A DNA stretch of 64,000 nt, taken from contig CAVUDW010000003.1 of assembly GCA_963740355.1 (NCBI GenBank), positions 1,248,001 through 1,312,000 of the forward strand. Direction: 5' to 3'. The stretch comes from an uncultured Gemmatimonadaceae bacterium. Its GTDB lineage: Bacteria > Gemmatimonadota > Gemmatimonadetes > Gemmatimonadales > Gemmatimonadaceae. The position numbers and the translations under genes are program-made. Numbering within the stretch: the stretch's first letter is position 1; the number at the start of each line of letters is the position of its first letter. Positions 1 through 64,000 of the stretch are shown piece after piece. A model generated the notes under the pieces. It did not search any database, was not told the origin of the DNA, and was given only the letters and a program-made list of their open reading frames with translations.

Positions 1-2
1 AT

Positions 3-1610
3 CCTGCACCGGATGGCTTGTCGGTGTATTTCCGAGATGTGACGGACAAGACGCGGTCCGACGAGCGTCTCCAGGCGAGCGAGGATCGGCGACGGCTGGC
101 GCTCGATGATGCTGAACTGGGCGCGTGGAACATTGATCTGGCGTCCCGATCGACCGTGACGGACTCACGATTCCGCGCAATCTTCGGCACGACGGAGGAG
201 TGGTCTGACGGCCAGCAGATCTTCGGCTCCGCCCATCCCGAGGACCTCCCGGCGCTGCGAACGGCGGTCGACGCCGCAACACGCCTCGACAACCCGCTAC
301 CGCTCGCCCTCGAGTACCGGATCCTTCACCCCGACGGTTCGCTCCACTGGGTCTTCGCCAAGGGACGATCGACCATTGCCGGGGATGGATTCTCGCGGCG
401 CGCCATGAGCTTCGACGGGACGGTTGCCGATATCACCGATCGGAAGCTCGCCGAGGAAGAGCGGGAGTATCTCGTGGGCCAACTGCAATTGCAGGACAGA
501 CGCAAGGACGAGTTCCTCGCAACTCTCGCCCACGAGCTTCGCAACCCATTGGCGCCAATCAGCAATGGGCTGCAGATCATCCGCCTTGCGGGATCTACCG
601 GAATCGTCGAACAGGCCCGCAGCATGATGGACCGTCAGATGACGCAGATGGTGCGACTGGTGGATGACCTGCTCGACATCAGTCGCATCACGCGCGGCAA
701 GCTCGAACTGCGCAGGCAGGCAGTCGCGTTGCGTTCCGTCGTCGAAATCGCGGTGGAGATTGCGAGCCCGCTGATCCAGCAGGCGAAGCACGAACTCACG
801 ATCACCGTCCCAGAAGTACCGATCATCGTGAATGGCGACATGACACGGCTGGCCCAGGTGCTCTCCAACCTGCTCACGAATTCGGCCAAGTACACGCACG
901 ACGGGGGGCATATCCACCTGACCGTCGAGCGCACAGGGGACACGGTCCTCGTCGCGGTGAGGGACAACGGGATCGGGATCCCAGCCGCCATGCTCGGGCA
1001 CGTGTTCGAGATGTTCACGCAGGTCGACCGGACGCTCGAGAAGACGACGGGTGGCCTGGGTATCGGCCTGTCGCTCGCCAAGGGTCTGGTGGAAATGCAC
1101 GGAGGGAGTCTCGAAGCCCGCAGCGATGGCGAAGGCCTCGGCAGCGAGTTCAGGCTGCTGTTGCCCGTTGCTGTGCGTGATGACGGCGACCTCGCGCTCC
1201 TCGGCGGCAAGCACGTGCCTGTCGCAGCGGCCGTCAGCCGGCGGATCCTGGTCGTCGACGACAACAAGGACGCGGCAGATTCATTGGCTCAGCTGCTGGA
1301 AATGCTCGGCAACGAGGTTCGCACGGCGAACGACGGCGAGGCTGGTATCACGGCGGCCGAGACGTTTCGGCCTGACGTCGTACTGCTCGACATTGGCATG
1401 CCGAAGATGAACGGCTACGACGCCTGCCGTCGCATCCGCGCCGAGGAATGGGGACGCGACATGCTGCTGGTCGCCATGACCGGTTGGGGGCAGGCTGAGG
1501 ACAAGCGGCTTGCACAGGATGCCGGCTTCGAGGCGCATCTCGTCAAGCCTGTCGACCTCGAGAGCTTGCAGCGGCTGCTGGCGACGCCGACGCGGGACGC
1601 CGTGCAGTGA
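3..1610 (+). CDS. PAS-domain hybrid sensor histidine kinase/response regulator (5' truncated by window edge)
   Basis: PAS/PAC segment, H-box LAHELRNPL, N/G boxes (NLLTNSAKY, DNGIG, GGLGIGL) and C-terminal receiver (VVDD, DIGMP, KP). Frame is open to the window start. Confidence 0.93.
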   Translation, partial: PAPDGLSVYFRDVTDKTRSDERLQASEDRRRLALDDAELGAWNIDLASRSTVTDSRFRAIFGTTEEWSDGQQIFGSAHPEDLPALRTAVDAATRLDNPLPLALEYRILHPDGSLHWVFAKGRSTIAGDGFSRRAMSFDGTVADITDRKLAEEEREYLVGQLQLQDRRKDEFLATLAHELRNPLAPISNGLQIIRLAGSTGIVEQARSMMDRQMTQMVRLVDDLLDISRITRGKLELRRQAVALRSVVEIAVEIASPLIQQAKHELTITVPEVPIIVNGDMTRLAQVLSNLLTNSAKYTHDGGHIHLTVERTGDTVLVAVRDNGIGIPAAMLGHVFEMFTQVDRTLEKTTGGLGIGLSLAKGLVEMHGGSLEARSDGEGLGSEFRLLLPVAVRDDGDLALLGGKHVPVAAAVSRRILVVDDNKDAADSLAQLLEMLGNEVRTANDGEAGITAAETFRPDVVLLDIGMPKMNGYDACRRIRAEEWGRDMLLVAMTGWGQAEDKRLAQDAGFEAHLVKPVDLESLQRLLATPTRDAVQ

Positions 1611-1623
1611 TCCACACACGGCA

Positions 1624-1656
1624 GACGGCCCGTTCGCAATAAGCGAACGGGCCGTC
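1624..1656. terminator. Stem-loop between convergent genes (likely bidirectional terminator)
   Basis: GACGGCCCGTTCGC-aataa-GCGAACGGGCCGTC, a perfect 14-bp stem. Confidence 0.75.
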
Positions 1657-1675
1657 GGTACCGCAGAAGCTGGAA

Positions 1676-4108
1676 TCAGTTACAGGTGGCTGCGTAATCG
1701 GCTGGATTGAGGTCCAGCACCACCACACCGCGTGCCGTGGCACCCACCGCCACGATCCGACTGCCGCGCACCGCCGTCTTGAGCGGACCGATGATCGGGT
1801 CCTTGATGGCGATCACGCCGACCCGCTGGAAGCAGCGGGTATCGAACACTTCGAGCACCGGCTCGCGTGAGGCAGCGAACGACAGGCGTGTGGCCAGCGT
1901 GCCGCCCGACAGGTTCGGCCCAGGCGCATTCAGCGGATGGAAGTCGAAGCCGGCATTTCCGCCCTGCGTCTGCAGGAGGCCGTAGAGGCGGAGGGTGTTG
2001 TTGAAGAGGTAGGTGGAGTCGGCACGGATGGCGAACAGTTCACCATCGGCACTGACGGCCACGCCACGCACCGGGGAGAAGGCGTTGGCGATGAGGTCGG
2101 ACACGTCGCTTGGTGGCGACACACCGGCATCCACCACGCTGAGCTGCGAGGTGTAGGTCGAGATCGCGCCAGTGGTGGTGTCCGTCACCACCTGCTGCGT
2201 CACGCGACGGAGGCCAGCGTCGATGTCGTAGGTCAGCGTACGGCTGCCCTTGGCGACACCACCTTCACCGAAGATTGCGCGCTTGAAGTTCGCCGAGTTG
2301 CGGACGAAGGTCGTGTCGCGGAATCCGATGTCGGCCATCGTCACGAGGAAGCCGGCATCACGCGTCGGCTGGCCTGGTGCATCCATCCGGATCGGGAACG
2401 GCAGCAGCGTGGAGTCGGAGCCGTAGGTACCGGAGCGGAAGCGCACCACTTCGAGCGTGTCACCCTTGTTGTCCCGCAGGAAGGTGGCGTGTTCGAAGAA
2501 GAGGTGCGACGACTTGCGGGTGATGTTTTCCCAGCGGATGGTGCCCTTGTCGGCGAAGCCACCCGTCTGGCCACCGGTCGGCGTGGTGGAGAAGACGACG
2601 GTGGTTTCGGTGCAGCCACTGTTGCAGACGGCGCCGACGTACTGCGGACGATCGGAGAAGTCGACAACCGAGCGGGTGATGTTGCCACCCGCGACCGAGA
2701 CCTTGTAGGCCACGATGTTCGGCAGCAGGTAGCGCTCGTTCTCGAAGCCACTGCCATCAGGATTCAGCTGCACGAAGCTGAGGTTCGTACCGCCGGAGTT
2801 GGCGACGATCAGGCGGTTCTGCACCGGCCCGATCGGGCTGCCACGACCCGCAGGGAACACCGTGATGCCCCAGGGGCGCGAACCGACGGCGATCGGCGTG
2901 CGCTGGAAGTTCAGCGAGTCGAAGTTGAACACCTCGAGCTGGTTGCGCTCGATGTTCGTGAGATAGAGGCGACCCGTCGGCTCATGGAAGTAGCCGTCGG
3001 CCACGGCACCGCCGTTGGGCAGCGTGCGGGTGGTGCCGGCGACCAGCGTGATGGTGTCACGTGCGGTCGTCAGCGAGTCGTTCAATCGGCCTTCGGTGTT
3101 GCGAGCGAAGACGCGGAGGACGAGACGCGTTGCCGCGCCGCCAACCGGTGCCGGCAGGCTCATGCGGAGTGTGACCGGCACCGAGGTCGGGCCGCTCGCC
3201 ACTGCCACCGAGTCGCGCTTGATGGCGCCGCCAGCCAGGCTGCGCATGTCGTATCCGACGTAGCCGATGCCGACGGGGTCCTGCGCCTCGACGAAGACGG
3301 TATCCGTCGATTCGACGCGATCGGTGGTGCCGAAGCGTGCGATCTTCGGGATCGTCTGGCCGGTGCCCGAGGCGAGGACTTCGACCGGAACCGGCACTCC
3401 GGCGGTGCGCTGGCCGATGGAGTCGACGACGTAGGGCACGACACCGTAGAAGCCGGCGACCGCTGTGGCCGGAATCGCGAAGGTGAGCGTGGTCGAGAGG
3501 CTGTCCTGCAGCGGGCTGCTGTAGGTGACCGAGTCGCCAGCGATGGCCGTGCCACCGGCAGGCGGCGTGATGCTGAAGCCGACGATGCGGACCTTGCGCG
3601 TGGTGCGCGCCGCGAAGCCGATCACGACACTGCGACCACGCACCGCCTGCGTATTGCTCTGCGGGCTGGTAATCGCAATGAAGCCTGGCTGGCGACTGCC
3701 AACCGCCATCACCGTGGTGTCAGGCTTCGACTTGTTGCCGTTGCCGTCTTCAGCCCGCGTGATCACGGTGACCTGCGAACCCGGCGTGACGTTGCCCGGG
3801 ACGGCGATCGAGAATTCCTTCGTGTAGGCCGTGACGGCCGCACGCACGGTGTCGGCGACGACGCGCGAGATGGCGCCGCCGATCTCGACGTTCACGAACT
3901 TCACGCCAAGGTTGTCGTTGGCGTTGACCGTGACGGCGAAGATCGAGTCGGGGCTCGTCGCCCGCAGCACGGTCACACTGGGTGCCGTGCGGTCGAGCGT
4001 CGTTTCGTCAGTCGTGGGGTCTCCGCTGCCGCAAGCGGCAAGGGAGGTTGCGAGCACCAGCGGGAGCAGGTGCAGCGCGCGCGAAACCAGCGTCGGTTCT
4101 GTGCGCAT
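1676..4108 (-). CDS. Large lipoprotein with Ig-like repeats and a YVTN/YncE-like beta-propeller, downstream of pilQ
   Basis: Lipobox LAAC; DRTAPSVTV...ANDNLGV Ig-like motif; propeller-like segments LYLTNIERNQLEVF, VGSRPWGI, LIVANSGGTNLS; starts 3 bp after the pilQ stop. Confidence 0.7.
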   Translation of the reverse strand: MRTEPTLVSRALHLLPLVLATSLAACGSGDPTTDETTLDRTAPSVTVLRATSPDSIFAVTVNANDNLGVKFVNVEIGGAISRVVADTVRAAVTAYTKEFSIAVPGNVTPGSQVTVITRAEDGNGNKSKPDTTVMAVGSRQPGFIAITSPQSNTQAVRGRSVVIGFAARTTRKVRIVGFSITPPAGGTAIAGDSVTYSSPLQDSLSTTLTFAIPATAVAGFYGVVPYVVDSIGQRTAGVPVPVEVLASGTGQTIPKIARFGTTDRVESTDTVFVEAQDPVGIGYVGYDMRSLAGGAIKRDSVAVASGPTSVPVTLRMSLPAPVGGAATRLVLRVFARNTEGRLNDSLTTARDTITLVAGTTRTLPNGGAVADGYFHEPTGRLYLTNIERNQLEVFNFDSLNFQRTPIAVGSRPWGITVFPAGRGSPIGPVQNRLIVANSGGTNLSFVQLNPDGSGFENERYLLPNIVAYKVSVAGGNITRSVVDFSDRPQYVGAVCNSGCTETTVVFSTTPTGGQTGGFADKGTIRWENITRKSSHLFFEHATFLRDNKGDTLEVVRFRSGTYGSDSTLLPFPIRMDAPGQPTRDAGFLVTMADIGFRDTTFVRNSANFKRAIFGEGGVAKGSRTLTYDIDAGLRRVTQQVVTDTTTGAISTYTSQLSVVDAGVSPPSDVSDLIANAFSPVRGVAVSADGELFAIRADSTYLFNNTLRLYGLLQTQGGNAGFDFHPLNAPGPNLSGGTLATRLSFAASREPVLEVFDTRCFQRVGVIAIKDPIIGPLKTAVRGSRIVAVGATARGVVVLDLNPADYAATCN

Positions 4109-4111
4109 GAG

Positions 4112-6157
4112 TTAGCGACCGGGGTTGGGGGCCGGCGTACGAGCCTCGCCGTCGTCCAGGATGTGCGGGGACACAAGGATCACGAGATCGCGCTTCTGCT
4201 CATTCTTGCGAACGGTCGAGAAGAGGCGACCGAGGTACGGCAGGTCCATCAGGAACGGCACACCGCGGCGCGACTTCGTGACCTGCGTGATCGTGAGACC
4301 ACCGATCACCGCCGTCTCACCATCCGGCACCATCAGGGTGTTGTCGGCGCGCTGCTTGTCGAAGATGAAACCGACATCGGAGCTGGCCAGCGACGCTGAG
4401 CTGTTCTCGGCATGGATCGTCATCATGATCTGCCGGTTGTTCGTGATGCGCGGCGTCACGGAGAGCGAGATACCGACTTCCTTGAGCTGGACCGTGGCGC
4501 GCGGGATGTTGATCTGGCCCGTGCTCGATCCACCACCCGCACCGGCACCGGCGTCGAGGACGCGGATCGGGATTTCCTGGCCGACGAGGATCTCAGCCTT
4601 GCGGTTGTCGAGCGTGACGACGGTCGGCTCAGCCTGCACGTCGGCGAGCGACGATTCCTGCAGGGCCTGGATGAACGGCGTCAGCGAGTACTTACCGATC
4701 GCGGCGCTGAAGATCAGGTTGAGCGCCGGGCTCGAGATGCTCGAGTTGGCGTTGGCGATGGCCGAGACGACGTTGCCACCGAGGTCGACGCGGTCACCGA
4801 TGACCGGCTGCTGCACCTGTCGGAACGCATCCGGCACACCGTCACCGTTGCGATCGATCGGGATCTGCGAGACGACTTCCTGGCGCGGGATGACCGTGTT
4901 GAAGAACTGACGGGCGGTTCCGATGTCGTACGTGATGCCCATTTCCTGCAGGTTGCTGCGGTTGACGAAGATGATCTTCGCCTTGATCGCGACCTGCGGC
5001 GTGCGACGGTCGATGGAGCGGACGTAGCTGATGACGTCGTCCATGCGGCTCTGCACTTCGCGGATGAGCAGCGAGTTGGTGGCACTGTCGGCCTGCACAC
5101 TGCCGCGCACGACGCACCCGTTCGGCACGGCGCCTGGAGCCGTTGCACCGCTGGCGCCGGAGGACGGACCACCCGCACCTGGCACACAGTCCCGCGTCAG
5201 CAGTCCGCGCACCGTGGTGGCGAGCGAGCTGGCGTTGGCGTAGTTGACGCTCACGACCTGCGTGATGAGCGGCTCGAGCGACTGCTTGTCGAGCATGTTC
5301 TTGTAGGAGTCGACGATGATGATGCCGTTCGGCTCCTCGCTGGCGGCGAGACCCTGCGCGCTGAGGATGGCGGCGAGCGCCTCATCCCACGGCTTGTCCT
5401 TCACATCGGCGGTGATGCTGCCGGTGACATCCTTGCCGACGATGATGGTGCGGTTCGCGAAGCTGGCGAAGGCAGCGATCACGTCGCGGATGTCGGCTTC
5501 CTGGTAGCTGACGGTGATCCGCGGCTTGGGCGGCTTGCCACGCGATGCGGCGGGCGTGCCGACGAGCGCGGGCTCAGGCGTCTGGTACTGCACCTGTGAC
5601 TGCGACTCACCGGCGGAAGCGCGAGCGCTGGAGACGGTGGAGTCCATGACGGCGGTGGCGACTTCGCGCGTAGCGACCTGCTCGACGCGCTGTGCGGGCA
5701 TCGACTGGCCCGTGCTCCAGGTGGCGACGTCCTGACCGCCGGCGAGCGCGATCCGCACTTCATTGCTGCCGGAGATCGTGTATCGCGCGGCACCATCGAC
5801 GTCGATCACGACGCGGACGATGTCGGGGCGGTACTGCGCCATGCGAATGTTCTGCACCGGACCACGCGCCTGCCCATCGTAGGCACGCCCACCGAGCGCG
5901 CCGAGCTGCGAGCCTGGCAGGTCGAGCACGATGCGGTTCGGGCCCGCCAGCGTGAAGGCTGAGCGAGCGACGGAGTCGGTGAGCGTCACGGCGACGACAG
6001 TGCCGGACGAATTCGATTCGACGCGCACACCCTGGACGAGGGCCTGCGCGGAGCTGGTGGTCGGCGTGGCCGTCATCGCGGCGAACACCGCGACCCCGGC
6101 TGCCGCAACGCGATACCAGCTGCGCAGCAGCGAAGAAACGTGCATCCGGTTCATCAT
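4112..6157 (-). CDS. pilQ: Type IV pilus secretin PilQ with N-terminal AMIN domain
   Basis: AMIN motifs (PNRIVLDL, VRVVID), N0 (ITVSYQEADIRDV, PWDEAL), N3, and secretin core (PQVAIKAKII, GETAVIGGL, VPFLMDLPYLGRLF). Confidence 0.95.
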   Translation of the reverse strand: MMNRMHVSSLLRSWYRVAAAGVAVFAAMTATPTTSSAQALVQGVRVESNSSGTVVAVTLTDSVARSAFTLAGPNRIVLDLPGSQLGALGGRAYDGQARGPVQNIRMAQYRPDIVRVVIDVDGAARYTISGSNEVRIALAGGQDVATWSTGQSMPAQRVEQVATREVATAVMDSTVSSARASAGESQSQVQYQTPEPALVGTPAASRGKPPKPRITVSYQEADIRDVIAAFASFANRTIIVGKDVTGSITADVKDKPWDEALAAILSAQGLAASEEPNGIIIVDSYKNMLDKQSLEPLITQVVSVNYANASSLATTVRGLLTRDCVPGAGGPSSGASGATAPGAVPNGCVVRGSVQADSATNSLLIREVQSRMDDVISYVRSIDRRTPQVAIKAKIIFVNRSNLQEMGITYDIGTARQFFNTVIPRQEVVSQIPIDRNGDGVPDAFRQVQQPVIGDRVDLGGNVVSAIANANSSISSPALNLIFSAAIGKYSLTPFIQALQESSLADVQAEPTVVTLDNRKAEILVGQEIPIRVLDAGAGAGGGSSTGQINIPRATVQLKEVGISLSVTPRITNNRQIMMTIHAENSSASLASSDVGFIFDKQRADNTLMVPDGETAVIGGLTITQVTKSRRGVPFLMDLPYLGRLFSTVRKNEQKRDLVILVSPHILDDGEARTPAPNPGR

Positions 6158-6684
6158 GGTGCCCTCGTCGGCGTGATGGTCCTGGTCGAATCACCCATTG
6201 CAATGCTTTCCTGACGGCTGATACCGAATTCGTCGATCGAGAAGACGACGCGACGTGGTTCGATACTGGCCACGCGCATGCGACCGAGCGGCTGCCCGAC
6301 GCGTACGCGGTACTGCTCCTTCGTCTGTCGGTCGCGGAAAATTGCGATCGACTGCGAACCCGCCTGGCTGTGTGCAGCGTAGGCGATGCCGACCAGGGAG
6401 AGGTCGGCGATGGTGGGGCGAAGCACCCCGGTGGTTGCCAGCGACACGAATGGGTCGCGGCGTCCAGCGGCTTCGTAGGCGAACGTTTCGCGGCGATAGG
6501 AGAGCTGCTCCTGTCGAGCGACGGAGTCACGCTTCGCGGCCGTCATCGGTGCCGCGCCATCGCGACCCTTCGGTGCAGGCTCAGCGCGAGCGATGGTCTG
6601 CTGTGCTGCGAGCGGCGTCACGAGAGGAGCCGCGGCGACGAGCAGGCCGACGAGTGCGAGAACGCGGGTGGGCGCGTGCTTCAC
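6154..6684 (-). CDS. pilP: PilP-like pilus assembly protein
   Basis: Signal peptide, GRRDPF motif, LSLVGI...YRVRVGQPLG; lies between pilO and pilQ with 4-bp overlaps. Confidence 0.7.
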   Translation of the reverse strand: MKHAPTRVLALVGLLVAAAPLVTPLAAQQTIARAEPAPKGRDGAAPMTAAKRDSVARQEQLSYRRETFAYEAAGRRDPFVSLATTGVLRPTIADLSLVGIAYAAHSQAGSQSIAIFRDRQTKEQYRVRVGQPLGRMRVASIEPRRVVFSIDEFGISRQESIAMGDSTRTITPTRAP

Positions 6685-7325
6685 GGGGTGGTACCTCCAC
6701 GACGTGACGTCGAGACGGGCTCACCGCCGCGCGCGACATACGTCTCGATATCGAATTCCGTCTGGATCGGCGCTTCGGACGCCGGCATGCGACGACGGGT
6801 GCCGGTGCCATACTGCGGCGCGCCCGGGCCATCGGCGATCTTCATCTTCAGCACCATCGGCGTCACGATGCGTGGCAGGCTGCCAACGTTCGTGAGGAAC
6901 TCGGTCATGCTGTTGTAGCCGCCCTTGACGATCAGGCGATACCGATGTGCGTCGTAGTTCTCGCCGCCGCTCGACACGGGCTGCGGCTGTACGCTGGCGA
7001 TGTCGAGCCCAACGCGGCGCGCCGAGTTCGAGACCTGCTCGAGCAACCCTGGCACCTCGTTGACCGTCGGCACGAGCTGACGCATCACGGCGAGGTTTTC
7101 GGAGTAGCGCGCGGCATCTTCCTTCAGCTGTCGGAGGTTGCCGGCCTTCAGCTCGTTGGCGGCCTTCGCGTTGGCCGATGCCAGTGCGTCCACGTGAGCG
7201 GCCTGCTCCGTGATCGTCTCGGACTTCGGCGTGAAGACGTACATGTAGAACAGGACGCTGAGGCCGACGGCGAAGAGGATGACGGCCAGTAGGGACTGTT
7301 CGCGCTTGGTGAATGAGTTCAGCAT
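6681..7325 (-). CDS. pilO: Type IVa pilus biogenesis protein PilO
   Basis: N-terminal TM helix, coiled coil, LVPTVNEVPGLLEQV and GGYNSMTEFLTNVGSLPRIV motifs; operon position. Confidence 0.9.
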   Translation of the reverse strand: MLNSFTKREQSLLAVILFAVGLSVLFYMYVFTPKSETITEQAAHVDALASANAKAANELKAGNLRQLKEDAARYSENLAVMRQLVPTVNEVPGLLEQVSNSARRVGLDIASVQPQPVSSGGENYDAHRYRLIVKGGYNSMTEFLTNVGSLPRIVTPMVLKMKIADGPGAPQYGTGTRRRMPASEAPIQTEFDIETYVARGGEPVSTSRRGGTTP

Positions 7326-7326
7326 G

Positions 7327-8079
7327 TCAGCGCACCGACAAGGTGATCGGGACCGTCGTGACGGCCGCCGGGTCCGGCTTCTGGTATTGCACGTCGAGCG
7401 TGAATTCGGTGACTTCGCGAGCGTCGATCAGCATGACGTTCGACTTGTTGATCGTGACGTTCTGCACGAAGGGCGAGCTTTCGAGCACGCGCATGAAGCG
7501 CGTCAGGGCCTGGATGTCGACGGTGTTGCCGACGATCTGGAACGTGACCGCCGGTTCGGCGACAGGCTTGGCCTTGGCCGCGGAGTCTGCCTTGTGCGTG
7601 GTGTCGCGCTGCGGCAGCACGGGCTTGGCCGACAGCTGCGTGATCGTCGTGATCCAGGTGTACGGCGGCAAGGCTCGGCTGATTTCGTCGAGGATGTGCG
7701 GCCAGACGTACCGGCTGTCGTCGATCTGCTGGATGATGCCGAGCTGTGTGATCAGCGAATCACGACGTGCGATGACGGCCTTGCGCTCACCGATGACGGC
7801 CGAGAAGCGCGCGGAATCGGCGAGCTCCTGCTGGAGGTTCTCGTCGAGCTTGGCCAGCTGGCGATCCTGGTACCAGAAGCCACCGCCAACGCCGAGCACT
7901 GCCAGTGCGACGGCGATGCCGGCGACGGCGGTGATCATCGGGCGTGCCGGCGCTGGCGCGCTGTCGTCCATGGCGGCCTGCGAATCCTTGTTGCTCGAGA
8001 AGCGCGACAGGAACGCGAGGCCCCCGGACTTCTTCTTACCGGAGCCTTCGCCCGGGCTGAGCAGGTTGATTTCAATCAT
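7327..8079 (-). CDS. pilN: Type IVa pilus biogenesis protein PilN
   Basis: N-terminal INLL motif, TM helix, coiled coil, LDEISRALPPYTWIT, LESSPF. Confidence 0.92.
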   Translation of the reverse strand: MIEINLLSPGEGSGKKKSGGLAFLSRFSSNKDSQAAMDDSAPAPARPMITAVAGIAVALAVLGVGGGFWYQDRQLAKLDENLQQELADSARFSAVIGERKAVIARRDSLITQLGIIQQIDDSRYVWPHILDEISRALPPYTWITTITQLSAKPVLPQRDTTHKADSAAKAKPVAEPAVTFQIVGNTVDIQALTRFMRVLESSPFVQNVTINKSNVMLIDAREVTEFTLDVQYQKPDPAAVTTVPITLSVR

Positions 8080-8090
8080 GTGTCTGCTCC

Positions 8091-9140
8091 TCAGGCCACT
8101 TGGCGGAGTGCGAGACCGACCGGCAGCACCAGGAGCGACGCCACTTCATCGGCATTCACGTCGGCGAGTGCGCCATCGGCGACCGCCAGGTTGAGCAATG
8201 GGTTCACGGGCCGCACCGGGATGCGGAGCAGGCCAGCGAGGCGTTCCGCGAGACCCGTCACGCGTGCGCCGCCGCCGGCGATGTAGACCTCGCGGATCGG
8301 GCGCACGGTGCGCGACAGCGACTGGGCGACGGTGCCGGTCCGCTCGATTTCCTTCGCCAGTTCTTCACCGCGGCGATGCACGACGTTGTCGAGTGCCGGC
8401 GTGGTGGTGGCGGCGACGAGTGCCGAGTCGGCGTCGTCGGCGGTCATGCGTGCATCGCGCTGCAGGTCTTCGCGCAGGCGGCGAACGCCGACCGTGTTGT
8501 CACGGGTCAGGATCGGGATGCCGTCATCGAGCACGCTGACGTTGCAGACATCGTTGCCGATGTTGACCAGCGCCACCGTGCCGCGCATGGCATCGGGATG
8601 ATTGAATTCGAAGGCGTTGTGCAGGGCGAACGCCTCGACATCGACCACCTTCGGGTCGACGCCGGCATCCCGCAGCAGCTGCACACGCGCATCAATGAGG
8701 TCGCGCTTGGCGACAGCCAGCAGCACCGACATCTCGGCTCCTTCCCCGTCGGGATCGAGCACCTGATAGTCGAGTGCGATGGAGCTGGTATCGAAGGGAA
8801 CGATCTGCTCGGCCTCCCACTGCATGGCCTCGCGCAGTTCGCTCATCTTGTTGCGGTCGATCACGACCTTGCGGACGATGACATTGCCACCGCCGACGGC
8901 GGCCACAATGTGTGCGCCTTTCGTCTCAGCCGATGCCGCCGCAAGTGCATTCTGCACTGCGAGGATCACGAGCGCGTGATCCATGACTTCGCCTTCGACG
9001 ATTGCGTCGGCGGGGACTGGTTCGACGACGACTCGTTGCAGTTCCGGAAGGCCTTTGCCGTGATCAATCACGGCAATCTTGACCAGTCCTGAACCGATAT
9101 CGAGCCCGATCGTGACCTTACGTCGCTTGAAGAACGCCAT
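8091..9140 (-). CDS. pilM: Type IVa pilus assembly protein PilM (actin-like)
   Basis: IGLDIGSGLVK, VDVEAFAL, ALVNIG, IAGGGA, VGLALR; start chosen at ATG 9140 (MAFFKRRK). Confidence 0.93.
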   Translation of the reverse strand: MAFFKRRKVTIGLDIGSGLVKIAVIDHGKGLPELQRVVVEPVPADAIVEGEVMDHALVILAVQNALAAASAETKGAHIVAAVGGGNVIVRKVVIDRNKMSELREAMQWEAEQIVPFDTSSIALDYQVLDPDGEGAEMSVLLAVAKRDLIDARVQLLRDAGVDPKVVDVEAFALHNAFEFNHPDAMRGTVALVNIGNDVCNVSVLDDGIPILTRDNTVGVRRLREDLQRDARMTADDADSALVAATTTPALDNVVHRRGEELAKEIERTGTVAQSLSRTVRPIREVYIAGGGARVTGLAERLAGLLRIPVRPVNPLLNLAVADGALADVNADEVASLLVLPVGLALRQVA

Positions 9141-9312
9141 CGGATTTGGGGCCAGGTGTGACGAGACCCGAACAGGGTCACCGGGGTGGGCGGTGAGCAC
9201 GGCACCGGAGCACGAGACGTCGCTCTGAAATGCCTTCGACAGGTGGGTCGAATTGCACACAGGGAACGAATGGCGGGCGAATAGGTAACGTCGGCGGCAC
9301 TGTGCACCGGAG

Positions 9313-10245
9313 TCAGAAGGGACTCAGATGTTTCCAGGTCGCGGTTGGACCAGGACTTGTCACACGTTCCACCGCACGTCGTATTGCGCACGCGTCGTAC
9401 TGAACTCGGTCGCCCGGACCGAGCCCTGATTGCCCTCCACCCGCATCGCCAGTGAGCACCGCGCCGGTCACGTCGAGTCGACCGCCGGCGGGCTGCACGG
9501 ACCCCCGTGCGATGAGCACTCCCGAGAGTCGAAGGTCGGCCTCGATCCGGGCATCTGAACCGAACACGACCATTCCGACGATCCGTAACGGCTGCCTGAT
9601 TCGATCTCGGGTCAGCCGGTAGGCGCCGACGAGCGAATCGCGCACGGTGTCGGGATCCACGGCCGGGAAGGCCGAGGAGTCGAGCCGAGTCGGGAAAGGC
9701 GTGGTTCGGGTCGGAGCGACGGTGCCCGGTGGTCGGCAGGTCCGTTCCGGGCCTGTGGGCAGCGGAACCTCGACCGTGGCTGCCGGATCGAGGAGCCAGC
9801 TGGAGACTCCTGTGAGTGCCGCCACAGGGATGTCGATCGGGCTGACGAGGGGAATGACGGTCCGCCGGTCGGACCGCCCCGACACGGCCGGCACGCCGCT
9901 CCGCTGATCTCCGAGGCCGCGGGCGACAAGCGTTTCCCAGCTGCTCCGTCCGAGCTGCGCCGACCACCGGCCACGTCCTGCGCCTCCGCCCCCGATTCGA
10001 AGCGACGTACCGGGAGCATCGAGCGTGTGCCAGGCACCCTCGCCGACCTGTTCCAATGCCAGGAATCGCGCCGAGTCGGCGAGGGCATCGGCGGTGGCGT
10101 GTGCTCGCTCGAGCGCCACGGATCGTGGGCCGGCGGCCGCCACACGCCAGAGCGTGATCGTGCAGATCCCCACGACGGCCGAGATGACGACGGCGAGCAG
10201 GAGTGCGCTTCCGGCGCGCCGGTGAGGGTCAGCGACTTCCGACAT
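9313..10245 (-). CDS. PilX-like minor pilin
   Basis: Class III signal RRAG|SALLLAVVISAVVG lacking Glu5, as in PilX; start at ATG 10245 overlaps the end of the upstream gene. Confidence 0.65.
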   Translation of the reverse strand: MSEVADPHRRAGSALLLAVVISAVVGICTITLWRVAAAGPRSVALERAHATADALADSARFLALEQVGEGAWHTLDAPGTSLRIGGGGAGRGRWSAQLGRSSWETLVARGLGDQRSGVPAVSGRSDRRTVIPLVSPIDIPVAALTGVSSWLLDPAATVEVPLPTGPERTCRPPGTVAPTRTTPFPTRLDSSAFPAVDPDTVRDSLVGAYRLTRDRIRQPLRIVGMVVFGSDARIEADLRLSGVLIARGSVQPAGGRLDVTGAVLTGDAGGGQSGLGPGDRVQYDACAIRRAVERVTSPGPTATWKHLSPF

Positions 10246-11107
10246 TGATCCGGACCGAGTCGACGAAACTGCCGAAGCGTGCATGTCGTGGCGCGCGGAG
10301 CTGCGCGACCACGGTTCGTGCCTGGGCGAGTGTGCTGTCGGCGAGTCGAGTGCCTCTGGCATCGAACGCGCTGACCACGAACCCACCGCCGTCGCTCGAG
10401 GTGGGGGCCGAGAGGGGCGCGTAGAGCGGTTGCGAGGCAGCGAAGGCGTTGGTGGACGTATCCCAGGTCGATTGCGAGAGCGACCATTGCCCATCACTGC
10501 TTCGCACGAGCGACCATCGTTCGCGTTGCAGCACACGAATCACGGTGCCGACCATCGTCGGTGGCAGCGTGTCACTGATGATCACGCGCTGACCGGCGGT
10601 CCCCGGCATCGGCGCCAACGAATCGCCACAGCTACCGCTCGCACTGCCGACGGCGCGCACGGACAAGCTGCGCCAGGTCGCGGACTGCGGGTGCCAGTAA
10701 CGGAGTTCATCATCGATGCTGACGGCGCGAGGCAGGACGGCGGCCCAGGGGAGCGTGTCGTCGCTTGCTGCGGACGCCGGCGCGAGCAGCACGACGGTGT
10801 CGGCGCGGACCCGGCATGCGCTGGTGACGCCGATGGTGGACATCAGGTCGAGCACCGAGTCATGCACTGACCGCAGGTCACCAGCCTGCGGATCTGCGTT
10901 CGCCACATGTCGCGAAAGGGTTTGCAGTGCGTCGCTGATCCCGGCTGCCCGGGTGTCGATCGTGCTGAGCTTCGTGAGCCCACCGACGGTGCGTCGTGCG
11001 CTGAGTGCGCCAATGCTCACGACGACCAGTGTGAGTATCAACGACACCAGCAATTCCGCGAGCGAGAATCCGCCGCGTGTGCGCTCGATCTCGTGCCGGC
11101 GGCGCAT
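10229..11107 (-). CDS. PilW-like minor pilin (prepilin N-methylation domain)
   Basis: RTRGG|FSLAELLVSLILTLVVVSIG; ATG 11107 is coupled (TGATG) to the upstream stop. Confidence 0.8.
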   Translation of the reverse strand: MRRRHEIERTRGGFSLAELLVSLILTLVVVSIGALSARRTVGGLTKLSTIDTRAAGISDALQTLSRHVANADPQAGDLRSVHDSVLDLMSTIGVTSACRVRADTVVLLAPASAASDDTLPWAAVLPRAVSIDDELRYWHPQSATWRSLSVRAVGSASGSCGDSLAPMPGTAGQRVIISDTLPPTMVGTVIRVLQRERWSLVRSSDGQWSLSQSTWDTSTNAFAASQPLYAPLSAPTSSDGGGFVVSAFDARGTRLADSTLAQARTVVAQLRAPRHARFGSFVDSVRINVGSR

Positions 11108-11460
11108 CAGTCGCACCAGCGGGTACGGCTGAGCTGCACCGAGTCGGCTCGTGCGCTACTCGAGAGCGAAACGCTCGCGCGGGAGCCATGGCCAGTTCGA
11201 AGCGTGTTCAGTGCAATCAGCCAGCGCGGCTCCCTGACGCTGCGAGCGATTGCGCTGGTGTCACATGGCAGCGCGTCGAGATCGGCGAGCGCCCGCTCTG
11301 CGCGGTGCTGTGCGGCCCGCTCGAAGGCGGCATTGCCCAGCGCGCGTTCGGCGGCCGCAGTGGCACCGATGCCCCATGCCGCGGTGGCGCTGAGCAGGAC
11401 GAGCGCGAGGAGAACCTCGCAAAGCGAATTGCCCGCGCGGGCGGTGTTGGCAGGTGACAT
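11107..11460 (-). CDS. PilV-like minor pilin
   Basis: ARAG|NSLCEVLLALVLLSATAA prepilin-like N-terminus with Glu5; short; precedes the pilW/X-like genes. Alternative start at 11502. Confidence 0.65.
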   Translation of the reverse strand: MSPANTARAGNSLCEVLLALVLLSATAAWGIGATAAAERALGNAAFERAAQHRAERALADLDALPCDTSAIARSVREPRWLIALNTLRTGHGSRASVSLSSSARADSVQLSRTRWCD

Positions 11461-11584
11461 CGAGCGCTCCGGATGAGGATGCGCCGATGGTACCGCCGTC
11501 ATTCAGTGATGCGTGAGGCAAAAACGTGCGCACATCATCAACACCACGCGAGACCTTCCCACCAAGCAGCCGGCGGCTGGGGCC

Positions 11585-12745
11585 CTACCCTGCCGCGATC
11601 GGCAGCAGGAGATGCACGGCCGTGCCGCCTTCACGCGAGCCATCGATCCAGATCGTGCCTCTCGCATCGAAGACGGTGCGTCGGATGGTGGCGAGTGTCA
11701 CGCCGAGCGGATCGCCGGGACGAGAGATCGCGAACGCATCGAAGGCACGCTGCTGATCGGCGGCAGCGGGTGTAGCGCCAGCATCAGTGATCACCAGCGA
11801 CAGCAGTTCTGCCCCTGGTTGTGCGCGTTGCACCCAGGTGCGCAACGAATCATCCGAGGCGCGTGGCACGATGGTGAGCCGGGAGTCACCCGTGCGGCGC
11901 ACTGGTGTTTCCTCGACACTGGAGCGGAAGATCCGCGAGACATGCAGCGTCACTTCGCGATCAGCGGGTGATGCCATGCGTGCCAGCAACAACAGCTCGC
12001 GAAGGTGATCGCGCAGACGCGCCCGATCGACCAGCACCAGCCCTCGTTCGGTCTCGAAGATCGCGTTGATGCCCTCGGCGTCCGCCGCAGGGAGTGCGGC
12101 GAGGACGCCGCGAATCTCTGCTACGATATCAACCGGCTCGAATGCGGCGGGAATCGGGGCCGTGACTCGGCGCAGGGCGCGCGTCGTATCGTCGAGCGAA
12201 GCCAGTGCATCGGTGGCCGCGGCGGAAACATGCTCGCCGCCCAGCGCGGCGCGCAGCGTCACCACGGCGCGATCGGCGGCGGCGGCGGCATCGTTCCCCA
12301 GCTGGGCGAGCAGGTCATTCGTCTCACGCTCGGCCGTGCGAAGCGCGGCGCGCGCGCCGGCGTCGGCGAATGCGGATGCCAGCGGAATGAGTGCACTGTC
12401 ACCGGTTGCGGTGGGGAGTCCGGCCACACCCACCGTTTGCACTTGGCGCTCGGCGTCCTGTGCGAGGGTGGCTGCATGTCGGCGCAACCATCGCTCGACA
12501 ACGAAGGAGAGGATGCCGACCAGCGCCACAGTGACCAGCGCGAAGACGCCGCCGACCGCGAGTGCGACGAAGGCCGGTGGCACGTAACGCGGCAGGAAGA
12601 AGACGATTCCGGCGCCGACCAGCAATGTGGCGGCGATTGGCCATGCGAGCGCGTCCTGCAAGGCTCGGCGTTCCGGCGGGGTTCGAACGGTGCGATCGGG
12701 TCGCGGCGTCATTGGAGGAGTCACGCGCGGAAACGTGAGCGACAA
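11585..12745 (-). CDS. Membrane protein with degenerate histidine kinase (HisKA/HATPase-like) fold
   Basis: Two TM helices; C-terminus resembles HATPase (ITDAG, AFDAF, GVTLATIRRTV, GTIWIDG, GGTAVHLLLP), but H-box and N-box residues are substituted. Confidence 0.7.
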   Translation of the reverse strand: MSLTFPRVTPPMTPRPDRTVRTPPERRALQDALAWPIAATLLVGAGIVFFLPRYVPPAFVALAVGGVFALVTVALVGILSFVVERWLRRHAATLAQDAERQVQTVGVAGLPTATGDSALIPLASAFADAGARAALRTAERETNDLLAQLGNDAAAAADRAVVTLRAALGGEHVSAAATDALASLDDTTRALRRVTAPIPAAFEPVDIVAEIRGVLAALPAADAEGINAIFETERGLVLVDRARLRDHLRELLLLARMASPADREVTLHVSRIFRSSVEETPVRRTGDSRLTIVPRASDDSLRTWVQRAQPGAELLSLVITDAGATPAAADQQRAFDAFAISRPGDPLGVTLATIRRTVFDARGTIWIDGSREGGTAVHLLLPIAAG

Positions 12746-12874
12746 GAGGCCGTGCGCAAGGCGCGGACAGAAAGCCGGGCGCTCACGCCGGGCAGGTGGC
12801 GCGTGATGGCTGGGGACGGCGGATGTCGAGGATCGAACATTGGCGGGCCACGCGGAGCGATGGCGCGCGCGGCG

Positions 12875-13285
12875 TCACCAGCAGGACGGCGTGCCGTCCG
12901 GAACACCTGCAGGCATGCCGGTCGGGCGCGGCGCGGCACCTACGAAGACGCCACAGGTCTGGCTGCCGGGGATCACCAGCGTCGCATTCCAACCCGTCGT
13001 TCCCGCCGGTGCACCCGCCAGCGTGATGAGGAGCGACGTGTTGCCCGGACTCGGCGTGAAGTGCAGCGCGGCCGTGTCGGCAAGATTCCCGTATCGACCA
13101 TTGTTCGAATAGAAGGACTCTTGCTGCGTGGCCAGGTTATGGATGTCGGCCAGGCCGGCGGTGCGCGACGCGCGCTGCTTGGTGTTCGCGTACTTCGGGA
13201 TCGCGAGCGTTGCGAGGATCCCGATGACGACGACGACAATCAGCAGCTCGATGATCGTGAAGCCGTGCCGCTTTGCGACTGCCAT
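12875..13285 (-). CDS. Type IV pilin, divergent B-type copy
   Basis: KRHG|FTIIELLIVVVVIGILATLAIPKY; C-terminal Cys pair ending CW; GGAG RBS before ATG 13285. Confidence 0.9.
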   Translation of the reverse strand: MAVAKRHGFTIIELLIVVVVIGILATLAIPKYANTKQRASRTAGLADIHNLATQQESFYSNNGRYGNLADTAALHFTPSPGNTSLLITLAGAPAGTTGWNATLVIPGSQTCGVFVGAAPRPTGMPAGVPDGTPSCW

Positions 13286-13411
13286 AACACTCCTGGACCA
13301 ACTTCCGGGGGAACACGCGCAGCGGGTGAACGACCGCCGAGGAGTGTCGGGAGGGCACGTCGCGTGCTGAAGCGCCGTGTCCGCCTTCGACGTCTCAACC
13401 CTGAAAAGCGT

Positions 13412-13443
13412 CACGGCCCGGCGAATGGGGGCGCCGGGCCGTG
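13412..13443 (-). terminator. Stem-loop terminator after pilin 13471-13878
   Basis: CACGGCCCGGCG/CGCCGGGCCGTG 12-bp stem followed by CTTTTC on the minus strand. Confidence 0.7.
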
Positions 13444-13470
13444 CGGTCCATCAGGAATGCCGTCTGGCTG

Positions 13471-13878
13471 TTACCAGCAGACCGGCACACCCGACGGAGT
13501 CGTAGCAGGCATACCAGTCGGCGCCGAGGCGCTGCCGTGGTAGATGCCGCACTTCTGTGCGCCTGGGATCGTGATCAGTGCGCTCCAGCCGGTGGTCGAG
13601 GCGACGAGCGTGAGGCCCGTGTTTCCGGTCGACGGCGTGAAGTTCATCTTGCCGGCGGCGCTGCCCGTGTCGGCGATCGCCGCGTAGCGGTTGCTGTCGG
13701 CGTAGAAGCCTTCCTGCGAGGTGGCGAGGTTGCGCATGTCGGCGATGCCGGCGGCGCGGCTCGCACGCTGCTTCGTATTGGAGAACTTCGGGATGGCGAC
13801 CGCCGCCAGAATGCCGATGATGACGACGACGATCAGGAGTTCGATCAGAGTGAAGCCCTTCTTGTTCGTGCGTTCCAT
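13471..13878 (-). CDS. pilA: Type IVa major pilin (A-type copy 4)
   Basis: KKG|FTLIELLIVVVIIGILAAVAIPKF; 135 aa; C-terminal Cys pair ending VPVCW. Confidence 0.92.
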   Translation of the reverse strand: MERTNKKGFTLIELLIVVVIIGILAAVAIPKFSNTKQRASRAAGIADMRNLATSQEGFYADSNRYAAIADTGSAAGKMNFTPSTGNTGLTLVASTTGWSALITIPGAQKCGIYHGSASAPTGMPATTPSGVPVCW

Positions 13879-13958
13879 GGGAGTAGGCGGTTCGGGTCAA
13901 CATGCTGATGGCCATCGCGACATGCGCGGTCATCGTGCTTGCGTCGCCATGAGATAAG

Positions 13959-13973
13959 GCAAACTGGCAGCCA
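13959..13973 (-). promoter_or_regulatory. Sigma54 (-24/-12) promoter
   Basis: Minus strand TGGCTGCCAGTTTGC (GG-N10-GC), about 80 bp upstream of the pilin ATG; pilR is in the locus. Confidence 0.75.
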
Positions 13974-13990
13974 CAACCATTGAATGCACG

Positions 13991-14003
13991 TAACGTGTTG
14001 ATT
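13991..14003 (-). promoter_or_regulatory. IHF-like binding site
   Basis: Minus strand AATCAACACGTTA matches WATCAANNNNTTR, 18 bp upstream of the sigma54 element. Confidence 0.55.
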
Positions 14004-14238
14004 CACATGGTGTTAGGCAGACCCGAGGAACGCGTGACTGGTATGTCAGGCATTGCATCTTACGACAGGTCCGGCATTTCGCATTGCTGGTGAGCGCCGA
14101 TTCATGCGAGGGGCGCCGAGGTTGGCGCACGGTGGCCGACGTCGTAAGAACAGCGGCTGACATATCGCACGGGAGCAGGTGGCGCAGGCCGCGGCGCTAC
14201 ATGGTACCAGTGTATCACAAAAACGTATCACAAAAACA

Positions 14239-14274
14239 CGATGGCCCCGTGCGCAGGAACGCACGGGGCCATCG
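14239..14274 (-). terminator. Rho-independent terminator after pilin 14311-14718
   Basis: CGATGGCCCCGTGCG/CGCACGGGGCCATCG 15-bp stem followed by TGTTTTT on the minus strand. Confidence 0.8.
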
Positions 14275-14310
14275 AGATGGTCGAACGGAATCACATCACG
14301 AGCACGCGAT

Positions 14311-14718
14311 TTACCAGCAAACCGGGACACCGCTCGGATTCGTCGCCGGCATGCCGGTTGGACGCGCGGCGGTGCCGCTGAAGATGCCGCACTTCTGCGC
14401 GCCCGGAATCGTCACCAGTCCGCTCCAGCCTGTGGTCGTCGCAACCAGCGTCAGCGCCGTGTTTCCCGTCGACGGCGTGAAGTTCATCTTGCCGGCAGCT
14501 GTACCCGTATCGGCGATCGCGGCGTAGCGGCTCGAGTCGGCGAAGAAGCCTTCCTGTGCCGTGGCCAGGTTTCGCATGTCGGCGATGCCGGCCGAGCGTG
14601 AGGCTCGCTGCTTCGTGTTGGAGAACTTCGGGATCGCGACGGCGGCAAGAATGCCGATGATGACGACCACGATCAACAGTTCGATGAGCGTGAAGCCGAG
14701 CTTGGGTGAGCGCTTCAT
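14311..14718 (-). CDS. pilA: Type IVa major pilin (A-type copy 3)
   Basis: MKRSPKLG|FTLIELLIVVVIIGILAAVAIPKF; 135 aa. Confidence 0.92.
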   Translation of the reverse strand: MKRSPKLGFTLIELLIVVVIIGILAAVAIPKFSNTKQRASRSAGIADMRNLATAQEGFFADSSRYAAIADTGTAAGKMNFTPSTGNTALTLVATTTGWSGLVTIPGAQKCGIFSGTAARPTGMPATNPSGVPVCW

Positions 14719-14800
14719 GGGGGTCCGGTGGGGTCGGTGTCTTACGCAGTGCAGCGACGCGAAGCGCATCGCCGCATGGCGCAGTTGATTCCGAACTATC

Positions 14801-14815
14801 GCAATGCGCCGGCCA
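14801..14815 (-). promoter_or_regulatory. Sigma54 (-24/-12) promoter
   Basis: Minus strand TGGCCGGCGCATTGC (GG-N10-GC). Confidence 0.75.
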
Positions 14816-14964
14816 GCCGGATTAGAATCGACAACACGTTGTCACACAATGACTTAGGGATTGCGTAACGACACCCGGTGGCCGCGCCACCGTTGCACCT
14901 TACGACGGATCCGGCATTTCGCGGCACGGATGTTTCCGGCCGCAGCGAGCAGCACCACCACACG

Positions 14965-15002
14965 ACGACGACCCGGCAGGCATCAGCCCACCGGGTCGTC
15001 GT
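14965..15002 (-). terminator. Stem-loop after pilin 15043-15450
   Basis: ACGACGACCCGG/CCGGGTCGTCGT 12-bp stem; no clear U-tract. Confidence 0.5.
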
Positions 15003-15042
15003 GCGAGCGACCGAAATCGCCCGGATCAGGTGTCGCGTCGGA

Positions 15043-15450
15043 TTACCAGCAGACTGGCACGCCGTCCGGGTTCGTCGCCGGCATACCCGTCGGGCGCGCA
15101 GCCGTACCAGAGAAGATGCCGCACTTCTGGTTGCCAGGAATCGTCACCTCACCGCTCCAACCCGTCGCCGTGGCGACCAGCGTCAGGTTCGTGTTTCCGT
15201 TCGACGGCGTGAAATTCATCTTGCCAGCACCAGTACCGGTGTCCGCGATGGCGGCATACCGGCTGGAGTCGGCGAAGAAGCCTTCCTGGGCGGTGGCGAG
15301 GTTGCGCATGTCGGCGATACCAGCCGAACGCGAAGCACGCTGCTTGGTGTTCGAGAACTTCGGAATCGCTACCGCGGCGAGGATGCCGATGATCACAACC
15401 ACGATCAAGAGTTCGATCAGGGTGAAGCCCTTCTTCATGCTGCGTCGCAT
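15043..15450 (-). CDS. pilA: Type IVa major pilin (A-type copy 2)
   Basis: MRRSMKKG|FTLIELL; 135 aa; GGAGG RBS. Confidence 0.92.
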   Translation of the reverse strand: MRRSMKKGFTLIELLIVVVIIGILAAVAIPKFSNTKQRASRSAGIADMRNLATAQEGFFADSSRYAAIADTGTGAGKMNFTPSNGNTNLTLVATATGWSGEVTIPGNQKCGIFSGTAARPTGMPATNPDGVPVCW

Positions 15451-15526
15451 GGATGTCCTCCGTCAGAGTTGGTTGACTGTTGCCGCCCAGGCTGCAGAGG
15501 GCAGCCGGACTCGTCGGGGGAGTTGA

Positions 15527-15541
15527 GCAAGAGATTTGCCG
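15527..15541 (-). promoter_or_regulatory. Sigma54 (-24/-12) promoter
   Basis: Minus strand CGGCAAATCTCTTGC (GG-N10-GC). Confidence 0.7.
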
Positions 15542-15665
15542 AGCTTTCCTGATGCGACAACCGTCTGGAACACAATCACTTGCGCGTTTAGCGACCTCGA
15601 GTACACGACCGTTTGCTCTCGCATCCTGCATGATCACTTGCAAATCGCCGCACTAGCCAGAACGA

Positions 15666-15701
15666 CACTGGCCCGGCGTGCCGAAGCACGCCGGGCCAGT
15701 G
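15666..15701 (-). terminator. Stem-loop terminator after pilin 15733-16140
   Basis: CACTGGCCCGGCGTGC/GCACGCCGGGCCAGTG 16-bp stem; the loop reads TTCG (UUCG tetraloop) on the minus strand. Confidence 0.75.
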
Positions 15702-15732
15702 GTCAGCCGACCGAAGTCAGCTGGTCAAGCGA

Positions 15733-16140
15733 TTACCAGCAAACCGGGACGCCGTCCGGGTTCGTTGCCGGCATGCCCGTCGGGCGTGCGGCGGTGCCGC
15801 TGAAGATACCGCACTTCTGAGCGCCCGGGATCGTCACCATGCCGCTCCAGCCCGTCGCCGTGGCGACCAGCGTCAGGGCGGTGTTTCCGTTCGACGGCGT
15901 GAAGTTCATCTTGCCAGTGCCCGTGCCGGTGTCCGCGATGGCGGCATAACGGCTGGAGTCGGCGAAGAAGCCTTCCTGCGCGGTGGCGAGGTTACGCATG
16001 TCGGCGATACCGGCCGAACGCGAAGCGCGCTGCTTGGTGTTCGAGAACTTCGGGATCGCGACGGCAGCCAGGATGCCGATGATGACCACGACGATCAAGA
16101 GTTCGATCAGGGTGAAGCCCTTCTTCATGCTGCGTCGCAT
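15733..16140 (-). CDS. pilA: Type IVa major pilin (A-type copy 1)
   Basis: MRRSMKKG|FTLIELL; 135 aa; differs from the neighbouring copy at 4 residues. Confidence 0.92.
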   Translation of the reverse strand: MRRSMKKGFTLIELLIVVVIIGILAAVAIPKFSNTKQRASRSAGIADMRNLATAQEGFFADSSRYAAIADTGTGTGKMNFTPSNGNTALTLVATATGWSGMVTIPGAQKCGIFSGTAARPTGMPATNPDGVPVCW

Positions 16141-16208
16141 GCACAACTCCATAGTGGGAGACCGGTCACCGGTGTGGCACACTGCCAGCCGGCTCGGCCA
16201 CCATTAAG

Positions 16209-16223
16209 GCAAGGGCTTTGCCG
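16209..16223 (-). promoter_or_regulatory. Sigma54 (-24/-12) promoter
   Basis: Minus strand CGGCAAAGCCCTTGC (GG-N10-GC). Confidence 0.7.
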
Positions 16224-16369
16224 CGACCGTTGCAATCCGCAAAGTGTTGTCAAATAACGACTTGTGATTCGAGACACACGCCGGACTCGACCATGGCCCA
16301 CTGCTTTTCGCCACGCTCATGGCGTTCTGCGAATTCCAGCACCCCAGCCAAGCGTTTGCCGTCAGGCCC

Positions 16370-16795
16370 TCATGGCCAGCAGACCGGCACCCCATCCGGC
16401 GTCCCGCCAGGCATCCCGGTCGGCGCCGGAGCCGCACCGACGAAAATCCCGCAGGAACTGCTTCCGGGCACCGCCAGCACGGCATTCCACCCGCTCGACC
16501 CCACGGGCGCGCCCGCCAGCGTGATCGCCAGCCCGGTATTGCCGCGACTGAGCGAGAACCGCATCACCGCAGTATCGGTCAGGGCGCCATACCGATCGCT
16601 GTCGGCGTAGAAGCCTTCCTGGGCGGTCGCGAGGTTGCGGAGGTCGGCAATACCGGCCGACCGGTTCGCTCGACGCTTGGTGTTGTTGAACTTCGGGATC
16701 GCAATGGCGGCCAGGATCCCGATGATGACGACGACGATCAGCAGTTCGATGAGCGTGAATCCCGACACGCGCTGCCGTTGACGCGATGCGCACAT
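16370..16795 (-). CDS. Type IV pilin, divergent B-type copy
   Basis: RVSG|FTLIELLIVVVIIGILAAIAIPKF; ends VPVCWP; GGAGG RBS before ATG 16795. Confidence 0.9.
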   Translation of the reverse strand: MCASRQRQRVSGFTLIELLIVVVIIGILAAIAIPKFNNTKRRANRSAGIADLRNLATAQEGFYADSDRYGALTDTAVMRFSLSRGNTGLAITLAGAPVGSSGWNAVLAVPGSSSCGIFVGAAPAPTGMPGGTPDGVPVCWP

Positions 16796-16933
16796 GGCGC
16801 CCTCCTCTCCAGGGTGAACGGCGCCATCGCCTGATACGTGGCGCACGCCCCCAGAGTCACACCCGCGTCATTCCGCGACCTACCCAATCCAGCGCGGATA
16901 TCATCCATCGATTGCCACGCGCACTGGAAGAGA

Positions 16934-18310
16934 TCAGGCGTCCGTCTCGTAGCGCGCCAGCTTCCGGTACAGCGTGCTGGCATCGATCCCCAGCGTGGAC
17001 GCCGCGCGAGACTTGTTGCCCCCTTCGCTCTGCAACACCCACATGATGTACGCCCGCTCGATCGCGTCGAGTGTCGGGTTCACGATCGCACGCTCCGCCA
17101 CCAGCGGCTCCACTCGACGGGCCGTCACACGCTCCGGAAGCGCCTCGACATCGATCGCGTCTCCCGTCGTGAGGATCACCGCGCGCTCCATCGCGTTCTC
17201 CAACTCGCGCACATTGCCCGGCCAGTCGTAGGCCTGCATCGCATCCAGCGCGTCGCTGGTCAACGTGAGGGGATTCTCGTGGCGCGTGCCGCCCACCCGT
17301 GCAAGGAACTTCGTCGCCAACACCGAGATGTCGTCGCGACGATCACGCAGCGGTGGCAGGTGAATCGCGATCACGTTGAGGCGATAGAACAGGTCACCGC
17401 GAAAGCTGCCGCGCTTGATCTCGTCCTCGAGGTCACGATTGGTCGCAGCGATCATGCGCACATCGATCGGCTGTGACTCCGTGCCACCAACCGGAATCAC
17501 TTCCCGCTGCTGCAGCACACGCAACAACTTCACCTGCGTGGCAGGAGTCGTCTCACCGATTTCGTCGAGGAAGAACGTGCCCTTGTTGGCCGCGGTGAAG
17601 AGCCCAGCGCGGTCCTTCACGGCGCCGGTGAACGACCCCTTCACATGCCCGAACAGTTCACTCTCGAGCAGTGATTCCGGCAGCGCACCACAGTTGATCG
17701 ACATGAAGCTGTTGTCGCTGCGCGGCGAGAGGTCGTGCAGGTAGCGTGCAATCACTTCCTTGCCCGTCCCCGACTCGCCGGTGATCAGCACCGTCGAATC
17801 CGTCGGCGCCACCGTCTCCACCATCTCGAGCACCTTGAGCCAACTGCGACTGTTGCCCGTCGGCCGCGCTCCGGCCGTGCTGCGATCACGCCGCTGGATC
17901 TCCTGCTTCAGCGTCACGTTCTCGATCTTCAGCTGCCGGTGCTCCGCCGCGCGACGCAGGATCGCCACCAGTTCGTCGTTGCGAAACGGCTTCTGGATGT
18001 AGTAGAACGCCCCTTCATTCACCGCCTGGATCGCACTCTGCATCGAGGCCTGCGCGGTCATCAGCACCACCGGCAGCTGTGGATCGCGGGCCTTCACTGC
18101 GGCCAGCACCTCGATGCCGGAAATTGTCGGCATGCGGATGTCGGACAGCACGATGTCGGGCGTCGATGTCTCGAGCGCATCGAGTCCCGCCTTGCCGCCA
18201 AGCGCCGTGATCGGTGTGAATCCCTCGTTCTTGAGGAGGATTCGCAACGTCTCGAGGATGCCGGCTTCGTCATCGATGACGAGGACGGTCGGCGAGGATC
18301 GATTACTCAC
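16934..18310 (-). CDS. pilR: Sigma54-dependent response regulator, PilR-like (NtrC family)
   Basis: Receiver domain, GESGTGKE, ESELFGH, GSFTGA, FLDEIGE, WPGNVRELEN and Fis-type HTH; adjacent to the pilins. Confidence 0.9.
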   Translation of the reverse strand: MSNRSSPTVLVIDDEAGILETLRILLKNEGFTPITALGGKAGLDALETSTPDIVLSDIRMPTISGIEVLAAVKARDPQLPVVLMTAQASMQSAIQAVNEGAFYYIQKPFRNDELVAILRRAAEHRQLKIENVTLKQEIQRRDRSTAGARPTGNSRSWLKVLEMVETVAPTDSTVLITGESGTGKEVIARYLHDLSPRSDNSFMSINCGALPESLLESELFGHVKGSFTGAVKDRAGLFTAANKGTFFLDEIGETTPATQVKLLRVLQQREVIPVGGTESQPIDVRMIAATNRDLEDEIKRGSFRGDLFYRLNVIAIHLPPLRDRRDDISVLATKFLARVGGTRHENPLTLTSDALDAMQAYDWPGNVRELENAMERAVILTTGDAIDVEALPERVTARRVEPLVAERAIVNPTLDAIERAYIMWVLQSEGGNKSRAASTLGIDASTLYRKLARYETDA

Positions 18311-20007
18311 GCAGGAGCTCCGTTCTCTGACTGGGTGCGGGGAAGGATGATCGTGAAGCGGGTGCCGCTGCCCGGTGACGAGTCAACCAGCACGACGCCA
18401 CGGTGCGCGTCGATGGCGCGATGGACCACCGGAAGGCCGAGTCCGCTTCCGCGCGGCTTGGTAGTGAAGAATGGGGTGAAGATCCGATCTCGAACATCGG
18501 CCGGCATCCCGGGACCATTGTCCTCGATCACCAGCCGCACGGCGCCGGACTCTGGCAACACGCCGCCTGGCACCGTATCCGGGGTCGCCGGCCGCAGCGA
18601 CACACGCACGACGCCGCCCTCGCCCAGCGCCTGCGCCGCATTCAACACCAGGTTGAACACCGCCCGGTGCAGCAGGTCCGAGTCGCCGTCCACCATCTGG
18701 ACCTCCGGCTCCGCATCGAAAACCAGTTCGGTGGTCGGGAGACGATCCGGGTGCGCCGCGACGAGGTTCATCGTATCGCGCACCAGACCAGCCAGGTCGA
18801 GTGGGGTGACCCGCGTCACACGCACACGCGCGAAGTCGAGGAATTCGGTCAGGAGTCGCGCCAGTCGATCACTCTCCCGCACCACCAGTCGCGTCAGTGA
18901 TCCGGTGTCCTCGTCGGCCGAAGGCATGCGGCCCAGCTGCTCCACCGCACTGCGGATCGACGCCAGCGGATTCTTGATCTCGTGTGCGAGGCTGGCCGCC
19001 AGCTCCGACACCGCCTCCAGCTGGCCGGCGCGAACGTGCAGGTCCTCGAGCCGCTTCTGGTCCGATATGTCCGAGAAGATCGCCGTCGCGCTGCCGGCGT
19101 CGTTCTCTGCCTCGCCCCTGAGGTAGGTCACCGTGATGCCGAGCTGCAGCTCGCGCCCGTCCACCGTCACCAGCGCCTCGGCACGTGAGGTGCGCGTCCG
19201 AGTCCGGATCGAACGTTCCAGTGCCAGCACCAGCCCAGGCGCCTCCCGCTCGAGCTCGGTACGCACCTGCCGCCCGATATACGGTGTCAGTTCGAGTCCC
19301 AGCAACGCGCTGGCCGCCTGATTGGCGTACTGCAGCGTGCCGCGGGCGTCGAGCGTCAGGACCCCGCTTCGAATGTTGTCGAGCACGTCCGACGCCTGCA
19401 GGCGTTCTCGCCGCAACGTTTCCGCGAGCAGTTCCGACCCCGACCCCACCTCGCGCAGCCTCGCGCTGACATACCCCGTCCCGACGGCCACAGTGGCGAA
19501 GTTGCCCATCTGCAGCCAGGCGGTCGAGTCGAGCACGAAATCGCGCGTGACGACGATGTCCGTGAAGTAGAACGCGCACACCAGCAGTGCCGCGATCAGG
19601 CCGCCGCTGCGCGGAATGAGCAGCGCCGAGTAGGCGATGACGAGGATGTAGAGGGCCGCGAATTGCGATTCGCTGCCGTTGGTGACGTGCACCAGCGCCG
19701 TGATGAGGGCGATATCCGTGACGGCTTGCCAGAGCAGGAACCCGCGACTCGCCGGCGCGCGGTACATTTCCACCGCAATGAGCGAAATTCCCGTGACGGC
19801 GAATGCCATGATGGCGGCAGCCTGTACCAGCCTGACGGCGGTGGCAGTCTGCCCGACCGCCAACTGCGGCAACACCACGATCAACGCCACCGCGAGTACG
19901 GTGCGGATCGCGTACACCCACAACAGCGCGCGCCGCGGATCGAGAATGGCCCGTAGGCGCGCGATCGGTGTCAGCGCCTGCGCCGTATTGCGTGGTGAAT
20001 TCTGCAT
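18307..20007 (-). CDS. pilS: Sensor histidine kinase, PilS-like (multi-TM, PAS, HisKA, HATPase)
   Basis: About 6 TM helices with DIALITALVHVTNGSES; LAHEIKNPL; DNGPG; FFTTK; GSGLGL; overlaps the pilR start. Start is uncertain (ATG 20007). Confidence 0.88.
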   Translation of the reverse strand: MQNSPRNTAQALTPIARLRAILDPRRALLWVYAIRTVLAVALIVVLPQLAVGQTATAVRLVQAAAIMAFAVTGISLIAVEMYRAPASRGFLLWQAVTDIALITALVHVTNGSESQFAALYILVIAYSALLIPRSGGLIAALLVCAFYFTDIVVTRDFVLDSTAWLQMGNFATVAVGTGYVSARLREVGSGSELLAETLRRERLQASDVLDNIRSGVLTLDARGTLQYANQAASALLGLELTPYIGRQVRTELEREAPGLVLALERSIRTRTRTSRAEALVTVDGRELQLGITVTYLRGEAENDAGSATAIFSDISDQKRLEDLHVRAGQLEAVSELAASLAHEIKNPLASIRSAVEQLGRMPSADEDTGSLTRLVVRESDRLARLLTEFLDFARVRVTRVTPLDLAGLVRDTMNLVAAHPDRLPTTELVFDAEPEVQMVDGDSDLLHRAVFNLVLNAAQALGEGGVVRVSLRPATPDTVPGGVLPESGAVRLVIEDNGPGMPADVRDRIFTPFFTTKPRGSGLGLPVVHRAIDAHRGVVLVDSSPGSGTRFTIILPRTQSENGAPA

Positions 20008-20055
20008 GGATGCCGACAATGTGACACCGTCGTCACCGGCACAGGGAGTGGCGGC

Positions 20056-21372
20056 GTGAACCTTCCCGAAGCGGGCGTGGGGCTGCGGCTCCTCGGTGTG
20101 CTGTTTCTGGTGCTGATGAATGCCTTCTTCGTGGCGGCAGAGTTCGCGCTGGTCGGCTCGCGGCGCAGCCGGATCGACCAGCTCGCGCAGGAAGGTGTCA
20201 GCGGCGCGAAGGCGGTGCAGGACGCGCTCACGAACCTCGATCGCTACATCTCGGGCACGCAGCTCGGCATCACGCTGGCATCGCTGGCGCTGGGATGGAT
20301 CGGCGAACCCGCGTTGGCGACCCTCGTCGATCGCGGACTGGCCCTGATCGGCGTACATGCACAGCCGGGTATCGCGCACACCACGGCAGGGGTGGCGACC
20401 GCATTCCTCGTGATCACGTTCCTGCACATCGTGCTTGGCGAGCTGGCCCCGAAGTCGATCGCGCTGGTCGCTCCCGAGCGCGTGAGCATGTACCTCGCGC
20501 GTCCGCTGATGCTCTTCTCACGCGTGATGAGCCCGTTCATCACGATGCTCAACTCGGTGGCGAACGCACTGCTGAAGGTCGTGGGTGTGGATCCAGCGGG
20601 CGCTGGCCACTCGAGCGTGCATAGCGCCGACGAACTGCGCCTGCTGGTGATGCAGGCCCGCGCGCAGGGCACGCTGAATGAAACCGACAGCATGATGCTG
20701 GCCGGTGTCTTCGACTTTCATGAAAAGAAGGCGCGCGACGTGATGCGCCCTCGCACCGAAGTCGCCGCCATTCCGCTCGATGCCACCGAGGCCGAGGTCT
20801 GGGCGATCCTCCGATCGGAGCGGTATTCGCGTTATCCGGTGATCGGCGACTCGCTGGATGACATCGTCGGTGTGTTCTTGGCCAAGGACCTCTGGTTGCA
20901 CCAGGGTCCGTTCACGATCAAGCAGTTCATACGCGCCCCGCTCTTCATTCCCGATTCGCGGCCGGCCGAGCGGGTGCTGGACGACTTGCGCAAGACGCGG
21001 GCGCACATGGCAGTGGTACTGGACGAATACGGCGGCACCGCCGGCATCATCACGATGGAAGACCTGGTCGAGGAAGTGGTGGGTGACATCGCCGATGAAT
21101 ACGATGCCGCAGCCCGCGAAGCCCTCGAGACCGACGGCGTGCTGGAGCTCGCGGGATCGTTGTCGTTGATCGACGTGCGCTCGGACTACAAGGTGCTCGT
21201 CCCCGAGGGGGACTGGACCACTCTTGGCGGCTATGTGTTCAATGCGCTGGGGCGCCTGCCGCGAGTGGGTGACCGAGTGACAATTCCCGGCTGCGAATTG
21301 GAAGTGGTGGCCATGGATGGCCGCCGCGTCGCAGCCGTTCGCGTGAACCGGGTGCCCGTGGCCGGTCGTTAG
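20056..21372 (+). CDS. HlyC/CorC (CNNM-CBS-CorC) family membrane protein
   Basis: NAFFVAAEFALV, QLGITLASLALG, GELAPKSIA, YSRYPV, VLDEYGGTAGIITMEDLVEEVVG. Confidence 0.95.
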   Translation: MNLPEAGVGLRLLGVLFLVLMNAFFVAAEFALVGSRRSRIDQLAQEGVSGAKAVQDALTNLDRYISGTQLGITLASLALGWIGEPALATLVDRGLALIGVHAQPGIAHTTAGVATAFLVITFLHIVLGELAPKSIALVAPERVSMYLARPLMLFSRVMSPFITMLNSVANALLKVVGVDPAGAGHSSVHSADELRLLVMQARAQGTLNETDSMMLAGVFDFHEKKARDVMRPRTEVAAIPLDATEAEVWAILRSERYSRYPVIGDSLDDIVGVFLAKDLWLHQGPFTIKQFIRAPLFIPDSRPAERVLDDLRKTRAHMAVVLDEYGGTAGIITMEDLVEEVVGDIADEYDAAAREALETDGVLELAGSLSLIDVRSDYKVLVPEGDWTTLGGYVFNALGRLPRVGDRVTIPGCELEVVAMDGRRVAAVRVNRVPVAGR

Positions 21373-21457
21373 TCAGCGAGGCGCAACCGCGCACCGCCGT
21401 TGCCTCGCGACCATGCCGCCCACTGCGATTTCTGCGTTATCTCTGCGTTATTTCTCC

Positions 21458-22285
21458 ATGCGCCTGCTGACAGCCCTTTCCTTGCTTTCCCTCGCCATGG
21501 GGTGCGGTCGCGACGATCGCATTCCCGGCGCGAGCGCTGCCGGTGTGACCACGGACACCTCCGCGCGCACCGCGACGGCGGCACGCTGGCCACGTGATAC
21601 CGGCACGGTCATCCCGCTCGCACCACCAGGGCTGCCGGCCTCCGACTTCCCGGCACCGCGCCGTCCGATCTCGAGCATCGTCTCGCCGCAGTGGAGCGAC
21701 GAAGCAACCCGTGACGCGGCCCACGAAGCCGATACCGTGATGGCGCTGCTCGGACTGCGGCCCGGCATGTCGGTGGCCGACATCGGCGCCGGCAGCGGCT
21801 ACTACGTGGCACGCATGGCGCGGCGAGTGGGCGACACGGGCCTCGTGTACGGTGAAGACATCATGCCGCGGTACCTGCGTTACCTGCGCGAGCGCGTCGA
21901 CCGTGACGAATTGACGAACGTGCGACTGGCGCTCGGCGACCCACACGATCCACGCTTGCCGAAGAACTCGCTCGACGTGGCGACGATGATCCACATGTAC
22001 CACGAAATCGAGCAGCCGTTCGGCTTGCTGGCGAACCTCGTGCCGGCGCTGCGACCCGGGGCGCGGATCGCGATCCTCGACATGAATCGCCGCACCGACC
22101 AGCATGGCACGCCGCCCGCACTGCTGAAGTGCGAAATGGAGGCTGTCGGATACCGACAGCAGAGCTTCCACGATCTTGGTGTGGATGGCTACGTGGCGAT
22201 CTTCACTCCGCCCTCTGCGGTGGATGTCGCGCGCATCACGAACGCCGTCCGTGCCTGCGATGCAGTGGCTGAACGTGGCTCGTGA
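21458..22285 (+). CDS. Class I SAM-dependent methyltransferase with lipoprotein-like signal
   Basis: VADIGAGSGYY motif I, HMYHE, LRPGARI; N-terminus MRLLTALSLLSLAMGC. Confidence 0.85.
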   Translation: MRLLTALSLLSLAMGCGRDDRIPGASAAGVTTDTSARTATAARWPRDTGTVIPLAPPGLPASDFPAPRRPISSIVSPQWSDEATRDAAHEADTVMALLGLRPGMSVADIGAGSGYYVARMARRVGDTGLVYGEDIMPRYLRYLRERVDRDELTNVRLALGDPHDPRLPKNSLDVATMIHMYHEIEQPFGLLANLVPALRPGARIAILDMNRRTDQHGTPPALLKCEMEAVGYRQQSFHDLGVDGYVAIFTPPSAVDVARITNAVRACDAVAERGS

Positions 22286-22730
22286 CATCGACGAAGGGCC
22301 ACGCGATGTGTTGATCGTCAACGGTCACGTGCGCATTCCGCGCACGGAGCTGGATGTGAAGGCAATGCGCAGCGGTGGGCCCGGCGGCCAGAACGTCAAC
22401 ACCAGCTCCACCAAGATCGAGCTGCGCTGGCAACCTGGCACGTCAGTCGCCCTGAGTGAGGTGCAGCGCGAGCGGGTGCTCACGGCACTCGCGACCAAGC
22501 TCGATGGCGACGGCTGGATTCGCCTCACGGCGAGCGAACATCGCAGTCAGCTGCAAAATCGCGTGGCGGCGGAAGCCCGACTGGTCGCGATGGTGAAGAG
22601 TGCGCTGGTGGTGCCGAAGGTGCGCCGCGCGACCAAGCCGACCAAGGCGTCGAAGACGAAGCGGCTGGAGACGAAGTCTCTGCGCAGTGAAGTGAAGCAG
22701 CAACGAAAGCGGGTCACCCGCGACGAGTGA
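22275..22730 (+). CDS. arfB: Alternative ribosome-rescue peptidyl-tRNA hydrolase ArfB
   Basis: RSGGPGGQNVN, RSQLQNR, basic tail RRATKPTKASK. Start is uncertain (GTG 22275). Confidence 0.93.
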   Translation: MARDIDEGPRDVLIVNGHVRIPRTELDVKAMRSGGPGGQNVNTSSTKIELRWQPGTSVALSEVQRERVLTALATKLDGDGWIRLTASEHRSQLQNRVAAEARLVAMVKSALVVPKVRRATKPTKASKTKRLETKSLRSEVKQQRKRVTRDE

Positions 22731-22784
22731 CCCGATGCACGCCCCGGCGCTCCGGATGCGCAGGCGCCGAGTGCGCTTCGCCTG

Positions 22785-23474
22785 TCAGTGCCCGAACGAG
22801 ACGCCGATGGAGTAGGTCCACATGTTGACCTGACTTTCGCGCACCAGGGGCGTGGTCAACGTGCCGTCGCCGAAGCTGTCACGGGTGAGGTAGCGGGCCC
22901 GCCCGTTGAAATTACGGCGCGCGTTGAAATCGAGACTGACCTTGTCACCCATCGGAATGCGCACGCCGCCGCCGATCGCCGACGTGAACAGGTTGTCCTT
23001 CAGGTTCGTCGTCGGGAAGACATCCTCGCCGCCGTCCTGTCCATCGGCGGATGACTGCGTCCAGAACACCGTCCACCCGGCCATCGCGTTCACGTAGGGC
23101 CGAATCGGTCCGCTGGGCACCTGCAGTTCAGGGCCGACGAGGCCGGAAAAGATGTTGTTCGATGTCGTGATGTCGACCTGAATGCGGCAGCTGGATCCAA
23201 AGCACTCGCGCGTTGTCTGGCGGCCGTAGATGAGGAAGCCAGCGTCTGCACGCAGCGATACGACGTGCTGGTCAGCCGGGAACCAGCGGAAATCACCAGC
23301 AATGCCGAAGCCGCTGTTGACGTAGTTCTTGAATTCGCCGATCGGTTGCGCGACTGTCAGACGAATGCCGCCACCAATCGGTGGGATGACCGGCGCTTGT
23401 GCCTGCGCGGGAAGCGTGGCAGTGACCAGCGCGAGTGCAGCGATCGAGGCGCGGATGAGGGCAAGCGGTGACAT
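22785..23474 (-). CDS. Outer-membrane beta-barrel protein (8-stranded, OmpA/OmpW-like)
   Basis: Signal peptide, amphipathic strands, IRPYV, terminal YSIGVSF. Confidence 0.75.
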   Translation of the reverse strand: MSPLALIRASIAALALVTATLPAQAQAPVIPPIGGGIRLTVAQPIGEFKNYVNSGFGIAGDFRWFPADQHVVSLRADAGFLIYGRQTTRECFGSSCRIQVDITTSNNIFSGLVGPELQVPSGPIRPYVNAMAGWTVFWTQSSADGQDGGEDVFPTTNLKDNLFTSAIGGGVRIPMGDKVSLDFNARRNFNGRARYLTRDSFGDGTLTTPLVRESQVNMWTYSIGVSFGH

Positions 23475-23560
23475 GGGGGAGTCTCTCTGGTGATTGGCGC
23501 GACTCTCTCAAGTACGCGACTGCCCCCACCATGTTTCAGTGCTCGTGAGACGGCCAGCGA

Positions 23561-25084
23561 TCAGCGCAATTCCGGCAGCCGTCCCGGGGCTCCCGCCGCC
23601 ACGGCAAGGGCCGCACGCGCCGCGAGGTACTTGGCCTGCAGTGCGACGTACTTCAGTTCTTCATCCAGCACCTGGCGTTCGCGTGTGTTGACGAGAAAGA
23701 GGTTGCTCTCCCCCGCCTCGAATCGCGCACGCTCACCGGCACTGAGAATCCGGAACAGACGCACGGCATCGCGCTGCAGCGCGAGTTGCACCTCGTACTG
23801 CGACAGGTCGTTGATGGCGGTGCGCACGAGCAGCACTACGTCGCGGCGGGCTTCGGTGGCCTCGAGTTGTGCCCGATCGAACTTGGCGTCGGTGCTCTGG
23901 AACTTGCCGCGCTCCTTGAAGAACAAGAGCGGTGACGAAAAGTTGAGTGCGCCCTTGTAGTTGCCCTCACGCGCGATCGCATCACCGACATCGAAGCTGC
24001 CGCCCTGCGCGCGCAATGCATACAGGTCAGCACTGGCGAGCGGAATGATGGCCTGACGCGCCAACGATCGCTCGGCAGCCGCCTGCGCCACCTTGCCCTC
24101 GGCTTTTCGCACGTCCGGGTGCAGGGCCATCACGCGCGCGAGGAGCGAGGGCACGGAGGCCGAATCGAGCACCACGCGACCAAGGCCGGAGTCACTCGGC
24201 ACCGAATTCGGCTGCAGGTCCTGCGGCGCACCGCGACTGTCCCAGAGATACGACGTGAGGTCGAGGGAGGCTGCGAAGTAGTTCTGGTCCGCGCCCGCCA
24301 ACTGCGCGCGGCGGCGATTGAGCTCGGCCGCCGCCTCGATGCTGTCGATGCCTGCGGCGTCGCCCGCGCGTACGCGGCGCGTGATGGCCGTATAGCGCTC
24401 ATCGGCCAGCCGCACGCCTTCGCGGATCACCTGCAGCTGGAGCGCCGTCGAATACCACTCCGCGTACGACTTGGCGGCCGAGAAGAGGAGCTTGTTCGTG
24501 ACACCCGCGCGCTCCGCCTGTGCCACGTCGCGCAGCGCACGGGCAACACGCAGCGCGGTGCGACGCTCATCGGTCAGGATGCGCTGCCCCAGCGGGATCG
24601 AGAACCCCGCCGTGTACAGCCCGTTGCTCGGCGTGGTGTACTGCGGGTTGATGTAGCGTCCTGACGCACGTTCGTAGCCGACCTTGAAGTCGGCACCGAA
24701 CGGCGTCGGGATCTTGAGCGCGATGTCTGCGTAGTTCCAGTAAAGCGTCTGCGTCCCGGGCGTCGAACTCTGAAAGCGCTTCGTCTCCCACGAGGCTTCG
24801 ACCTTCGGCTCGAAGTTGCCGTACGCCGCCGTCACGTCGCCATCGGCACCGCTGGCGATCAGTCGTGCCTGCCGCGCGACAGGGTGATTGCGGCTCACGA
24901 GCTCGAAGAAGCTGTCGAAGGTGAGCGGTGTGCCTGGCAGCATCCGCACACTGTCGGTGACCGCCGGCAGGCCCCGTCGTGGCGTTGCCTGCGCATTGAT
25001 TGCCGGCGCGCCACAGACGATGACCAGTACGGCCGAGATCACGCGGCCGACGGCAACACGACTCCCCTGCCCCAACGGATTCAC
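23561..25084 (-). CDS. TolC family outer-membrane efflux protein
   Basis: NHPVARQA and LHPDV repeats, RFEAGESNLFLVNTRE; coupled to hlyD. Confidence 0.9.
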   Translation of the reverse strand: MNPLGQGSRVAVGRVISAVLVIVCGAPAINAQATPRRGLPAVTDSVRMLPGTPLTFDSFFELVSRNHPVARQARLIASGADGDVTAAYGNFEPKVEASWETKRFQSSTPGTQTLYWNYADIALKIPTPFGADFKVGYERASGRYINPQYTTPSNGLYTAGFSIPLGQRILTDERRTALRVARALRDVAQAERAGVTNKLLFSAAKSYAEWYSTALQLQVIREGVRLADERYTAITRRVRAGDAAGIDSIEAAAELNRRRAQLAGADQNYFAASLDLTSYLWDSRGAPQDLQPNSVPSDSGLGRVVLDSASVPSLLARVMALHPDVRKAEGKVAQAAAERSLARQAIIPLASADLYALRAQGGSFDVGDAIAREGNYKGALNFSSPLLFFKERGKFQSTDAKFDRAQLEATEARRDVVLLVRTAINDLSQYEVQLALQRDAVRLFRILSAGERARFEAGESNLFLVNTRERQVLDEELKYVALQAKYLAARAALAVAAGAPGRLPELR

Positions 25085-26409
25085 TTCTTCGCGCCCTTGT
25101 CGTCGGCGCCAAAGCCTTCACCGCTCGCGTTGCGCAGCGACGGCGGGAAGCCGTTGATGCGACGCCAGATTTCGAAGCCGACGCGCACGTTGTCGAGCAT
25201 CGCCCAGCCCAGCACGCCGGAGCCCAGTCGCAGCTGACGCGGCCACTTCTCCTGCGTGGTATCGGGGGTCACGAGCACGCGGAAGTTCCCCGTCGCCCCG
25301 GGCACGCGGTCGATCACCGCCACTGTCCCGCCAAAGGTGCCGACGCTGACGCTCGGCCAGCCGGAGAACTGCAGCGCCGGCCAGCCGTCGAACTGCAGTC
25401 GCACCTTGCGTCCCACGCTGAGCAGCGGCACATCCATCGGCTTGACCATCAGCGCCACCGCCTGCTGCGCATCGGCCGGCATGATCGTGACGACCGTTTC
25501 GCCTTCCTTTAGCTGTTCGCCGATACCGGCGCGCGCAGCGCGAACCACGGTGCCATTCTGCGGCGCCCGGATGATGTAGAAGCCGTTGCGAATCTCGAGG
25601 TTCTGCACGTTCTGCCGCAGCTTGGCGACATCGGCGGAGCCTTCGCCGACTTCTGCCATCGTCGCCGCCTGGTCAGAACGCGCCTTCGCGATCTTCTCGC
25701 CGTAATCGATGGCCACGGCACTGAGCTCGATCTGCGCGGCTTGCAGTGTCTGGCGCTTCTCCTGCAACTTCGCGATCGCGTTCTGGTACTTGACCCGCGC
25801 ATTCTCCAGGTCGGTGAGCCGCGTCAGCTCCTGGTCGAAGAGCGTCTGCTGCCGCTGCAGCTGCACCAGCGCCGTGGAGGAATCGATCAGGGCGGCCCGC
25901 ACTTCAGCGTCATACTGCGCCACCTTGGTGCGCGCCTTCTGTTCGCTGAGCGTACGATTCTGCTCCATCAGCGAGATCTGGGTCGCCAGCTGTCGCACCT
26001 TGTCACGCTTGGACGACACGGCGGCTGACTTGCCCGACAGCTGCTCGTTGTAGCGATCGATCGTGCGCGGATCGAGGTAGTCATCCTTCACTTCTGCGAT
26101 GCGCAGCAACGGCTGGCCCGCGGTCACCACCTGTCCTTCCTGGACGTACCACTCCACGATCCGTCCGCCGATGGTGGACGGCACCACCTGCGGCCGATCA
26201 CTAGGCGAGAACGCGGTCACCTCTCCCTTCCCCTCGACGAACTGCTGCCAGGGCAGGAACATCGCGAGAATGGCCACCGCGATCGTGCCGAGCACGATGC
26301 GGAAGAAGAGCCGATGCGACTGTGGAGTGACCAGCAGGCGCGCCGATTCGAGGTACTCGTGCTCCGAGAGCACGTCGGTCTCTGACTGCTTGGGAGTGGC
26401 CATGATCAC
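25081..26409 (-). CDS. HlyD family secretion adaptor
   Basis: TM helix followed by LPWQQ, GRIVEWYVQEG, coiled coil, IRAPQNG, GRKVRLQFDGWPALQFSGWP. Confidence 0.92.
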   Translation of the reverse strand: MIMATPKQSETDVLSEHEYLESARLLVTPQSHRLFFRIVLGTIAVAILAMFLPWQQFVEGKGEVTAFSPSDRPQVVPSTIGGRIVEWYVQEGQVVTAGQPLLRIAEVKDDYLDPRTIDRYNEQLSGKSAAVSSKRDKVRQLATQISLMEQNRTLSEQKARTKVAQYDAEVRAALIDSSTALVQLQRQQTLFDQELTRLTDLENARVKYQNAIAKLQEKRQTLQAAQIELSAVAIDYGEKIAKARSDQAATMAEVGEGSADVAKLRQNVQNLEIRNGFYIIRAPQNGTVVRAARAGIGEQLKEGETVVTIMPADAQQAVALMVKPMDVPLLSVGRKVRLQFDGWPALQFSGWPSVSVGTFGGTVAVIDRVPGATGNFRVLVTPDTTQEKWPRQLRLGSGVLGWAMLDNVRVGFEIWRRINGFPPSLRNASGEGFGADDKGAKK

Positions 26410-28607
26410 TTCACCGGAACAGAGAGACCGTGCACCGCGGCGCGGCCGAGTTTCGGCGCGAGTTCCGCATACGTCCCCTGCTCCTTGATGCGGCCGCCCT
26501 CCATCACGATGATCAGGTCACAGGCCGCGAGGAACTCCGGGTCGTGCGAGACGGCGATCACTGTGTGTGGCGTGGCACGATCGAGCAGCAGGCGAATCAG
26601 CCGCGTGCGATAATCGTCGTCCAGATTCTGGAAGAAGTCGTCCAGCAACAGCAAGCGAGGGCGACCGACGATACCCTGCGCCACCAGCAGCTTGCTCGCG
26701 ACCGCCGCCGAGAGGTTGGAGCCGCCGTTGGTGATGGTGGTCTGGATGCCGTTCGGCATCGACTGCACCACATCGTCCACATCCACGTCACGCAGCGCCT
26801 TCAGCACCGCCGCGCGATCCACGAATCGGCGACCGACGCTGATGTTGTCCTCGATGGTGCCATCGAACAGGTCGGTGGTCGACAGCACCTGGCCGATCTG
26901 CTCACGCAACGCCGCGCGGTTCATGCTGCGCAGGGTCACGCCGTCGTATGAGAGCGTCCCTTCGAAGCCATCGTGAATCGCGCCCAGCACCCGCAGCAGT
27001 GTCGTCTGGCCGCTGCCGTCCACGCCGGTGATTGCGATGCGCTCGCCGGGCCGGATGTCGAGGTCGATGTTGGCCAGCGTCGGCGACGATTGGTCTGGGT
27101 AGGTAAACGTCAGCCCGCGTGCGAGGATGGCGAGACCGGTCTGTGATTCGGGGAGCTGCAGGCCGTGAATTTCCTCCACCGGCAGGTCCATCACATGCCC
27201 AACCTTGTCCACCGAGGTCAGCACGTCGTAGATGGTGGCCAGTGACCGGATCAGCTTCTCGACGCCGGCTAGCACCGTCACGATCACCAGCTCGGCCGCC
27301 ACGAACTGGCCCAGCGTCAATGACCGGTCCACCACCAGCGTGGTGCCAAGAATGAGCAACGCGCCAGTGAGCAACGTCTTGAAGACGATCATGCTCATCG
27401 ACTGCGTGACGAGCACCTTGAAGTGCTTGCGGCGGTACTTGAGATAGTTCGCCACGTGCCCGTCCATGATCTCGAGCGGCAGCGTGGAGCGGGTCGAGAA
27501 CTTGAAGGCCGCGATCGAGCGAGCCATGGCTTGCAGCCACTCGAGCACGTTGTACTTGAACTTCGACTCCATGATGCTCGTCTCGAGACCGCGCGGAAAC
27601 GTGAGCGCGAAGATCGCGTACACGCCGCCGATGAGCACGAGGGCGAAGACGATGAAGCTTGGGTTGTAGAAAGAGAGCAGCGCGACGCCGAAGAGCACCT
27701 GCAACGTGGCCGTCGGCACGTCGAGCAGCAGCTTCGCCATCGCCTTCTGGATCAACACCGCCTCGAAGAAGCGGTTCATCTGCAGCGGCAGGTTAGACGA
27801 CTGCGCCGCCTCGAAGCGAACGCGCGGCACGAGGTACGCAAACTCGAATGCGAGGCGCGCAAAGATGCGCTGCTGAATCGTTTCCACCACCGATTCCTGC
27901 AGCAGCTGGATGATGCCGGTGGCGAGCGTCCCGACGATGGCGAAGATGATCAGCAGCACGACGGGCTGCAGCACGAGGCCACCCTGCACCAGCTGCGTAA
28001 TGCCCTGCACGGCCAGCGGCACGGTGAGGCCAAACAGGCCTACCAGCACCGCGTAAAGATAGATCAACTCGATGTCGCGCCGTTCCGAGTGCAACAGCTG
28101 GCGCAGCCGTGCCCAGGGGGTCAGGTGTTCGTGCGGCTCGACGTGAATCAGCCCATCACCGCGATCGCTGAGCACTGGCGTCAGTCGCACCGGCACCAAC
28201 GCGTAAACCACGCGCGAGGCGAGGCGCGTCCAGACCGCCTCGATCGAGTCGGTGTACTCCGGTGCCAGCCCACGCTGCGAGACTGGTGCAATCGTGAGCG
28301 TCTTGCCGCCCTTGGCCTTCACCACCACCAACGCCTCGAGCTCTGTGCCGCTGCGTTCTGGCAGGAGGACGATCGGTACCGCACCGTCGCACAGCAGCCG
28401 CTCGAACTCTTCGCGGCCAAGGGTGCGACGGAGGTAGCTCAGTTCCCCTTGTTTCCCAACCGCTTCGATGTCGTTCGCGAGCGCGGCCACATCACCGATG
28501 CTGGGTGCGGCGCCGATGAAGCCGGGGTCCCAGCGCCGCGGTTCGATCTCCAGACCGAAGGTGCGGGCGACGAGTTCGTTGACTGTTCTGCTAAGGACGA
28601 ACGCCAT
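26406..28607 (-). CDS. Type I secretion-type ABC transporter (C39-like N-domain, TMD, NBD with degenerate motifs)
   Basis: ABC membrane domain (TLGQFVAAELVI); NBD with GVDGSGQTT, LSAAV, LLLLDD, VSHD. Confidence 0.88.
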   Translation of the reverse strand: MAFVLSRTVNELVARTFGLEIEPRRWDPGFIGAAPSIGDVAALANDIEAVGKQGELSYLRRTLGREEFERLLCDGAVPIVLLPERSGTELEALVVVKAKGGKTLTIAPVSQRGLAPEYTDSIEAVWTRLASRVVYALVPVRLTPVLSDRGDGLIHVEPHEHLTPWARLRQLLHSERRDIELIYLYAVLVGLFGLTVPLAVQGITQLVQGGLVLQPVVLLIIFAIVGTLATGIIQLLQESVVETIQQRIFARLAFEFAYLVPRVRFEAAQSSNLPLQMNRFFEAVLIQKAMAKLLLDVPTATLQVLFGVALLSFYNPSFIVFALVLIGGVYAIFALTFPRGLETSIMESKFKYNVLEWLQAMARSIAAFKFSTRSTLPLEIMDGHVANYLKYRRKHFKVLVTQSMSMIVFKTLLTGALLILGTTLVVDRSLTLGQFVAAELVIVTVLAGVEKLIRSLATIYDVLTSVDKVGHVMDLPVEEIHGLQLPESQTGLAILARGLTFTYPDQSSPTLANIDLDIRPGERIAITGVDGSGQTTLLRVLGAIHDGFEGTLSYDGVTLRSMNRAALREQIGQVLSTTDLFDGTIEDNISVGRRFVDRAAVLKALRDVDVDDVVQSMPNGIQTTITNGGSNLSAAVASKLLVAQGIVGRPRLLLLDDFFQNLDDDYRTRLIRLLLDRATPHTVIAVSHDPEFLAACDLIIVMEGGRIKEQGTYAELAPKLGRAAVHGLSVPVK

Positions 28608-28768
28608 GGGCGATTGGATCGTGAGCGAATGGCTGAATCCCCAACAATTTCAGCAGTTCTGGTGCAGAGTTCAATGATATCAGGGAATCAATCGCATGAT
28701 GTTACCGATGCTGCCTATTCACGGTTCCCTCAGCATCGCGCCTCGCACCGCATCGCGCCAATCGCGGC

Positions 28769-29200
28769 TCAGCGACGATCGCGCACCTTGTCGATCGCGC
28801 GCCGTTCCTTCTTGCTCGGCTTCCCTTCCTGAAAGGCAAAGGTCATGGCGGCACTTTTGTACTGGGCCGCGACCAGCGCACGCGCGGCGATGCTGCCCGG
28901 CGTCTCCTCGAACAGGGCGGCTGCAACAGCGGCGGAGCCGCGCCGACCACTGACATCGCGCACGATCAGGATGTGCTGATACGGCCCGATACGCACGGTG
29001 ACCTCGTCGCCGGCCTGCACCAGCTTCGCACGCTTCGGTCGCTCGTCATTGACCGAGACCTTGCCGCCATCGATGGCCTCGACCGCCAACGCCCGCGTCT
29101 TGAAGAACCGGGCAGCCCATAGCCACTTGTCGAGGCGCACCTTGCCTGGCGGCGTGGATTCGTCGTCACCGGCGTCCGATGCTGCACCACCGCGCGCCAT
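28769..29200 (-). CDS. hslR: Ribosome-associated heat shock protein Hsp15 (S4 domain)
   Basis: VRLDKWLWAARFFKTRALA, GKPSKKERRAI; start at ATG 29200. Confidence 0.92.
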   Translation of the reverse strand: MARGGAASDAGDDESTPPGKVRLDKWLWAARFFKTRALAVEAIDGGKVSVNDERPKRAKLVQAGDEVTVRIGPYQHILIVRDVSGRRGSAAVAAALFEETPGSIAARALVAAQYKSAAMTFAFQEGKPSKKERRAIDKVRDRR

Positions 29201-29285
29201 CAGCGACTCCGGCTGAAAATCGCTGGCATCGAAACCGGCGCAGTAGCGAACGAGTCGACGGCGAGAAGTTGAAGGCGCATCTGGA

Positions 29286-30107
29286 TCAGCGGGCAGGCAG
29301 TGGTGGAACGCGACGGCGAAGCAATGGGCGGGCGGGCGGCATCGGGCGGCCGAGTGCCCGGGCTGCGTCGGTGGCGTAGGCAACGTCGCCAGGCGGGTCG
29401 CCCTTTGGCCAGTCACGCGCTTTGCCTGGATGATCCTGGCGCGGCTGCCGCAACACGAACGCTGCAATGTCGGCCGCCGCCTGTGGAGCCAGCGTTCCTG
29501 GTTGATCGTACGGCATGTTCCATCGCAGGAACGTCGCCAGCACGTTCTGCCGCGCGAGGCCCGCCCCGATCGAATAGCTGCGCACACCGTACACGGCCGG
29601 CGCGATACTGCCAGCGCCGCTCGCACCGTGGCAGCGCGCGCAGGTCGCGGTGTAGGCGCGAGCACCTCGCACCGTGTCACCCGCCAGTCGCACCGTATCC
29701 GGACGAACGGGCAACGCATCGACCCGCAAGGAATCGAGATACGCGACGATATCGCGCATGTCCTTGCCGGACTCGCGAAGCATACGACCCGCAAGACTCC
29801 GGGCCACACACTCGTTCACGCGCTGCTCGATAGTCTCGATGCTGCCTTTGCGGGCGCGGTATTTCGGGAACCGCGCAGTCACACCGATCCACGGCATCGC
29901 ACTGCCACGACGACCATCGTCGAGATGGCAGCTGGTACAGCGCAATGCATTGCCGCCAGACCGCGGCAGGCTGTCGTTGAAATGCTGTAGCAACGCCAGC
30001 CCTCGCTGCGCGCTTGGCGGCGCGACGACTGCCGACGGCTTCTGCACCACGGGGCGCAGGAGCGCGGCAACGATTGCCAGCGGAACGAACGGAAGCCAGG
30101 GCTGCAC
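29286..30107 (-). CDS. tsdA: Diheme c-type cytochrome, TsdA (thiosulfate dehydrogenase)-like
   Basis: CTSCH and CARCH heme motifs, FPKYRAR, RVNECVARS (catalytic Cys position), WNMP, QPR, DWP. Confidence 0.75.
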   Translation of the reverse strand: MQPWLPFVPLAIVAALLRPVVQKPSAVVAPPSAQRGLALLQHFNDSLPRSGGNALRCTSCHLDDGRRGSAMPWIGVTARFPKYRARKGSIETIEQRVNECVARSLAGRMLRESGKDMRDIVAYLDSLRVDALPVRPDTVRLAGDTVRGARAYTATCARCHGASGAGSIAPAVYGVRSYSIGAGLARQNVLATFLRWNMPYDQPGTLAPQAAADIAAFVLRQPRQDHPGKARDWPKGDPPGDVAYATDAARALGRPMPPARPLLRRRVPPLPAR

Positions 30108-30152
30108 ACCCCAAGATAAACCCGCGTCTCCGCCCTCTCCATTCGTGCGACG

Positions 30153-30788
30153 CTATCGCGTCGTCGCCATCCACCCGCGGACGATCTCGACATCAGCGGC
30201 AGTCAGGCCATGGCCAGTCGGCTGCCAGTCAACCGTGACCGACGCACCGGCACTCGTGAACATGCCGGCCAGCTGATCGGCGTTCGACCGCGGGATGAGC
30301 GGATCGAACTCCCCCTCCACCATCAGCACCTGCTTGCCCGCCAGTGCCGGCAGCGTCGCCGGGACCAGCGGAACCATGGCGCGAATCAACGCTCCACCGG
30401 CAAGCACATCCGGATGCAGGAGCAACAGCGCCGCACCGATGTTGGCGCCGTTCGAAAAGCCCAGCGCCACCACCTTGCTTGCGTCGAACCCGTACGCGGC
30501 CGCGGCCTCCGCTACGAACGCCGCGAGATCCCCAGCACGCCGCACAAGATCGGCCTCATCGAACACCCCCTCGGCCAGCCGACGGAAGAACCGCGGCATG
30601 CCCGACTCCAGCACCTGTCCACGCACACCGAGCAAGCGCGCGCCCGGCGCCACACGCGCGCCGACATCGAGCAGGTCGCGCTCGTTGCCGCCAGTGCCAT
30701 GCAGCAGCAGGATGGTGCGCTGGTCGGTCGAATCCGCGGCCGGCGGCACGTGCACATGCGTGAAGCTGAGTGAAGACGACGTGCTCAT
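30153..30788 (-). CDS. Alpha/beta hydrolase (phospholipase/carboxylesterase, MhqD-like)
   Basis: LLLHGTGGNE, PRFFRRLAEGVFD, GFSNGA, GH. Confidence 0.92.
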   Translation of the reverse strand: MSTSSSLSFTHVHVPPAADSTDQRTILLLHGTGGNERDLLDVGARVAPGARLLGVRGQVLESGMPRFFRRLAEGVFDEADLVRRAGDLAAFVAEAAAAYGFDASKVVALGFSNGANIGAALLLLHPDVLAGGALIRAMVPLVPATLPALAGKQVLMVEGEFDPLIPRSNADQLAGMFTSAGASVTVDWQPTGHGLTAADVEIVRGWMATTR

Positions 30789-31747
30789 GACGCGACCGCG
30801 GTTCGAGGAAGGTGCAAGGGGACGAGTCGTGCTGTGAGCACATCTCGCAGGTGTTCATGCTGCGACGGCAACATCAGGTGCGTGCCCAGTTCGGTCTCGC
30901 TTTCATCCACACCGAAGCCCGGTGCATCCGTCGCCAGCTCGAACAAGACATGCCCCGGCTCGCGAAAATACATCGAGCGGAAATACGTGCGGTCGATCTG
31001 TTCGGTGATCGGCAGGCCCGACGCGGTCACCTGCGTGCGCAAACCGAACTCCGTCTCGTCATCAGCGGCGCGGAAGGCGATGTGGTGTACGGTGCCAGCG
31101 CCGAGCATTCCACCAGGGCCGGTCGGCAATTCACGCACATCAACCAGCGTCCCCGGCGCGCCATCCTCGACGGCAAAACGGGTCACCTCGTTGCCTCGAC
31201 CGACTTCACGGAAGCCGAGTGAGCCGGTCAGCACAGCCGCCGTTTCCGTCAGGCGATGTACCCAGAGCGTGACTGCATGCATGCCGCGAATACTCATCGC
31301 TTCAGGCACACCATCGGCACCACCCCACCCTGGCTGCGCTGCGGCCGCATCGGTCGCGACCAGTGCCAACGGCAAGCCGTCGTGGTCGGTGAAGGTTAGC
31401 GCCGTCTCGCCGTCGAAGCGACGGGTCGGCCCCTGAAACGCGATCTGGTGTTCGGTGAGGCGCTGAATCCAGAATGCCAGCGCTGACGTCGGAATCGCCA
31501 GCTGCGTTTCCGCGACCTGACCAGCACCAATGCGACCCCGGCGTGCGTTCGGCCACGGGAAGAACGTGAGGATGCTGCCGGGGCGCCCAGTGGCATCGCC
31601 GTAATACAGGTGGTACGTGCCGGGATCGTCGAAATTCACGGTCTGCTTGACGAAACGCAGCCCCAGCGTGCCGGCGTAGAAATCGAGATTGCGCTGCGGA
31701 TCACTCGCGATTGCGGTGAGGTGGTGCAGTCCAGTCGTGCGGTACAT
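30785..31747 (-). CDS. Ring-cleaving dioxygenase (VOC family, MhqO/MhqA-like)
   Basis: GLHHLTA, VKQTVNFDDPGTYHLYYGD, GTVHHIAFR, DRTYFRSMYFREPGHVLFELATD. Confidence 0.95.
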   Translation of the reverse strand: MYRTTGLHHLTAIASDPQRNLDFYAGTLGLRFVKQTVNFDDPGTYHLYYGDATGRPGSILTFFPWPNARRGRIGAGQVAETQLAIPTSALAFWIQRLTEHQIAFQGPTRRFDGETALTFTDHDGLPLALVATDAAAAQPGWGGADGVPEAMSIRGMHAVTLWVHRLTETAAVLTGSLGFREVGRGNEVTRFAVEDGAPGTLVDVRELPTGPGGMLGAGTVHHIAFRAADDETEFGLRTQVTASGLPITEQIDRTYFRSMYFREPGHVLFELATDAPGFGVDESETELGTHLMLPSQHEHLRDVLTARLVPLHLPRTAVAS

Positions 31748-31866
31748 ACGAACTTCCTCCTGGTGGAGTGTCGAGGTCGACAGTCCACGCGGCGCGATGA
31801 ACACGCGCCATGTTGCCGCAACCGGGTGGCGAACACCTGCCGCCACCCGTTGCAGCGACGTTCACA

Positions 31867-32487
31867 TCACACGAAGCGAGCGATGCGCTCGACGGCGTGA
31901 CGGTGATGCGGGAAACCTTCCTCGGCGCCGGTGCCGATGGCGACGATCGCCGGCAAGCGCGAGTCAGCCGGCAGGCCAAGCAATTCCTTCACCTTGTCCG
32001 GCACGAAGCCGAGCATCGGGCTGGTGCTGTATCCATGCGCCTGTGCGGTGAGCAACAGGTAGCCAAGTGCGATGTTGCTTTCTGCAAAGCCCCAAGCGGC
32101 GCGATCGGCATCGCTGAATCCGGCGAACGTGGCGCGAATGTCAGCCGCGGCCTTGTCGCCGGCGGGGCCCTTCATGCCTGGATGCACCGTCTCCTCGATC
32201 GTATTGAGCGCGTCGGTCATGTCGGAGTACATCACGATCACAGCCGGTGCGCTGCCAACCTGCGTCTGGCCGTAGGCGGCTTCCTGCAGCTTGAGCTTCG
32301 TCGCGGCATCTTCGACGATCACGAAGCGCCACGGCTGCACGTTCCACGGCGACGGGGCGAGGCCAGTGACGCGAATGATCTCTTCGAGGTGCGCGCGCGG
32401 AATCGGCGTCGGCTCGTACTTGCGGATCGAGCGGCGTGCTTCCGCGGCTGCCGTGACTGTCAGGACCTGCTCTGCAGTGTTGCTCAT
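31867..32487 (-). CDS. Nitroreductase family protein (MhqN-like)
   Basis: RRSIRKY, APSPWNVQPWRF, SPMLGF. Confidence 0.93.
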   Translation of the reverse strand: MSNTAEQVLTVTAAAEARRSIRKYEPTPIPRAHLEEIIRVTGLAPSPWNVQPWRFVIVEDAATKLKLQEAAYGQTQVGSAPAVIVMYSDMTDALNTIEETVHPGMKGPAGDKAAADIRATFAGFSDADRAAWGFAESNIALGYLLLTAQAHGYSTSPMLGFVPDKVKELLGLPADSRLPAIVAIGTGAEEGFPHHRHAVERIARFV

Positions 32488-32554
32488 GATATTGTCTCTG
32501 CGTGTGTAGAAAGAGTGTGCGATTGATCGTGAAGCTGTGATTCCGGTGAAACGC

Positions 32555-33034
32555 TCAGGCCTTGCCAGCACGTGCCAATTCACTGGCGGCGGCAACACCG
32601 AGTTTCTTGCACAAGCGAGCCAGTTCCGCCTGTTCGGTCTCGTCGAGGCCGGACATGGCGTCCACCAACCGCTGCACATGCTGCGGGAAGAACGAGGCGA
32701 GATGTGCCTCGCCTTCGGGGGTGAGTGAGGCAATCGAGACTCGACGGTCCTGCGGATCTCGGTCGCGCCGCACGTAGCCATCGCGTTCGAGGTTGTCGAG
32801 CACCGTGGTCAGGTTCGAGGCGCTCACCAGCAGCTTTCCCGCCAACGCGCACTGGGCCATGGGGCCGAGGTGTGCGAGCGCCTCGAGCACCCCGAGCTGG
32901 GTCGGCGTCACACCGAACTCCGCTTGCAGGACCGGGAAGAGCCGCCCGTTGATGGCCACGCTGGAACGCATGAGCTTGATGTAGACGTCAAGCGCTCGTC
33001 GTTCCTCGTCGGTGCCGTTGTAGTGTGTCGCCAT
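32555..33034 (-). CDS. MarR family regulator (MhqR-like)
   Basis: TQLGVLEALAHLGP, SNLTTVLDNLERDGYVRR, DRRV, LTPEG. Start at 33034 or 33049. Confidence 0.92.
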   Translation of the reverse strand: MATHYNGTDEERRALDVYIKLMRSSVAINGRLFPVLQAEFGVTPTQLGVLEALAHLGPMAQCALAGKLLVSASNLTTVLDNLERDGYVRRDRDPQDRRVSIASLTPEGEAHLASFFPQHVQRLVDAMSGLDETEQAELARLCKKLGVAAASELARAGKA

Positions 33035-33037
33035 TTG

Positions 33038-33079
33038 TTCGACGTCCATTGATTCGATGTCGATTCTTTCGATACCGAA
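33038..33079. promoter_or_regulatory. Putative MarR operator: three TTCGA-N2-TCGAA-like units at 15-bp period
   Basis: TTCGACGTCCAT (33038), TTCGATGTCGAT (33053) and TTCGATACCGAA (33068), directly upstream of marR. Confidence 0.55.
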
Positions 33080-33169
33080 TGATATGCCGTCCGGGCCTGC
33101 ACGCAAGCCCCCGCCCGACCGGCCGCCGGCGACAGGGGCACCCGGCCCACGCGCAGGCATATTCCCCCC

Positions 33170-34600
33170 ATGGCCGACCACGACCACCCGCCCCTGCCCG
33201 ACCCAGACCAGCTCCTCGCCGGCGCCGCCGCGCGAAGCGCTCGGCTCGTCTGCCGCGACATTGCCCGTCACGCGGCCCACGCCGTGGCTCGGTTTGGCGC
33301 AGGCGACGAGGATCTGGTGGAGGCGCGCCATACCCTGCGCGTGTCCCTCCGCCAACTCCGCGTCACCCTCGATGCCTATGCGCCGGCGCTCGATGACACC
33401 GTCTCGCGAAAGCTCTCTCGCCGCGCACAATCCCTCGCACGCCGGCTCAGCGCCGCCCGGGACACCGATGTGCGACAGGTGCTCTTCCACTCGGTGACGG
33501 AGGCGCGCACCGCGGCCCAACGCACCGCCCTGCGCCGGCTCGAGTGGCCTGACGAGTCGCGCTCCGGTGGTGCCAGCGACGGACCCAGCATCGTGCGGCG
33601 GTGGAAACGCATCGAGCACGCACTCCACGATGCACTCGCAAACTGGCAGGAACCACAGTCGCTCGACGCGCCGCACGCCCCGACGCCATTCGCCGTCGTC
33701 GCCGCCGACGCACTCGAGCAGGCGGCCGATCGTCTGGCACGTCGTTTCGCGAAGGTCATCGTCCCCGATGACGTCGAGGAGATGCACGCTGCGCGCCTCG
33801 CGATCAAGACCGCACGCTACATCCTCAAGCCGCTCGCCGGTGACGATGCGCATGCCACCGCAATGATGCAGTCACTGCGCCAGGCACAGGATCTGTTGGG
33901 CGGCATCCATGACGCACACATGCTGCGATCGGCGCTTCGCCGCGAACGTGTGGCGCTCGGCGACTCAGCGGACGCATCGTCCCGCGCCGCCCTGACCGCG
34001 CTGCGTGCCAGTGATCGCGACCTCACCCACCGGATTGCGGTTGCATTCGACGAACTCTCGTCATGGCATACCGCCGCGGCGCTGGCGACTCACGTCGCGC
34101 GCCTGCATTCCATCGCCGAGTCGTGGCGGGAGCGCGGCAGTCCTCCCATGGAATTCGAGCGCAAATGGCTGCTCTCGGCACTGCCCCCACGAGTGCGTGG
34201 GCTCAAGCCGTCGATGCTTCGCCAGGGATACCTGCCCGGCGAGTCGCTGGTCGAGCGGATTCGCAGCATCACGCTGGCTGGCAAGACGACCTGGATCCGC
34301 ACCGTGAAACTTGGTCGCGGACTCGCGCGCATCGAGGTGGAGGAAGCCGCAACGCCAGCACTCGGCAAGGCCCTCTTCGCGCTGACCAAGGGCAAACGCG
34401 TGGAGAAGAAGCGTTATGCCGTGGCCGACGGTGAACTGACCTGGGAAATCGACGACTTCACAGACCGCACGCTGGTGCTGGCTGAAGTGGAATTTCCCAA
34501 TGCGGAGACGACCGCCGAGTTCCCAGCCTGGCTTGCGCCGTATGTGGTGCGCGACGTCACCGACGAAACAGCGTTCACGAACTGGAAACTCGCCCGCTGA
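33170..34600 (+). CDS. CHAD domain plus CYTH domain fusion protein
   Basis: CHAD: HTLRVSLRQLR, ARDTDV, MHAARLAIKTARY, QDLLGGIHD. CYTH: EFERKWLL, EKKRY, WEIDDF, LAEVE. Confidence 0.9.
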   Translation: MADHDHPPLPDPDQLLAGAAARSARLVCRDIARHAAHAVARFGAGDEDLVEARHTLRVSLRQLRVTLDAYAPALDDTVSRKLSRRAQSLARRLSAARDTDVRQVLFHSVTEARTAAQRTALRRLEWPDESRSGGASDGPSIVRRWKRIEHALHDALANWQEPQSLDAPHAPTPFAVVAADALEQAADRLARRFAKVIVPDDVEEMHAARLAIKTARYILKPLAGDDAHATAMMQSLRQAQDLLGGIHDAHMLRSALRRERVALGDSADASSRAALTALRASDRDLTHRIAVAFDELSSWHTAAALATHVARLHSIAESWRERGSPPMEFERKWLLSALPPRVRGLKPSMLRQGYLPGESLVERIRSITLAGKTTWIRTVKLGRGLARIEVEEAATPALGKALFALTKGKRVEKKRYAVADGELTWEIDDFTDRTLVLAEVEFPNAETTAEFPAWLAPYVVRDVTDETAFTNWKLAR

Positions 34601-35738
34601 TCACGTCCTGATATCCTCGAAACAGTCCATTCCACACCAGCGGCCAGGTCCGCTCTCGCGCCCACGCCTGTGCCGCATCCCGGATCGCGGCGTGTTTCAC
34701 CCGATCCGACTCTAGCGCCTTGAGAGCGCCAGCAACCACGCCGCGCTGGCCAACCGGCACGATCACGCCGCGTTCGCTACCGACGAGCTCTCGCGTATTG
34801 CCGGCATCAGCCGAGACGACCACCAATCCCGACGCCATCGCTTCGAGCAACACGTTGCCGAAGGTGTCGGTGACCGATGGGAACAGGAACACATCGCTCG
34901 AGGCGTAGGCGGTGCTCAGCGGCACCCCACTCAAGCGACCGGTGAAGATCGCCGTACTCGGTGCAGCCGCGCGCAACTCGGCTTCGTACGGGCCGTCGCC
35001 AACGAAGACGAAGCGAATCGCCGGCGCATCCACCGCCAGTTCCTGCATCGCGTGCAACGCATGTTCGAGGCCCTTCTCCTTCGCGATGCGACCGACGTAC
35101 AGCACCACCATCGCGTCATCCGCGATCCCCAGGCCACGTCGCCAATCGAGGGAGCGGAACGCGGGATCAAAGCGCTCACCATCCACACCGCGCCCCCACA
35201 CGCCGACGTTACGGAAGCCGTGCGCCTCGACTTCAGCCTTGATCGCCTCGGTTGGTGTGAAGGTGCGCGCAGCCGCCGAATGGAACCAGCGGAAATACTT
35301 CCACCCCATCGAGGCGAGGGCGCCCAGCTTGTAGAACTCGGCGTAGGCGCTGAAGCTGGTGTGATAGCTGGTTACGAGTGGCACGCGCAGTGCGGTGGCG
35401 GCAGCGCGGCCAGCGAGGCCGACGCCAAACTCGGTGGCGACGTGCACCAGCGTCGGCTTCCAGGCCTCGAGCGCCGCGCGCGCCGTCAACACCTTGGGCG
35501 CCGACAACCGCACCTGCGGGTATGCCCAGAACGGCACGCTGTTCCAGCGCACGACATCGCCGTCATCCTGCTTCAACTCTGGATCGGTGGTCGTGAACAC
35601 CCGCACCGCCGCACCCCGCTCACGCGCGGCGGCGACGAGGCGTTCCAGCGTGCGCGACACCCCGTTCATCTGCGGCGGATACGTGTCGCTGAAGAGTGCC
35701 AGCCGCACGCCGTCGAGTCGGACGATCGGTTCGGTCAC
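34575..35738 (-). CDS. GT4 glycosyltransferase (MgtA/PimB-like)
   Basis: DTYPPQMNGVSRTL, SYHT, RGVD, YVGRIAKEK, DTFGNVLLEAMASG; GTG start coupled to the upstream stop. Confidence 0.92.
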   Translation of the reverse strand: MTEPIVRLDGVRLALFSDTYPPQMNGVSRTLERLVAAARERGAAVRVFTTTDPELKQDDGDVVRWNSVPFWAYPQVRLSAPKVLTARAALEAWKPTLVHVATEFGVGLAGRAAATALRVPLVTSYHTSFSAYAEFYKLGALASMGWKYFRWFHSAAARTFTPTEAIKAEVEAHGFRNVGVWGRGVDGERFDPAFRSLDWRRGLGIADDAMVVLYVGRIAKEKGLEHALHAMQELAVDAPAIRFVFVGDGPYEAELRAAAPSTAIFTGRLSGVPLSTAYASSDVFLFPSVTDTFGNVLLEAMASGLVVVSADAGNTRELVGSERGVIVPVGQRGVVAGALKALESDRVKHAAIRDAAQAWARERTWPLVWNGLFRGYQDVISGRVSSS

Positions 35739-36469
35739 GCCGTCGCCTCGGCGCTGAGCAGCGTCGCGTAGGGTCTTGCCGGTCGCGCTTCGAGCCATCG
35801 ATCGAGTTCATCGATCACCGACTGGCGCGTGATGGCATGCTCGAGGTCCATGGGGTGCAGCGCAATGCGAAAGTGTGGCTCGTTCTGCTGTGCGCGCCAG
35901 CGCCACGCAGCCTGCACCGCCGAACCCCGGGCGCGAAAATCAGTGCGGCCACTCCAACGCAGCACTGGACTTGGCAAGCGGACCTGCGTCTTCGTCAGGT
36001 AGATGGCTGCGTCATCCTCGAGAATCGGCAGGTCGAGCGCAGCACAGGCAGTGTGCGTGCCCTGTCGACACAGCCAGGCTGGAGGCACAAACCCGATCGG
36101 CGACAGGCCAAGCTCTGCAAACAGCGTCAGGCCACGACTGATTCGCTCGAACGCTGCATCGTGATCGAGCGTGAGAAACTCACCTTCGCGGTTCGTCTTG
36201 CCGAACGCACGCTGCGAGTCGCGCCAACTGCGCTTGGAACCAACTTCATCGTGACGCTCGCCGTGCAGGAAGATCTCCGCGCCGTCGGCGACTCGATCGC
36301 GAATCCACTGCGCATACTCGGGGGATGCGCGCAGGGGCCACTGTCCGTGCCAATCGGGTACCACCAGCAGCGCCGGCGTGGCGTGACGTTCACGACAGAG
36401 CTTCCACAGCTCCTCGACCTGTGAAGCCCACGCCGGCGTGACGTCGTGGATGGAGAGCAGGACCGTCAT
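35735..36469 (-). CDS. Polysaccharide deacetylase family protein (DUF2334-like)
   Basis: SIHDVTP, LHGERH, EGEF, GFVPPAW, RIALHP. Confidence 0.85.
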   Translation of the reverse strand: MTVLLSIHDVTPAWASQVEELWKLCRERHATPALLVVPDWHGQWPLRASPEYAQWIRDRVADGAEIFLHGERHDEVGSKRSWRDSQRAFGKTNREGEFLTLDHDAAFERISRGLTLFAELGLSPIGFVPPAWLCRQGTHTACAALDLPILEDDAAIYLTKTQVRLPSPVLRWSGRTDFRARGSAVQAAWRWRAQQNEPHFRIALHPMDLEHAITRQSVIDELDRWLEARPARPYATLLSAEATA

Positions 36470-37713
36470 CGCTGCACGCGCTCGTAGAGTGCGAAGACCC
36501 GATCGAACACCGACTCCCACGAGTGTTCACGGGCGGCGAAAGCTCGTGCCCGCGCACCGTGTCCCACCAGGTCGTCCTCGAGCAGCGAAATCGCCTGCAC
36601 CGCGAGGTCCTTTGCATCACCTGGCACGAAGATGCGGCCGGCGCCGGACGACAAGACGTGCTCGCGCACACCACCACCGTCGGCGGCCAGCACTGGTGTG
36701 CCGCAGGCCATCGCTTCGAGTGGCGACAGCCCGAAGGTCTCGTGCGGGCTGGTGGCCATGTAGACGCTCGACGCCGCCTGCAGATCCGCCAGCCGCGCGC
36801 GATCGGCGATGAACGGCAGCCAGAAGACCTGCTTCCCCTTGTTGCGCTGCTGCAGCGCCAGCTTCTCCGGACCATCGCCTGCCATCACCAGCGAGGCACC
36901 GGTGCGCTGCTGGATCGTTGGCCACGCGTCCATCAGCACGTCCAGTTCCTTCTCGTGCGCGAAGCGTCCGATGAAGGTCACCAGCGGGCCATCTGCCGGC
37001 AGCTTCCAGGCAGCGCGCGTTTCCGCCGCGAAGAGGCGTCGTTCAGGGGAGAAATGTTCGAGATCGACGCCCAGTGGAATACGAACGACGTTCGGGATGC
37101 CGGCCTTCTCGAGATCGTCGGCCACGAAGCGTGATGCCGCAATCGTTGCCGTCACATGGCGATCCATGCGTCGCGCATACCACCATGCAGCCTCCATCAG
37201 CTGTTCACGGATCGGCGGCACCGGTCGACGACTGCCGCTCATCAGCGCCGGGAAGTGGCTGTGAAAGAAATTCACGATCGGCACGTCGCGTTTGCCCAGT
37301 GCGCGAAAGAGCACCCACGGCACGAGGGCAGGACTGCCGATCTCGATCACGTTGGGGCGCTCGACGTCCAGCACTCGACGCATGCGCGCCACGGAAGTCA
37401 GCAATCGATACGGATCGTTGCGCGGGACACGTGGTCCCTTGAACTCGTACCAGCGGGACCCTTCCCGTTCCACGATGCCGTCGTCGGCCCACGGCACTAC
37501 CAGCGCATGACGGAGTGTTGGGCGACTCGCGACATACAGTTCCTTCTGCAGCAGGTAGGTCCGGATACCGCCGCTGGTGGGCGCGAACCATTCCGTCGTG
37601 TCGAGCACCGCCAACTGCGCGTCCGGCCGCGTGACGGCGGGCAATGGCGCGCGCAACAGATCCAACGGTCGTCGATCGGAGGCGGCCGGCGCGAGCGGGA
37701 ATGTGGCCGTCAC
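36466..37713 (-). CDS. GT4 glycosyltransferase (alpha-1,6-mannosyltransferase-like)
   Basis: SGGIRTYL, PLGVDL, GRFAHEK, ETFGLSPLEAMACG. Confidence 0.9.
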   Translation of the reverse strand: MTATFPLAPAASDRRPLDLLRAPLPAVTRPDAQLAVLDTTEWFAPTSGGIRTYLLQKELYVASRPTLRHALVVPWADDGIVEREGSRWYEFKGPRVPRNDPYRLLTSVARMRRVLDVERPNVIEIGSPALVPWVLFRALGKRDVPIVNFFHSHFPALMSGSRRPVPPIREQLMEAAWWYARRMDRHVTATIAASRFVADDLEKAGIPNVVRIPLGVDLEHFSPERRLFAAETRAAWKLPADGPLVTFIGRFAHEKELDVLMDAWPTIQQRTGASLVMAGDGPEKLALQQRNKGKQVFWLPFIADRARLADLQAASSVYMATSPHETFGLSPLEAMACGTPVLAADGGGVREHVLSSGAGRIFVPGDAKDLAVQAISLLEDDLVGHGARARAFAAREHSWESVFDRVFALYERVQR

Positions 37714-38723
37714 GGCGTGGTCGATGACGCCGCCTTGGCAGGAGACTTCGTCGTGGCAGGTGCCGGTGACGCTGCTTCCGTGTGCTCATCCGCGCTCACT
37801 GCGCGTGGGAAAAGCAGCGAGAACACCACCGCCCCGCCGAGGATCGCCACGATCACCAGGAGCGAGATGCCGGTCGGGACGTGATAGATCGTGCTGAGGA
37901 GCATTTTCGAGCCCACGAACAGCAACACCAGCGACAGCGCCGGCTTGAGCAGCCAGAACTTGTGCACCACGGCCGAGAGCAGGAAATACAGCGACCGCAG
38001 GCCGAGGATGGCAAAGACGTTCGAGGTATAGACGACGAACGGATCGCGCGTGACACCGAACACCGCAGGAATCGAGTCGACGGCGAACAGCAGGTCGGTG
38101 GTCTCCACCAGCACCAGCACCACGAAGAGCGGCGTCGCCACCAATCTCGAGATGCGATCCGGGCCCCACGCGGCGCGCGTGAAGAAGCGGTCACCCTCGA
38201 AGTGATCGGTGACCGGCACCAGGCGACGCACCAGCTTCAGCACCGGATTGCGCTCCGGCTCCATCTCGTCCTCGCCTGCGACCAGCATCTTGATGCCGGT
38301 GAAGACGAGGAAGGCGCCGAAGAGGTAGATGATCCAGTGAAACCGCTCCAGCAGCACGGCGCCCGCGCCGATCATCATCGCGCGCATCACCAGCGCCCCG
38401 ATGATGCCCCAGAAGAGCACGCGATGCTGCAGCGACTCCGGCACCTTGAAGTAGCTGAAGAGCAGCAGGAAGACGAACAGGTTGTCGACACTGAGCGCCT
38501 GCTCGACGACATAGCCTGCCGTGAACTCGATCGCGGTCTGGTGGCCGTCGAGCTTCCAGAGTGCGCCGGCGAAACAGGCGGCCAGCGACACCCACACGAT
38601 GCTCCAGATCAACGCTTCGCGCGGCTTGACCGCGTGCGCCTTCCGGTGAAAAACTCCGAGGTCCAGCGCCAGCATCACCGCCACGACGACGGCGAAGGCG
38701 GACCACATCCACGTATGCTGCAT
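37710..38723 (-). CDS. TerC/Alx family membrane protein
   Basis: LALDLGVFHR, EQALSVDNLFVF, QHRVLFWG, ETTDLLFAVDSIPA, TSNVFAILGLRSLYF. Confidence 0.95.
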   Translation of the reverse strand: MQHTWMWSAFAVVVAVMLALDLGVFHRKAHAVKPREALIWSIVWVSLAACFAGALWKLDGHQTAIEFTAGYVVEQALSVDNLFVFLLLFSYFKVPESLQHRVLFWGIIGALVMRAMMIGAGAVLLERFHWIIYLFGAFLVFTGIKMLVAGEDEMEPERNPVLKLVRRLVPVTDHFEGDRFFTRAAWGPDRISRLVATPLFVVLVLVETTDLLFAVDSIPAVFGVTRDPFVVYTSNVFAILGLRSLYFLLSAVVHKFWLLKPALSLVLLFVGSKMLLSTIYHVPTGISLLVIVAILGGAVVFSLLFPRAVSADEHTEAASPAPATTKSPAKAASSTTP

Positions 38724-38802
38724 CAGCTCCTGAATCGTCGCAGGGCGACAGGTCCTGCGGGGGAGACTGACAAGATAACGGCCCTCGGCCGTTCTGGCGG
38801 GC

Positions 38803-39576
38803 TCAACTGCCCTGTTTGACCAACAGACGTTGGCCAATCTTGATCGTCGTCGACGAGAGGTGATTCAGCTCGGCCAGGCGCGACTCGGTCGTCCCGTAGC
38901 GCGTCGCGATCGAGCCCAGCGCATCACCGGCGGCCACCACATGCCAGACCGCCTTCTCCGCCACTCCTCGTTCATACTCGCGTGTGCGGGTGGAGAGTTC
39001 CACCGTCGCGGCCTCGGAACGGAGCCCACGTGTCACGTCAGCGAGGACGCTGTCGACGCCGGCGCGATCGTTCGAGGCGAACGCCATCCGATCACGCTCA
39101 TTCGCGATCTCGACGCCAGCGGCCGTACCGAGGTCCACACGCAGGCGCTGCGCGTGCAGGGTGGCGTCACGCGCCAGCTGCTGGATCACGAACTGCTGCG
39201 GGCCGCGTTCCGGCGTGATCAGCTCTCGTGGCGGAATTCCGACGAACAGCACGCGCCGGTCGGTGAGCGCGAGAATGCCGTAGGTCTCCCGGAAGCCATC
39301 CCACCATTCGCGACGCCGCGCCCATGCGGCGGCCTGCACACGCTCCGTCGGCTCGAGCAAGACCAGCAATTCACTGCGGGCCAGCGTGCGTGCGCCAGTG
39401 ACGTCGGGCCGCAGCGTGATCAGGTACGCAATCACGCCCGCAATCACCAGCAGCAGTCCGAGTCCGCCACCGGTGATCTTGACCAGCGTGCGCAGCCACC
39501 AGCGGCGCGCACTGACCGGCCCCGTGACGAGGCCGAGCAGCGTGGTCGCAGTGGTGACGGGCGCGCGTTGTGCCAT
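38803..39576 (-). CDS. Membrane-anchored protein with PH-like region and C-terminal LysM domain
   Basis: TM helix; GILALTDRRVLF; C-terminal HVVAAGDALGSIATRYG...LNHL...IKIGQRL. Confidence 0.8.
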   Translation of the reverse strand: MAQRAPVTTATTLLGLVTGPVSARRWWLRTLVKITGGGLGLLLVIAGVIAYLITLRPDVTGARTLARSELLVLLEPTERVQAAAWARRREWWDGFRETYGILALTDRRVLFVGIPPRELITPERGPQQFVIQQLARDATLHAQRLRVDLGTAAGVEIANERDRMAFASNDRAGVDSVLADVTRGLRSEAATVELSTRTREYERGVAEKAVWHVVAAGDALGSIATRYGTTESRLAELNHLSSTTIKIGQRLLVKQGS

Positions 39577-39629
39577 GACAAGCGAGTGTCGGGGGGAAAT
39601 CCGTTGTAACGCATTACAGTTTAGCGACC

Positions 39630-41060
39630 ATGTCCCCGCAAATCTCCCCACCAACGCCCGCTCACGCGTCATCCACGCGCGCGCCGGTGCTGGTCAGACC
39701 ATCCATCACTGACCTGCGTGCGCTGATTCAGCTGGCGCTGCCGGTGATGGCGGTCGAGATGGGCATGATGGCCATGCACGTGGTGGACACACTGTTCGTG
39801 GGACACCTCTCGGCGACGGCCCTGGCCGCGGTGTCATTGGCGCTCAGCTACTACTTCACGATCATCGTGATCGGCATGGGCACACTGGTGGGCTTCGACG
39901 CACTGGTGAGCCAGGCGGTCGGTGCCGGTGATCAGGCGGGTGTCCGGCGCGCGCTGCAGCGCGGCCTGGTGGTCGCGGCGGCGCTCTGCGTGCCACTGGC
40001 GCTGATTCTCTGGCCGACCGAGCCGGTGCTCCGTGCACTGCACCAGCGGCCCGAGATCATCCCCATCGCGACGCGAATCGTGCATCTCTCGATTCTCGGA
40101 TTGCCAGGGGCGCTCACCTTCGTGGTATTGCGACAGACGTTGCAGGCGATGGAGCGATTGCGCCCGATCTTGGTGACGGTCGTGGTGGCAAACCTGATCA
40201 ACGTCGCCTGCAACTGGTTGCTGATCGGTGGTCACCTCGGTGCCCCTGCCCTCGGCGTGAACGGTTCGGCGATTGCAAGTGTGATTGGCCGCACGTCGTT
40301 GCCGCTGATCCTGCTCTGGTCGGCGCGCGATGTGCTGTGGCCATTGCTGCGCGAGCGCGATGCGTTGCTGTTTCAGTTGCAGCCGTTGCTGCGCATGTTG
40401 CGCATTGGACTGCCGGTTGGAGTGCAGTATCTGCTCGAAGTCGGAGTGTTCAGCGCCGTCGCCCTGTTGATGGGCGCGCAGGCCACGAACACACTGGCCG
40501 CCCATCAGGTGGCCATCAACCTCGCGAGCTTCACCTTCATGATGCCGCTCGGCATTGGCGCGGCGGCATCGGTGCTGGTCGGCCAGGCCATCGGGCGTGG
40601 CGATGCGACCGGTGCGCGCCGCGCCGCCATCGCGGCGCTCAGTGTCGGGATGGTCGCATCGACCCTCACGACGATCATCTTCCTCGCCGTGCCGCATCTG
40701 TTGGCGAGCTTGTATGTGGTCGAGGCCGGCGTGGTGGCATTGGCCGCGTCTCTCATTCCGTTGGCCGGTGTCTTTCAACTGTTCGATGGGTTGCAGGCGG
40801 TGGCCGGCGGCGCGTTGCGCGGCGCGGCCGACACGCGGGCGGCGATGATTGCGAACATCCTTGGTTTCTGGGCCTTCGGATTGCCGCTCGGCCTGTATCT
40901 CGCGTTCCGCGCCGGGATGGGTCCGGTGGGATTGTGGTGGGGACTGGTGGCGGGGCTCGCGGCAGTTGCTGCGGTCTTGCTGTTCCGGTTGTCGTGGCGG
41001 TTCGGCGGCCCGCTGGTTCGCGTACAGGTCGACACCAATCCTGCAGCCGTCAGCTCCTGA
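39630..41060 (+). CDS. MATE family efflux transporter (NorM-like)
   Basis: LALPV, VDTLFVGHL, IGLPVG, AAHQVA, FQLFDGLQAV, GLWWGL. Confidence 0.95.
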   Translation: MSPQISPPTPAHASSTRAPVLVRPSITDLRALIQLALPVMAVEMGMMAMHVVDTLFVGHLSATALAAVSLALSYYFTIIVIGMGTLVGFDALVSQAVGAGDQAGVRRALQRGLVVAAALCVPLALILWPTEPVLRALHQRPEIIPIATRIVHLSILGLPGALTFVVLRQTLQAMERLRPILVTVVVANLINVACNWLLIGGHLGAPALGVNGSAIASVIGRTSLPLILLWSARDVLWPLLRERDALLFQLQPLLRMLRIGLPVGVQYLLEVGVFSAVALLMGAQATNTLAAHQVAINLASFTFMMPLGIGAAASVLVGQAIGRGDATGARRAAIAALSVGMVASTLTTIIFLAVPHLLASLYVVEAGVVALAASLIPLAGVFQLFDGLQAVAGGALRGAADTRAAMIANILGFWAFGLPLGLYLAFRAGMGPVGLWWGLVAGLAAVAAVLLFRLSWRFGGPLVRVQVDTNPAAVSS

Positions 41061-41063
41061 CTC

Positions 41064-41963
41064 ATGGCCCAGCTGAACTTTCATCACCTGCATCTCTTTC
41101 GCACCGTGGCACGGGCCGGTACGCTGGCGCGCGCGGCGATCGAACTGCAACTCACCGAGCCCACACTCAGCACACAGATCAAGGCGCTCGAGCAACACTT
41201 TGGGCAGCCGCTCTTCACGCGCACATCGCGCCGCTTGCAACTCACCGATGCTGGCCAGACGGCGCTGCGCTACGCCGATGACATCTTTTCACTCAGCGAT
41301 GAGTTGTCGCAGGCGATGGCCGGCGAACCTGGTGACCGCCCGCGCCGGTTTCTCGTCGGCATCGCCGACGTCGTGCCGAAGATGATCGCGTATCGACTGA
41401 TCGAGCCGGCGCTGCGCATCCCTGAAGGCATCATGCTGCAGTGCACGGATGACATTCCCGAACGCCTGGTGGCGGCGCTCAGCGTCCATGCGCTGGACCT
41501 GCTGATCACCGATGCGCCGGTCACGCCTGCAGCCAACGTGCGCGCCTTCAACCACCTGCTTGGCGAAAGCGGCACCACGATCTTCGGCACACCGGAACTC
41601 GCCGCACGCTACCGTCCCGACTTCCCCGCGTCATTGCACGGCGCGCCATTCCTGCTGCCGCTGCACGCCTCCACCATTCGCCGCGCCCTCGACACCTGGT
41701 TTCAGCAGCAGGATGTGCGGCCGCTGGTGACGGGTGAATACGCGGACAGCGCGCTGATGAAAGTATTCGGGCAGAATGGGCACGGCCTCTTCGCGGCACC
41801 GACCGTGCTGGAGGACGAAGTGCAGGCGCAACACTTCGTCGAGATCGTCGGTCGACTGGATGGCGTGCGGCAGCAGTTCTACGCCATCTCAGCCGAGCGG
41901 AGGATGGAGCATCCGGCCGTCACCGCCATCACGCGCGCAGCACGTACGCGGTTGTTCGGATAA
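41064..41963 (+). CDS. nhaR: LysR-type transcriptional activator, NhaR-like
   Basis: LNFHHLHLF, VGIADVVPKMIAYRLIEP, FNHLLGES, DSALMKVFGQ, YAISAERR. Confidence 0.88.
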   Translation: MAQLNFHHLHLFRTVARAGTLARAAIELQLTEPTLSTQIKALEQHFGQPLFTRTSRRLQLTDAGQTALRYADDIFSLSDELSQAMAGEPGDRPRRFLVGIADVVPKMIAYRLIEPALRIPEGIMLQCTDDIPERLVAALSVHALDLLITDAPVTPAANVRAFNHLLGESGTTIFGTPELAARYRPDFPASLHGAPFLLPLHASTIRRALDTWFQQQDVRPLVTGEYADSALMKVFGQNGHGLFAAPTVLEDEVQAQHFVEIVGRLDGVRQQFYAISAERRMEHPAVTAITRAARTRLFG

Positions 41964-41988
41964 CCGATCGAGCGCCGACCACTGCCTG

Positions 41989-43470
41989 TTACGACGCGAT
42001 GGCCGTGACGGTGCGGTGACGCGCGCGATCTGACGATGCGCCCGGCGCCCACGGTTCGACGGCAACACAGCGCAGCGAGGGACCGAGGGCACGGACCAAG
42101 GCGTGTGCCGCAGCGTCGCCTAGTTCAGGCTCCCCAAGGCGACTGCGCACGCGCACTTCAAAGCTCGACTGTCCGCGACTGACAGTGCCTTCGACACTGC
42201 GCACCGAGGCCACTTCGAGGCCGGCGGGCATCAGCGCCAGCGCCACGGCATCACGCACCGTCGCGGCGGGCAGCGAGGTCTCGATGCGGAGCCGCAACCC
42301 GGCAACCACCGGCAGATCACGCTCCACGCGACGACGCTCCGGCAACTGTGCGGGCATCGGCATGCGACCCCAGTTGTTGCGCAGCCCATCGAGGAATGCA
42401 TCGAGCGGAACGTCGAAAAACGAGCCGAGTTCGTCGCGCATGCGCGCGAGCGCTGCTGTCGTGGTGACCAGCGACTGCATCATCTCGCGCGACAACTCCG
42501 TGCGACCGCTGCGATGCAACATGCTGGCACACACCAGCAGCACGGCCACCGGATCCACCGTGCCATCCTTTGGCGCGGGCATGTCATAAAACGACGCATC
42601 TCGACCGAGGCTCAGCACCGGCCACGGTCCCGTGTCACCGATCGCCTCCAACACCGTCGCGGCGAGCTCCTCGATCGGCATCGCCGATGCCACCAGCCAG
42701 CGCTCGGAGCCCCCTTCGCCGGTGAGCAGCGCCGACAACAACCCTGCCTTCACCACCCGCGGCGGCGCGACACGCTGCTGCCTCGCCTCGCGGTCGAGCG
42801 CATCACAAAACAGTCGCTGCGCTTCGCTCCCACGACCCACGGGCAGCACCAGCATCACCTTGCGTCGCTCGGAAACGGCGAACCGATACACGAGTTCTGC
42901 CGCCTCTCGGGCCCGCGCCCAGAGATCGGCGGCATCGACGTGCGGCTCGACGTTGCGGCGCGTGATCGTGCGCTCCACGACACGCTGCGAAAAGAGCAGC
43001 ACATCACGCTCGGTGCCCGCCAGTGCCGCCGCGCTGCCAGGTAGCGTCAGGCACTGCTGCACATCGGCGAGAACATCGGCGCGACGCTGCAACCCGCGCC
43101 AGAGTCGCGACACGGGCGCCAGCGGATCGGTGCCGCGCGTTGCCGCCACGACCACTCGCTGCTGGGCCATCAACGAGACCGCTTCACGAGGCACACCGAT
43201 TCGGCCAACCGTGCCGCCACGAGCCAGCGAGAGGGGCATCGATTGGCAGGCGATCGGTGCACCGATGCTGAGGCTGAACTGCTCCACGCCATGGATCACG
43301 GCGGCCAGAGCTGGATCGTCGATGAGGGTGGCGACGGTAAGGCCAGCCGGCGATATATCACGGATGGACGCCGAGTCAGCCGACGGACGCTGTTCCTGCG
43401 CCAGCCCACGACCGGTCATGGGGCGCTCACCGAACGTGGTGGCGGTGCTGGAGAGACGGAGTGAGGTCAT
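41989..43470 (-). CDS. Degenerate isocitrate/isopropylmalate dehydrogenase-like protein
   Basis: Colinear remnants of the IDH fold (DVLADVQQCLTLPG, FAVSERRKV, VDPVAVLLVCASML) and a C-terminal domain like long bacterial IDHs; catalytic motifs absent. Confidence 0.55.
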   Translation of the reverse strand: MTSLRLSSTATTFGERPMTGRGLAQEQRPSADSASIRDISPAGLTVATLIDDPALAAVIHGVEQFSLSIGAPIACQSMPLSLARGGTVGRIGVPREAVSLMAQQRVVVAATRGTDPLAPVSRLWRGLQRRADVLADVQQCLTLPGSAAALAGTERDVLLFSQRVVERTITRRNVEPHVDAADLWARAREAAELVYRFAVSERRKVMLVLPVGRGSEAQRLFCDALDREARQQRVAPPRVVKAGLLSALLTGEGGSERWLVASAMPIEELAATVLEAIGDTGPWPVLSLGRDASFYDMPAPKDGTVDPVAVLLVCASMLHRSGRTELSREMMQSLVTTTAALARMRDELGSFFDVPLDAFLDGLRNNWGRMPMPAQLPERRRVERDLPVVAGLRLRIETSLPAATVRDAVALALMPAGLEVASVRSVEGTVSRGQSSFEVRVRSRLGEPELGDAAAHALVRALGPSLRCVAVEPWAPGASSDRARHRTVTAIAS

Positions 43471-43579
43471 GGCTCGCGGGATCGCACGGGACTGAACGCC
43501 GAATCGCGGCGATCGGCAGCCATTCAGCAGCCGACTCAGTGAGCCTATCCCATCCCGCAGGCATGCACAATTTCAATGC

Positions 43580-43607
43580 TTCGAGAACTTTCTTTGATTT
43601 TCTCGAA
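43580..43607. promoter_or_regulatory. Inverted repeat, putative regulator binding site
   Basis: TTCGAGAA-N12-TTCTCGAA in an AT-rich patch upstream of the gene at 43470. Confidence 0.45.
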
Positions 43608-43660
43608 TGATTTGTGACAGATCTGGTCCGATCAGCGGCCCGATGCTGGCGCCGGTGCGC

Positions 43661-44749
43661 TCAGAAGTGGTACCCGGTTCCGCCTGAGTCTGGTGCAAGC
43701 ACCTTTTCGACGAGCGGCGCCACCGCTTCGAAACTGGCCTGCAGGCGCCCCTCCTCGAACCAGCGCACGAGATTCACCGGTTCCTGACGAATGACCGCCA
43801 GGTCCAGCCGTTCGGCCACGTACACGCATTCCGCGTGCAGATTTGGCTCCAAGGGATCACTGCGCCGATGGTGTGCTGACACTACGCCGACAGCGGCCTT
43901 TCCAAGTCCCCAGCGCAGTGCCGCAGCGCCGCCCAGGACTTCGTGCAGCTCGCTCAAGAGGCGGGGCATCACCTGCGCGTTCAGCTTCACCTCGCGTCGC
44001 AGTTCGGCGCGCAGTGTACCGAGTCGATCGAACAGGACCAGCTTCCCGACGTCGTGCAGCAGCGCCAGCGTGAACGCCTCGTCGGGCACGATGCCAAAGG
44101 CCGGCGCGAGGGAGCGCGCGATCGGCGCCGTGCGAACCATGTGCTCCCACACCTGACGCACCATGCCGTCGTAGGCCGTGCCCGTCCGGCACAGCGTGCC
44201 CTCGACCATGCTGCTCAGGATCACGCTCCGGAGCCCCTGCGTGCCGACCCTGCGAATGCTTTCGGCCAGCGAGGTGCTGCGGGCGCCGGTGCTGTTGGCG
44301 GCCGAGTTGGCAAACCGAAGCAGCGACTGCGCCAGAACCGGGTCCTGCTCGACGAGGCGAACGAGGTCGGAGATCGCGACGTCGCGCCGCAGCAGGTCGA
44401 GGGCGCGCTGGGCGGCGGCCGGCGGCTGCCGTACCGTCTTCTCGCCGCTCTTCGAAATCCGCTCGAAGAACGCCGGCGCATCGCCACGACGCTCCATGGG
44501 GTCGAGGCTGGCTTCGAGGCGCTCCAGCGAGGTCCGCAGCGAACGGCGAATGTCAGATCCGGCCTCGACCTCGTCATGGATCGACGGCTCGGTGAGGATC
44601 GGGCCCACGGCTGGGGCTGGCACAGCTGACGACCGTTGCGGCGTCGGCGCGTCCGAAACTGCCGCGCGGCTTGCCACGGCGTCGGGACGGGCAGCGGCGG
44701 ACGCGACGGGTGTCTTGTTCGTCAGACGGGACAGGACCTTCGGCAGCAT
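43661..44749 (-). CDS. HDOD domain protein
   Basis: DPVLAQSLLRFANSA, LLHDVGKL, HEVLG, WGL, HH; start at ATG 44749. Confidence 0.9.
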   Translation of the reverse strand: MLPKVLSRLTNKTPVASAAARPDAVASRAAVSDAPTPQRSSAVPAPAVGPILTEPSIHDEVEAGSDIRRSLRTSLERLEASLDPMERRGDAPAFFERISKSGEKTVRQPPAAAQRALDLLRRDVAISDLVRLVEQDPVLAQSLLRFANSAANSTGARSTSLAESIRRVGTQGLRSVILSSMVEGTLCRTGTAYDGMVRQVWEHMVRTAPIARSLAPAFGIVPDEAFTLALLHDVGKLVLFDRLGTLRAELRREVKLNAQVMPRLLSELHEVLGGAAALRWGLGKAAVGVVSAHHRRSDPLEPNLHAECVYVAERLDLAVIRQEPVNLVRWFEEGRLQASFEAVAPLVEKVLAPDSGGTGYHF

Positions 44750-44869
44750 GCGCGGATGTCGACGGAGAATCTTCGAGGAGCAGAGATGAGTCGCATCCCG
44801 GCTATATCTCAATGCGAGTATCGGACGCTGCCGGATGCAGGATGAGCGCGCCGCACTAGCTTTGCCCCC

Positions 44870-46756
44870 ATGAATTCCGGGACTGCCCTCGCGAACGCCA
44901 CGCTGCTCAGTGCGGTGCTCGACGCGCTCGTCGGGCCTGGCATGCTGCTCGACCGTGCCGGAACCGTGCTGGCCGCCAACCGCGCCGCTGCCACTCGCGT
45001 GACCGTTGGCCAGCCCGCCGCCGACGCCCTGCCGCTGCTGGCCCCGCTCGGCAGTGACGATCTCGGCACCGTCGTGGCTGGCATCAGCGCGGTGTTGCAA
45101 GGCACACAACGATCGTTCACACTCGAGTTCCTCGCCGACGGCACCCCCTCGCAGCGCTGGACGGCGCGGGTCACGGCCATGCCTGTCGAGAGCGAGTTCG
45201 GCGCCGTGGTCAACATTGGCGCGACGTCGAGCGCTGACGCCGACGGGGCCGCCGCGCGTGGGCAGGACGCGAGCTTCCAGTCGATTTTCGCGGCCTCGCT
45301 CGACGCGATGGTGATTGCGGATGCGCGGGGGCATGTCGTCTCCAGCAATCCGGCGGCACGGCGGCTGCTCGGCCGTAACGAGGCGGGCATGGCCGCGATG
45401 GACTTCGGCCAGTTCTTCAGCATCGGCTCACGCACGACATCGCCGGCCGAGGCGTGGCAGCATCTGCTGCTCGACGGCCAGTGGCGCGGTGAAGGGCGCC
45501 TCTTGGTGGGTGATTCCGTGCGCGTGCTGGACGTGGCGGCCTCGGCACACATCACGCCGGGCCGGCATCTGGTCACGATTCGCGACGTCACCGAATCACA
45601 GCAGATGGAAGCGCAGCTGCGGCAAGCGCAGAAGATGGAGGCGATCGGCCTGCTGACCGGTGGCATGGCGCACGACTTCAACAACCTGCTCACCGTCGTG
45701 CTGGCGAATGCAGACCTGGTGCTCGAGTCGCTGCCGGACGGCATGGACGAGCTGCGCGACGAAGTAGGCCAGATGATCCAGGCGGCGACACGCGGCAGCG
45801 AGATGGTCAAGAAGCTGCTCGCCTTCAGTCGCCGCGAGACCCTCGAGCGCCGTCCTGTGTCGCTGGAAGTGGTCCTCGCGGAAACACAGGCGCTGCTCGC
45901 ACGGCTGCTGCCGTCGAACATCACCGTGCGGACCGATGCGGCGCCGGAACTCCCCGGCATTCTCGCCGATCCGGGTGCGGTGCAGCACATGCTGATCAAC
46001 CTCGCCACCAACGCGCGCGACGCGATGCCCACCGGTGGTGTGCTCACCATGCGCGGCGGCTTCGAGGTGGCGATGGAGCGCCACGATGGCAGCATCGGCC
46101 CGATGGTGACGGTGATCGTGGAAGACACCGGCCGCGGCATGGATGAAGAGGTCCTGGCCCATCTGTTCGAGCCGTTCTTCACCACCAAGGCCCCGGGCGA
46201 AGGCACGGGGCTTGGCATGGCGATGATCTACGGACTCGTCCAGCAGCACGATGGCACGATCGACGTGCAGAGCACTCCCGGACTCGGCACCCGTGTCACG
46301 ATCGGCCTCCCGTTGGCCGAAGTCACGGTGCCGAACGCCACGCCGCGGTCGGCGATGCTGATTCGCGAGGGCGCGACCGAGACGATCCTGCTGGTCGAGG
46401 ACGAGGAGATGGTGCGTCGCGCCGGGCGTCGCATTCTCGAAAAGCATGGCTACCGCGTGTTGCAAGCCGCCGATGGTGCCGAAGCGCTGATGGTGCTGCG
46501 CGAACGCGGCGCTGAAATCGCGCTGGTGGTGAGCGACGTCGTCATGCCCCGCATGGGCGGCCGCGAGCTCTACGCCTCCCTGCGCGAGGAAGGGTTCACG
46601 ATGCCATTCCTCTTCACCAGCGGCTACACCGATCGCATGTCGAGCGACACCGTGGCGCTCGACCCGAGCGTGCCGGTGCTCCCGAAGCCATGGACGTGGA
46701 CCGAGCTGACCGCCAGCGTGCGCGCCGCCCTTGACGAAGGCTTCACGCCGCCCTGA
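44870..46756 (+). CDS. PAS-domain hybrid histidine kinase/response regulator (CckA-like)
   Basis: [39 protein letters not shown], receiver VEDE...DVVMP...KP. Confidence 0.93.
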   Translation: MNSGTALANATLLSAVLDALVGPGMLLDRAGTVLAANRAAATRVTVGQPAADALPLLAPLGSDDLGTVVAGISAVLQGTQRSFTLEFLADGTPSQRWTARVTAMPVESEFGAVVNIGATSSADADGAAARGQDASFQSIFAASLDAMVIADARGHVVSSNPAARRLLGRNEAGMAAMDFGQFFSIGSRTTSPAEAWQHLLLDGQWRGEGRLLVGDSVRVLDVAASAHITPGRHLVTIRDVTESQQMEAQLRQAQKMEAIGLLTGGMAHDFNNLLTVVLANADLVLESLPDGMDELRDEVGQMIQAATRGSEMVKKLLAFSRRETLERRPVSLEVVLAETQALLARLLPSNITVRTDAAPELPGILADPGAVQHMLINLATNARDAMPTGGVLTMRGGFEVAMERHDGSIGPMVTVIVEDTGRGMDEEVLAHLFEPFFTTKAPGEGTGLGMAMIYGLVQQHDGTIDVQSTPGLGTRVTIGLPLAEVTVPNATPRSAMLIREGATETILLVEDEEMVRRAGRRILEKHGYRVLQAADGAEALMVLRERGAEIALVVSDVVMPRMGGRELYASLREEGFTMPFLFTSGYTDRMSSDTVALDPSVPVLPKPWTWTELTASVRAALDEGFTPP

Positions 46757-46777
46757 CCCGCACACCGGTGGCACCCG

Positions 46778-46981
46778 AAATCCGGTGACAAGAAATCCGG
46801 TGACAGTGCACACATTGGAAAATCCGTGCCCCGCGCGGGAAATCCGGTGACAGTCGGGGGAAATCCGGTGACAGTGCACTCATTGAATCAATGAGTGCAC
46901 TGTCACCGGATTTTGTCCAATGCGTGCACTGTCACCGGATTTCCCACTCATTGAATCAATGAGTGCACTGTCACCGGATTT
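46778..46981. repeat. Cluster of REP-like inverted repeats (AAATCCGGTGACAGTGCAC units), including a 53-bp near-perfect palindrome
   Basis: Four forward copies (46778, 46793, 46840, 46861) and three reverse copies (ending 46913, 46942, 46981); 26-bp arms at 46861-46913. Confidence 0.85.
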
Positions 46982-47000
46982 CGGATGTAGGGGAGTAACA

Positions 47001-47034
47001 AAAGCGGCGCGATCCGGGTGGATCGCGCCGCTTT
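47001..47034. terminator. Bidirectional rho-independent terminator
   Basis: AAAGCGGCGCGATCC-gggt-GGATCGCGCCGCTTT with A/T tracts on both sides, between convergent genes. Confidence 0.85.
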
Positions 47035-47059
47035 GTCTTTCATCGCCCATCAGCCGGAA

Positions 47060-50000
47060 CTAGAACGTTCCGGGCGGACGACCACCGCCACCGCCGCCAC
47101 CAGGGCCGCCGAAGCCCTGCGGCGTCTTGATGCGAGCGGGAACACGATTCCACTGGTCCGCGGTGAGAATCGCCTTCGCGCCTTCGGTGCCGGCAGTGCG
47201 GAGGCGCGTGCCGCGCTCGAAGAACGGGCGCAGCTTCACGCCGAAGAGCACGGCCGGATCGGGGTTGCCGCCTTCCTTCTCGACCACCGCGCGTGCCGCA
47301 GCGGTGAGCGAGTCGACCTGCGTCTGGATCGAGTCGGCGAGCACCTTCAGCTTCGCCACTTCAGCATCGGTGAGGCCAACCGAATCGCGCGCTTCGATGA
47401 TCTGCTGCGGCACGTTGGGGAAGAAGCGACCGACACCGGCAGCGATGCCTTCGCCTGTCAGGCGACCACCCTGCGGTGCGCCGAAGACAGCGCGCAGGCG
47501 ATCACGCGTCTGGTCGGGGCCAAGCGTGTAACGGATGTTGAAGCCGACCTGGAACGGCAGGCGGATACCAGTCTGGTTGCCGCGCACCGCGCCGAAGCGC
47601 TCGTTGACTTCGTACTTGTAGCGATTCGTGTTCGGATCGAAGCCGCGCACATACAGCAGCGTGTTGTCGGGCTGCGTGAACGAGCCCCAGCCGCGCAGGT
47701 TGTCGCTGCCATGCAGCGCCTGGTCGATGCCGCCGATCAGGTTGGCCGTGACGAGCGAGAACGTCAGGCGACGATCGAGCTTGAACATCGTCGGACGCCA
47801 GTTCAGCTGGAGGTCGAAGCCAGGCTGCCACGGACCGTAGCACGAGTTGCGTGCCGACAGCGTGCCAACCTGCGCCTGCAGGCAGGAACGAGCGGCGTTG
47901 CCCGACGACGCCAGCAACTTCGCCATGCCAGCGGCCAGTTCCGGATCACCGGCGGTCGCAGGATCGTAGATGAACGCGCGGTCGTTGCGTGCGCCATCGC
48001 CGTTGATGTCGGCACTGACCAGCGGCGTGAACGGCGAGCCGGAGGTCGCACGGCCGATGGCAGTGATCTCGAAGCTCGACGTCAGCGGATGCGTGACGGT
48101 GAAGATGATGTTGTGCTTGCGATTGAATGAGCTCGGGGCCCACTCGCGATCATTCGGGTTGCCGACCGTGGTGGCCGAACCGAAGCCGCCACCTGCGCCG
48201 CCGAACGCAAAGCCACCCTGCGCCTGTGCATCAGCGTAGGTGTAGCTGGCATTGATGATCGCACCGCGGCTGGTGAAGCCACCGAGCGACACCGTGCCCT
48301 GCCACTGCTTCGACTTGTTGAGCGAATTCACGTCGTACACCGAGCCGAAGCGCTGATCGACGCGCGACAGCTGCGTCGGCACGGCGCCGGTGGTGGTGAT
48401 GATCGACGATGCCGGCACGAACACCGGGCGATTGCCTTCCGAGGCCAGCACGAACTGCGGCGTCGTGTTCAGGTTCAGGTCGCGGTAGCCAGTCTGGGCC
48501 TCGCCGCGTGCCATGCTGAAGTCGACGTTCAGGCTCATGCGTCCGAAGATGCGCTTGTTGGCGCCAAGCGAACCGCGCCATGCACGCGGATTCGCGTAGT
48601 CGCTGCTGAACGTGGTCACGTTGCGCGCCGTGTTCAGCTGCGCCGGCGGTCCACCCGCGGTGCACTGCGTCGGGATGGAGGCCGAGTTGGCGAAGTACGA
48701 ATTCCAATCCGGCACCGGCACACCATCGCCGACGCAGAAGATGGCCTGTTCACCGGTGGCGAGGCCGGTGGCCGTCTGCGCGCCCGAGAAGAGCTGCGTG
48801 TTCGGCGCATCACGGAAGCGGCCGATACCACCGCTGATCCGCAGCGCGCCGTTGCCGAACGGGTTACCGCCATTGGCGTTGGCCGGCTGCACCGGTGACC
48901 AGCTGAATCCGACGCGCGGGAGGAACGCGGCATCGTTCGGGATCACGTCAGTGCGACGGCCGAACACGGAGTCCACCGCAAGATTGCGCGCCGGTGCACC
49001 GCTGAACGACGACGCTTCGAACCGGCCACCCAGCACCAGCTGCAAACCGTCACGCGGGCGCCAGGTGTCACCGATGTAGATGCCGGAGTTCGTGGTATGA
49101 CCCGTGCGCTCCGGCGATGCCAGCGTGCGCTGGAAAATCGCAGGCCGGTTGGCCTCGAAGTCGGCCAGCGAATTGAACGTGAACGTGCCGAAGCGGTTGA
49201 ACGCCTGATCCTGCGTGTACCCGGTCTGGTTGATCAACCCACCGACCTTCACGCGGTGCTTGCCTTCATCGAGGAGCAACGACGTTTCGTTGGTCGCCTC
49301 GAACACCGTGTTGTCACTCTGCGACAGCAGCGACGTGCTGCCGCCGAACTGCAGCGTGCTGAGGCCCTGCGTGCCGTCGCTGAGATCGGAGAGGATCTGC
49401 ACCCGGCCGAGTGGCAACGTGATGAACGGCGTGCCCGTGCGATTGTCGATCTGCAGGCCGGCGCGCAATTCGTTCACCACCGCCGTGCCGAAGCGCGACG
49501 ACAACACCACCGAGCCACCACCACCGCGGTTTTCCGTCGTCCCACCGGTCTGCGGCAGCGCCAGCGATCCGACACGCGTCGGCGTCTGGTCTACCAGGCG
49601 CCAGTCACCGCGCAGCGTCAGCGTGTGGGCGTCGGAAATCGAATAGTCCATGCGACCGAGCGCGGTCATGTTGTCCGCATTCCGGTTGTCATCGATCACA
49701 CCACCGGCACCGGCCACGCCGTAGCCATTGACCAGCGACAGGAAGCGGTTCACCGAGTCCGGCGATGCGCCCAATCGGGCACGGGTCGCGTCATCCGCGG
49801 CCAGCAACGACGGCAGCAGGTCGGCCTTGCGGCGACCCTGCAGGGCGCCGAAGAAGAACAGCTTGTCCTTGATGATCGGGAAGCCGATGCCGGCGCCGAA
49901 CTGATTCTGGTTGTAGGCGCCACCGAAGGCACCCGACGTCCCGCCCTGCTCGACCGTGAAGTCGCGGTAGCGACCGATGTACGAGAGCGAACCCTGAATC

Positions 50001-50773
50001 ACGTTCGTCCCGCTGCGCGTGGTCTGCGACACCTGGCCACCAGAGAACTGGCCGCGCGCGACATCATATGTGTTGGTGACGACACGCGTGCCGCGAATGG
50101 CGTCCTGCGGCACGAACCCGGCCGCGAACGACAGACCGTCGAGGGTGACGTTATTGCTCTGTGACGACTGGCCGGCCACGCTGAAGTTGGCCGCGCTGCC
50201 GCCACCCGAGGTGTCCGCGCTGGTCAGCACCACACCGGGTGCAAGTGCGGCGATAGCCGACGGGTCGGAGGCGTCGACCGGCAGGCGCGCGGCCTGACCG
50301 CCATCGACGACACGTTCCGAGCTGCCCGGAGCCGGCGGTCCGCCACCGGGCCCGTTCTGGTTCGGGCGGCGCGAGCCACGCACTTCGACGCGAGCCAGCG
50401 TCTGCGCGGTGCTCTGCCCCAGCGTGATGTTGCGCACGATGCGGTCATCGTCGCCGTTGCGCGTCACGGTCAGCGTGGTGGGCTGGAAACCGATGTAGCG
50501 TACCGTCAGGCGGTAGGTGCCACCGCCGTCGGGGAACAGGATCGTGTACTTGCCCTGCGCGTTGGTGCGCTGGCGACGCGTGACCTGTGTTTCGGTGGAC
50601 TGCGCCTCGACCTGCGCATTCTCGACCGGCACACCCGCCGGCGTCTTCACGACACCGGTGATGATGTCGGTGGAGGCGCCGACCTGTGCCAGCAACGCGG
50701 CGGGAAGGGCTACCAGCGACAGGAGCGGAAGCAAGAACCGGCGCAGTCGGCGCGCCTTCAGTATGTGATGCAT
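47060..50773 (-). CDS. TonB-dependent receptor (Oar-like) with N-terminal carboxypeptidase-regulatory-like domain
   Basis: Signal peptide, ITGVV...TNAQGKY...YIGF, plug NNVTLDG...GQFSGG...TRSGTN, PIIKDKLFFF, PRVGFSW; start at ATG 50773. Confidence 0.88.
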   Translation of the reverse strand: MHHILKARRLRRFLLPLLSLVALPAALLAQVGASTDIITGVVKTPAGVPVENAQVEAQSTETQVTRRQRTNAQGKYTILFPDGGGTYRLTVRYIGFQPTTLTVTRNGDDDRIVRNITLGQSTAQTLARVEVRGSRRPNQNGPGGGPPAPGSSERVVDGGQAARLPVDASDPSAIAALAPGVVLTSADTSGGGSAANFSVAGQSSQSNNVTLDGLSFAAGFVPQDAIRGTRVVTNTYDVARGQFSGGQVSQTTRSGTNVIQGSLSYIGRYRDFTVEQGGTSGAFGGAYNQNQFGAGIGFPIIKDKLFFFGALQGRRKADLLPSLLAADDATRARLGASPDSVNRFLSLVNGYGVAGAGGVIDDNRNADNMTALGRMDYSISDAHTLTLRGDWRLVDQTPTRVGSLALPQTGGTTENRGGGGSVVLSSRFGTAVVNELRAGLQIDNRTGTPFITLPLGRVQILSDLSDGTQGLSTLQFGGSTSLLSQSDNTVFEATNETSLLLDEGKHRVKVGGLINQTGYTQDQAFNRFGTFTFNSLADFEANRPAIFQRTLASPERTGHTTNSGIYIGDTWRPRDGLQLVLGGRFEASSFSGAPARNLAVDSVFGRRTDVIPNDAAFLPRVGFSWSPVQPANANGGNPFGNGALRISGGIGRFRDAPNTQLFSGAQTATGLATGEQAIFCVGDGVPVPDWNSYFANSASIPTQCTAGGPPAQLNTARNVTTFSSDYANPRAWRGSLGANKRIFGRMSLNVDFSMARGEAQTGYRDLNLNTTPQFVLASEGNRPVFVPASSIITTTGAVPTQLSRVDQRFGSVYDVNSLNKSKQWQGTVSLGGFTSRGAIINASYTYADAQAQGGFAFGGAGGGFGSATTVGNPNDREWAPSSFNRKHNIIFTVTHPLTSSFEITAIGRATSGSPFTPLVSADINGDGARNDRAFIYDPATAGDPELAAGMAKLLASSGNAARSCLQAQVGTLSARNSCYGPWQPGFDLQLNWRPTMFKLDRRLTFSLVTANLIGGIDQALHGSDNLRGWGSFTQPDNTLLYVRGFDPNTNRYKYEVNERFGAVRGNQTGIRLPFQVGFNIRYTLGPDQTRDRLRAVFGAPQGGRLTGEGIAAGVGRFFPNVPQQIIEARDSVGLTDAEVAKLKVLADSIQTQVDSLTAAARAVVEKEGGNPDPAVLFGVKLRPFFERGTRLRTAGTEGAKAILTADQWNRVPARIKTPQGFGGPGGGGGGGRPPGTF

Positions 50774-51102
50774 AGTCAGTCGTCGATCGGAGAGAGCGGA
50801 GTGCACGGTGCGCAGCTGGCACATCCGGACAGGAAAAGGCTCGGCAGCAGTGTGCCCAGTCGGAGGGGAGTACGCTGCGCGCGGACCGAGCGTTGGTAAC
50901 GAGAAATCCGACGACTGGACGCACGGTCCAATCAGGGTGGTCGAGCACGCCGCGCAGCCACGCGACAGGGCGTATACGCGCAAGCCGGTCCGAAGGTGTC
51001 CGGGCAGCGGGCGAGTGCCGGTCCAGCGGACACGAGCGTCGGTGCGTAACGTTTGCTGATTCCCTTCTATCGACTGTTTCACCCGTTACGGGGCCACGCG
51101 CC

Positions 51103-53490
51103 ATGCTTTTGCGTCCGTACTCCATCGCCGCCACGCTGTTCTTGACGGCTGCCCTGCCACTGGCGGCGCAAACACCAGCAGCCTCGCCGGCAACCGGCGT
51201 CCGCTACGATCGTGCGGAACAGCTGCTTTCGTGGAACAGCACGCGGCTCGTCACGGGCGACGAAGTCCAGGCGCAGTGGATGAAAGACGGCGCGCGCTTC
51301 TGGTACCGCAACAAGGTCCGGCAGGGCGCTGAGTTCGTGCTCGTCGATCCAGTGCGCGGCGCGCGCGACCTCCTGTTCGACAACGCGAAACTTGCCGCCG
51401 CCATCAGCACGGCCGCTGACACGAGCATCGACCCGACCAAGCTGCCGTTCCGCACCTTCAAGTTTGCGAAGGATGGCGACGACGAGCGCAACATCGAGTT
51501 CCGCTTCGGCAAGCGCCGCCTGACCTGCGACATCGCGTCGTACCGCTGCATCGCCGCCGACACGCTGCCCAGTGACGTGCCGTTCGTGCTCAGCCCGGAC
51601 CGGAAGTGGGAAGCGTATGTCCGTGGCTACGACGTGTACGTTCGTCCGCGCGGCGCAGCCGCCGACTCGGTGCGCCTCACCACCGACGGCGTAGCCAACT
51701 GGAGCTACGGCCTGGGCGACCCGTCGCCGCAGGATCGTTTGCAGACGACACCTCGTCCGCGCCGACCGCAGATCAAGTGGGCGCCTGATTCGAGGCACCT
51801 GATCGTGAGCCGACAGGATACCCGCGGCGTGGCCACGATGCCGTACATCAGCTACACCACGCAGCGTCCTCGCGCATTCACGCAGCCGTACGCCCTGCCT
51901 GGCGACAGCGTGATCCCGAAGCCTGGTTTTCACATCCTCGATCGCGAAGCGAAGACGAACGTCCGCGTGCAACTCGATCCTGCGCCGGCGCAGGCGTCGT
52001 GGAACCTCTCGGCACGTGACTCGGTGTGGAACACCACCAGCTCACGCGTCTACCTGACCACGATGTCGCGCGCCTCGAAGGTTGCGACGCTGCTGGAAGT
52101 CGATGCCACCAGTGGCGCGATTCGTCGCCTCGCCGCCGACTCCGCCAAGACCTTCGTCGAGACGGGCAACCCTGTCGACCCGACACCGACGTATGTGACG
52201 CAGGACGGCGAGTCGATCGTCTGGTCGGAGCGCGATGGCTGGGGTCACCTGTACCGCAATGGTGCCGACGGCCAGCTGAAGAATCGCATCACCGAAGGCC
52301 CGTGGCAGGTTGGCACGATCGTGGCCGTGGACGAGAAGCTGAAGAAGATCTGGTTCACCGGTCGTGGTCGCGAGACGGATGCATTCCTCTACTACGCCCA
52401 GCTGTACTCGGTGAATTTCGACGGCACCGGCATGACCCGCCTGTCCACTGAGGACGGCGATCATCGCGTGCAGGTGAGCCCGAACAATCGCTGGATCGTC
52501 GACAGCTACTCACGGGTCGAGTCGCCGCCGGTGACGGTGCTGCGCGATGCGTTGACGGGGCGCGTGGTGAAGAAGCTCGAGACGGCCGACGCCTCGCAGC
52601 TGGCCGCACTCGGCTTCAAGGGTGCGCGCGTCTTCACCGCCAAGGCACGCGATGGCGTGACGGACCTCTACGGCGTGATGTACCTGCCGTCGAATCTCGA
52701 CTCGACCCGCAAGTATCCGATCATCTCGAACATCTACCCGGGCCCGCAGGTCGGCTCGGTGGGTGGCTGGAACTACAAGGCGGCGGGTGAGCCGGCCGCC
52801 ATCGCGGAGCTGGGCTTCATCGTGGTGCAGATCGACCACCTCGGCACGCCGCTGCGCAGCAAGGCCTTCCACGACAACTACTACGGCAACTTCGGCGACA
52901 ACGGCCTGCCCGATCACATCGCCGTGATCAAGCAGCTCGCCAGTCGCTTCGGCTTCATCGACATCGAGAAGGTCGGCATCTTCGGCCACTCGGGCGGCGG
53001 CTTCGCCAGCACCGACGCCATGCTGCGGTATCCGGACTTCTTCAAGGTGGCGGTGAGCGGCGCGGGCAACCACGACAACCGCAGCTACAACATCTACTGG
53101 GCGGAGAAGTATCAGGGCTTGCTGCGTCGCGATACCACGCGCCGCACCGACAACTTCGCCACCGAAGCGAACGCCTCACTTGCCACGAACCTGAAGGGCC
53201 ACCTGCTGCTGATGCACGGCGACATGGACGACAACGTGCACCCGGCGATGACGATTCAGCTGGTGGATGCGTTGATCAAGGCCAACCGGTCGTTCGATCT
53301 CGTGATCGCGCCGAACCGTCCGCACTCGCTCAACGAGCCGTACTTCATTCGGCGGCGTTGGGACTATTTCGTGGAGCACCTGCTTGGCGCCGTCCCGCCG
53401 AACAACTACCTGATCGTGCGACCCACGGACGCCGGTGGCGGCGATGGGCAGACGCCAGACGAGGACGACGGCGAGATTCCGCCGTATTGA
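51103..53490 (+). CDS. S9 family dipeptidyl-peptidase IV-like secreted peptidase
   Basis: Signal peptide, SERDGWGHLY, YPGP, GHSGGG nucleophile, HGDMDDNVHP, catalytic His in RPHS. Confidence 0.93.
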   Translation: MLLRPYSIAATLFLTAALPLAAQTPAASPATGVRYDRAEQLLSWNSTRLVTGDEVQAQWMKDGARFWYRNKVRQGAEFVLVDPVRGARDLLFDNAKLAAAISTAADTSIDPTKLPFRTFKFAKDGDDERNIEFRFGKRRLTCDIASYRCIAADTLPSDVPFVLSPDRKWEAYVRGYDVYVRPRGAAADSVRLTTDGVANWSYGLGDPSPQDRLQTTPRPRRPQIKWAPDSRHLIVSRQDTRGVATMPYISYTTQRPRAFTQPYALPGDSVIPKPGFHILDREAKTNVRVQLDPAPAQASWNLSARDSVWNTTSSRVYLTTMSRASKVATLLEVDATSGAIRRLAADSAKTFVETGNPVDPTPTYVTQDGESIVWSERDGWGHLYRNGADGQLKNRITEGPWQVGTIVAVDEKLKKIWFTGRGRETDAFLYYAQLYSVNFDGTGMTRLSTEDGDHRVQVSPNNRWIVDSYSRVESPPVTVLRDALTGRVVKKLETADASQLAALGFKGARVFTAKARDGVTDLYGVMYLPSNLDSTRKYPIISNIYPGPQVGSVGGWNYKAAGEPAAIAELGFIVVQIDHLGTPLRSKAFHDNYYGNFGDNGLPDHIAVIKQLASRFGFIDIEKVGIFGHSGGGFASTDAMLRYPDFFKVAVSGAGNHDNRSYNIYWAEKYQGLLRRDTTRRTDNFATEANASLATNLKGHLLLMHGDMDDNVHPAMTIQLVDALIKANRSFDLVIAPNRPHSLNEPYFIRRRWDYFVEHLLGAVPPNNYLIVRPTDAGGGDGQTPDEDDGEIPPY

Positions 53491-53505
53491 TATCCTGATC
53501 GTATC

Positions 53506-53544
53506 GAACGGCCGGCGTCGCCCTCTTGGTGACACCGGCCGTTC
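53506..53544 (+). terminator. Stem-loop after the peptidase
   Basis: GAACGGCCGGCGTCGCC/GGTGACACCGGCCGTTC imperfect stem. Confidence 0.55.
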
Positions 53545-53762
53545 TGTCTCAGGCGCGTCGCCAGCTCGTGACACATCCGTGTCGCACCAGATCCACCTGA
53601 TGAGAGCGTCATAATGTTTGCACGACGACGACTCTGCATATTGGGATATTCTGAACCAACTGTTCGTCCCGGTGCCCTTCACCCGATCGCTGCGTTGCAC
53701 TCCACGCCGCCCCTCGCGCCAACCACCATACGCCCCATCTGGCACGGCATGATCGGCGGTAC

Positions 53763-55499
53763 GTGCCGATGATGCTGGCCCTGCCTGACTGGTGGGCCCT
53801 GGCTGTCGCTGCGATCGCGCTGATCGCAGTGCTGGCGAGTGGTGTGCTGGTCGCCGTCCGCCGGCGCAACCAGACGCTGCTCGATCGGGCCCGAACGGCG
53901 GAAGCGACGGCCAACCGCGTCCGCTCCAGTGAGGAGCGTTTTCGGCGCCTGTTCGATCGTGGCGCCGACCCGCAATTGCTGTCGGATGGACAACGCATCG
54001 TGGCAGCCAATCCGGCGGCGATGGCGCTGCTGGCTGATGGCCACGGTGACATGCTGATCGGCATCAGTACCTCGCTCGTCGCCAACGAAACGGCCGCGGC
54101 GCTGGAAGAGGACGATGTGTCGTACGAAACCGATGTGTCGACGGTGCAAGGCAACGCGGTGCCAGTCGCCCTCCGTCGCACCCGCATTCCGCTCGAATCC
54201 GGCATGTTGGTGCACTACCAGTTGCGCGACCTGCGCGACACCAAGCGACTGGAAGCGGAACGTCGCGAGCTGGAGAACCAGCTGCTCGCCAGCCAGCGTC
54301 TCGAAGCCCTCGGCACACTGGCCGGCGGCGTGGCGCACGATTTCAACAACCTGCTGACGGTGATTCGCGCCAACGCCGAGATCGCGCAGGTGGCGATGGC
54401 GGAGCACGACGCGGAAGGGGTGGAGGAATCGTTGACCGCCGTGTTGCAGGCGAGTGATCGCGCACGGGACATCGTGAAGCAGATCCTGCTCTTCTCGCGA
54501 CGCTCGGTCCCGATGCATGCACGGATCAACCTCGCGGCACTGATCACCGATGCGCAGACGTTGCTGCGAGCCACGATTCCGACCACCGTGCAGTTGATGG
54601 TCGAGGTCCGGACGGCCGATGCATGGATCAACGGCGATGCGACGCAGATGCAGCAACTGCTGCTCAACCTCTGCAGCAATGCCGAACACGCCATGCGCAG
54701 CACCGACGGCGGCATGTTGCGCGTGCGGGTGGACACGGTGAGCCTGCCCGACCCGCAGCATGCGGCCCATCATCCGCACCTGCCGTCGGGTTCGTACGTT
54801 CGGCTCACCGTGCTCGACACCGGCGCCGGCATGAGCGACGATGTGCGGCAGCGGATCTTCGAGCCGTTCTTCACCACCAAGCCAATCGGTGAAGGCACCG
54901 GACTTGGCCTGGCCGTGCTGCATGGCATCGTGATGTCGCATCACGGCTCGGTGCACGTGGACTCGGCTGCCGGGCGCGGCACACAATTCGAGCTGCTGTT
55001 CGGGCTGGTCGCGCCACCGGTCGAAGGGGCGAACGTGATGTTCTCGACGCCGCTCTACACGACGGCCATCGGCACACCGCGCGATCGGCTGGCGGTGACG
55101 AATGACGCGCCGTTGATCCTGCTGGTGGATGACGAACCTGGGATCCTGCGTGCGGCGGAGCGTGGGATCGTGGCCGCCGGCATGCGGGTGATCACGGCCA
55201 ACAGCGCCAGCGCGGCCCTCGACCTGCTGGATGACTACGACGACATCGCGCTCCTGATCACCGACCAGACGATGCCGCACATGACCGGGCTGTCCCTCGC
55301 CGACCATGTCCGCACCCTGCGGCCCACCCTGCCGATCATCCTCAGCACCGGCTACACCGGCCGCGTGACGCCGGAGCAGCTGCGCGACGCCCGCATCGCC
55401 TCGATGCTCGACAAGCCGTACACGCTGACCCAGCTCACGGACACGATTCAGGACACCCTGCGCGCCTCGCGGCGCCAGCGCGTCACCCAGCGGGCCTGA
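53763..55499 (+). CDS. Membrane-anchored PAS hybrid histidine kinase/response regulator
   Basis: TM helix, [33 protein letters not shown], receiver VDDE...DQTMP...KP. Confidence 0.92.
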
Positions 55500-55571
55500 T
55501 CCGGACTATCTTCCGAGGTCTGGGCGGCGCGGTGCCGCCGGAGACCCAAGAATCCTCAGTCCCGACTCCCC

Positions 55572-57023
55572 TTGCCTGTCCCCACGTTCGCATCCCTGTC
55601 GCTTGACGCGGCCCTCATGCAAGCCGTCAAGGAATTGGGGTTCGCGCGGCCGACGCCCATCCAGACCGACTCCATCCCGCCAGCGCGTGACGGCCGGGAC
55701 GTACTCGCCTGCGCGCAGACCGGCAGCGGCAAGACGGCGGCGTTCCTGCTGCCGATCCTGCACCGGATGCTGGCAGGCAAGCGGGGCACGACCCGGGCGC
55801 TGATCGTGGTGCCGACGCGTGAACTGGCGCTGCAGGTGCTGGAGACGGCGCAGGCGCTGTCGGTGCACACGCCACTGACCAGCGCTGCGATCTACGGCGG
55901 CGTGGGCATGGGCCCGCAAGAGCATGCGTTCCGCACCAAGGTGGACCTGATGGTCGCCACGCCGGGCCGCTTGCTGGATCATCTCTCCAAGCCCTACGCG
56001 TCGCTGGCCGGTGTGCAGCACCTGGTGCTCGACGAAGCGGATCGTATGCTCGACATGGGCTTCCTGCCCGACATCAAGCGCATCCTGTCGCAGCTGCCGG
56101 CGAAGAAGCAGGTGCTGTTGTTCAGCGCGACGATGCCGAGTGCGATCGTCCAGCTGTCGCGCGAGCTGCAGAAGGACGCGGCACAGATCAACCTCGAGCG
56201 TAAATCCGCGCCCGCCAGCGGCATCACGCAGGCGCTCTACCCTGTGTCGCAGGACCTGAAGCCGGCCCTGTTCGTGAAGCTGCTGGAACGCGGTGACATG
56301 CAGGAGGCGCTGGTCTTCACTCGCACCAAGCATCGCGCCAACCGCCTGTTCGAGTTGCTCGAGAAGCACGGCGTGAAGGCCGCGCGCATTCATGGCAATC
56401 GTTCGCAAGCGGCGCGCGTCGCGGCCCTCGACGGATTCAAGAACGGCAGCATTCGTGTGCTGGTCGCGACCGATGTCGCGGCGCGCGGCATCGATGTCGC
56501 GGACCTCGGCCATGTGGTGAACTTCGACGTGCCGGCCCAGCCCGAGGACTACATCCACCGCGTCGGTCGCACCGGCCGCGCTGAGCAGACGGGCGACGCG
56601 TTCACCTTCGTGGCGCCGGAAGAAGAAGCCGATGTGCGCGCGATCGAAAAGGCCGTTGGCCGTCGGTTGCCGCGAGTGACGTTGCCGGACTTCGACTACA
56701 GCGCTCGCACCGCGCAGCAGTTCGAGGTGCCGATTGCCGAACGCATCAAGGAAATCCGCGCACGGAAGGCGGCCGATCGCCAGCGCGCGGCCGAGAAGGC
56801 GGCCCGCAAGGCTGGGCAGCCGGCACCGGCGGCGCGTGGAAGCAGCGGTGGATCGTCGTCAGGCGCATCGCGTCGGCCTGCGGCACCGGCTCGTCCGGCC
56901 GCGGATGGCGGCGGTGCGCGACCGGCAGCCGATGGTGGCGCGCCAGCCCGTCGGCGTCGCCGCGGGGGCAGTGGTGGCAGCGGCGGTGGTCGCTCAGGTA
57001 GCGGATCGCCCTACCGCGAGTAG
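55572..57023 (+). CDS. DEAD-box RNA helicase (RhlE-like)
   Basis: PTPIQ, AQTGSGKT, PTRELA, DEADRMLDMGF, SAT, ARGID, HRVGRTGR, Gly/Arg-rich tail. Confidence 0.96.
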   Translation: MPVPTFASLSLDAALMQAVKELGFARPTPIQTDSIPPARDGRDVLACAQTGSGKTAAFLLPILHRMLAGKRGTTRALIVVPTRELALQVLETAQALSVHTPLTSAAIYGGVGMGPQEHAFRTKVDLMVATPGRLLDHLSKPYASLAGVQHLVLDEADRMLDMGFLPDIKRILSQLPAKKQVLLFSATMPSAIVQLSRELQKDAAQINLERKSAPASGITQALYPVSQDLKPALFVKLLERGDMQEALVFTRTKHRANRLFELLEKHGVKAARIHGNRSQAARVAALDGFKNGSIRVLVATDVAARGIDVADLGHVVNFDVPAQPEDYIHRVGRTGRAEQTGDAFTFVAPEEEADVRAIEKAVGRRLPRVTLPDFDYSARTAQQFEVPIAERIKEIRARKAADRQRAAEKAARKAGQPAPAARGSSGGSSSGASRRPAAPARPAADGGGARPAADGGAPARRRRRGGSGGSGGGRSGSGSPYRE

Positions 57024-57048
57024 TTCTCCAGCGCACGGTACCACGAAA

Positions 57049-57083
57049 CGGGGGCGGCGACAGTCGATACTGTCCCGCCCCCG
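57049..57083. terminator. Stem-loop between convergent genes
   Basis: CGGGGGCGGcGACAGT/ACTGTCCCGCCCCCG. Confidence 0.6.
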
Positions 57084-57140
57084 ATCGCGTCACACCGTCG
57101 ACGCCGGCCGTGCATCGTGCTCCGGCGTCGACAGCCAGGA

Positions 57141-58358
57141 CTATGGCTTGAGCAGCGTTGCCAGCTTCACCAGTGAGTCGGGCGCGAGCGCGCCGCGCAG
57201 TTCATAGTCCAGGCCACGATCGCGCCACCGTACGCTGCTGCGGCCATTGGCCGTCGTGACGACGAATTCCGATGCGGTGTCCTCGGCGTTCGATCGCTTC
57301 TGGGCCGTGAACGATTGCGCGATCGATAGTTCCAGCGCGACGCCCGACGCTGACACATACCGACGCCGCGTCATCGCAGGCACCGACGTTTCTTCGATCG
57401 CGGTATACCCCGCCAGCGGAATGGCTTTCGGTGCGGTCGGCTTGGCAGCACCGCCAGCTCCACTGACCGTTGCACCCGCGAGCGCACTCGCCTCGCGTGC
57501 GCGTTCGTCGGCGGTCTGGCGTCCGGTTTGTTGATTCGCCTGCGCCGGTGCGGCCTGGGGAGCGGCCGGCGCCTGCATCACGCGCACGCCAGCCGGTGCG
57601 CGGTCCTGCGCGCGCGCCTGCGTTTGCGCTTGTGCTTCGGCCATCACGGCCCGCCGTTCACTCGATGCACCCACGCTGTCGAGCATCTGCCCCTGAGCTG
57701 GAGCCACCGCCTTTCGCGCCGCGGACTGCGGCACGATCGCGACCGTCGGCAATGGCGGTGCCATCACCGGCGCGGGAGCTGCCAGACCTGCGGCGTCGCT
57801 ACGATCGGCGCTGGTCGTTTCCGATTCCGCGCGTGGACCACTGCGTGGCTTGACGCGAACCGATGGTGCCGCCGCAGCCACGAACGAATCCGGATGCGCC
57901 TCCACCACACTCGGCATGACACGCGGAACCGCCGACTTCGCCTCCGAACGTGCCGCGGACGGCACCGGCACTTCGAGCGCAGCGCCATCGCCACGCTTGC
58001 CGATTTCATAACTCAGCCCGGCCACCAACAGCAGGCTCGCAGCCAGCGCCACTCGACGCATCGTGAACGTCTGGCGCCGAATGGGTGTGACGGTACCCGG
58101 TGCGATATCTGGCGACGGAGCAACACTCGGCGAGATGGACGGCGCCGCGGGAGCCGCCGGCAAAATCCGCACTGCGCTGCGATCCTCATCCAGCGCGCCG
58201 AGCAGGGTCATCACCTGCCGCGACATGGCCGTGGCTTCTGCGAAGCGACGCGCGCAATCACCGCACGTGGCAAGGTGCGCCTCGACGGATCGGCGTTCCT
58301 CGGCATCGAGCTCGTTGTCGACCAGCGCGTGCAGCGTGCCTTCATCCACGTGCGACAT
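57141..58358 (-). CDS. zf-HC2 (ZAS) transmembrane anti-sigma factor
   Basis: HVDEGTLHALVDNEL...HLATCGDC, TM ALAASLLLVAG, C-terminal VRW...YELRG domain; directly after the ECF sigma. Confidence 0.88.
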   Translation of the reverse strand: MSHVDEGTLHALVDNELDAEERRSVEAHLATCGDCARRFAEATAMSRQVMTLLGALDEDRSAVRILPAAPAAPSISPSVAPSPDIAPGTVTPIRRQTFTMRRVALAASLLLVAGLSYEIGKRGDGAALEVPVPSAARSEAKSAVPRVMPSVVEAHPDSFVAAAAPSVRVKPRSGPRAESETTSADRSDAAGLAAPAPVMAPPLPTVAIVPQSAARKAVAPAQGQMLDSVGASSERRAVMAEAQAQTQARAQDRAPAGVRVMQAPAAPQAAPAQANQQTGRQTADERAREASALAGATVSGAGGAAKPTAPKAIPLAGYTAIEETSVPAMTRRRYVSASGVALELSIAQSFTAQKRSNAEDTASEFVVTTANGRSSVRWRDRGLDYELRGALAPDSLVKLATLLKP

Positions 58359-58848
58359 GTGAACCTCCTTCACCCTGCGTATACACCTCGAGCATCCGCT
58401 TCCGCGCCCGCGCGAGTGTGGTTCCAATGGCACCGCGCGACAGCCCGGTTGCCTCTGCGATTTCGTCGTAGTCGAAGCCCTCGGCCTGCAACAGCAGCAC
58501 ATCCCGATCACGTTCTGAGAGTTGCGCGAGGGCGGCGCGAACACGCAGCCTGGTCTCCTCGCGTTCGTACGCCTCGTCCGGCTGTTCGTACGGTGCGACA
58601 TGGTCTTCATCCTTCACCAACACCAAACGTCGCTCGCGTGTGGCGGCGTTGCGGCCTTCCTCGCGCAGGAGGTTGAGTGCCACGGCAAAGAGCCATGGCC
58701 GCGGATTGGTGGGTGGTGCGGCCACCGCGCGCGCAAACGTCTCCTGTGCCAACTCCTCCGCGCGACCACGGTCGCCCGTGCGGCGCGTCAGCATCCGCAC
58801 GAGCGACTCGTGGTACTCCCGGAACAGTGCGCCGAGATCAAGTCCCAT
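58342..58848 (-). CDS. ECF RNA polymerase sigma factor
   Basis: AEELAQETF, WLFAVALN, LSERDRDVLLL, YDEIAE, LARARKR. Confidence 0.93.
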   Translation of the reverse strand: MGLDLGALFREYHESLVRMLTRRTGDRGRAEELAQETFARAVAAPPTNPRPWLFAVALNLLREEGRNAATRERRLVLVKDEDHVAPYEQPDEAYEREETRLRVRAALAQLSERDRDVLLLQAEGFDYDEIAEATGLSRGAIGTTLARARKRMLEVYTQGEGGSHVARG

Positions 58849-58862
58849 GATCAGTGCGGCCC

Positions 58863-61121
58863 TCAGGCGCCGCGGAAGTCTTTCGCCAACTGCGCCACGT
58901 CACTGGCTGCCAGAACCTGCTGCCCTGCACGCTGGATCCGGATGCTCACGCGACGACCGGCGATCAGCACGTCATCACCAAGCGTCGCCGCATCGCGCAG
59001 CTCCGGCAGCGCCTTCAGGAGGGCAAAGTACGCCGTCGAGAAGGCCTCCACACTCACGATACGCTGCGCCTGCTGGCTGAGGTCCTTCCACTGCGTTCCC
59101 TGCTGCTCGAACCGACGGCTGCCAATCACCCGCTGGCGCAGGCCACCACTCGACATGTTCCCGCCCACCATCGAGTCCACCGAGCGATCCTGCGCCCGAT
59201 TGCTCGCCTGCCTCGCTCCTGAGACACTCACGGCGCCGAGCATGTCGGCACTGGTCTGGGCGGCTTCGAACGCCGCCTTGCCCGTCTGGGCCTTCGCGGC
59301 CGGAGCCGAGGCGGGCGCCGGTGCACTGCGCCGCGCTTCATCGCGCCGATCACCAACCACACCGCCGCCTGACGCGACCACCGGCTCCTGCACCAGGTAG
59401 GCCGTGTACTCCGTCACGATGCCGTGCCGCAGCGCCAGCGCCTTGATCTCCTCGATCCGCTCCGGCGTCGTGCCTTCGAGGCGCATCGTGCGAGTGAGTG
59501 CGCCAATCCGTCGCGCCGCCCAGAGCGTGCTCACATACTCGTGATCATTCTCGTGGGCTGCGAAGTCGACCGAGGTCGCAACGCGCACGGTCCGACCATC
59601 CCGTGTTCCCTCGATCACCAGTGGGCCACTGCCACTCCCCTGGTAGCGGCCCAGCACCACCAGTTCCTGGCCGGCGAACAGGTCCGGCATCCGCACCGGC
59701 TCGAGCGACACGATGCGTGCCGGCGACGACACCACGTGCAGATCGACCAGTGCCGGCGCGCGCAGCTTTCGTGCGAGGTTGCCGACGGTCTGTTCGACAT
59801 TGCCGTTCGGCGGCACGAAGTCCGCGGCACCGCGTCCATCCTGCGCCATGCGTTCGAGCAGGAAGGTGTTCACATCGGTACCGATGCCAACCGTGAAGAC
59901 GCGCATTCCCGACGCATCCTGTGATGCCATCGCCGCCAGGTTTTCGGGTCGTGTTTCACCCACGCTTGGGACACCATCGGTGAGGAACACCAGCACATCG
60001 AGATTGCTGTCACGCGACCGATTCCGATCGCGTCGCAACGCTTCGCGCAATGCCCCTTCGATGTTCGTTCCTCCCTCCGCCACCAGCGCCGTCGTCCAGT
60101 TGCGCGCACTCTCGAGCGCTGCGGCATCGGCAACGGAGTAACCGTCGCGGAACGAGTGCACACCCGACGAAAACGAGATGAGGCGGAATCGATCGCGGGA
60201 TGACAGCGTGCCGAGCACCTGCAGCATGGCGGCCTTCGCCTGTTCGAGCTTGGGACCACTCATCGAACCCGAGACATCCACCACCATCGTCAGGTCGCGG
60301 CCCATGCGTTGGGCGTCGGTCATCTCCGGCGGCGTGACGTAGAGCAGGAAGTAGCCATCCTCGCCGCCCGGCGCATGCGTCACCACACTCAGGCCTGCAT
60401 CGGTGCTGCGCAGCGGCAGGAACAGTTCGACATCGCCGCGTGAGGCGTCGGTCACAGTCACCGTCCGATCATCATCGCCGCTGACCTGCACCGTATGTGT
60501 TGGCGAGAAGGGGCGACCGAAACGCGACGGTTCACGCAGTGTCACACGAATGTCGGGGCGCGCACCGTTGCGCTCCTCAGGACCGAGTGCATAGCGCCAG
60601 CGCAGTGCATCCCCTTCCTTGTCGAGGATCTGCGTGAAGCGAAGCACCACCTTGCGCGTTTCACCAGGTTGAATCGGGAATACCTGCGCGCGCAGCAGCT
60701 GATGTCCCGCCAGTGTGACGAGCGCCGGATCACGACGGCGGCGCACGATCTCTTCATAGATGCCGCGGGCCTTGGTGGCATCCATCAATTCGCCGCGCAT
60801 CTCCGTCTCACCCATCCACAGCGACAGCGACTGAAACACCGCCTCGCCGGCCAGGGGATAGTGGTAGGTGCCTTCTGCCATGCCGCCACCATTGTTGCGG
60901 AACTGTTCCTCTACCTCGATGCGTGCCACGCGGCCTTCGATCGTGGCGCGGATGCTGGTCGACACGCGCGTGACATTCCATTGCATGGGGCGTGGCATGT
61001 CCGGTCGTGTGACGACTGGGCCGGGCCGGGGTTCGATCCACCCCTGTGCATTGCCGAGCGTCGGGGCGAGAACTGCGGCGGCGAGCGCCAGCGTGCGGTG
61101 GAGCCAATCGAGTCGTGACAT
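58863..61121 (-). CDS. Secreted VIT plus vWA domain protein (inter-alpha-trypsin inhibitor-like)
   Basis: Signal peptide; VIT (VEEQFRN, EGTYHYPL, YEEIVRRRRDPALV); MIDAS DVSGS, GGTN, LTDG; PDLFAG; LWAARRIG; VTEYTAYLV. Confidence 0.92.
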   Translation of the reverse strand: MSRLDWLHRTLALAAAVLAPTLGNAQGWIEPRPGPVVTRPDMPRPMQWNVTRVSTSIRATIEGRVARIEVEEQFRNNGGGMAEGTYHYPLAGEAVFQSLSLWMGETEMRGELMDATKARGIYEEIVRRRRDPALVTLAGHQLLRAQVFPIQPGETRKVVLRFTQILDKEGDALRWRYALGPEERNGARPDIRVTLREPSRFGRPFSPTHTVQVSGDDDRTVTVTDASRGDVELFLPLRSTDAGLSVVTHAPGGEDGYFLLYVTPPEMTDAQRMGRDLTMVVDVSGSMSGPKLEQAKAAMLQVLGTLSSRDRFRLISFSSGVHSFRDGYSVADAAALESARNWTTALVAEGGTNIEGALREALRRDRNRSRDSNLDVLVFLTDGVPSVGETRPENLAAMASQDASGMRVFTVGIGTDVNTFLLERMAQDGRGAADFVPPNGNVEQTVGNLARKLRAPALVDLHVVSSPARIVSLEPVRMPDLFAGQELVVLGRYQGSGSGPLVIEGTRDGRTVRVATSVDFAAHENDHEYVSTLWAARRIGALTRTMRLEGTTPERIEEIKALALRHGIVTEYTAYLVQEPVVASGGGVVGDRRDEARRSAPAPASAPAAKAQTGKAAFEAAQTSADMLGAVSVSGARQASNRAQDRSVDSMVGGNMSSGGLRQRVIGSRRFEQQGTQWKDLSQQAQRIVSVEAFSTAYFALLKALPELRDAATLGDDVLIAGRRVSIRIQRAGQQVLAASDVAQLAKDFRGA

Positions 61122-61199
61122 GCGGTGCCTCGGGTGTTGGGTCTGCAGGGAGATGCCCGACCCCTGAACCCATGCACACGTGCCCGCTCACGCACGCAA

Positions 61200-61231
61200 A
61201 ACGGGCCACTGCATTGCTGCCGTGGCCCGTT
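61200..61231 (-). terminator. Rho-independent terminator after the gene at 61293-62570
   Basis: AACGGGCCAC/GTGGCCCGTT stem followed by T residues on the minus strand. Confidence 0.55.
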
Positions 61232-61292
61232 GCGTTGCGCGATATCTGGATGCCAGCAGGCGCGGCCTGCTCGATTGAGCTGGCCGTTCAGC

Positions 61293-62570
61293 TCAGAATG
61301 GTCGAGGGGCGGCCGTTCGGGTCGCCGTCGCACGCGCGCTGCGTCCCAATTCAGACGTCGCACTGCGCTGTGAATTGACCTGCAACGCATTCTCCGATGC
61401 ACCCGTCGACACGTTCACATCCGGCAGCGTGACCGCGACCGGCACCTGCGGTGCTGCGGCTGAAGGAGCGGCGTCCGTTGGCTGCGCCTTGCCGTCGCTC
61501 CGCTTGGCGGGGCGATCGACATACACGATGCGGGTCTGGACCTGTGGGGCTGCAGGCGCGACCGAAACCGGCGCCGGTGCGGCAGCCGTGCGGGCCGCAG
61601 CCGCTGCTTCGACCTGCTTCGCCGCCGCAGCCGCAGCAGCTGTTGCCGCCTGCGCCACGGATGACTGGAAGTACTTGTATCCGCCGAAAGCCAGCACTGC
61701 CACGAGCACGGCACCACCGACCATCACACCCATCATCGCCGACTTCGGCTTCCGGCCGACGGTGGTCTCTGCAATCGAAAAGTCGGAGAGCGGCTGTGAC
61801 GCCGAGTTAGGCACCGCTTGCGACACGTATTCGCGATCTGACGACGGCGTGACGGCGGCGACGTTCGTCGGCGACCGATACGAGGTGATGCGCGACGGCG
61901 TGGACGAGAAGGTGACGACCAACTCCGGCTGCGCTTCGACGGTACGGGACGGCGAGACCGATGCCATCCGTGCCATGAACGACGGTCGCTCCGGCGCGGT
62001 GGCCGATGCCGATGGTGTGGCGGTCGGGCGCACGATCGACACACCATCCGGCGGTGTCGGCGTGAAGATCGATGGTTCGATCAGCGGCGCAGGCGGTTCG
62101 ACGATCGCAGCCACGATCGGGGTCACTGCAGCCACCGGCTCTACCGGCGACACCTTCGGCTGCTCGGCCTCGGCGCGCAGTTTTGCGATCGCGTCGACGA
62201 GGCTGGCCGAGACGGGCACCTGCGTGCGCGATGACGACGGGAATTCGATGTCGAGCGCCGGCGCACTCTCGTGTGGTGCGCGCGGTGCTGGCGGCTTTGG
62301 TGCTGCGGGAGCGATCGGCGCGTCGATGCCGTACACGGGGGCGCCAGCGGTAGCGCCACCGATGGTGATGGACGCACCAGCGCCGCTCGAGACGAGACCT
62401 GACCGCGCCTCGGCCTCGGCCGTCTTTGGCGACGAACTGCCCAGCATCAGCGCGACGTAGTGACGCGAACAGTCAGCGCAGCTACCGAGATGGTCGTCGA
62501 TCTCGCGACGGCGGTGCGCGTCGAGGCGCCCCGCCACAAGAGCCTTGAGTTCGAACAGTTCGGGGTGCAC
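61293..62570 (-). CDS. zf-HC2 domain membrane protein with Pro/Ala/Ser-rich linker
   Basis: HPELFEL...GRLD...HLGSCADC, long low-complexity region, TM near residue 290; GTG start at 62570. Confidence 0.7.
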   Translation of the reverse strand: MHPELFELKALVAGRLDAHRRREIDDHLGSCADCSRHYVALMLGSSSPKTAEAEARSGLVSSGAGASITIGGATAGAPVYGIDAPIAPAAPKPPAPRAPHESAPALDIEFPSSSRTQVPVSASLVDAIAKLRAEAEQPKVSPVEPVAAVTPIVAAIVEPPAPLIEPSIFTPTPPDGVSIVRPTATPSASATAPERPSFMARMASVSPSRTVEAQPELVVTFSSTPSRITSYRSPTNVAAVTPSSDREYVSQAVPNSASQPLSDFSIAETTVGRKPKSAMMGVMVGGAVLVAVLAFGGYKYFQSSVAQAATAAAAAAAKQVEAAAAARTAAAPAPVSVAPAAPQVQTRIVYVDRPAKRSDGKAQPTDAAPSAAAPQVPVAVTLPDVNVSTGASENALQVNSQRSATSELGRSARATATRTAAPRPF

Positions 62571-62872
62571 GCAACTCTCCCATCGTCGAGAGGCTGACGG
62601 CTTCCATGCCATCCGGATTGGGGCATGGTCGCAGTCCAGCCGGGCGGTCCCACACCGCCTCTTGCTTACGACGACGGTGATACGGGTGGGCAACACGTCG
62701 CAGCGGTTTCGGCTGTGAGTATCGGCACCCCAGATCGGATGACAACACCGATCTTAACGTGGGATGCAAGGAGGATGCCCGGCGCCGGCGGCGCGAGGGG
62801 CTGGCGGAAGCTCCTTGCCCAAAGACGCACCGACGGCGGCAGGATTCTCGCCTGCCGCCGTCGGTATTTCCC

Positions 62873-64000
62873 TCAGAAGACCTCGGCGTCCAATGCCATC
62901 ACCGGCGCCGAGCCGGCCATGATCCGCGCGAACAACCCGTGCGCCTCGGGCAGCATCTTCGTGAAGAAGAACCGCGCCGTCTTGATCTTGGCGTCGTAGA
63001 ACGCCCGATCGCCATTCGCCGTCGGCATTTTGGCGTACGCCGCCTCGGCCATGCGCAGCCACATGTCGCCCAGCGCCACGAGGCCGAACATGCGCAGGTA
63101 GTCCGTGCTGGCCGCACCCGCTTCATCGGGATTCGAGAGCGACTTGAGGGCGATGAACTGGGTCGCCTGCTGCAGCCGCGTGAAGATCTTCGCGAACGGC
63201 TCGGCGAACTCCTTCAACTGCGGGTCCTGCGCCGTGCGCTCCAGCCGCTCCGACAGCGGATGAAAGAAGAAGCGCAGGAAGCGCCCGCCCTCCGCCGGAA
63301 GCTTGCGGCCCACCAGGTCGAGCGCCTGAATGCCGTTGGCCCCTTCGTAGATCTGCGCAATGCGGGCATCGCGCACGAACTGCTCCATCCCGTATTCACG
63401 GATGTAGCCATGCCCGCCGTAGATCTGCAGCGCCATGTTGGTGCACTCGAAGCCCATGTCGGTGAAGTACGCCTTCACGATCGGCGTCATCAGCGCGACG
63501 AAGTCGTCAGAGTCCTTCTGCACCGCGGGATCGGGATGCTTCTCGTGCATGTCGATGTGTGTGCCAACCCACAGCGAGAGCGCACGCGCGCCTTCGTTGA
63601 AGGCCCGAATCGTCATCAGCGAGCGGCGCACATCCGGATGCACGATCAGCGGATCGGCCGGCCCCGATGGATTCTTGGCGCCGGTCAGCGATCGGCCCTG
63701 CAAGCGATCCTTGGCGTAGCTGACGGCGTTCTGGTACGCCACCTCGCTCAGCCCCAGTCCCTGCATCCCCACCGCAAGGCGGGCGGCGTTCATCATCGTG
63801 AACATGCCGCGCATCCCCTTGTTGGTCTCACCAACCAGCCAGCCGATCGAGTTGTCGAACGCCAGCACGCAGGTGGGCGACGCCTTGATGCCCATCTTGT
63901 GCTCGATGCTCACGCACCGTACGGCGTTGTCATCACTCGGCGCGCCGTCGGCGTTGAGCAGGAACTTCGGCACGATGAAGAGGCTGATCCCCTTGATGCC
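62873..64000 (-). CDS. Acyl-CoA dehydrogenase (5' part outside window)
   Basis: GISLFIVPK, EHKMGIKASPTC, MFTMMNAARL, HPDVRR, QIYGGHGYI, QIYEGANGIQALDL. Confidence 0.95.
   Translation of the reverse strand, partial: GIKGISLFIVPKFLLNADGAPSDDNAVRCVSIEHKMGIKASPTCVLAFDNSIGWLVGETNKGMRGMFTMMNAARLAVGMQGLGLSEVAYQNAVSYAKDRLQGRSLTGAKNPSGPADPLIVHPDVRRSLMTIRAFNEGARALSLWVGTHIDMHEKHPDPAVQKDSDDFVALMTPIVKAYFTDMGFECTNMALQIYGGHGYIREYGMEQFVRDARIAQIYEGANGIQALDLVGRKLPAEGGRFLRFFFHPLSERLERTAQDPQLKEFAEPFAKIFTRLQQATQFIALKSLSNPDEAGAASTDYLRMFGLVALGDMWLRMAEAAYAKMPTANGDRAFYDAKIKTARFFFTKMLPEAHGLFARIMAGSAPVMALDAEVF

Follow-up and report, generated by a model that had tools for sequence, protein, structure and literature searches.

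A Tandem Array of Intact Type IVa Pilin Genes, Four of Them Resembling Major Pilins, in an Uncultured Gemmatimonadaceae Bacterium

Gene content of the pilin locus

The window analyzed here is a 64,000-nucleotide (nt) stretch of a contig from an uncultured Gemmatimonadaceae bacterium (the source genome, G000). Its minus strand, which carries all of the window genes and signals listed below, contains six intact, co-oriented prepilin open reading frames (ORFs) between pilS-pilR and the minor-pilin/pilMNOPQ genes, as the original prediction had claimed. In the order of transcription, these are B0 (positions 16370 to 16795; 141 aa), A1 (15733 to 16140), A2 (15043 to 15450), A3 (14311 to 14718), A4 (13471 to 13878), and B1 (12875 to 13285; 136 aa). 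A1 to A4 each encode 135 aa, the length reported earlier for the four central copies, of which 127 aa remain in the mature form. All six prepilins have a short class III signal peptide, a hydrophobic N-terminal helix, G/F cleavage, E5, and two C-terminal Cys residues. A Cys loop plus CW had been described at every C terminus; the Cys pair is indeed present throughout, but B0 ends in CWP. N_methyl (Pfam) was above the cutoff in all six, and TIGR02532 was matched by the four prepilins searched. ComP_DUS (Pfam) fell below the cutoff in five of the six prepilins, and we drew no conclusion about DNA binding from it.

Upstream lie genes for a pilS-like sensor kinase (18307 to 20427; 6TM_PilS, PAS, HisKA, and HATPase_c), whose true start is probably internal, and a pilR-like sigma-54 activator (16934 to 18310; Response_reg, Sigma54_activat, and HTH_8) that is 89 to 97% identical among arrays of the genus. 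Downstream are a conserved membrane protein (11585 to 12745; 60 to 68% identical among these arrays) with a weak HATPase_c-like tail below the Pfam cutoff, three putative core minor pilins (9313 to 11502), and pilM-pilN-pilO-(pilP)-pilQ (4112 to 9260; PilM_2, PilN, PilO, and Secretin, with only a faint match for PilP). Within the trio, only 10229 to 11116 had a weak N_methyl match, and the other two gave no informative family match; from their position, we take them to be PilV/W/X-like. The genome also encodes rpoN, pilB, pilT, pilC, and a prepilin peptidase. Its two DNABII proteins scored best against IHF models, yet under the cutoffs of those models. PMT_2 matches were located elsewhere than the array, and PF08409 (TMTC-type glycosyltransferase) had no match in the genome, although the control matched nowhere either. 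Consistent with the earlier claim that no recombinase is present, Pfam detected no recombinase or invertase domain in 67 distinct window ORFs, a selection made mostly with a codon-position filter.

Major and minor pilin candidates

Recounting reproduced the reported differences between mature sequences (A1/A2, 4; A1/A3, 6; A3/A4, 15); the other pairs differ at 7 (A2/A3) and 21 (A1/A4 and A2/A4) residues. Mature residues 1 to 33 are identical across A1 to A4, and every difference sits in the head domain. Identity is 63 to 68% between A and B proteins and 67% between B0 and B1. An additional A-type pilin, the seventh, is an orphan outside the array (C2:1418615).

The AlphaFold model of A1 (pLDDT, 90) has a type IVa pilin fold with a helix at residues 3 to 54 and three strands. 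It shows the traits of type IVa major pilins, namely, a long alpha-1 helix, an antiparallel beta-sheet head, and a C-terminal Cys pair. Its best structural match was Thermus thermophilus PilA4 (6xxd; Z score, 9.5; root mean square deviation, 3.3; 108 residues aligned). The best sequence matches were Geobacter and Myxococcus PilA, and C102 and C126 are invariant across 85 sequences. At the motif level, A1 to A4 each have their own predicted sigma-54 promoter beside pilSR, in a genome that encodes the type IVa pilus machinery, and B0 and B1 have none. Only four of the six genes look like major pilins. This fits the proposed multi-major-pilin system as far as the A genes are concerned, but B0 and B1 are likely minor pilins. 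The B heads resemble major and minor pilin folds alike, so the fold, modeled for A1 only, leaves the role of the B proteins unsettled.

The order B-A-A-A-A-B originally described stands, but not as one class repeated at both ends, as B0 and B1 fall into separate position-specific tree groups. A4 (S46, Y105, and H106) belongs to a distinct last-slot lineage, which is separated by 11 diagnostic residues; residue 106, for example, is His in 15/15 last-slot copies and Ser in 22/22 front copies. The four A copies are therefore better described as 3 + 1.

Conservation of the array within the genus

The array layout recurs in all 11 contiguous arrays of the genus (source included), each with at least two and up to four central A copies. 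B0 is present in all 11, and B1 is missing from 3. Short-read assemblies of relatives are often broken within A genes, which would suit an assembly artifact. However, the A copies of the source genome differ at 43 to 85 of 381 nt, their spacers are unrelated, and the ten further contiguous arrays share the layout. An artifact is therefore almost certainly not the explanation. DNA contigs from X1, X2, and X3 (X1 may be the source sample of G000) cover parts of the array, gene-spacer junctions among them, with 0 to 9 differences, but none spans it. No sequencing run contained half of the array's words; six runs had small shares.

Exceptions to the standard gene structure were also found. G018 carries a front-type coding sequence under a last-slot promoter, and A3 of the source genome is likewise a front-type gene under a last-type enhancer. 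G010 and G015 each have a divergent A copy without a sigma-54 box. A 5'-truncated, promoterless pilin relic occurs in G017, the only one among 28 loci screened.

Predicted promoters and expression signals

Each of A1 to A4 has its own predicted enhancer pair, IHF-like element, sigma-54 box, and strong downstream hairpin, all of which B0 and B1 lack. The A1 cassette (16209 to 16330) comprises an enhancer pair (16301 to 16330), an IHF-like element (16239 to 16264), and a box (16209 to 16223), and a 16-bp perfect hairpin follows the gene (15666 to 15701), which may act as a terminator or mRNA stabilizer. The corresponding elements are at 15619 to 15648, 15557 to 15582, and 15527 to 15541 for A2 (cassette, 15527 to 15648; hairpin, 14965 to 15002) and at 14053 to 14082, 13990 to 14015, and 13959 to 13973 for A4 (cassette, 13959 to 14082; hairpin, 13412 to 13443). 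The A3 cassette (14801 to 14922) has a last-slot-type enhancer (14893 to 14922), an IHF-like element (14831 to 14856), and a box (14801 to 14815), and the gene is followed by a hairpin with a T-run (14239 to 14274) that resembles an intrinsic terminator. For the central copies, these predicted cassettes support the claim that each copy has its own start. As originally stated, the intergenic DNA is divergent outside its regulatory motifs.

In the genus, the sigma-54 box was found in 47/53 A copies (the remaining 6 have poor boxes) and 0/34 B copies. A three-part promoter model, trained on 43 promoters of other genomes, put A4, A1, A3, A2, and the orphan pilin, in that order, in the top five places among 5,030 boxes, with scores of 34 to 76 versus 10 for the sixth. 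IHF-like matches occurred in 33/50 promoters versus 1/50 further upstream (shuffle mean, 13). Median hairpin energies were -33 to -38 kcal/mol after A copies, depending on the slot, and -20 to -21 kcal/mol after B copies. A sigma-70 promoter scan found none.

The enhancer consensus differs between slots and is conserved within each slot while spacers drift (18 A1, 9 A2, and 17 last-slot promoters). Slot-specific enhancers might sense different levels of activated PilR or different activators and thereby shift the ratio of front to last-slot pilins and the properties of the pilus. The last-slot protein, which keeps its diagnostic residues and is not homogenized with A1, is consistent with such tuning, as is the finding that PilA1 and PilA3 of Streptococcus sanguinis are not interchangeable despite 94% identity (PMC11121087). 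However, shared ancestry alone can yield slot-specific motifs, and the mixed types in G018 and A3 indicate that promoter type does not strictly follow isoform. We consider isoform tuning as the main role of the array unlikely.

Codon adaptation is best for A1 (codon adaptation index [CAI], 0.73), which is likely the principal major pilin. The values for A2 and A3 (0.61 to 0.63) and the genus median for the last slot (0.59) are modest, and certain copies may thus see little use; B0 and B1 have CAIs of 0.53 and 0.59. No clear Shine-Dalgarno sequence precedes A3 or A4. An X5 RNA contig (441 nt, 7 differences) covers A1 only, and nothing else in 17.3 kb matched over such a length at 94%; as it represents contigs of one study found via A1, it was not counted as evidence. 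The lead of A1, the copy number of 2 to 4 across the genus, the G017 relic, and the boxless copies of G010 and G015 would suit birth-and-death drift, in which A1 works and redundant copies look conserved mainly through conversion from it. This is improbable, given that no contiguous array has fewer than two A copies, that the A2 and last-slot promoters are conserved though beyond the reach of conversion, and that dN/dS between copies in the source genome is 0.04 to 0.16 at dS of 0.47 to 0.95.

Concerted evolution of the front copies

In quartets of synonymous sites, A1 and A2 grouped by genome in 35/36 genome pairs (497 versus 51 sites), whereas the DNA upstream of them grouped by slot in 35/36 pairs (549 versus 210 sites). 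Coding DNA grouping by genome under promoters grouping by slot indicates that A1 and A2 evolve in concert, in agreement with the homogenization by gene conversion proposed originally, and the flanks place their duplication before the species split. Control quartets behaved differently (by genome versus by slot: A1/A-last, 8 versus 64 pairs; B0/B1, 36 versus 37; B0/A1, 2 versus 84).

Among five replicate pairs, grouping of the flanks by slot was clear in two, from other genera: G032/G034 (coding, 18:2 by genome; upstream, 59:0 by slot) and G148/G072 (coding, 40:1; upstream, 16:6). It was not clear in the other three: upstream DNA was uninformative for G161/G129, ambiguous for G060/G154 (11 versus 13), and grouped by genome as well for G061/G164, which fits a fresh duplication. 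The closed genome G161 has two copies whose identity runs from the start codon through the stop codon and slightly beyond, with unrelated DNA on either side. In the source genome, A1 is less similar to A2 (88.7% DNA identity) than to its best orthologue (91.1%), so homogenization there was not recent. Tests for conversion tracts gave 0/12 with P < 0.05 in this genome and 4/36 over all genomes, 1 of which survived Bonferroni correction.

Selection on the A pilins

Parsimony counting, a method that undercounts multiple hits and does not account for recombination, yielded omega values of 0.13 and 0.20 between species, indicating purifying selection; the front set omitted 5 divergent or length-variant A copies, and the last-slot set omitted 2/17 for length. 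The median identity of A1 across species is 95%, compared with 43 to 51% for a neighboring minor pilin, and 88/127 positions are invariant among 28 front copies from different species. Site 93, with seven residues and 22 replacements versus 11 under neutrality (about twofold), is a hint only of diversification. It covaries with site 101 (R93 occurs with A101 in 16/16; K101 never occurs with R93), which looks like charge compensation.

These data bear on a possible role of the copies in evading phages or predators, as a pool of donors or as alternative surface variants. The restriction of differences to the head, site 93, and recombination among copies are compatible with antigenic or receptor variation. 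The overall omega of 0.13, the many invariant positions, a G017 A copy whose protein is identical to A1, the covariation of site 93, and the presence of a promoter and N terminus on every copy argue against it. Homogenization, moreover, removes variation. Between species, the idea is largely contradicted already, and the switchable variants for phage evasion envisaged originally appear very improbable. In Neisseria pilE/pilS, one expression locus receives sequence from promoterless, 5'-truncated donors, and a G4 motif precedes the gene that is expressed; Moraxella inverts oppositely oriented pilin genes with an adjacent invertase. The array resembles both in having several pilin sequences that recombine among themselves. 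It differs from pilE/pilS in its six intact genes, four with predicted promoters, and no silent cassette or truncated donor, no four-G-run G4 motif on either strand of 12601 to 17000, and no hypervariable exposed regions under diversifying selection between species. It differs from Moraxella in that all genes are co-oriented, with no inversion in the array and no recombinase domain among the ORFs scanned.

A dosage model for the array

Recombination keeps the front copies similar across the genus, and they have changed little; the array most likely serves to increase and adjust the supply of pilin, not to switch between surface variants. We consider it fairly probable that the locus is a dosage-type multi-major-pilin array with homogenized front copies, parallel expression, and likely co-assembly; the predicted promoters of each A copy and concerted evolution support the dosage role suggested originally. 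The locus would be the array that supplies pilins to the type IVa pilus encoded by the genome, with four PilA-type genes and two flanking, likely minor, pilins. Each A gene would form a separate unit of predicted PilR enhancer, IHF-like site, sigma-54 promoter, and terminator. Expression of A1 to A4 side by side would likely feed a single membrane pool, from which the subunits would likely co-assemble; mosaic pili are plausible given the identical N-terminal 33 residues. A1 to A3 likely serve dosage. Their coding regions would overwrite one another by gene conversion or unequal crossing-over, so that subunits stay interchangeable, while each slot keeps its old promoter. A4 would mostly escape homogenization and keep a slightly different head, making it a second subunit type, as is PilE2 in S. 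sanguinis.

A more elaborate version of the dosage model, possible but doubtful, is a rheostat in which PilS-PilR reads the slot-differing sigma-54 cassettes, stepwise engaging one to four pilin genes plus a distinct last-slot subunit, with conversion keeping the copies compatible. If so, a diderm would tune both pilin supply and filament composition. Pilus dynamics are reported to be set by the ratio of minor to major pilins (PMC13249403), so the number of pilin copies and the strength of their promoters could be relevant.

Comparison with known systems

Literature searches, which covered few subscription journals, listed no paper about pilin arrays in Gemmatimonadota or about intact pilA copies evolving in concert; relevant entries could be present in the supplementary gene lists of PMC6053082 and PMC6060248. 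Long-lasting concerted evolution is described for tuf, amo, hao, and fla, which encode abundant complex subunits and for which dosage was proposed (Wang and Chen 2018; PMC6053082). There too, paralogues are closer than orthologues, including at synonymous sites. In the sections cited, a fresh tandem duplication was not ruled out for fla, whereas slot-specific promoters oppose it here for most pairs. The word pilin is absent from the main text of that paper, and the array adds pilin to the short list of prokaryotic genes evolving in concert.

The usual description of type IV pili in Gram-negative bacteria has one major pilin gene (PMC11121087, PMC10191384). The pilS-pilR-pilA synteny, sigma-54 box, activator site, and intervening IHF site are shared with Myxococcus xanthus and Pseudomonas aeruginosa (PMC6211767, PMC6058289, PMC6528607), and commensal Neisseria pilE has an activator site, IHF site, and RpoN box in the same order (PMC6528607). 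One pilin gene is driven in those systems; here, the promoter-gene-hairpin unit occurs four times, plus the orphan. More than one pilA-like gene is known in diderms such as Xylella (PilA1 to PilA3) and Legionella (PilA1/PilA2) (PMC3776727, PMC9956873, PMC13170364), and the tandem pilA of Stigmatella aurantiaca was called unusual (PMC6060248). Of two predicted major pilins in Legionella, one alone behaved as major (PMC13170364). These paralogues differ in function, and the portions cited do not describe homogenization, whereas the front copies here are 95 to 97% identical and evolve in concert genus-wide.

The closest known system is PilE1/PilE2 of S. sanguinis, in which two or three homologous major pilin genes (PilE1/PilE2; PilA1 to PilA3), depending on the strain, are more alike within a strain, with one copy more divergent (PMC11121087). 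The array likewise has tandem, homologous, full-length A genes in variable number. S. sanguinis is a monoderm with its pil genes in one operon, whereas the present host is a diderm with up to four A copies beside pilSR, each accompanied by its own hairpin and predicted sigma-54 cassette. The filaments of S. sanguinis are demonstrated heteropolymers, at a ratio of about 4:3 (PMC6497953), whereas co-assembly is a prediction for the array. The array represents known parts arranged by known processes, not a new mechanism. With one to four copies, separate promoters, and closed twin-copy genomes, the lineage offers a natural series for distinguishing dosage from specialization.

Organization and authenticity of the pilin array

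As in the original prediction, six tandem prepilin genes were found, all on the minus strand: in transcription order, B0 (16370-16795), the four A genes between B0 and B1 (A1 to A4, 135 aa each), and B1 (12875-13285). The predicted differences in mature residues were reproduced as well, with 4 between A1 and A2, 6 between A1 and A3, and 15 between A3 and A4. Proteins of the A and B types share 63 to 68% identity. The A copies differ from one another at 43 to 85 of 381 nucleotides, with dS values of 0.47 to 0.95 and dN/dS values of 0.04 to 0.16. Divergence of this size rules out collapse or duplication of copies during assembly, the outcome named beforehand as refuting the array; an assembly artefact fits poorly and its probability is close to nil. 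The genome (G000) is assembled into 5 contigs (5.4 Mb), and the named loci nearest to it come from metagenome assemblies of Gemmatimonadaceae. The array as described is real.

On one side of the array is a pilS-pilR pair; on the other come a kinase-like gene, three genes for putative minor pilins, and pilMNO(P)Q. B0 comes straight after pilR (spacer, 16796-16933), and no glycosyltransferase island separates the two in this genus. The kinase-like gene (11585-12745) encodes a membrane protein whose HATPase-like tail is degenerate and which has no HisKA match; throughout the genus it keeps its place, after the array and before the minor pilins, at 60 to 68% identity. The 810-aa open reading frame directly after pilQ (1676-4108) had no Pfam match above the cutoff. 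The genome encodes one PilB above the cutoff, adjoining pilT and pilC genes, a prepilin peptidase, and RpoN.

Distribution of multicopy arrays

The search covered 19 further genomes of the genus, and every one had a match. Eleven arrays were unbroken between pilR and the kinase-like gene, and all 11 had the order B0, A(n), A-last (the final A gene, A4 in the window); they carried two (3 genomes), three (6 genomes), or four (2 genomes) A copies, and 8 of them contained B1. In the remaining genomes of the genus, the assembly breaks within the array, often inside an A gene. In the phylum sample, where copy counts take in minor-pilin-like matches and vary with the threshold, at least two matches were detected in 25 of 31 genomes of the same family and 62 of 76 of the same order; in other orders, 3 of the 18 genomes with any match reached two. 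Among 26 genomes of other genera, chosen mostly for adjacent matches, 18 had neighboring copies with 88 to 100% protein identity. On these counts, the window array is the upper end of a lineage-wide multicopy habit.

A seventh A-type pilin of G000 (C2:1418615-1419019; L053:6616-7020; 74% identity to A1) is an orphan among unrelated genes that shares the A-gene promoter cassette and hairpin. In G063 (L159 and other contigs), of the same family, 10 or 11 pilA-like copies are dispersed instead of tandem. A 5'-truncated, promoterless relic of a pilin head, flanked by two intact A copies, was found in G017 (L035:3602-3844), the sole case among 28 loci screened.

Concerted evolution of the front copies

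The nucleotide tree placed sequences of B0, B1, and A-last largely by position; the front A copies (A1 to A3 in the window) paired by genome, with support of 93 to 100 in six pairs. Homogenization, as had been proposed, was borne out for A1/A2 by quartets of two slots and two genomes: at synonymous third positions, 35 of the 36 genome pairs joined A1/A2 by genome over slot (497 versus 51 sites), and in 35 of 36 the DNA upstream of these genes grouped by slot over genome. The pairs have members in common, so these tests are not independent. Genome-wide codon bias was rejected as the source of the grouping, because the control quartets had no genome preference (pairs by genome versus by slot, 8 versus 64 for A1/A-last, 36 versus 37 for B0/B1, and 2 versus 84 for B0/A1). 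The same pattern was clearly repeated in two independent genera (G032/G034 and G148/G072); three more replicate pairs were uninformative, ambiguous, or compatible with fresh duplication. In the closed genome G161, two copies are identical from the start codon to just after the stop.

All 8 quartets including G000 favored grouping by genome. Recombination tests in G000 detected no significant tract, and its A1 is more similar to its best orthologue (91.1%) than to A2 (88.7%), which points to homogenization that is old or patchy there. The present data are equally compatible with conversion and with unequal crossing-over.

Fold and constraint

A structure model of A1 (85-sequence alignment; pLDDT, 90) comprises a helix at residues 3 to 54 and a three-stranded head. 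Thermus thermophilus PilA4 ranked first in the fold search (Foldseek E value, 6e-4; VIA Z score, 9.5), and the matches below it were a mixture of type IVa pilins, some major and some minor. Among solved structures, the closest in sequence were PilA of Geobacter and of Myxococcus. The A copies differ solely past residue 33. Parsimony counting over 28 front copies, in which 88 of 127 sites are invariant, yielded an omega of 0.13; over 15 copies of the last slot, the value was 0.20. The orthologues of A1 have a median identity of 95% to it, similar to that of PilR (89 to 97%) and far above that of the neighboring minor pilin (43 to 51%). A-last retains 11 diagnostic residues and is sometimes swapped for front-type sequence (G018). 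Drift around one working copy is a poorer fit to the data and quite improbable.

Replacements at mature site 93 are about twice the neutral expectation. It covaries with site 101, which lies on the next strand, and a basic residue usually occupies one or the other: R93 occurred with A101 in 16 of 16 cases, and K101 never with R93. We read this covariation as compensation.

Promoters, terminal hairpins, and codon usage

A sigma-54 box lies 83 to 97 nucleotides upstream of the start of each A gene in the window, and across the genus the box was found in 47 of 53 A copies versus 0 of 34 B copies. In promoters aligned on this box, a palindromic IHF-like element lies at about -42 and paired GC-N5-GC-type sites at about -107 and -88. 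Matches with at most two mismatches to an IHF consensus occurred in 33 of 50 promoters, compared with 1 of 50 farther upstream and a mean of 13 (maximum, 20) in shuffles. Of 5,030 G000 boxes scored with a weight matrix whose training set was 43 promoters from other genomes, those of A1 to A4 and of the orphan took ranks 1 to 5. Two other G000 boxes, at C2:182074 and C2:4378 (minus strand), have an IHF-like middle element without the pilin enhancer; the former precedes what we take to be a protein resembling a flagellar rod subunit. For the two DNABII proteins of G000, the IHF model scored best, yet below the cutoff. PilR and IHF would bind the predicted A-gene promoter sites. Pseudomonas and Myxococcus pilA are described as driven by PilR and sigma-54 (PMC6058289, PMC6211767), and commensal Neisseria pilE as having an activator site, then an IHF site, then an RpoN box (PMC6528607).

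A strong hairpin follows each A gene (z scores of -4.0 to -6.2 versus base shuffles) and is lacking 3' of B0 and B1 (-0.5 and -0.7), a contrast that repeats across the genus. Codon adaptation, computed against 20 translation genes, was 0.73 for A1, 0.71 for A4, 0.63 for A3, 0.61 for A2, 0.59 for B1, and 0.53 for B0 (genome median, 0.55; 95th percentile, 0.67); it is a rough measure, since pilN also scored 0.73. The enhancer of A3 (14893-14922) is of the last-slot type (90% identity to that of A4, 14053-14082), yet its coding sequence is front type, which suggests that A3 may be a hybrid unit born of unequal crossing-over. The main rival reading, regulated tuning by slot-specific enhancers, seems to us unlikely.

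The A genes are probably parallel PilR/sigma-54 units supplying one pilin pool. Front copies would raise pilin supply, recombination limited to the coding region would keep them interchangeable, and a second type of subunit would come from the last copy. In this reading, B0 and B1 would be minor pilins expressed from elsewhere or via read-through.

Comparison with known pilin systems

Antigenic variation fits less well and is very improbable. The window array failed the tests for both Neisseria-type and Moraxella-type pilin variation. Our literature search found no report on pilin arrays of this lineage. Tandem pilA has been termed unusual in myxobacteria (PMC6060248), and pilin is unnamed in the main text of a survey of prokaryotic concerted evolution (PMC6053082). 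In its way of working, the array would resemble the multi-major-pilin locus of Streptococcus sanguinis (PMC11121087, PMC6497953); unlike that locus, it is predicted not to form a single operon, and its context is diderm, with pilSR alongside.
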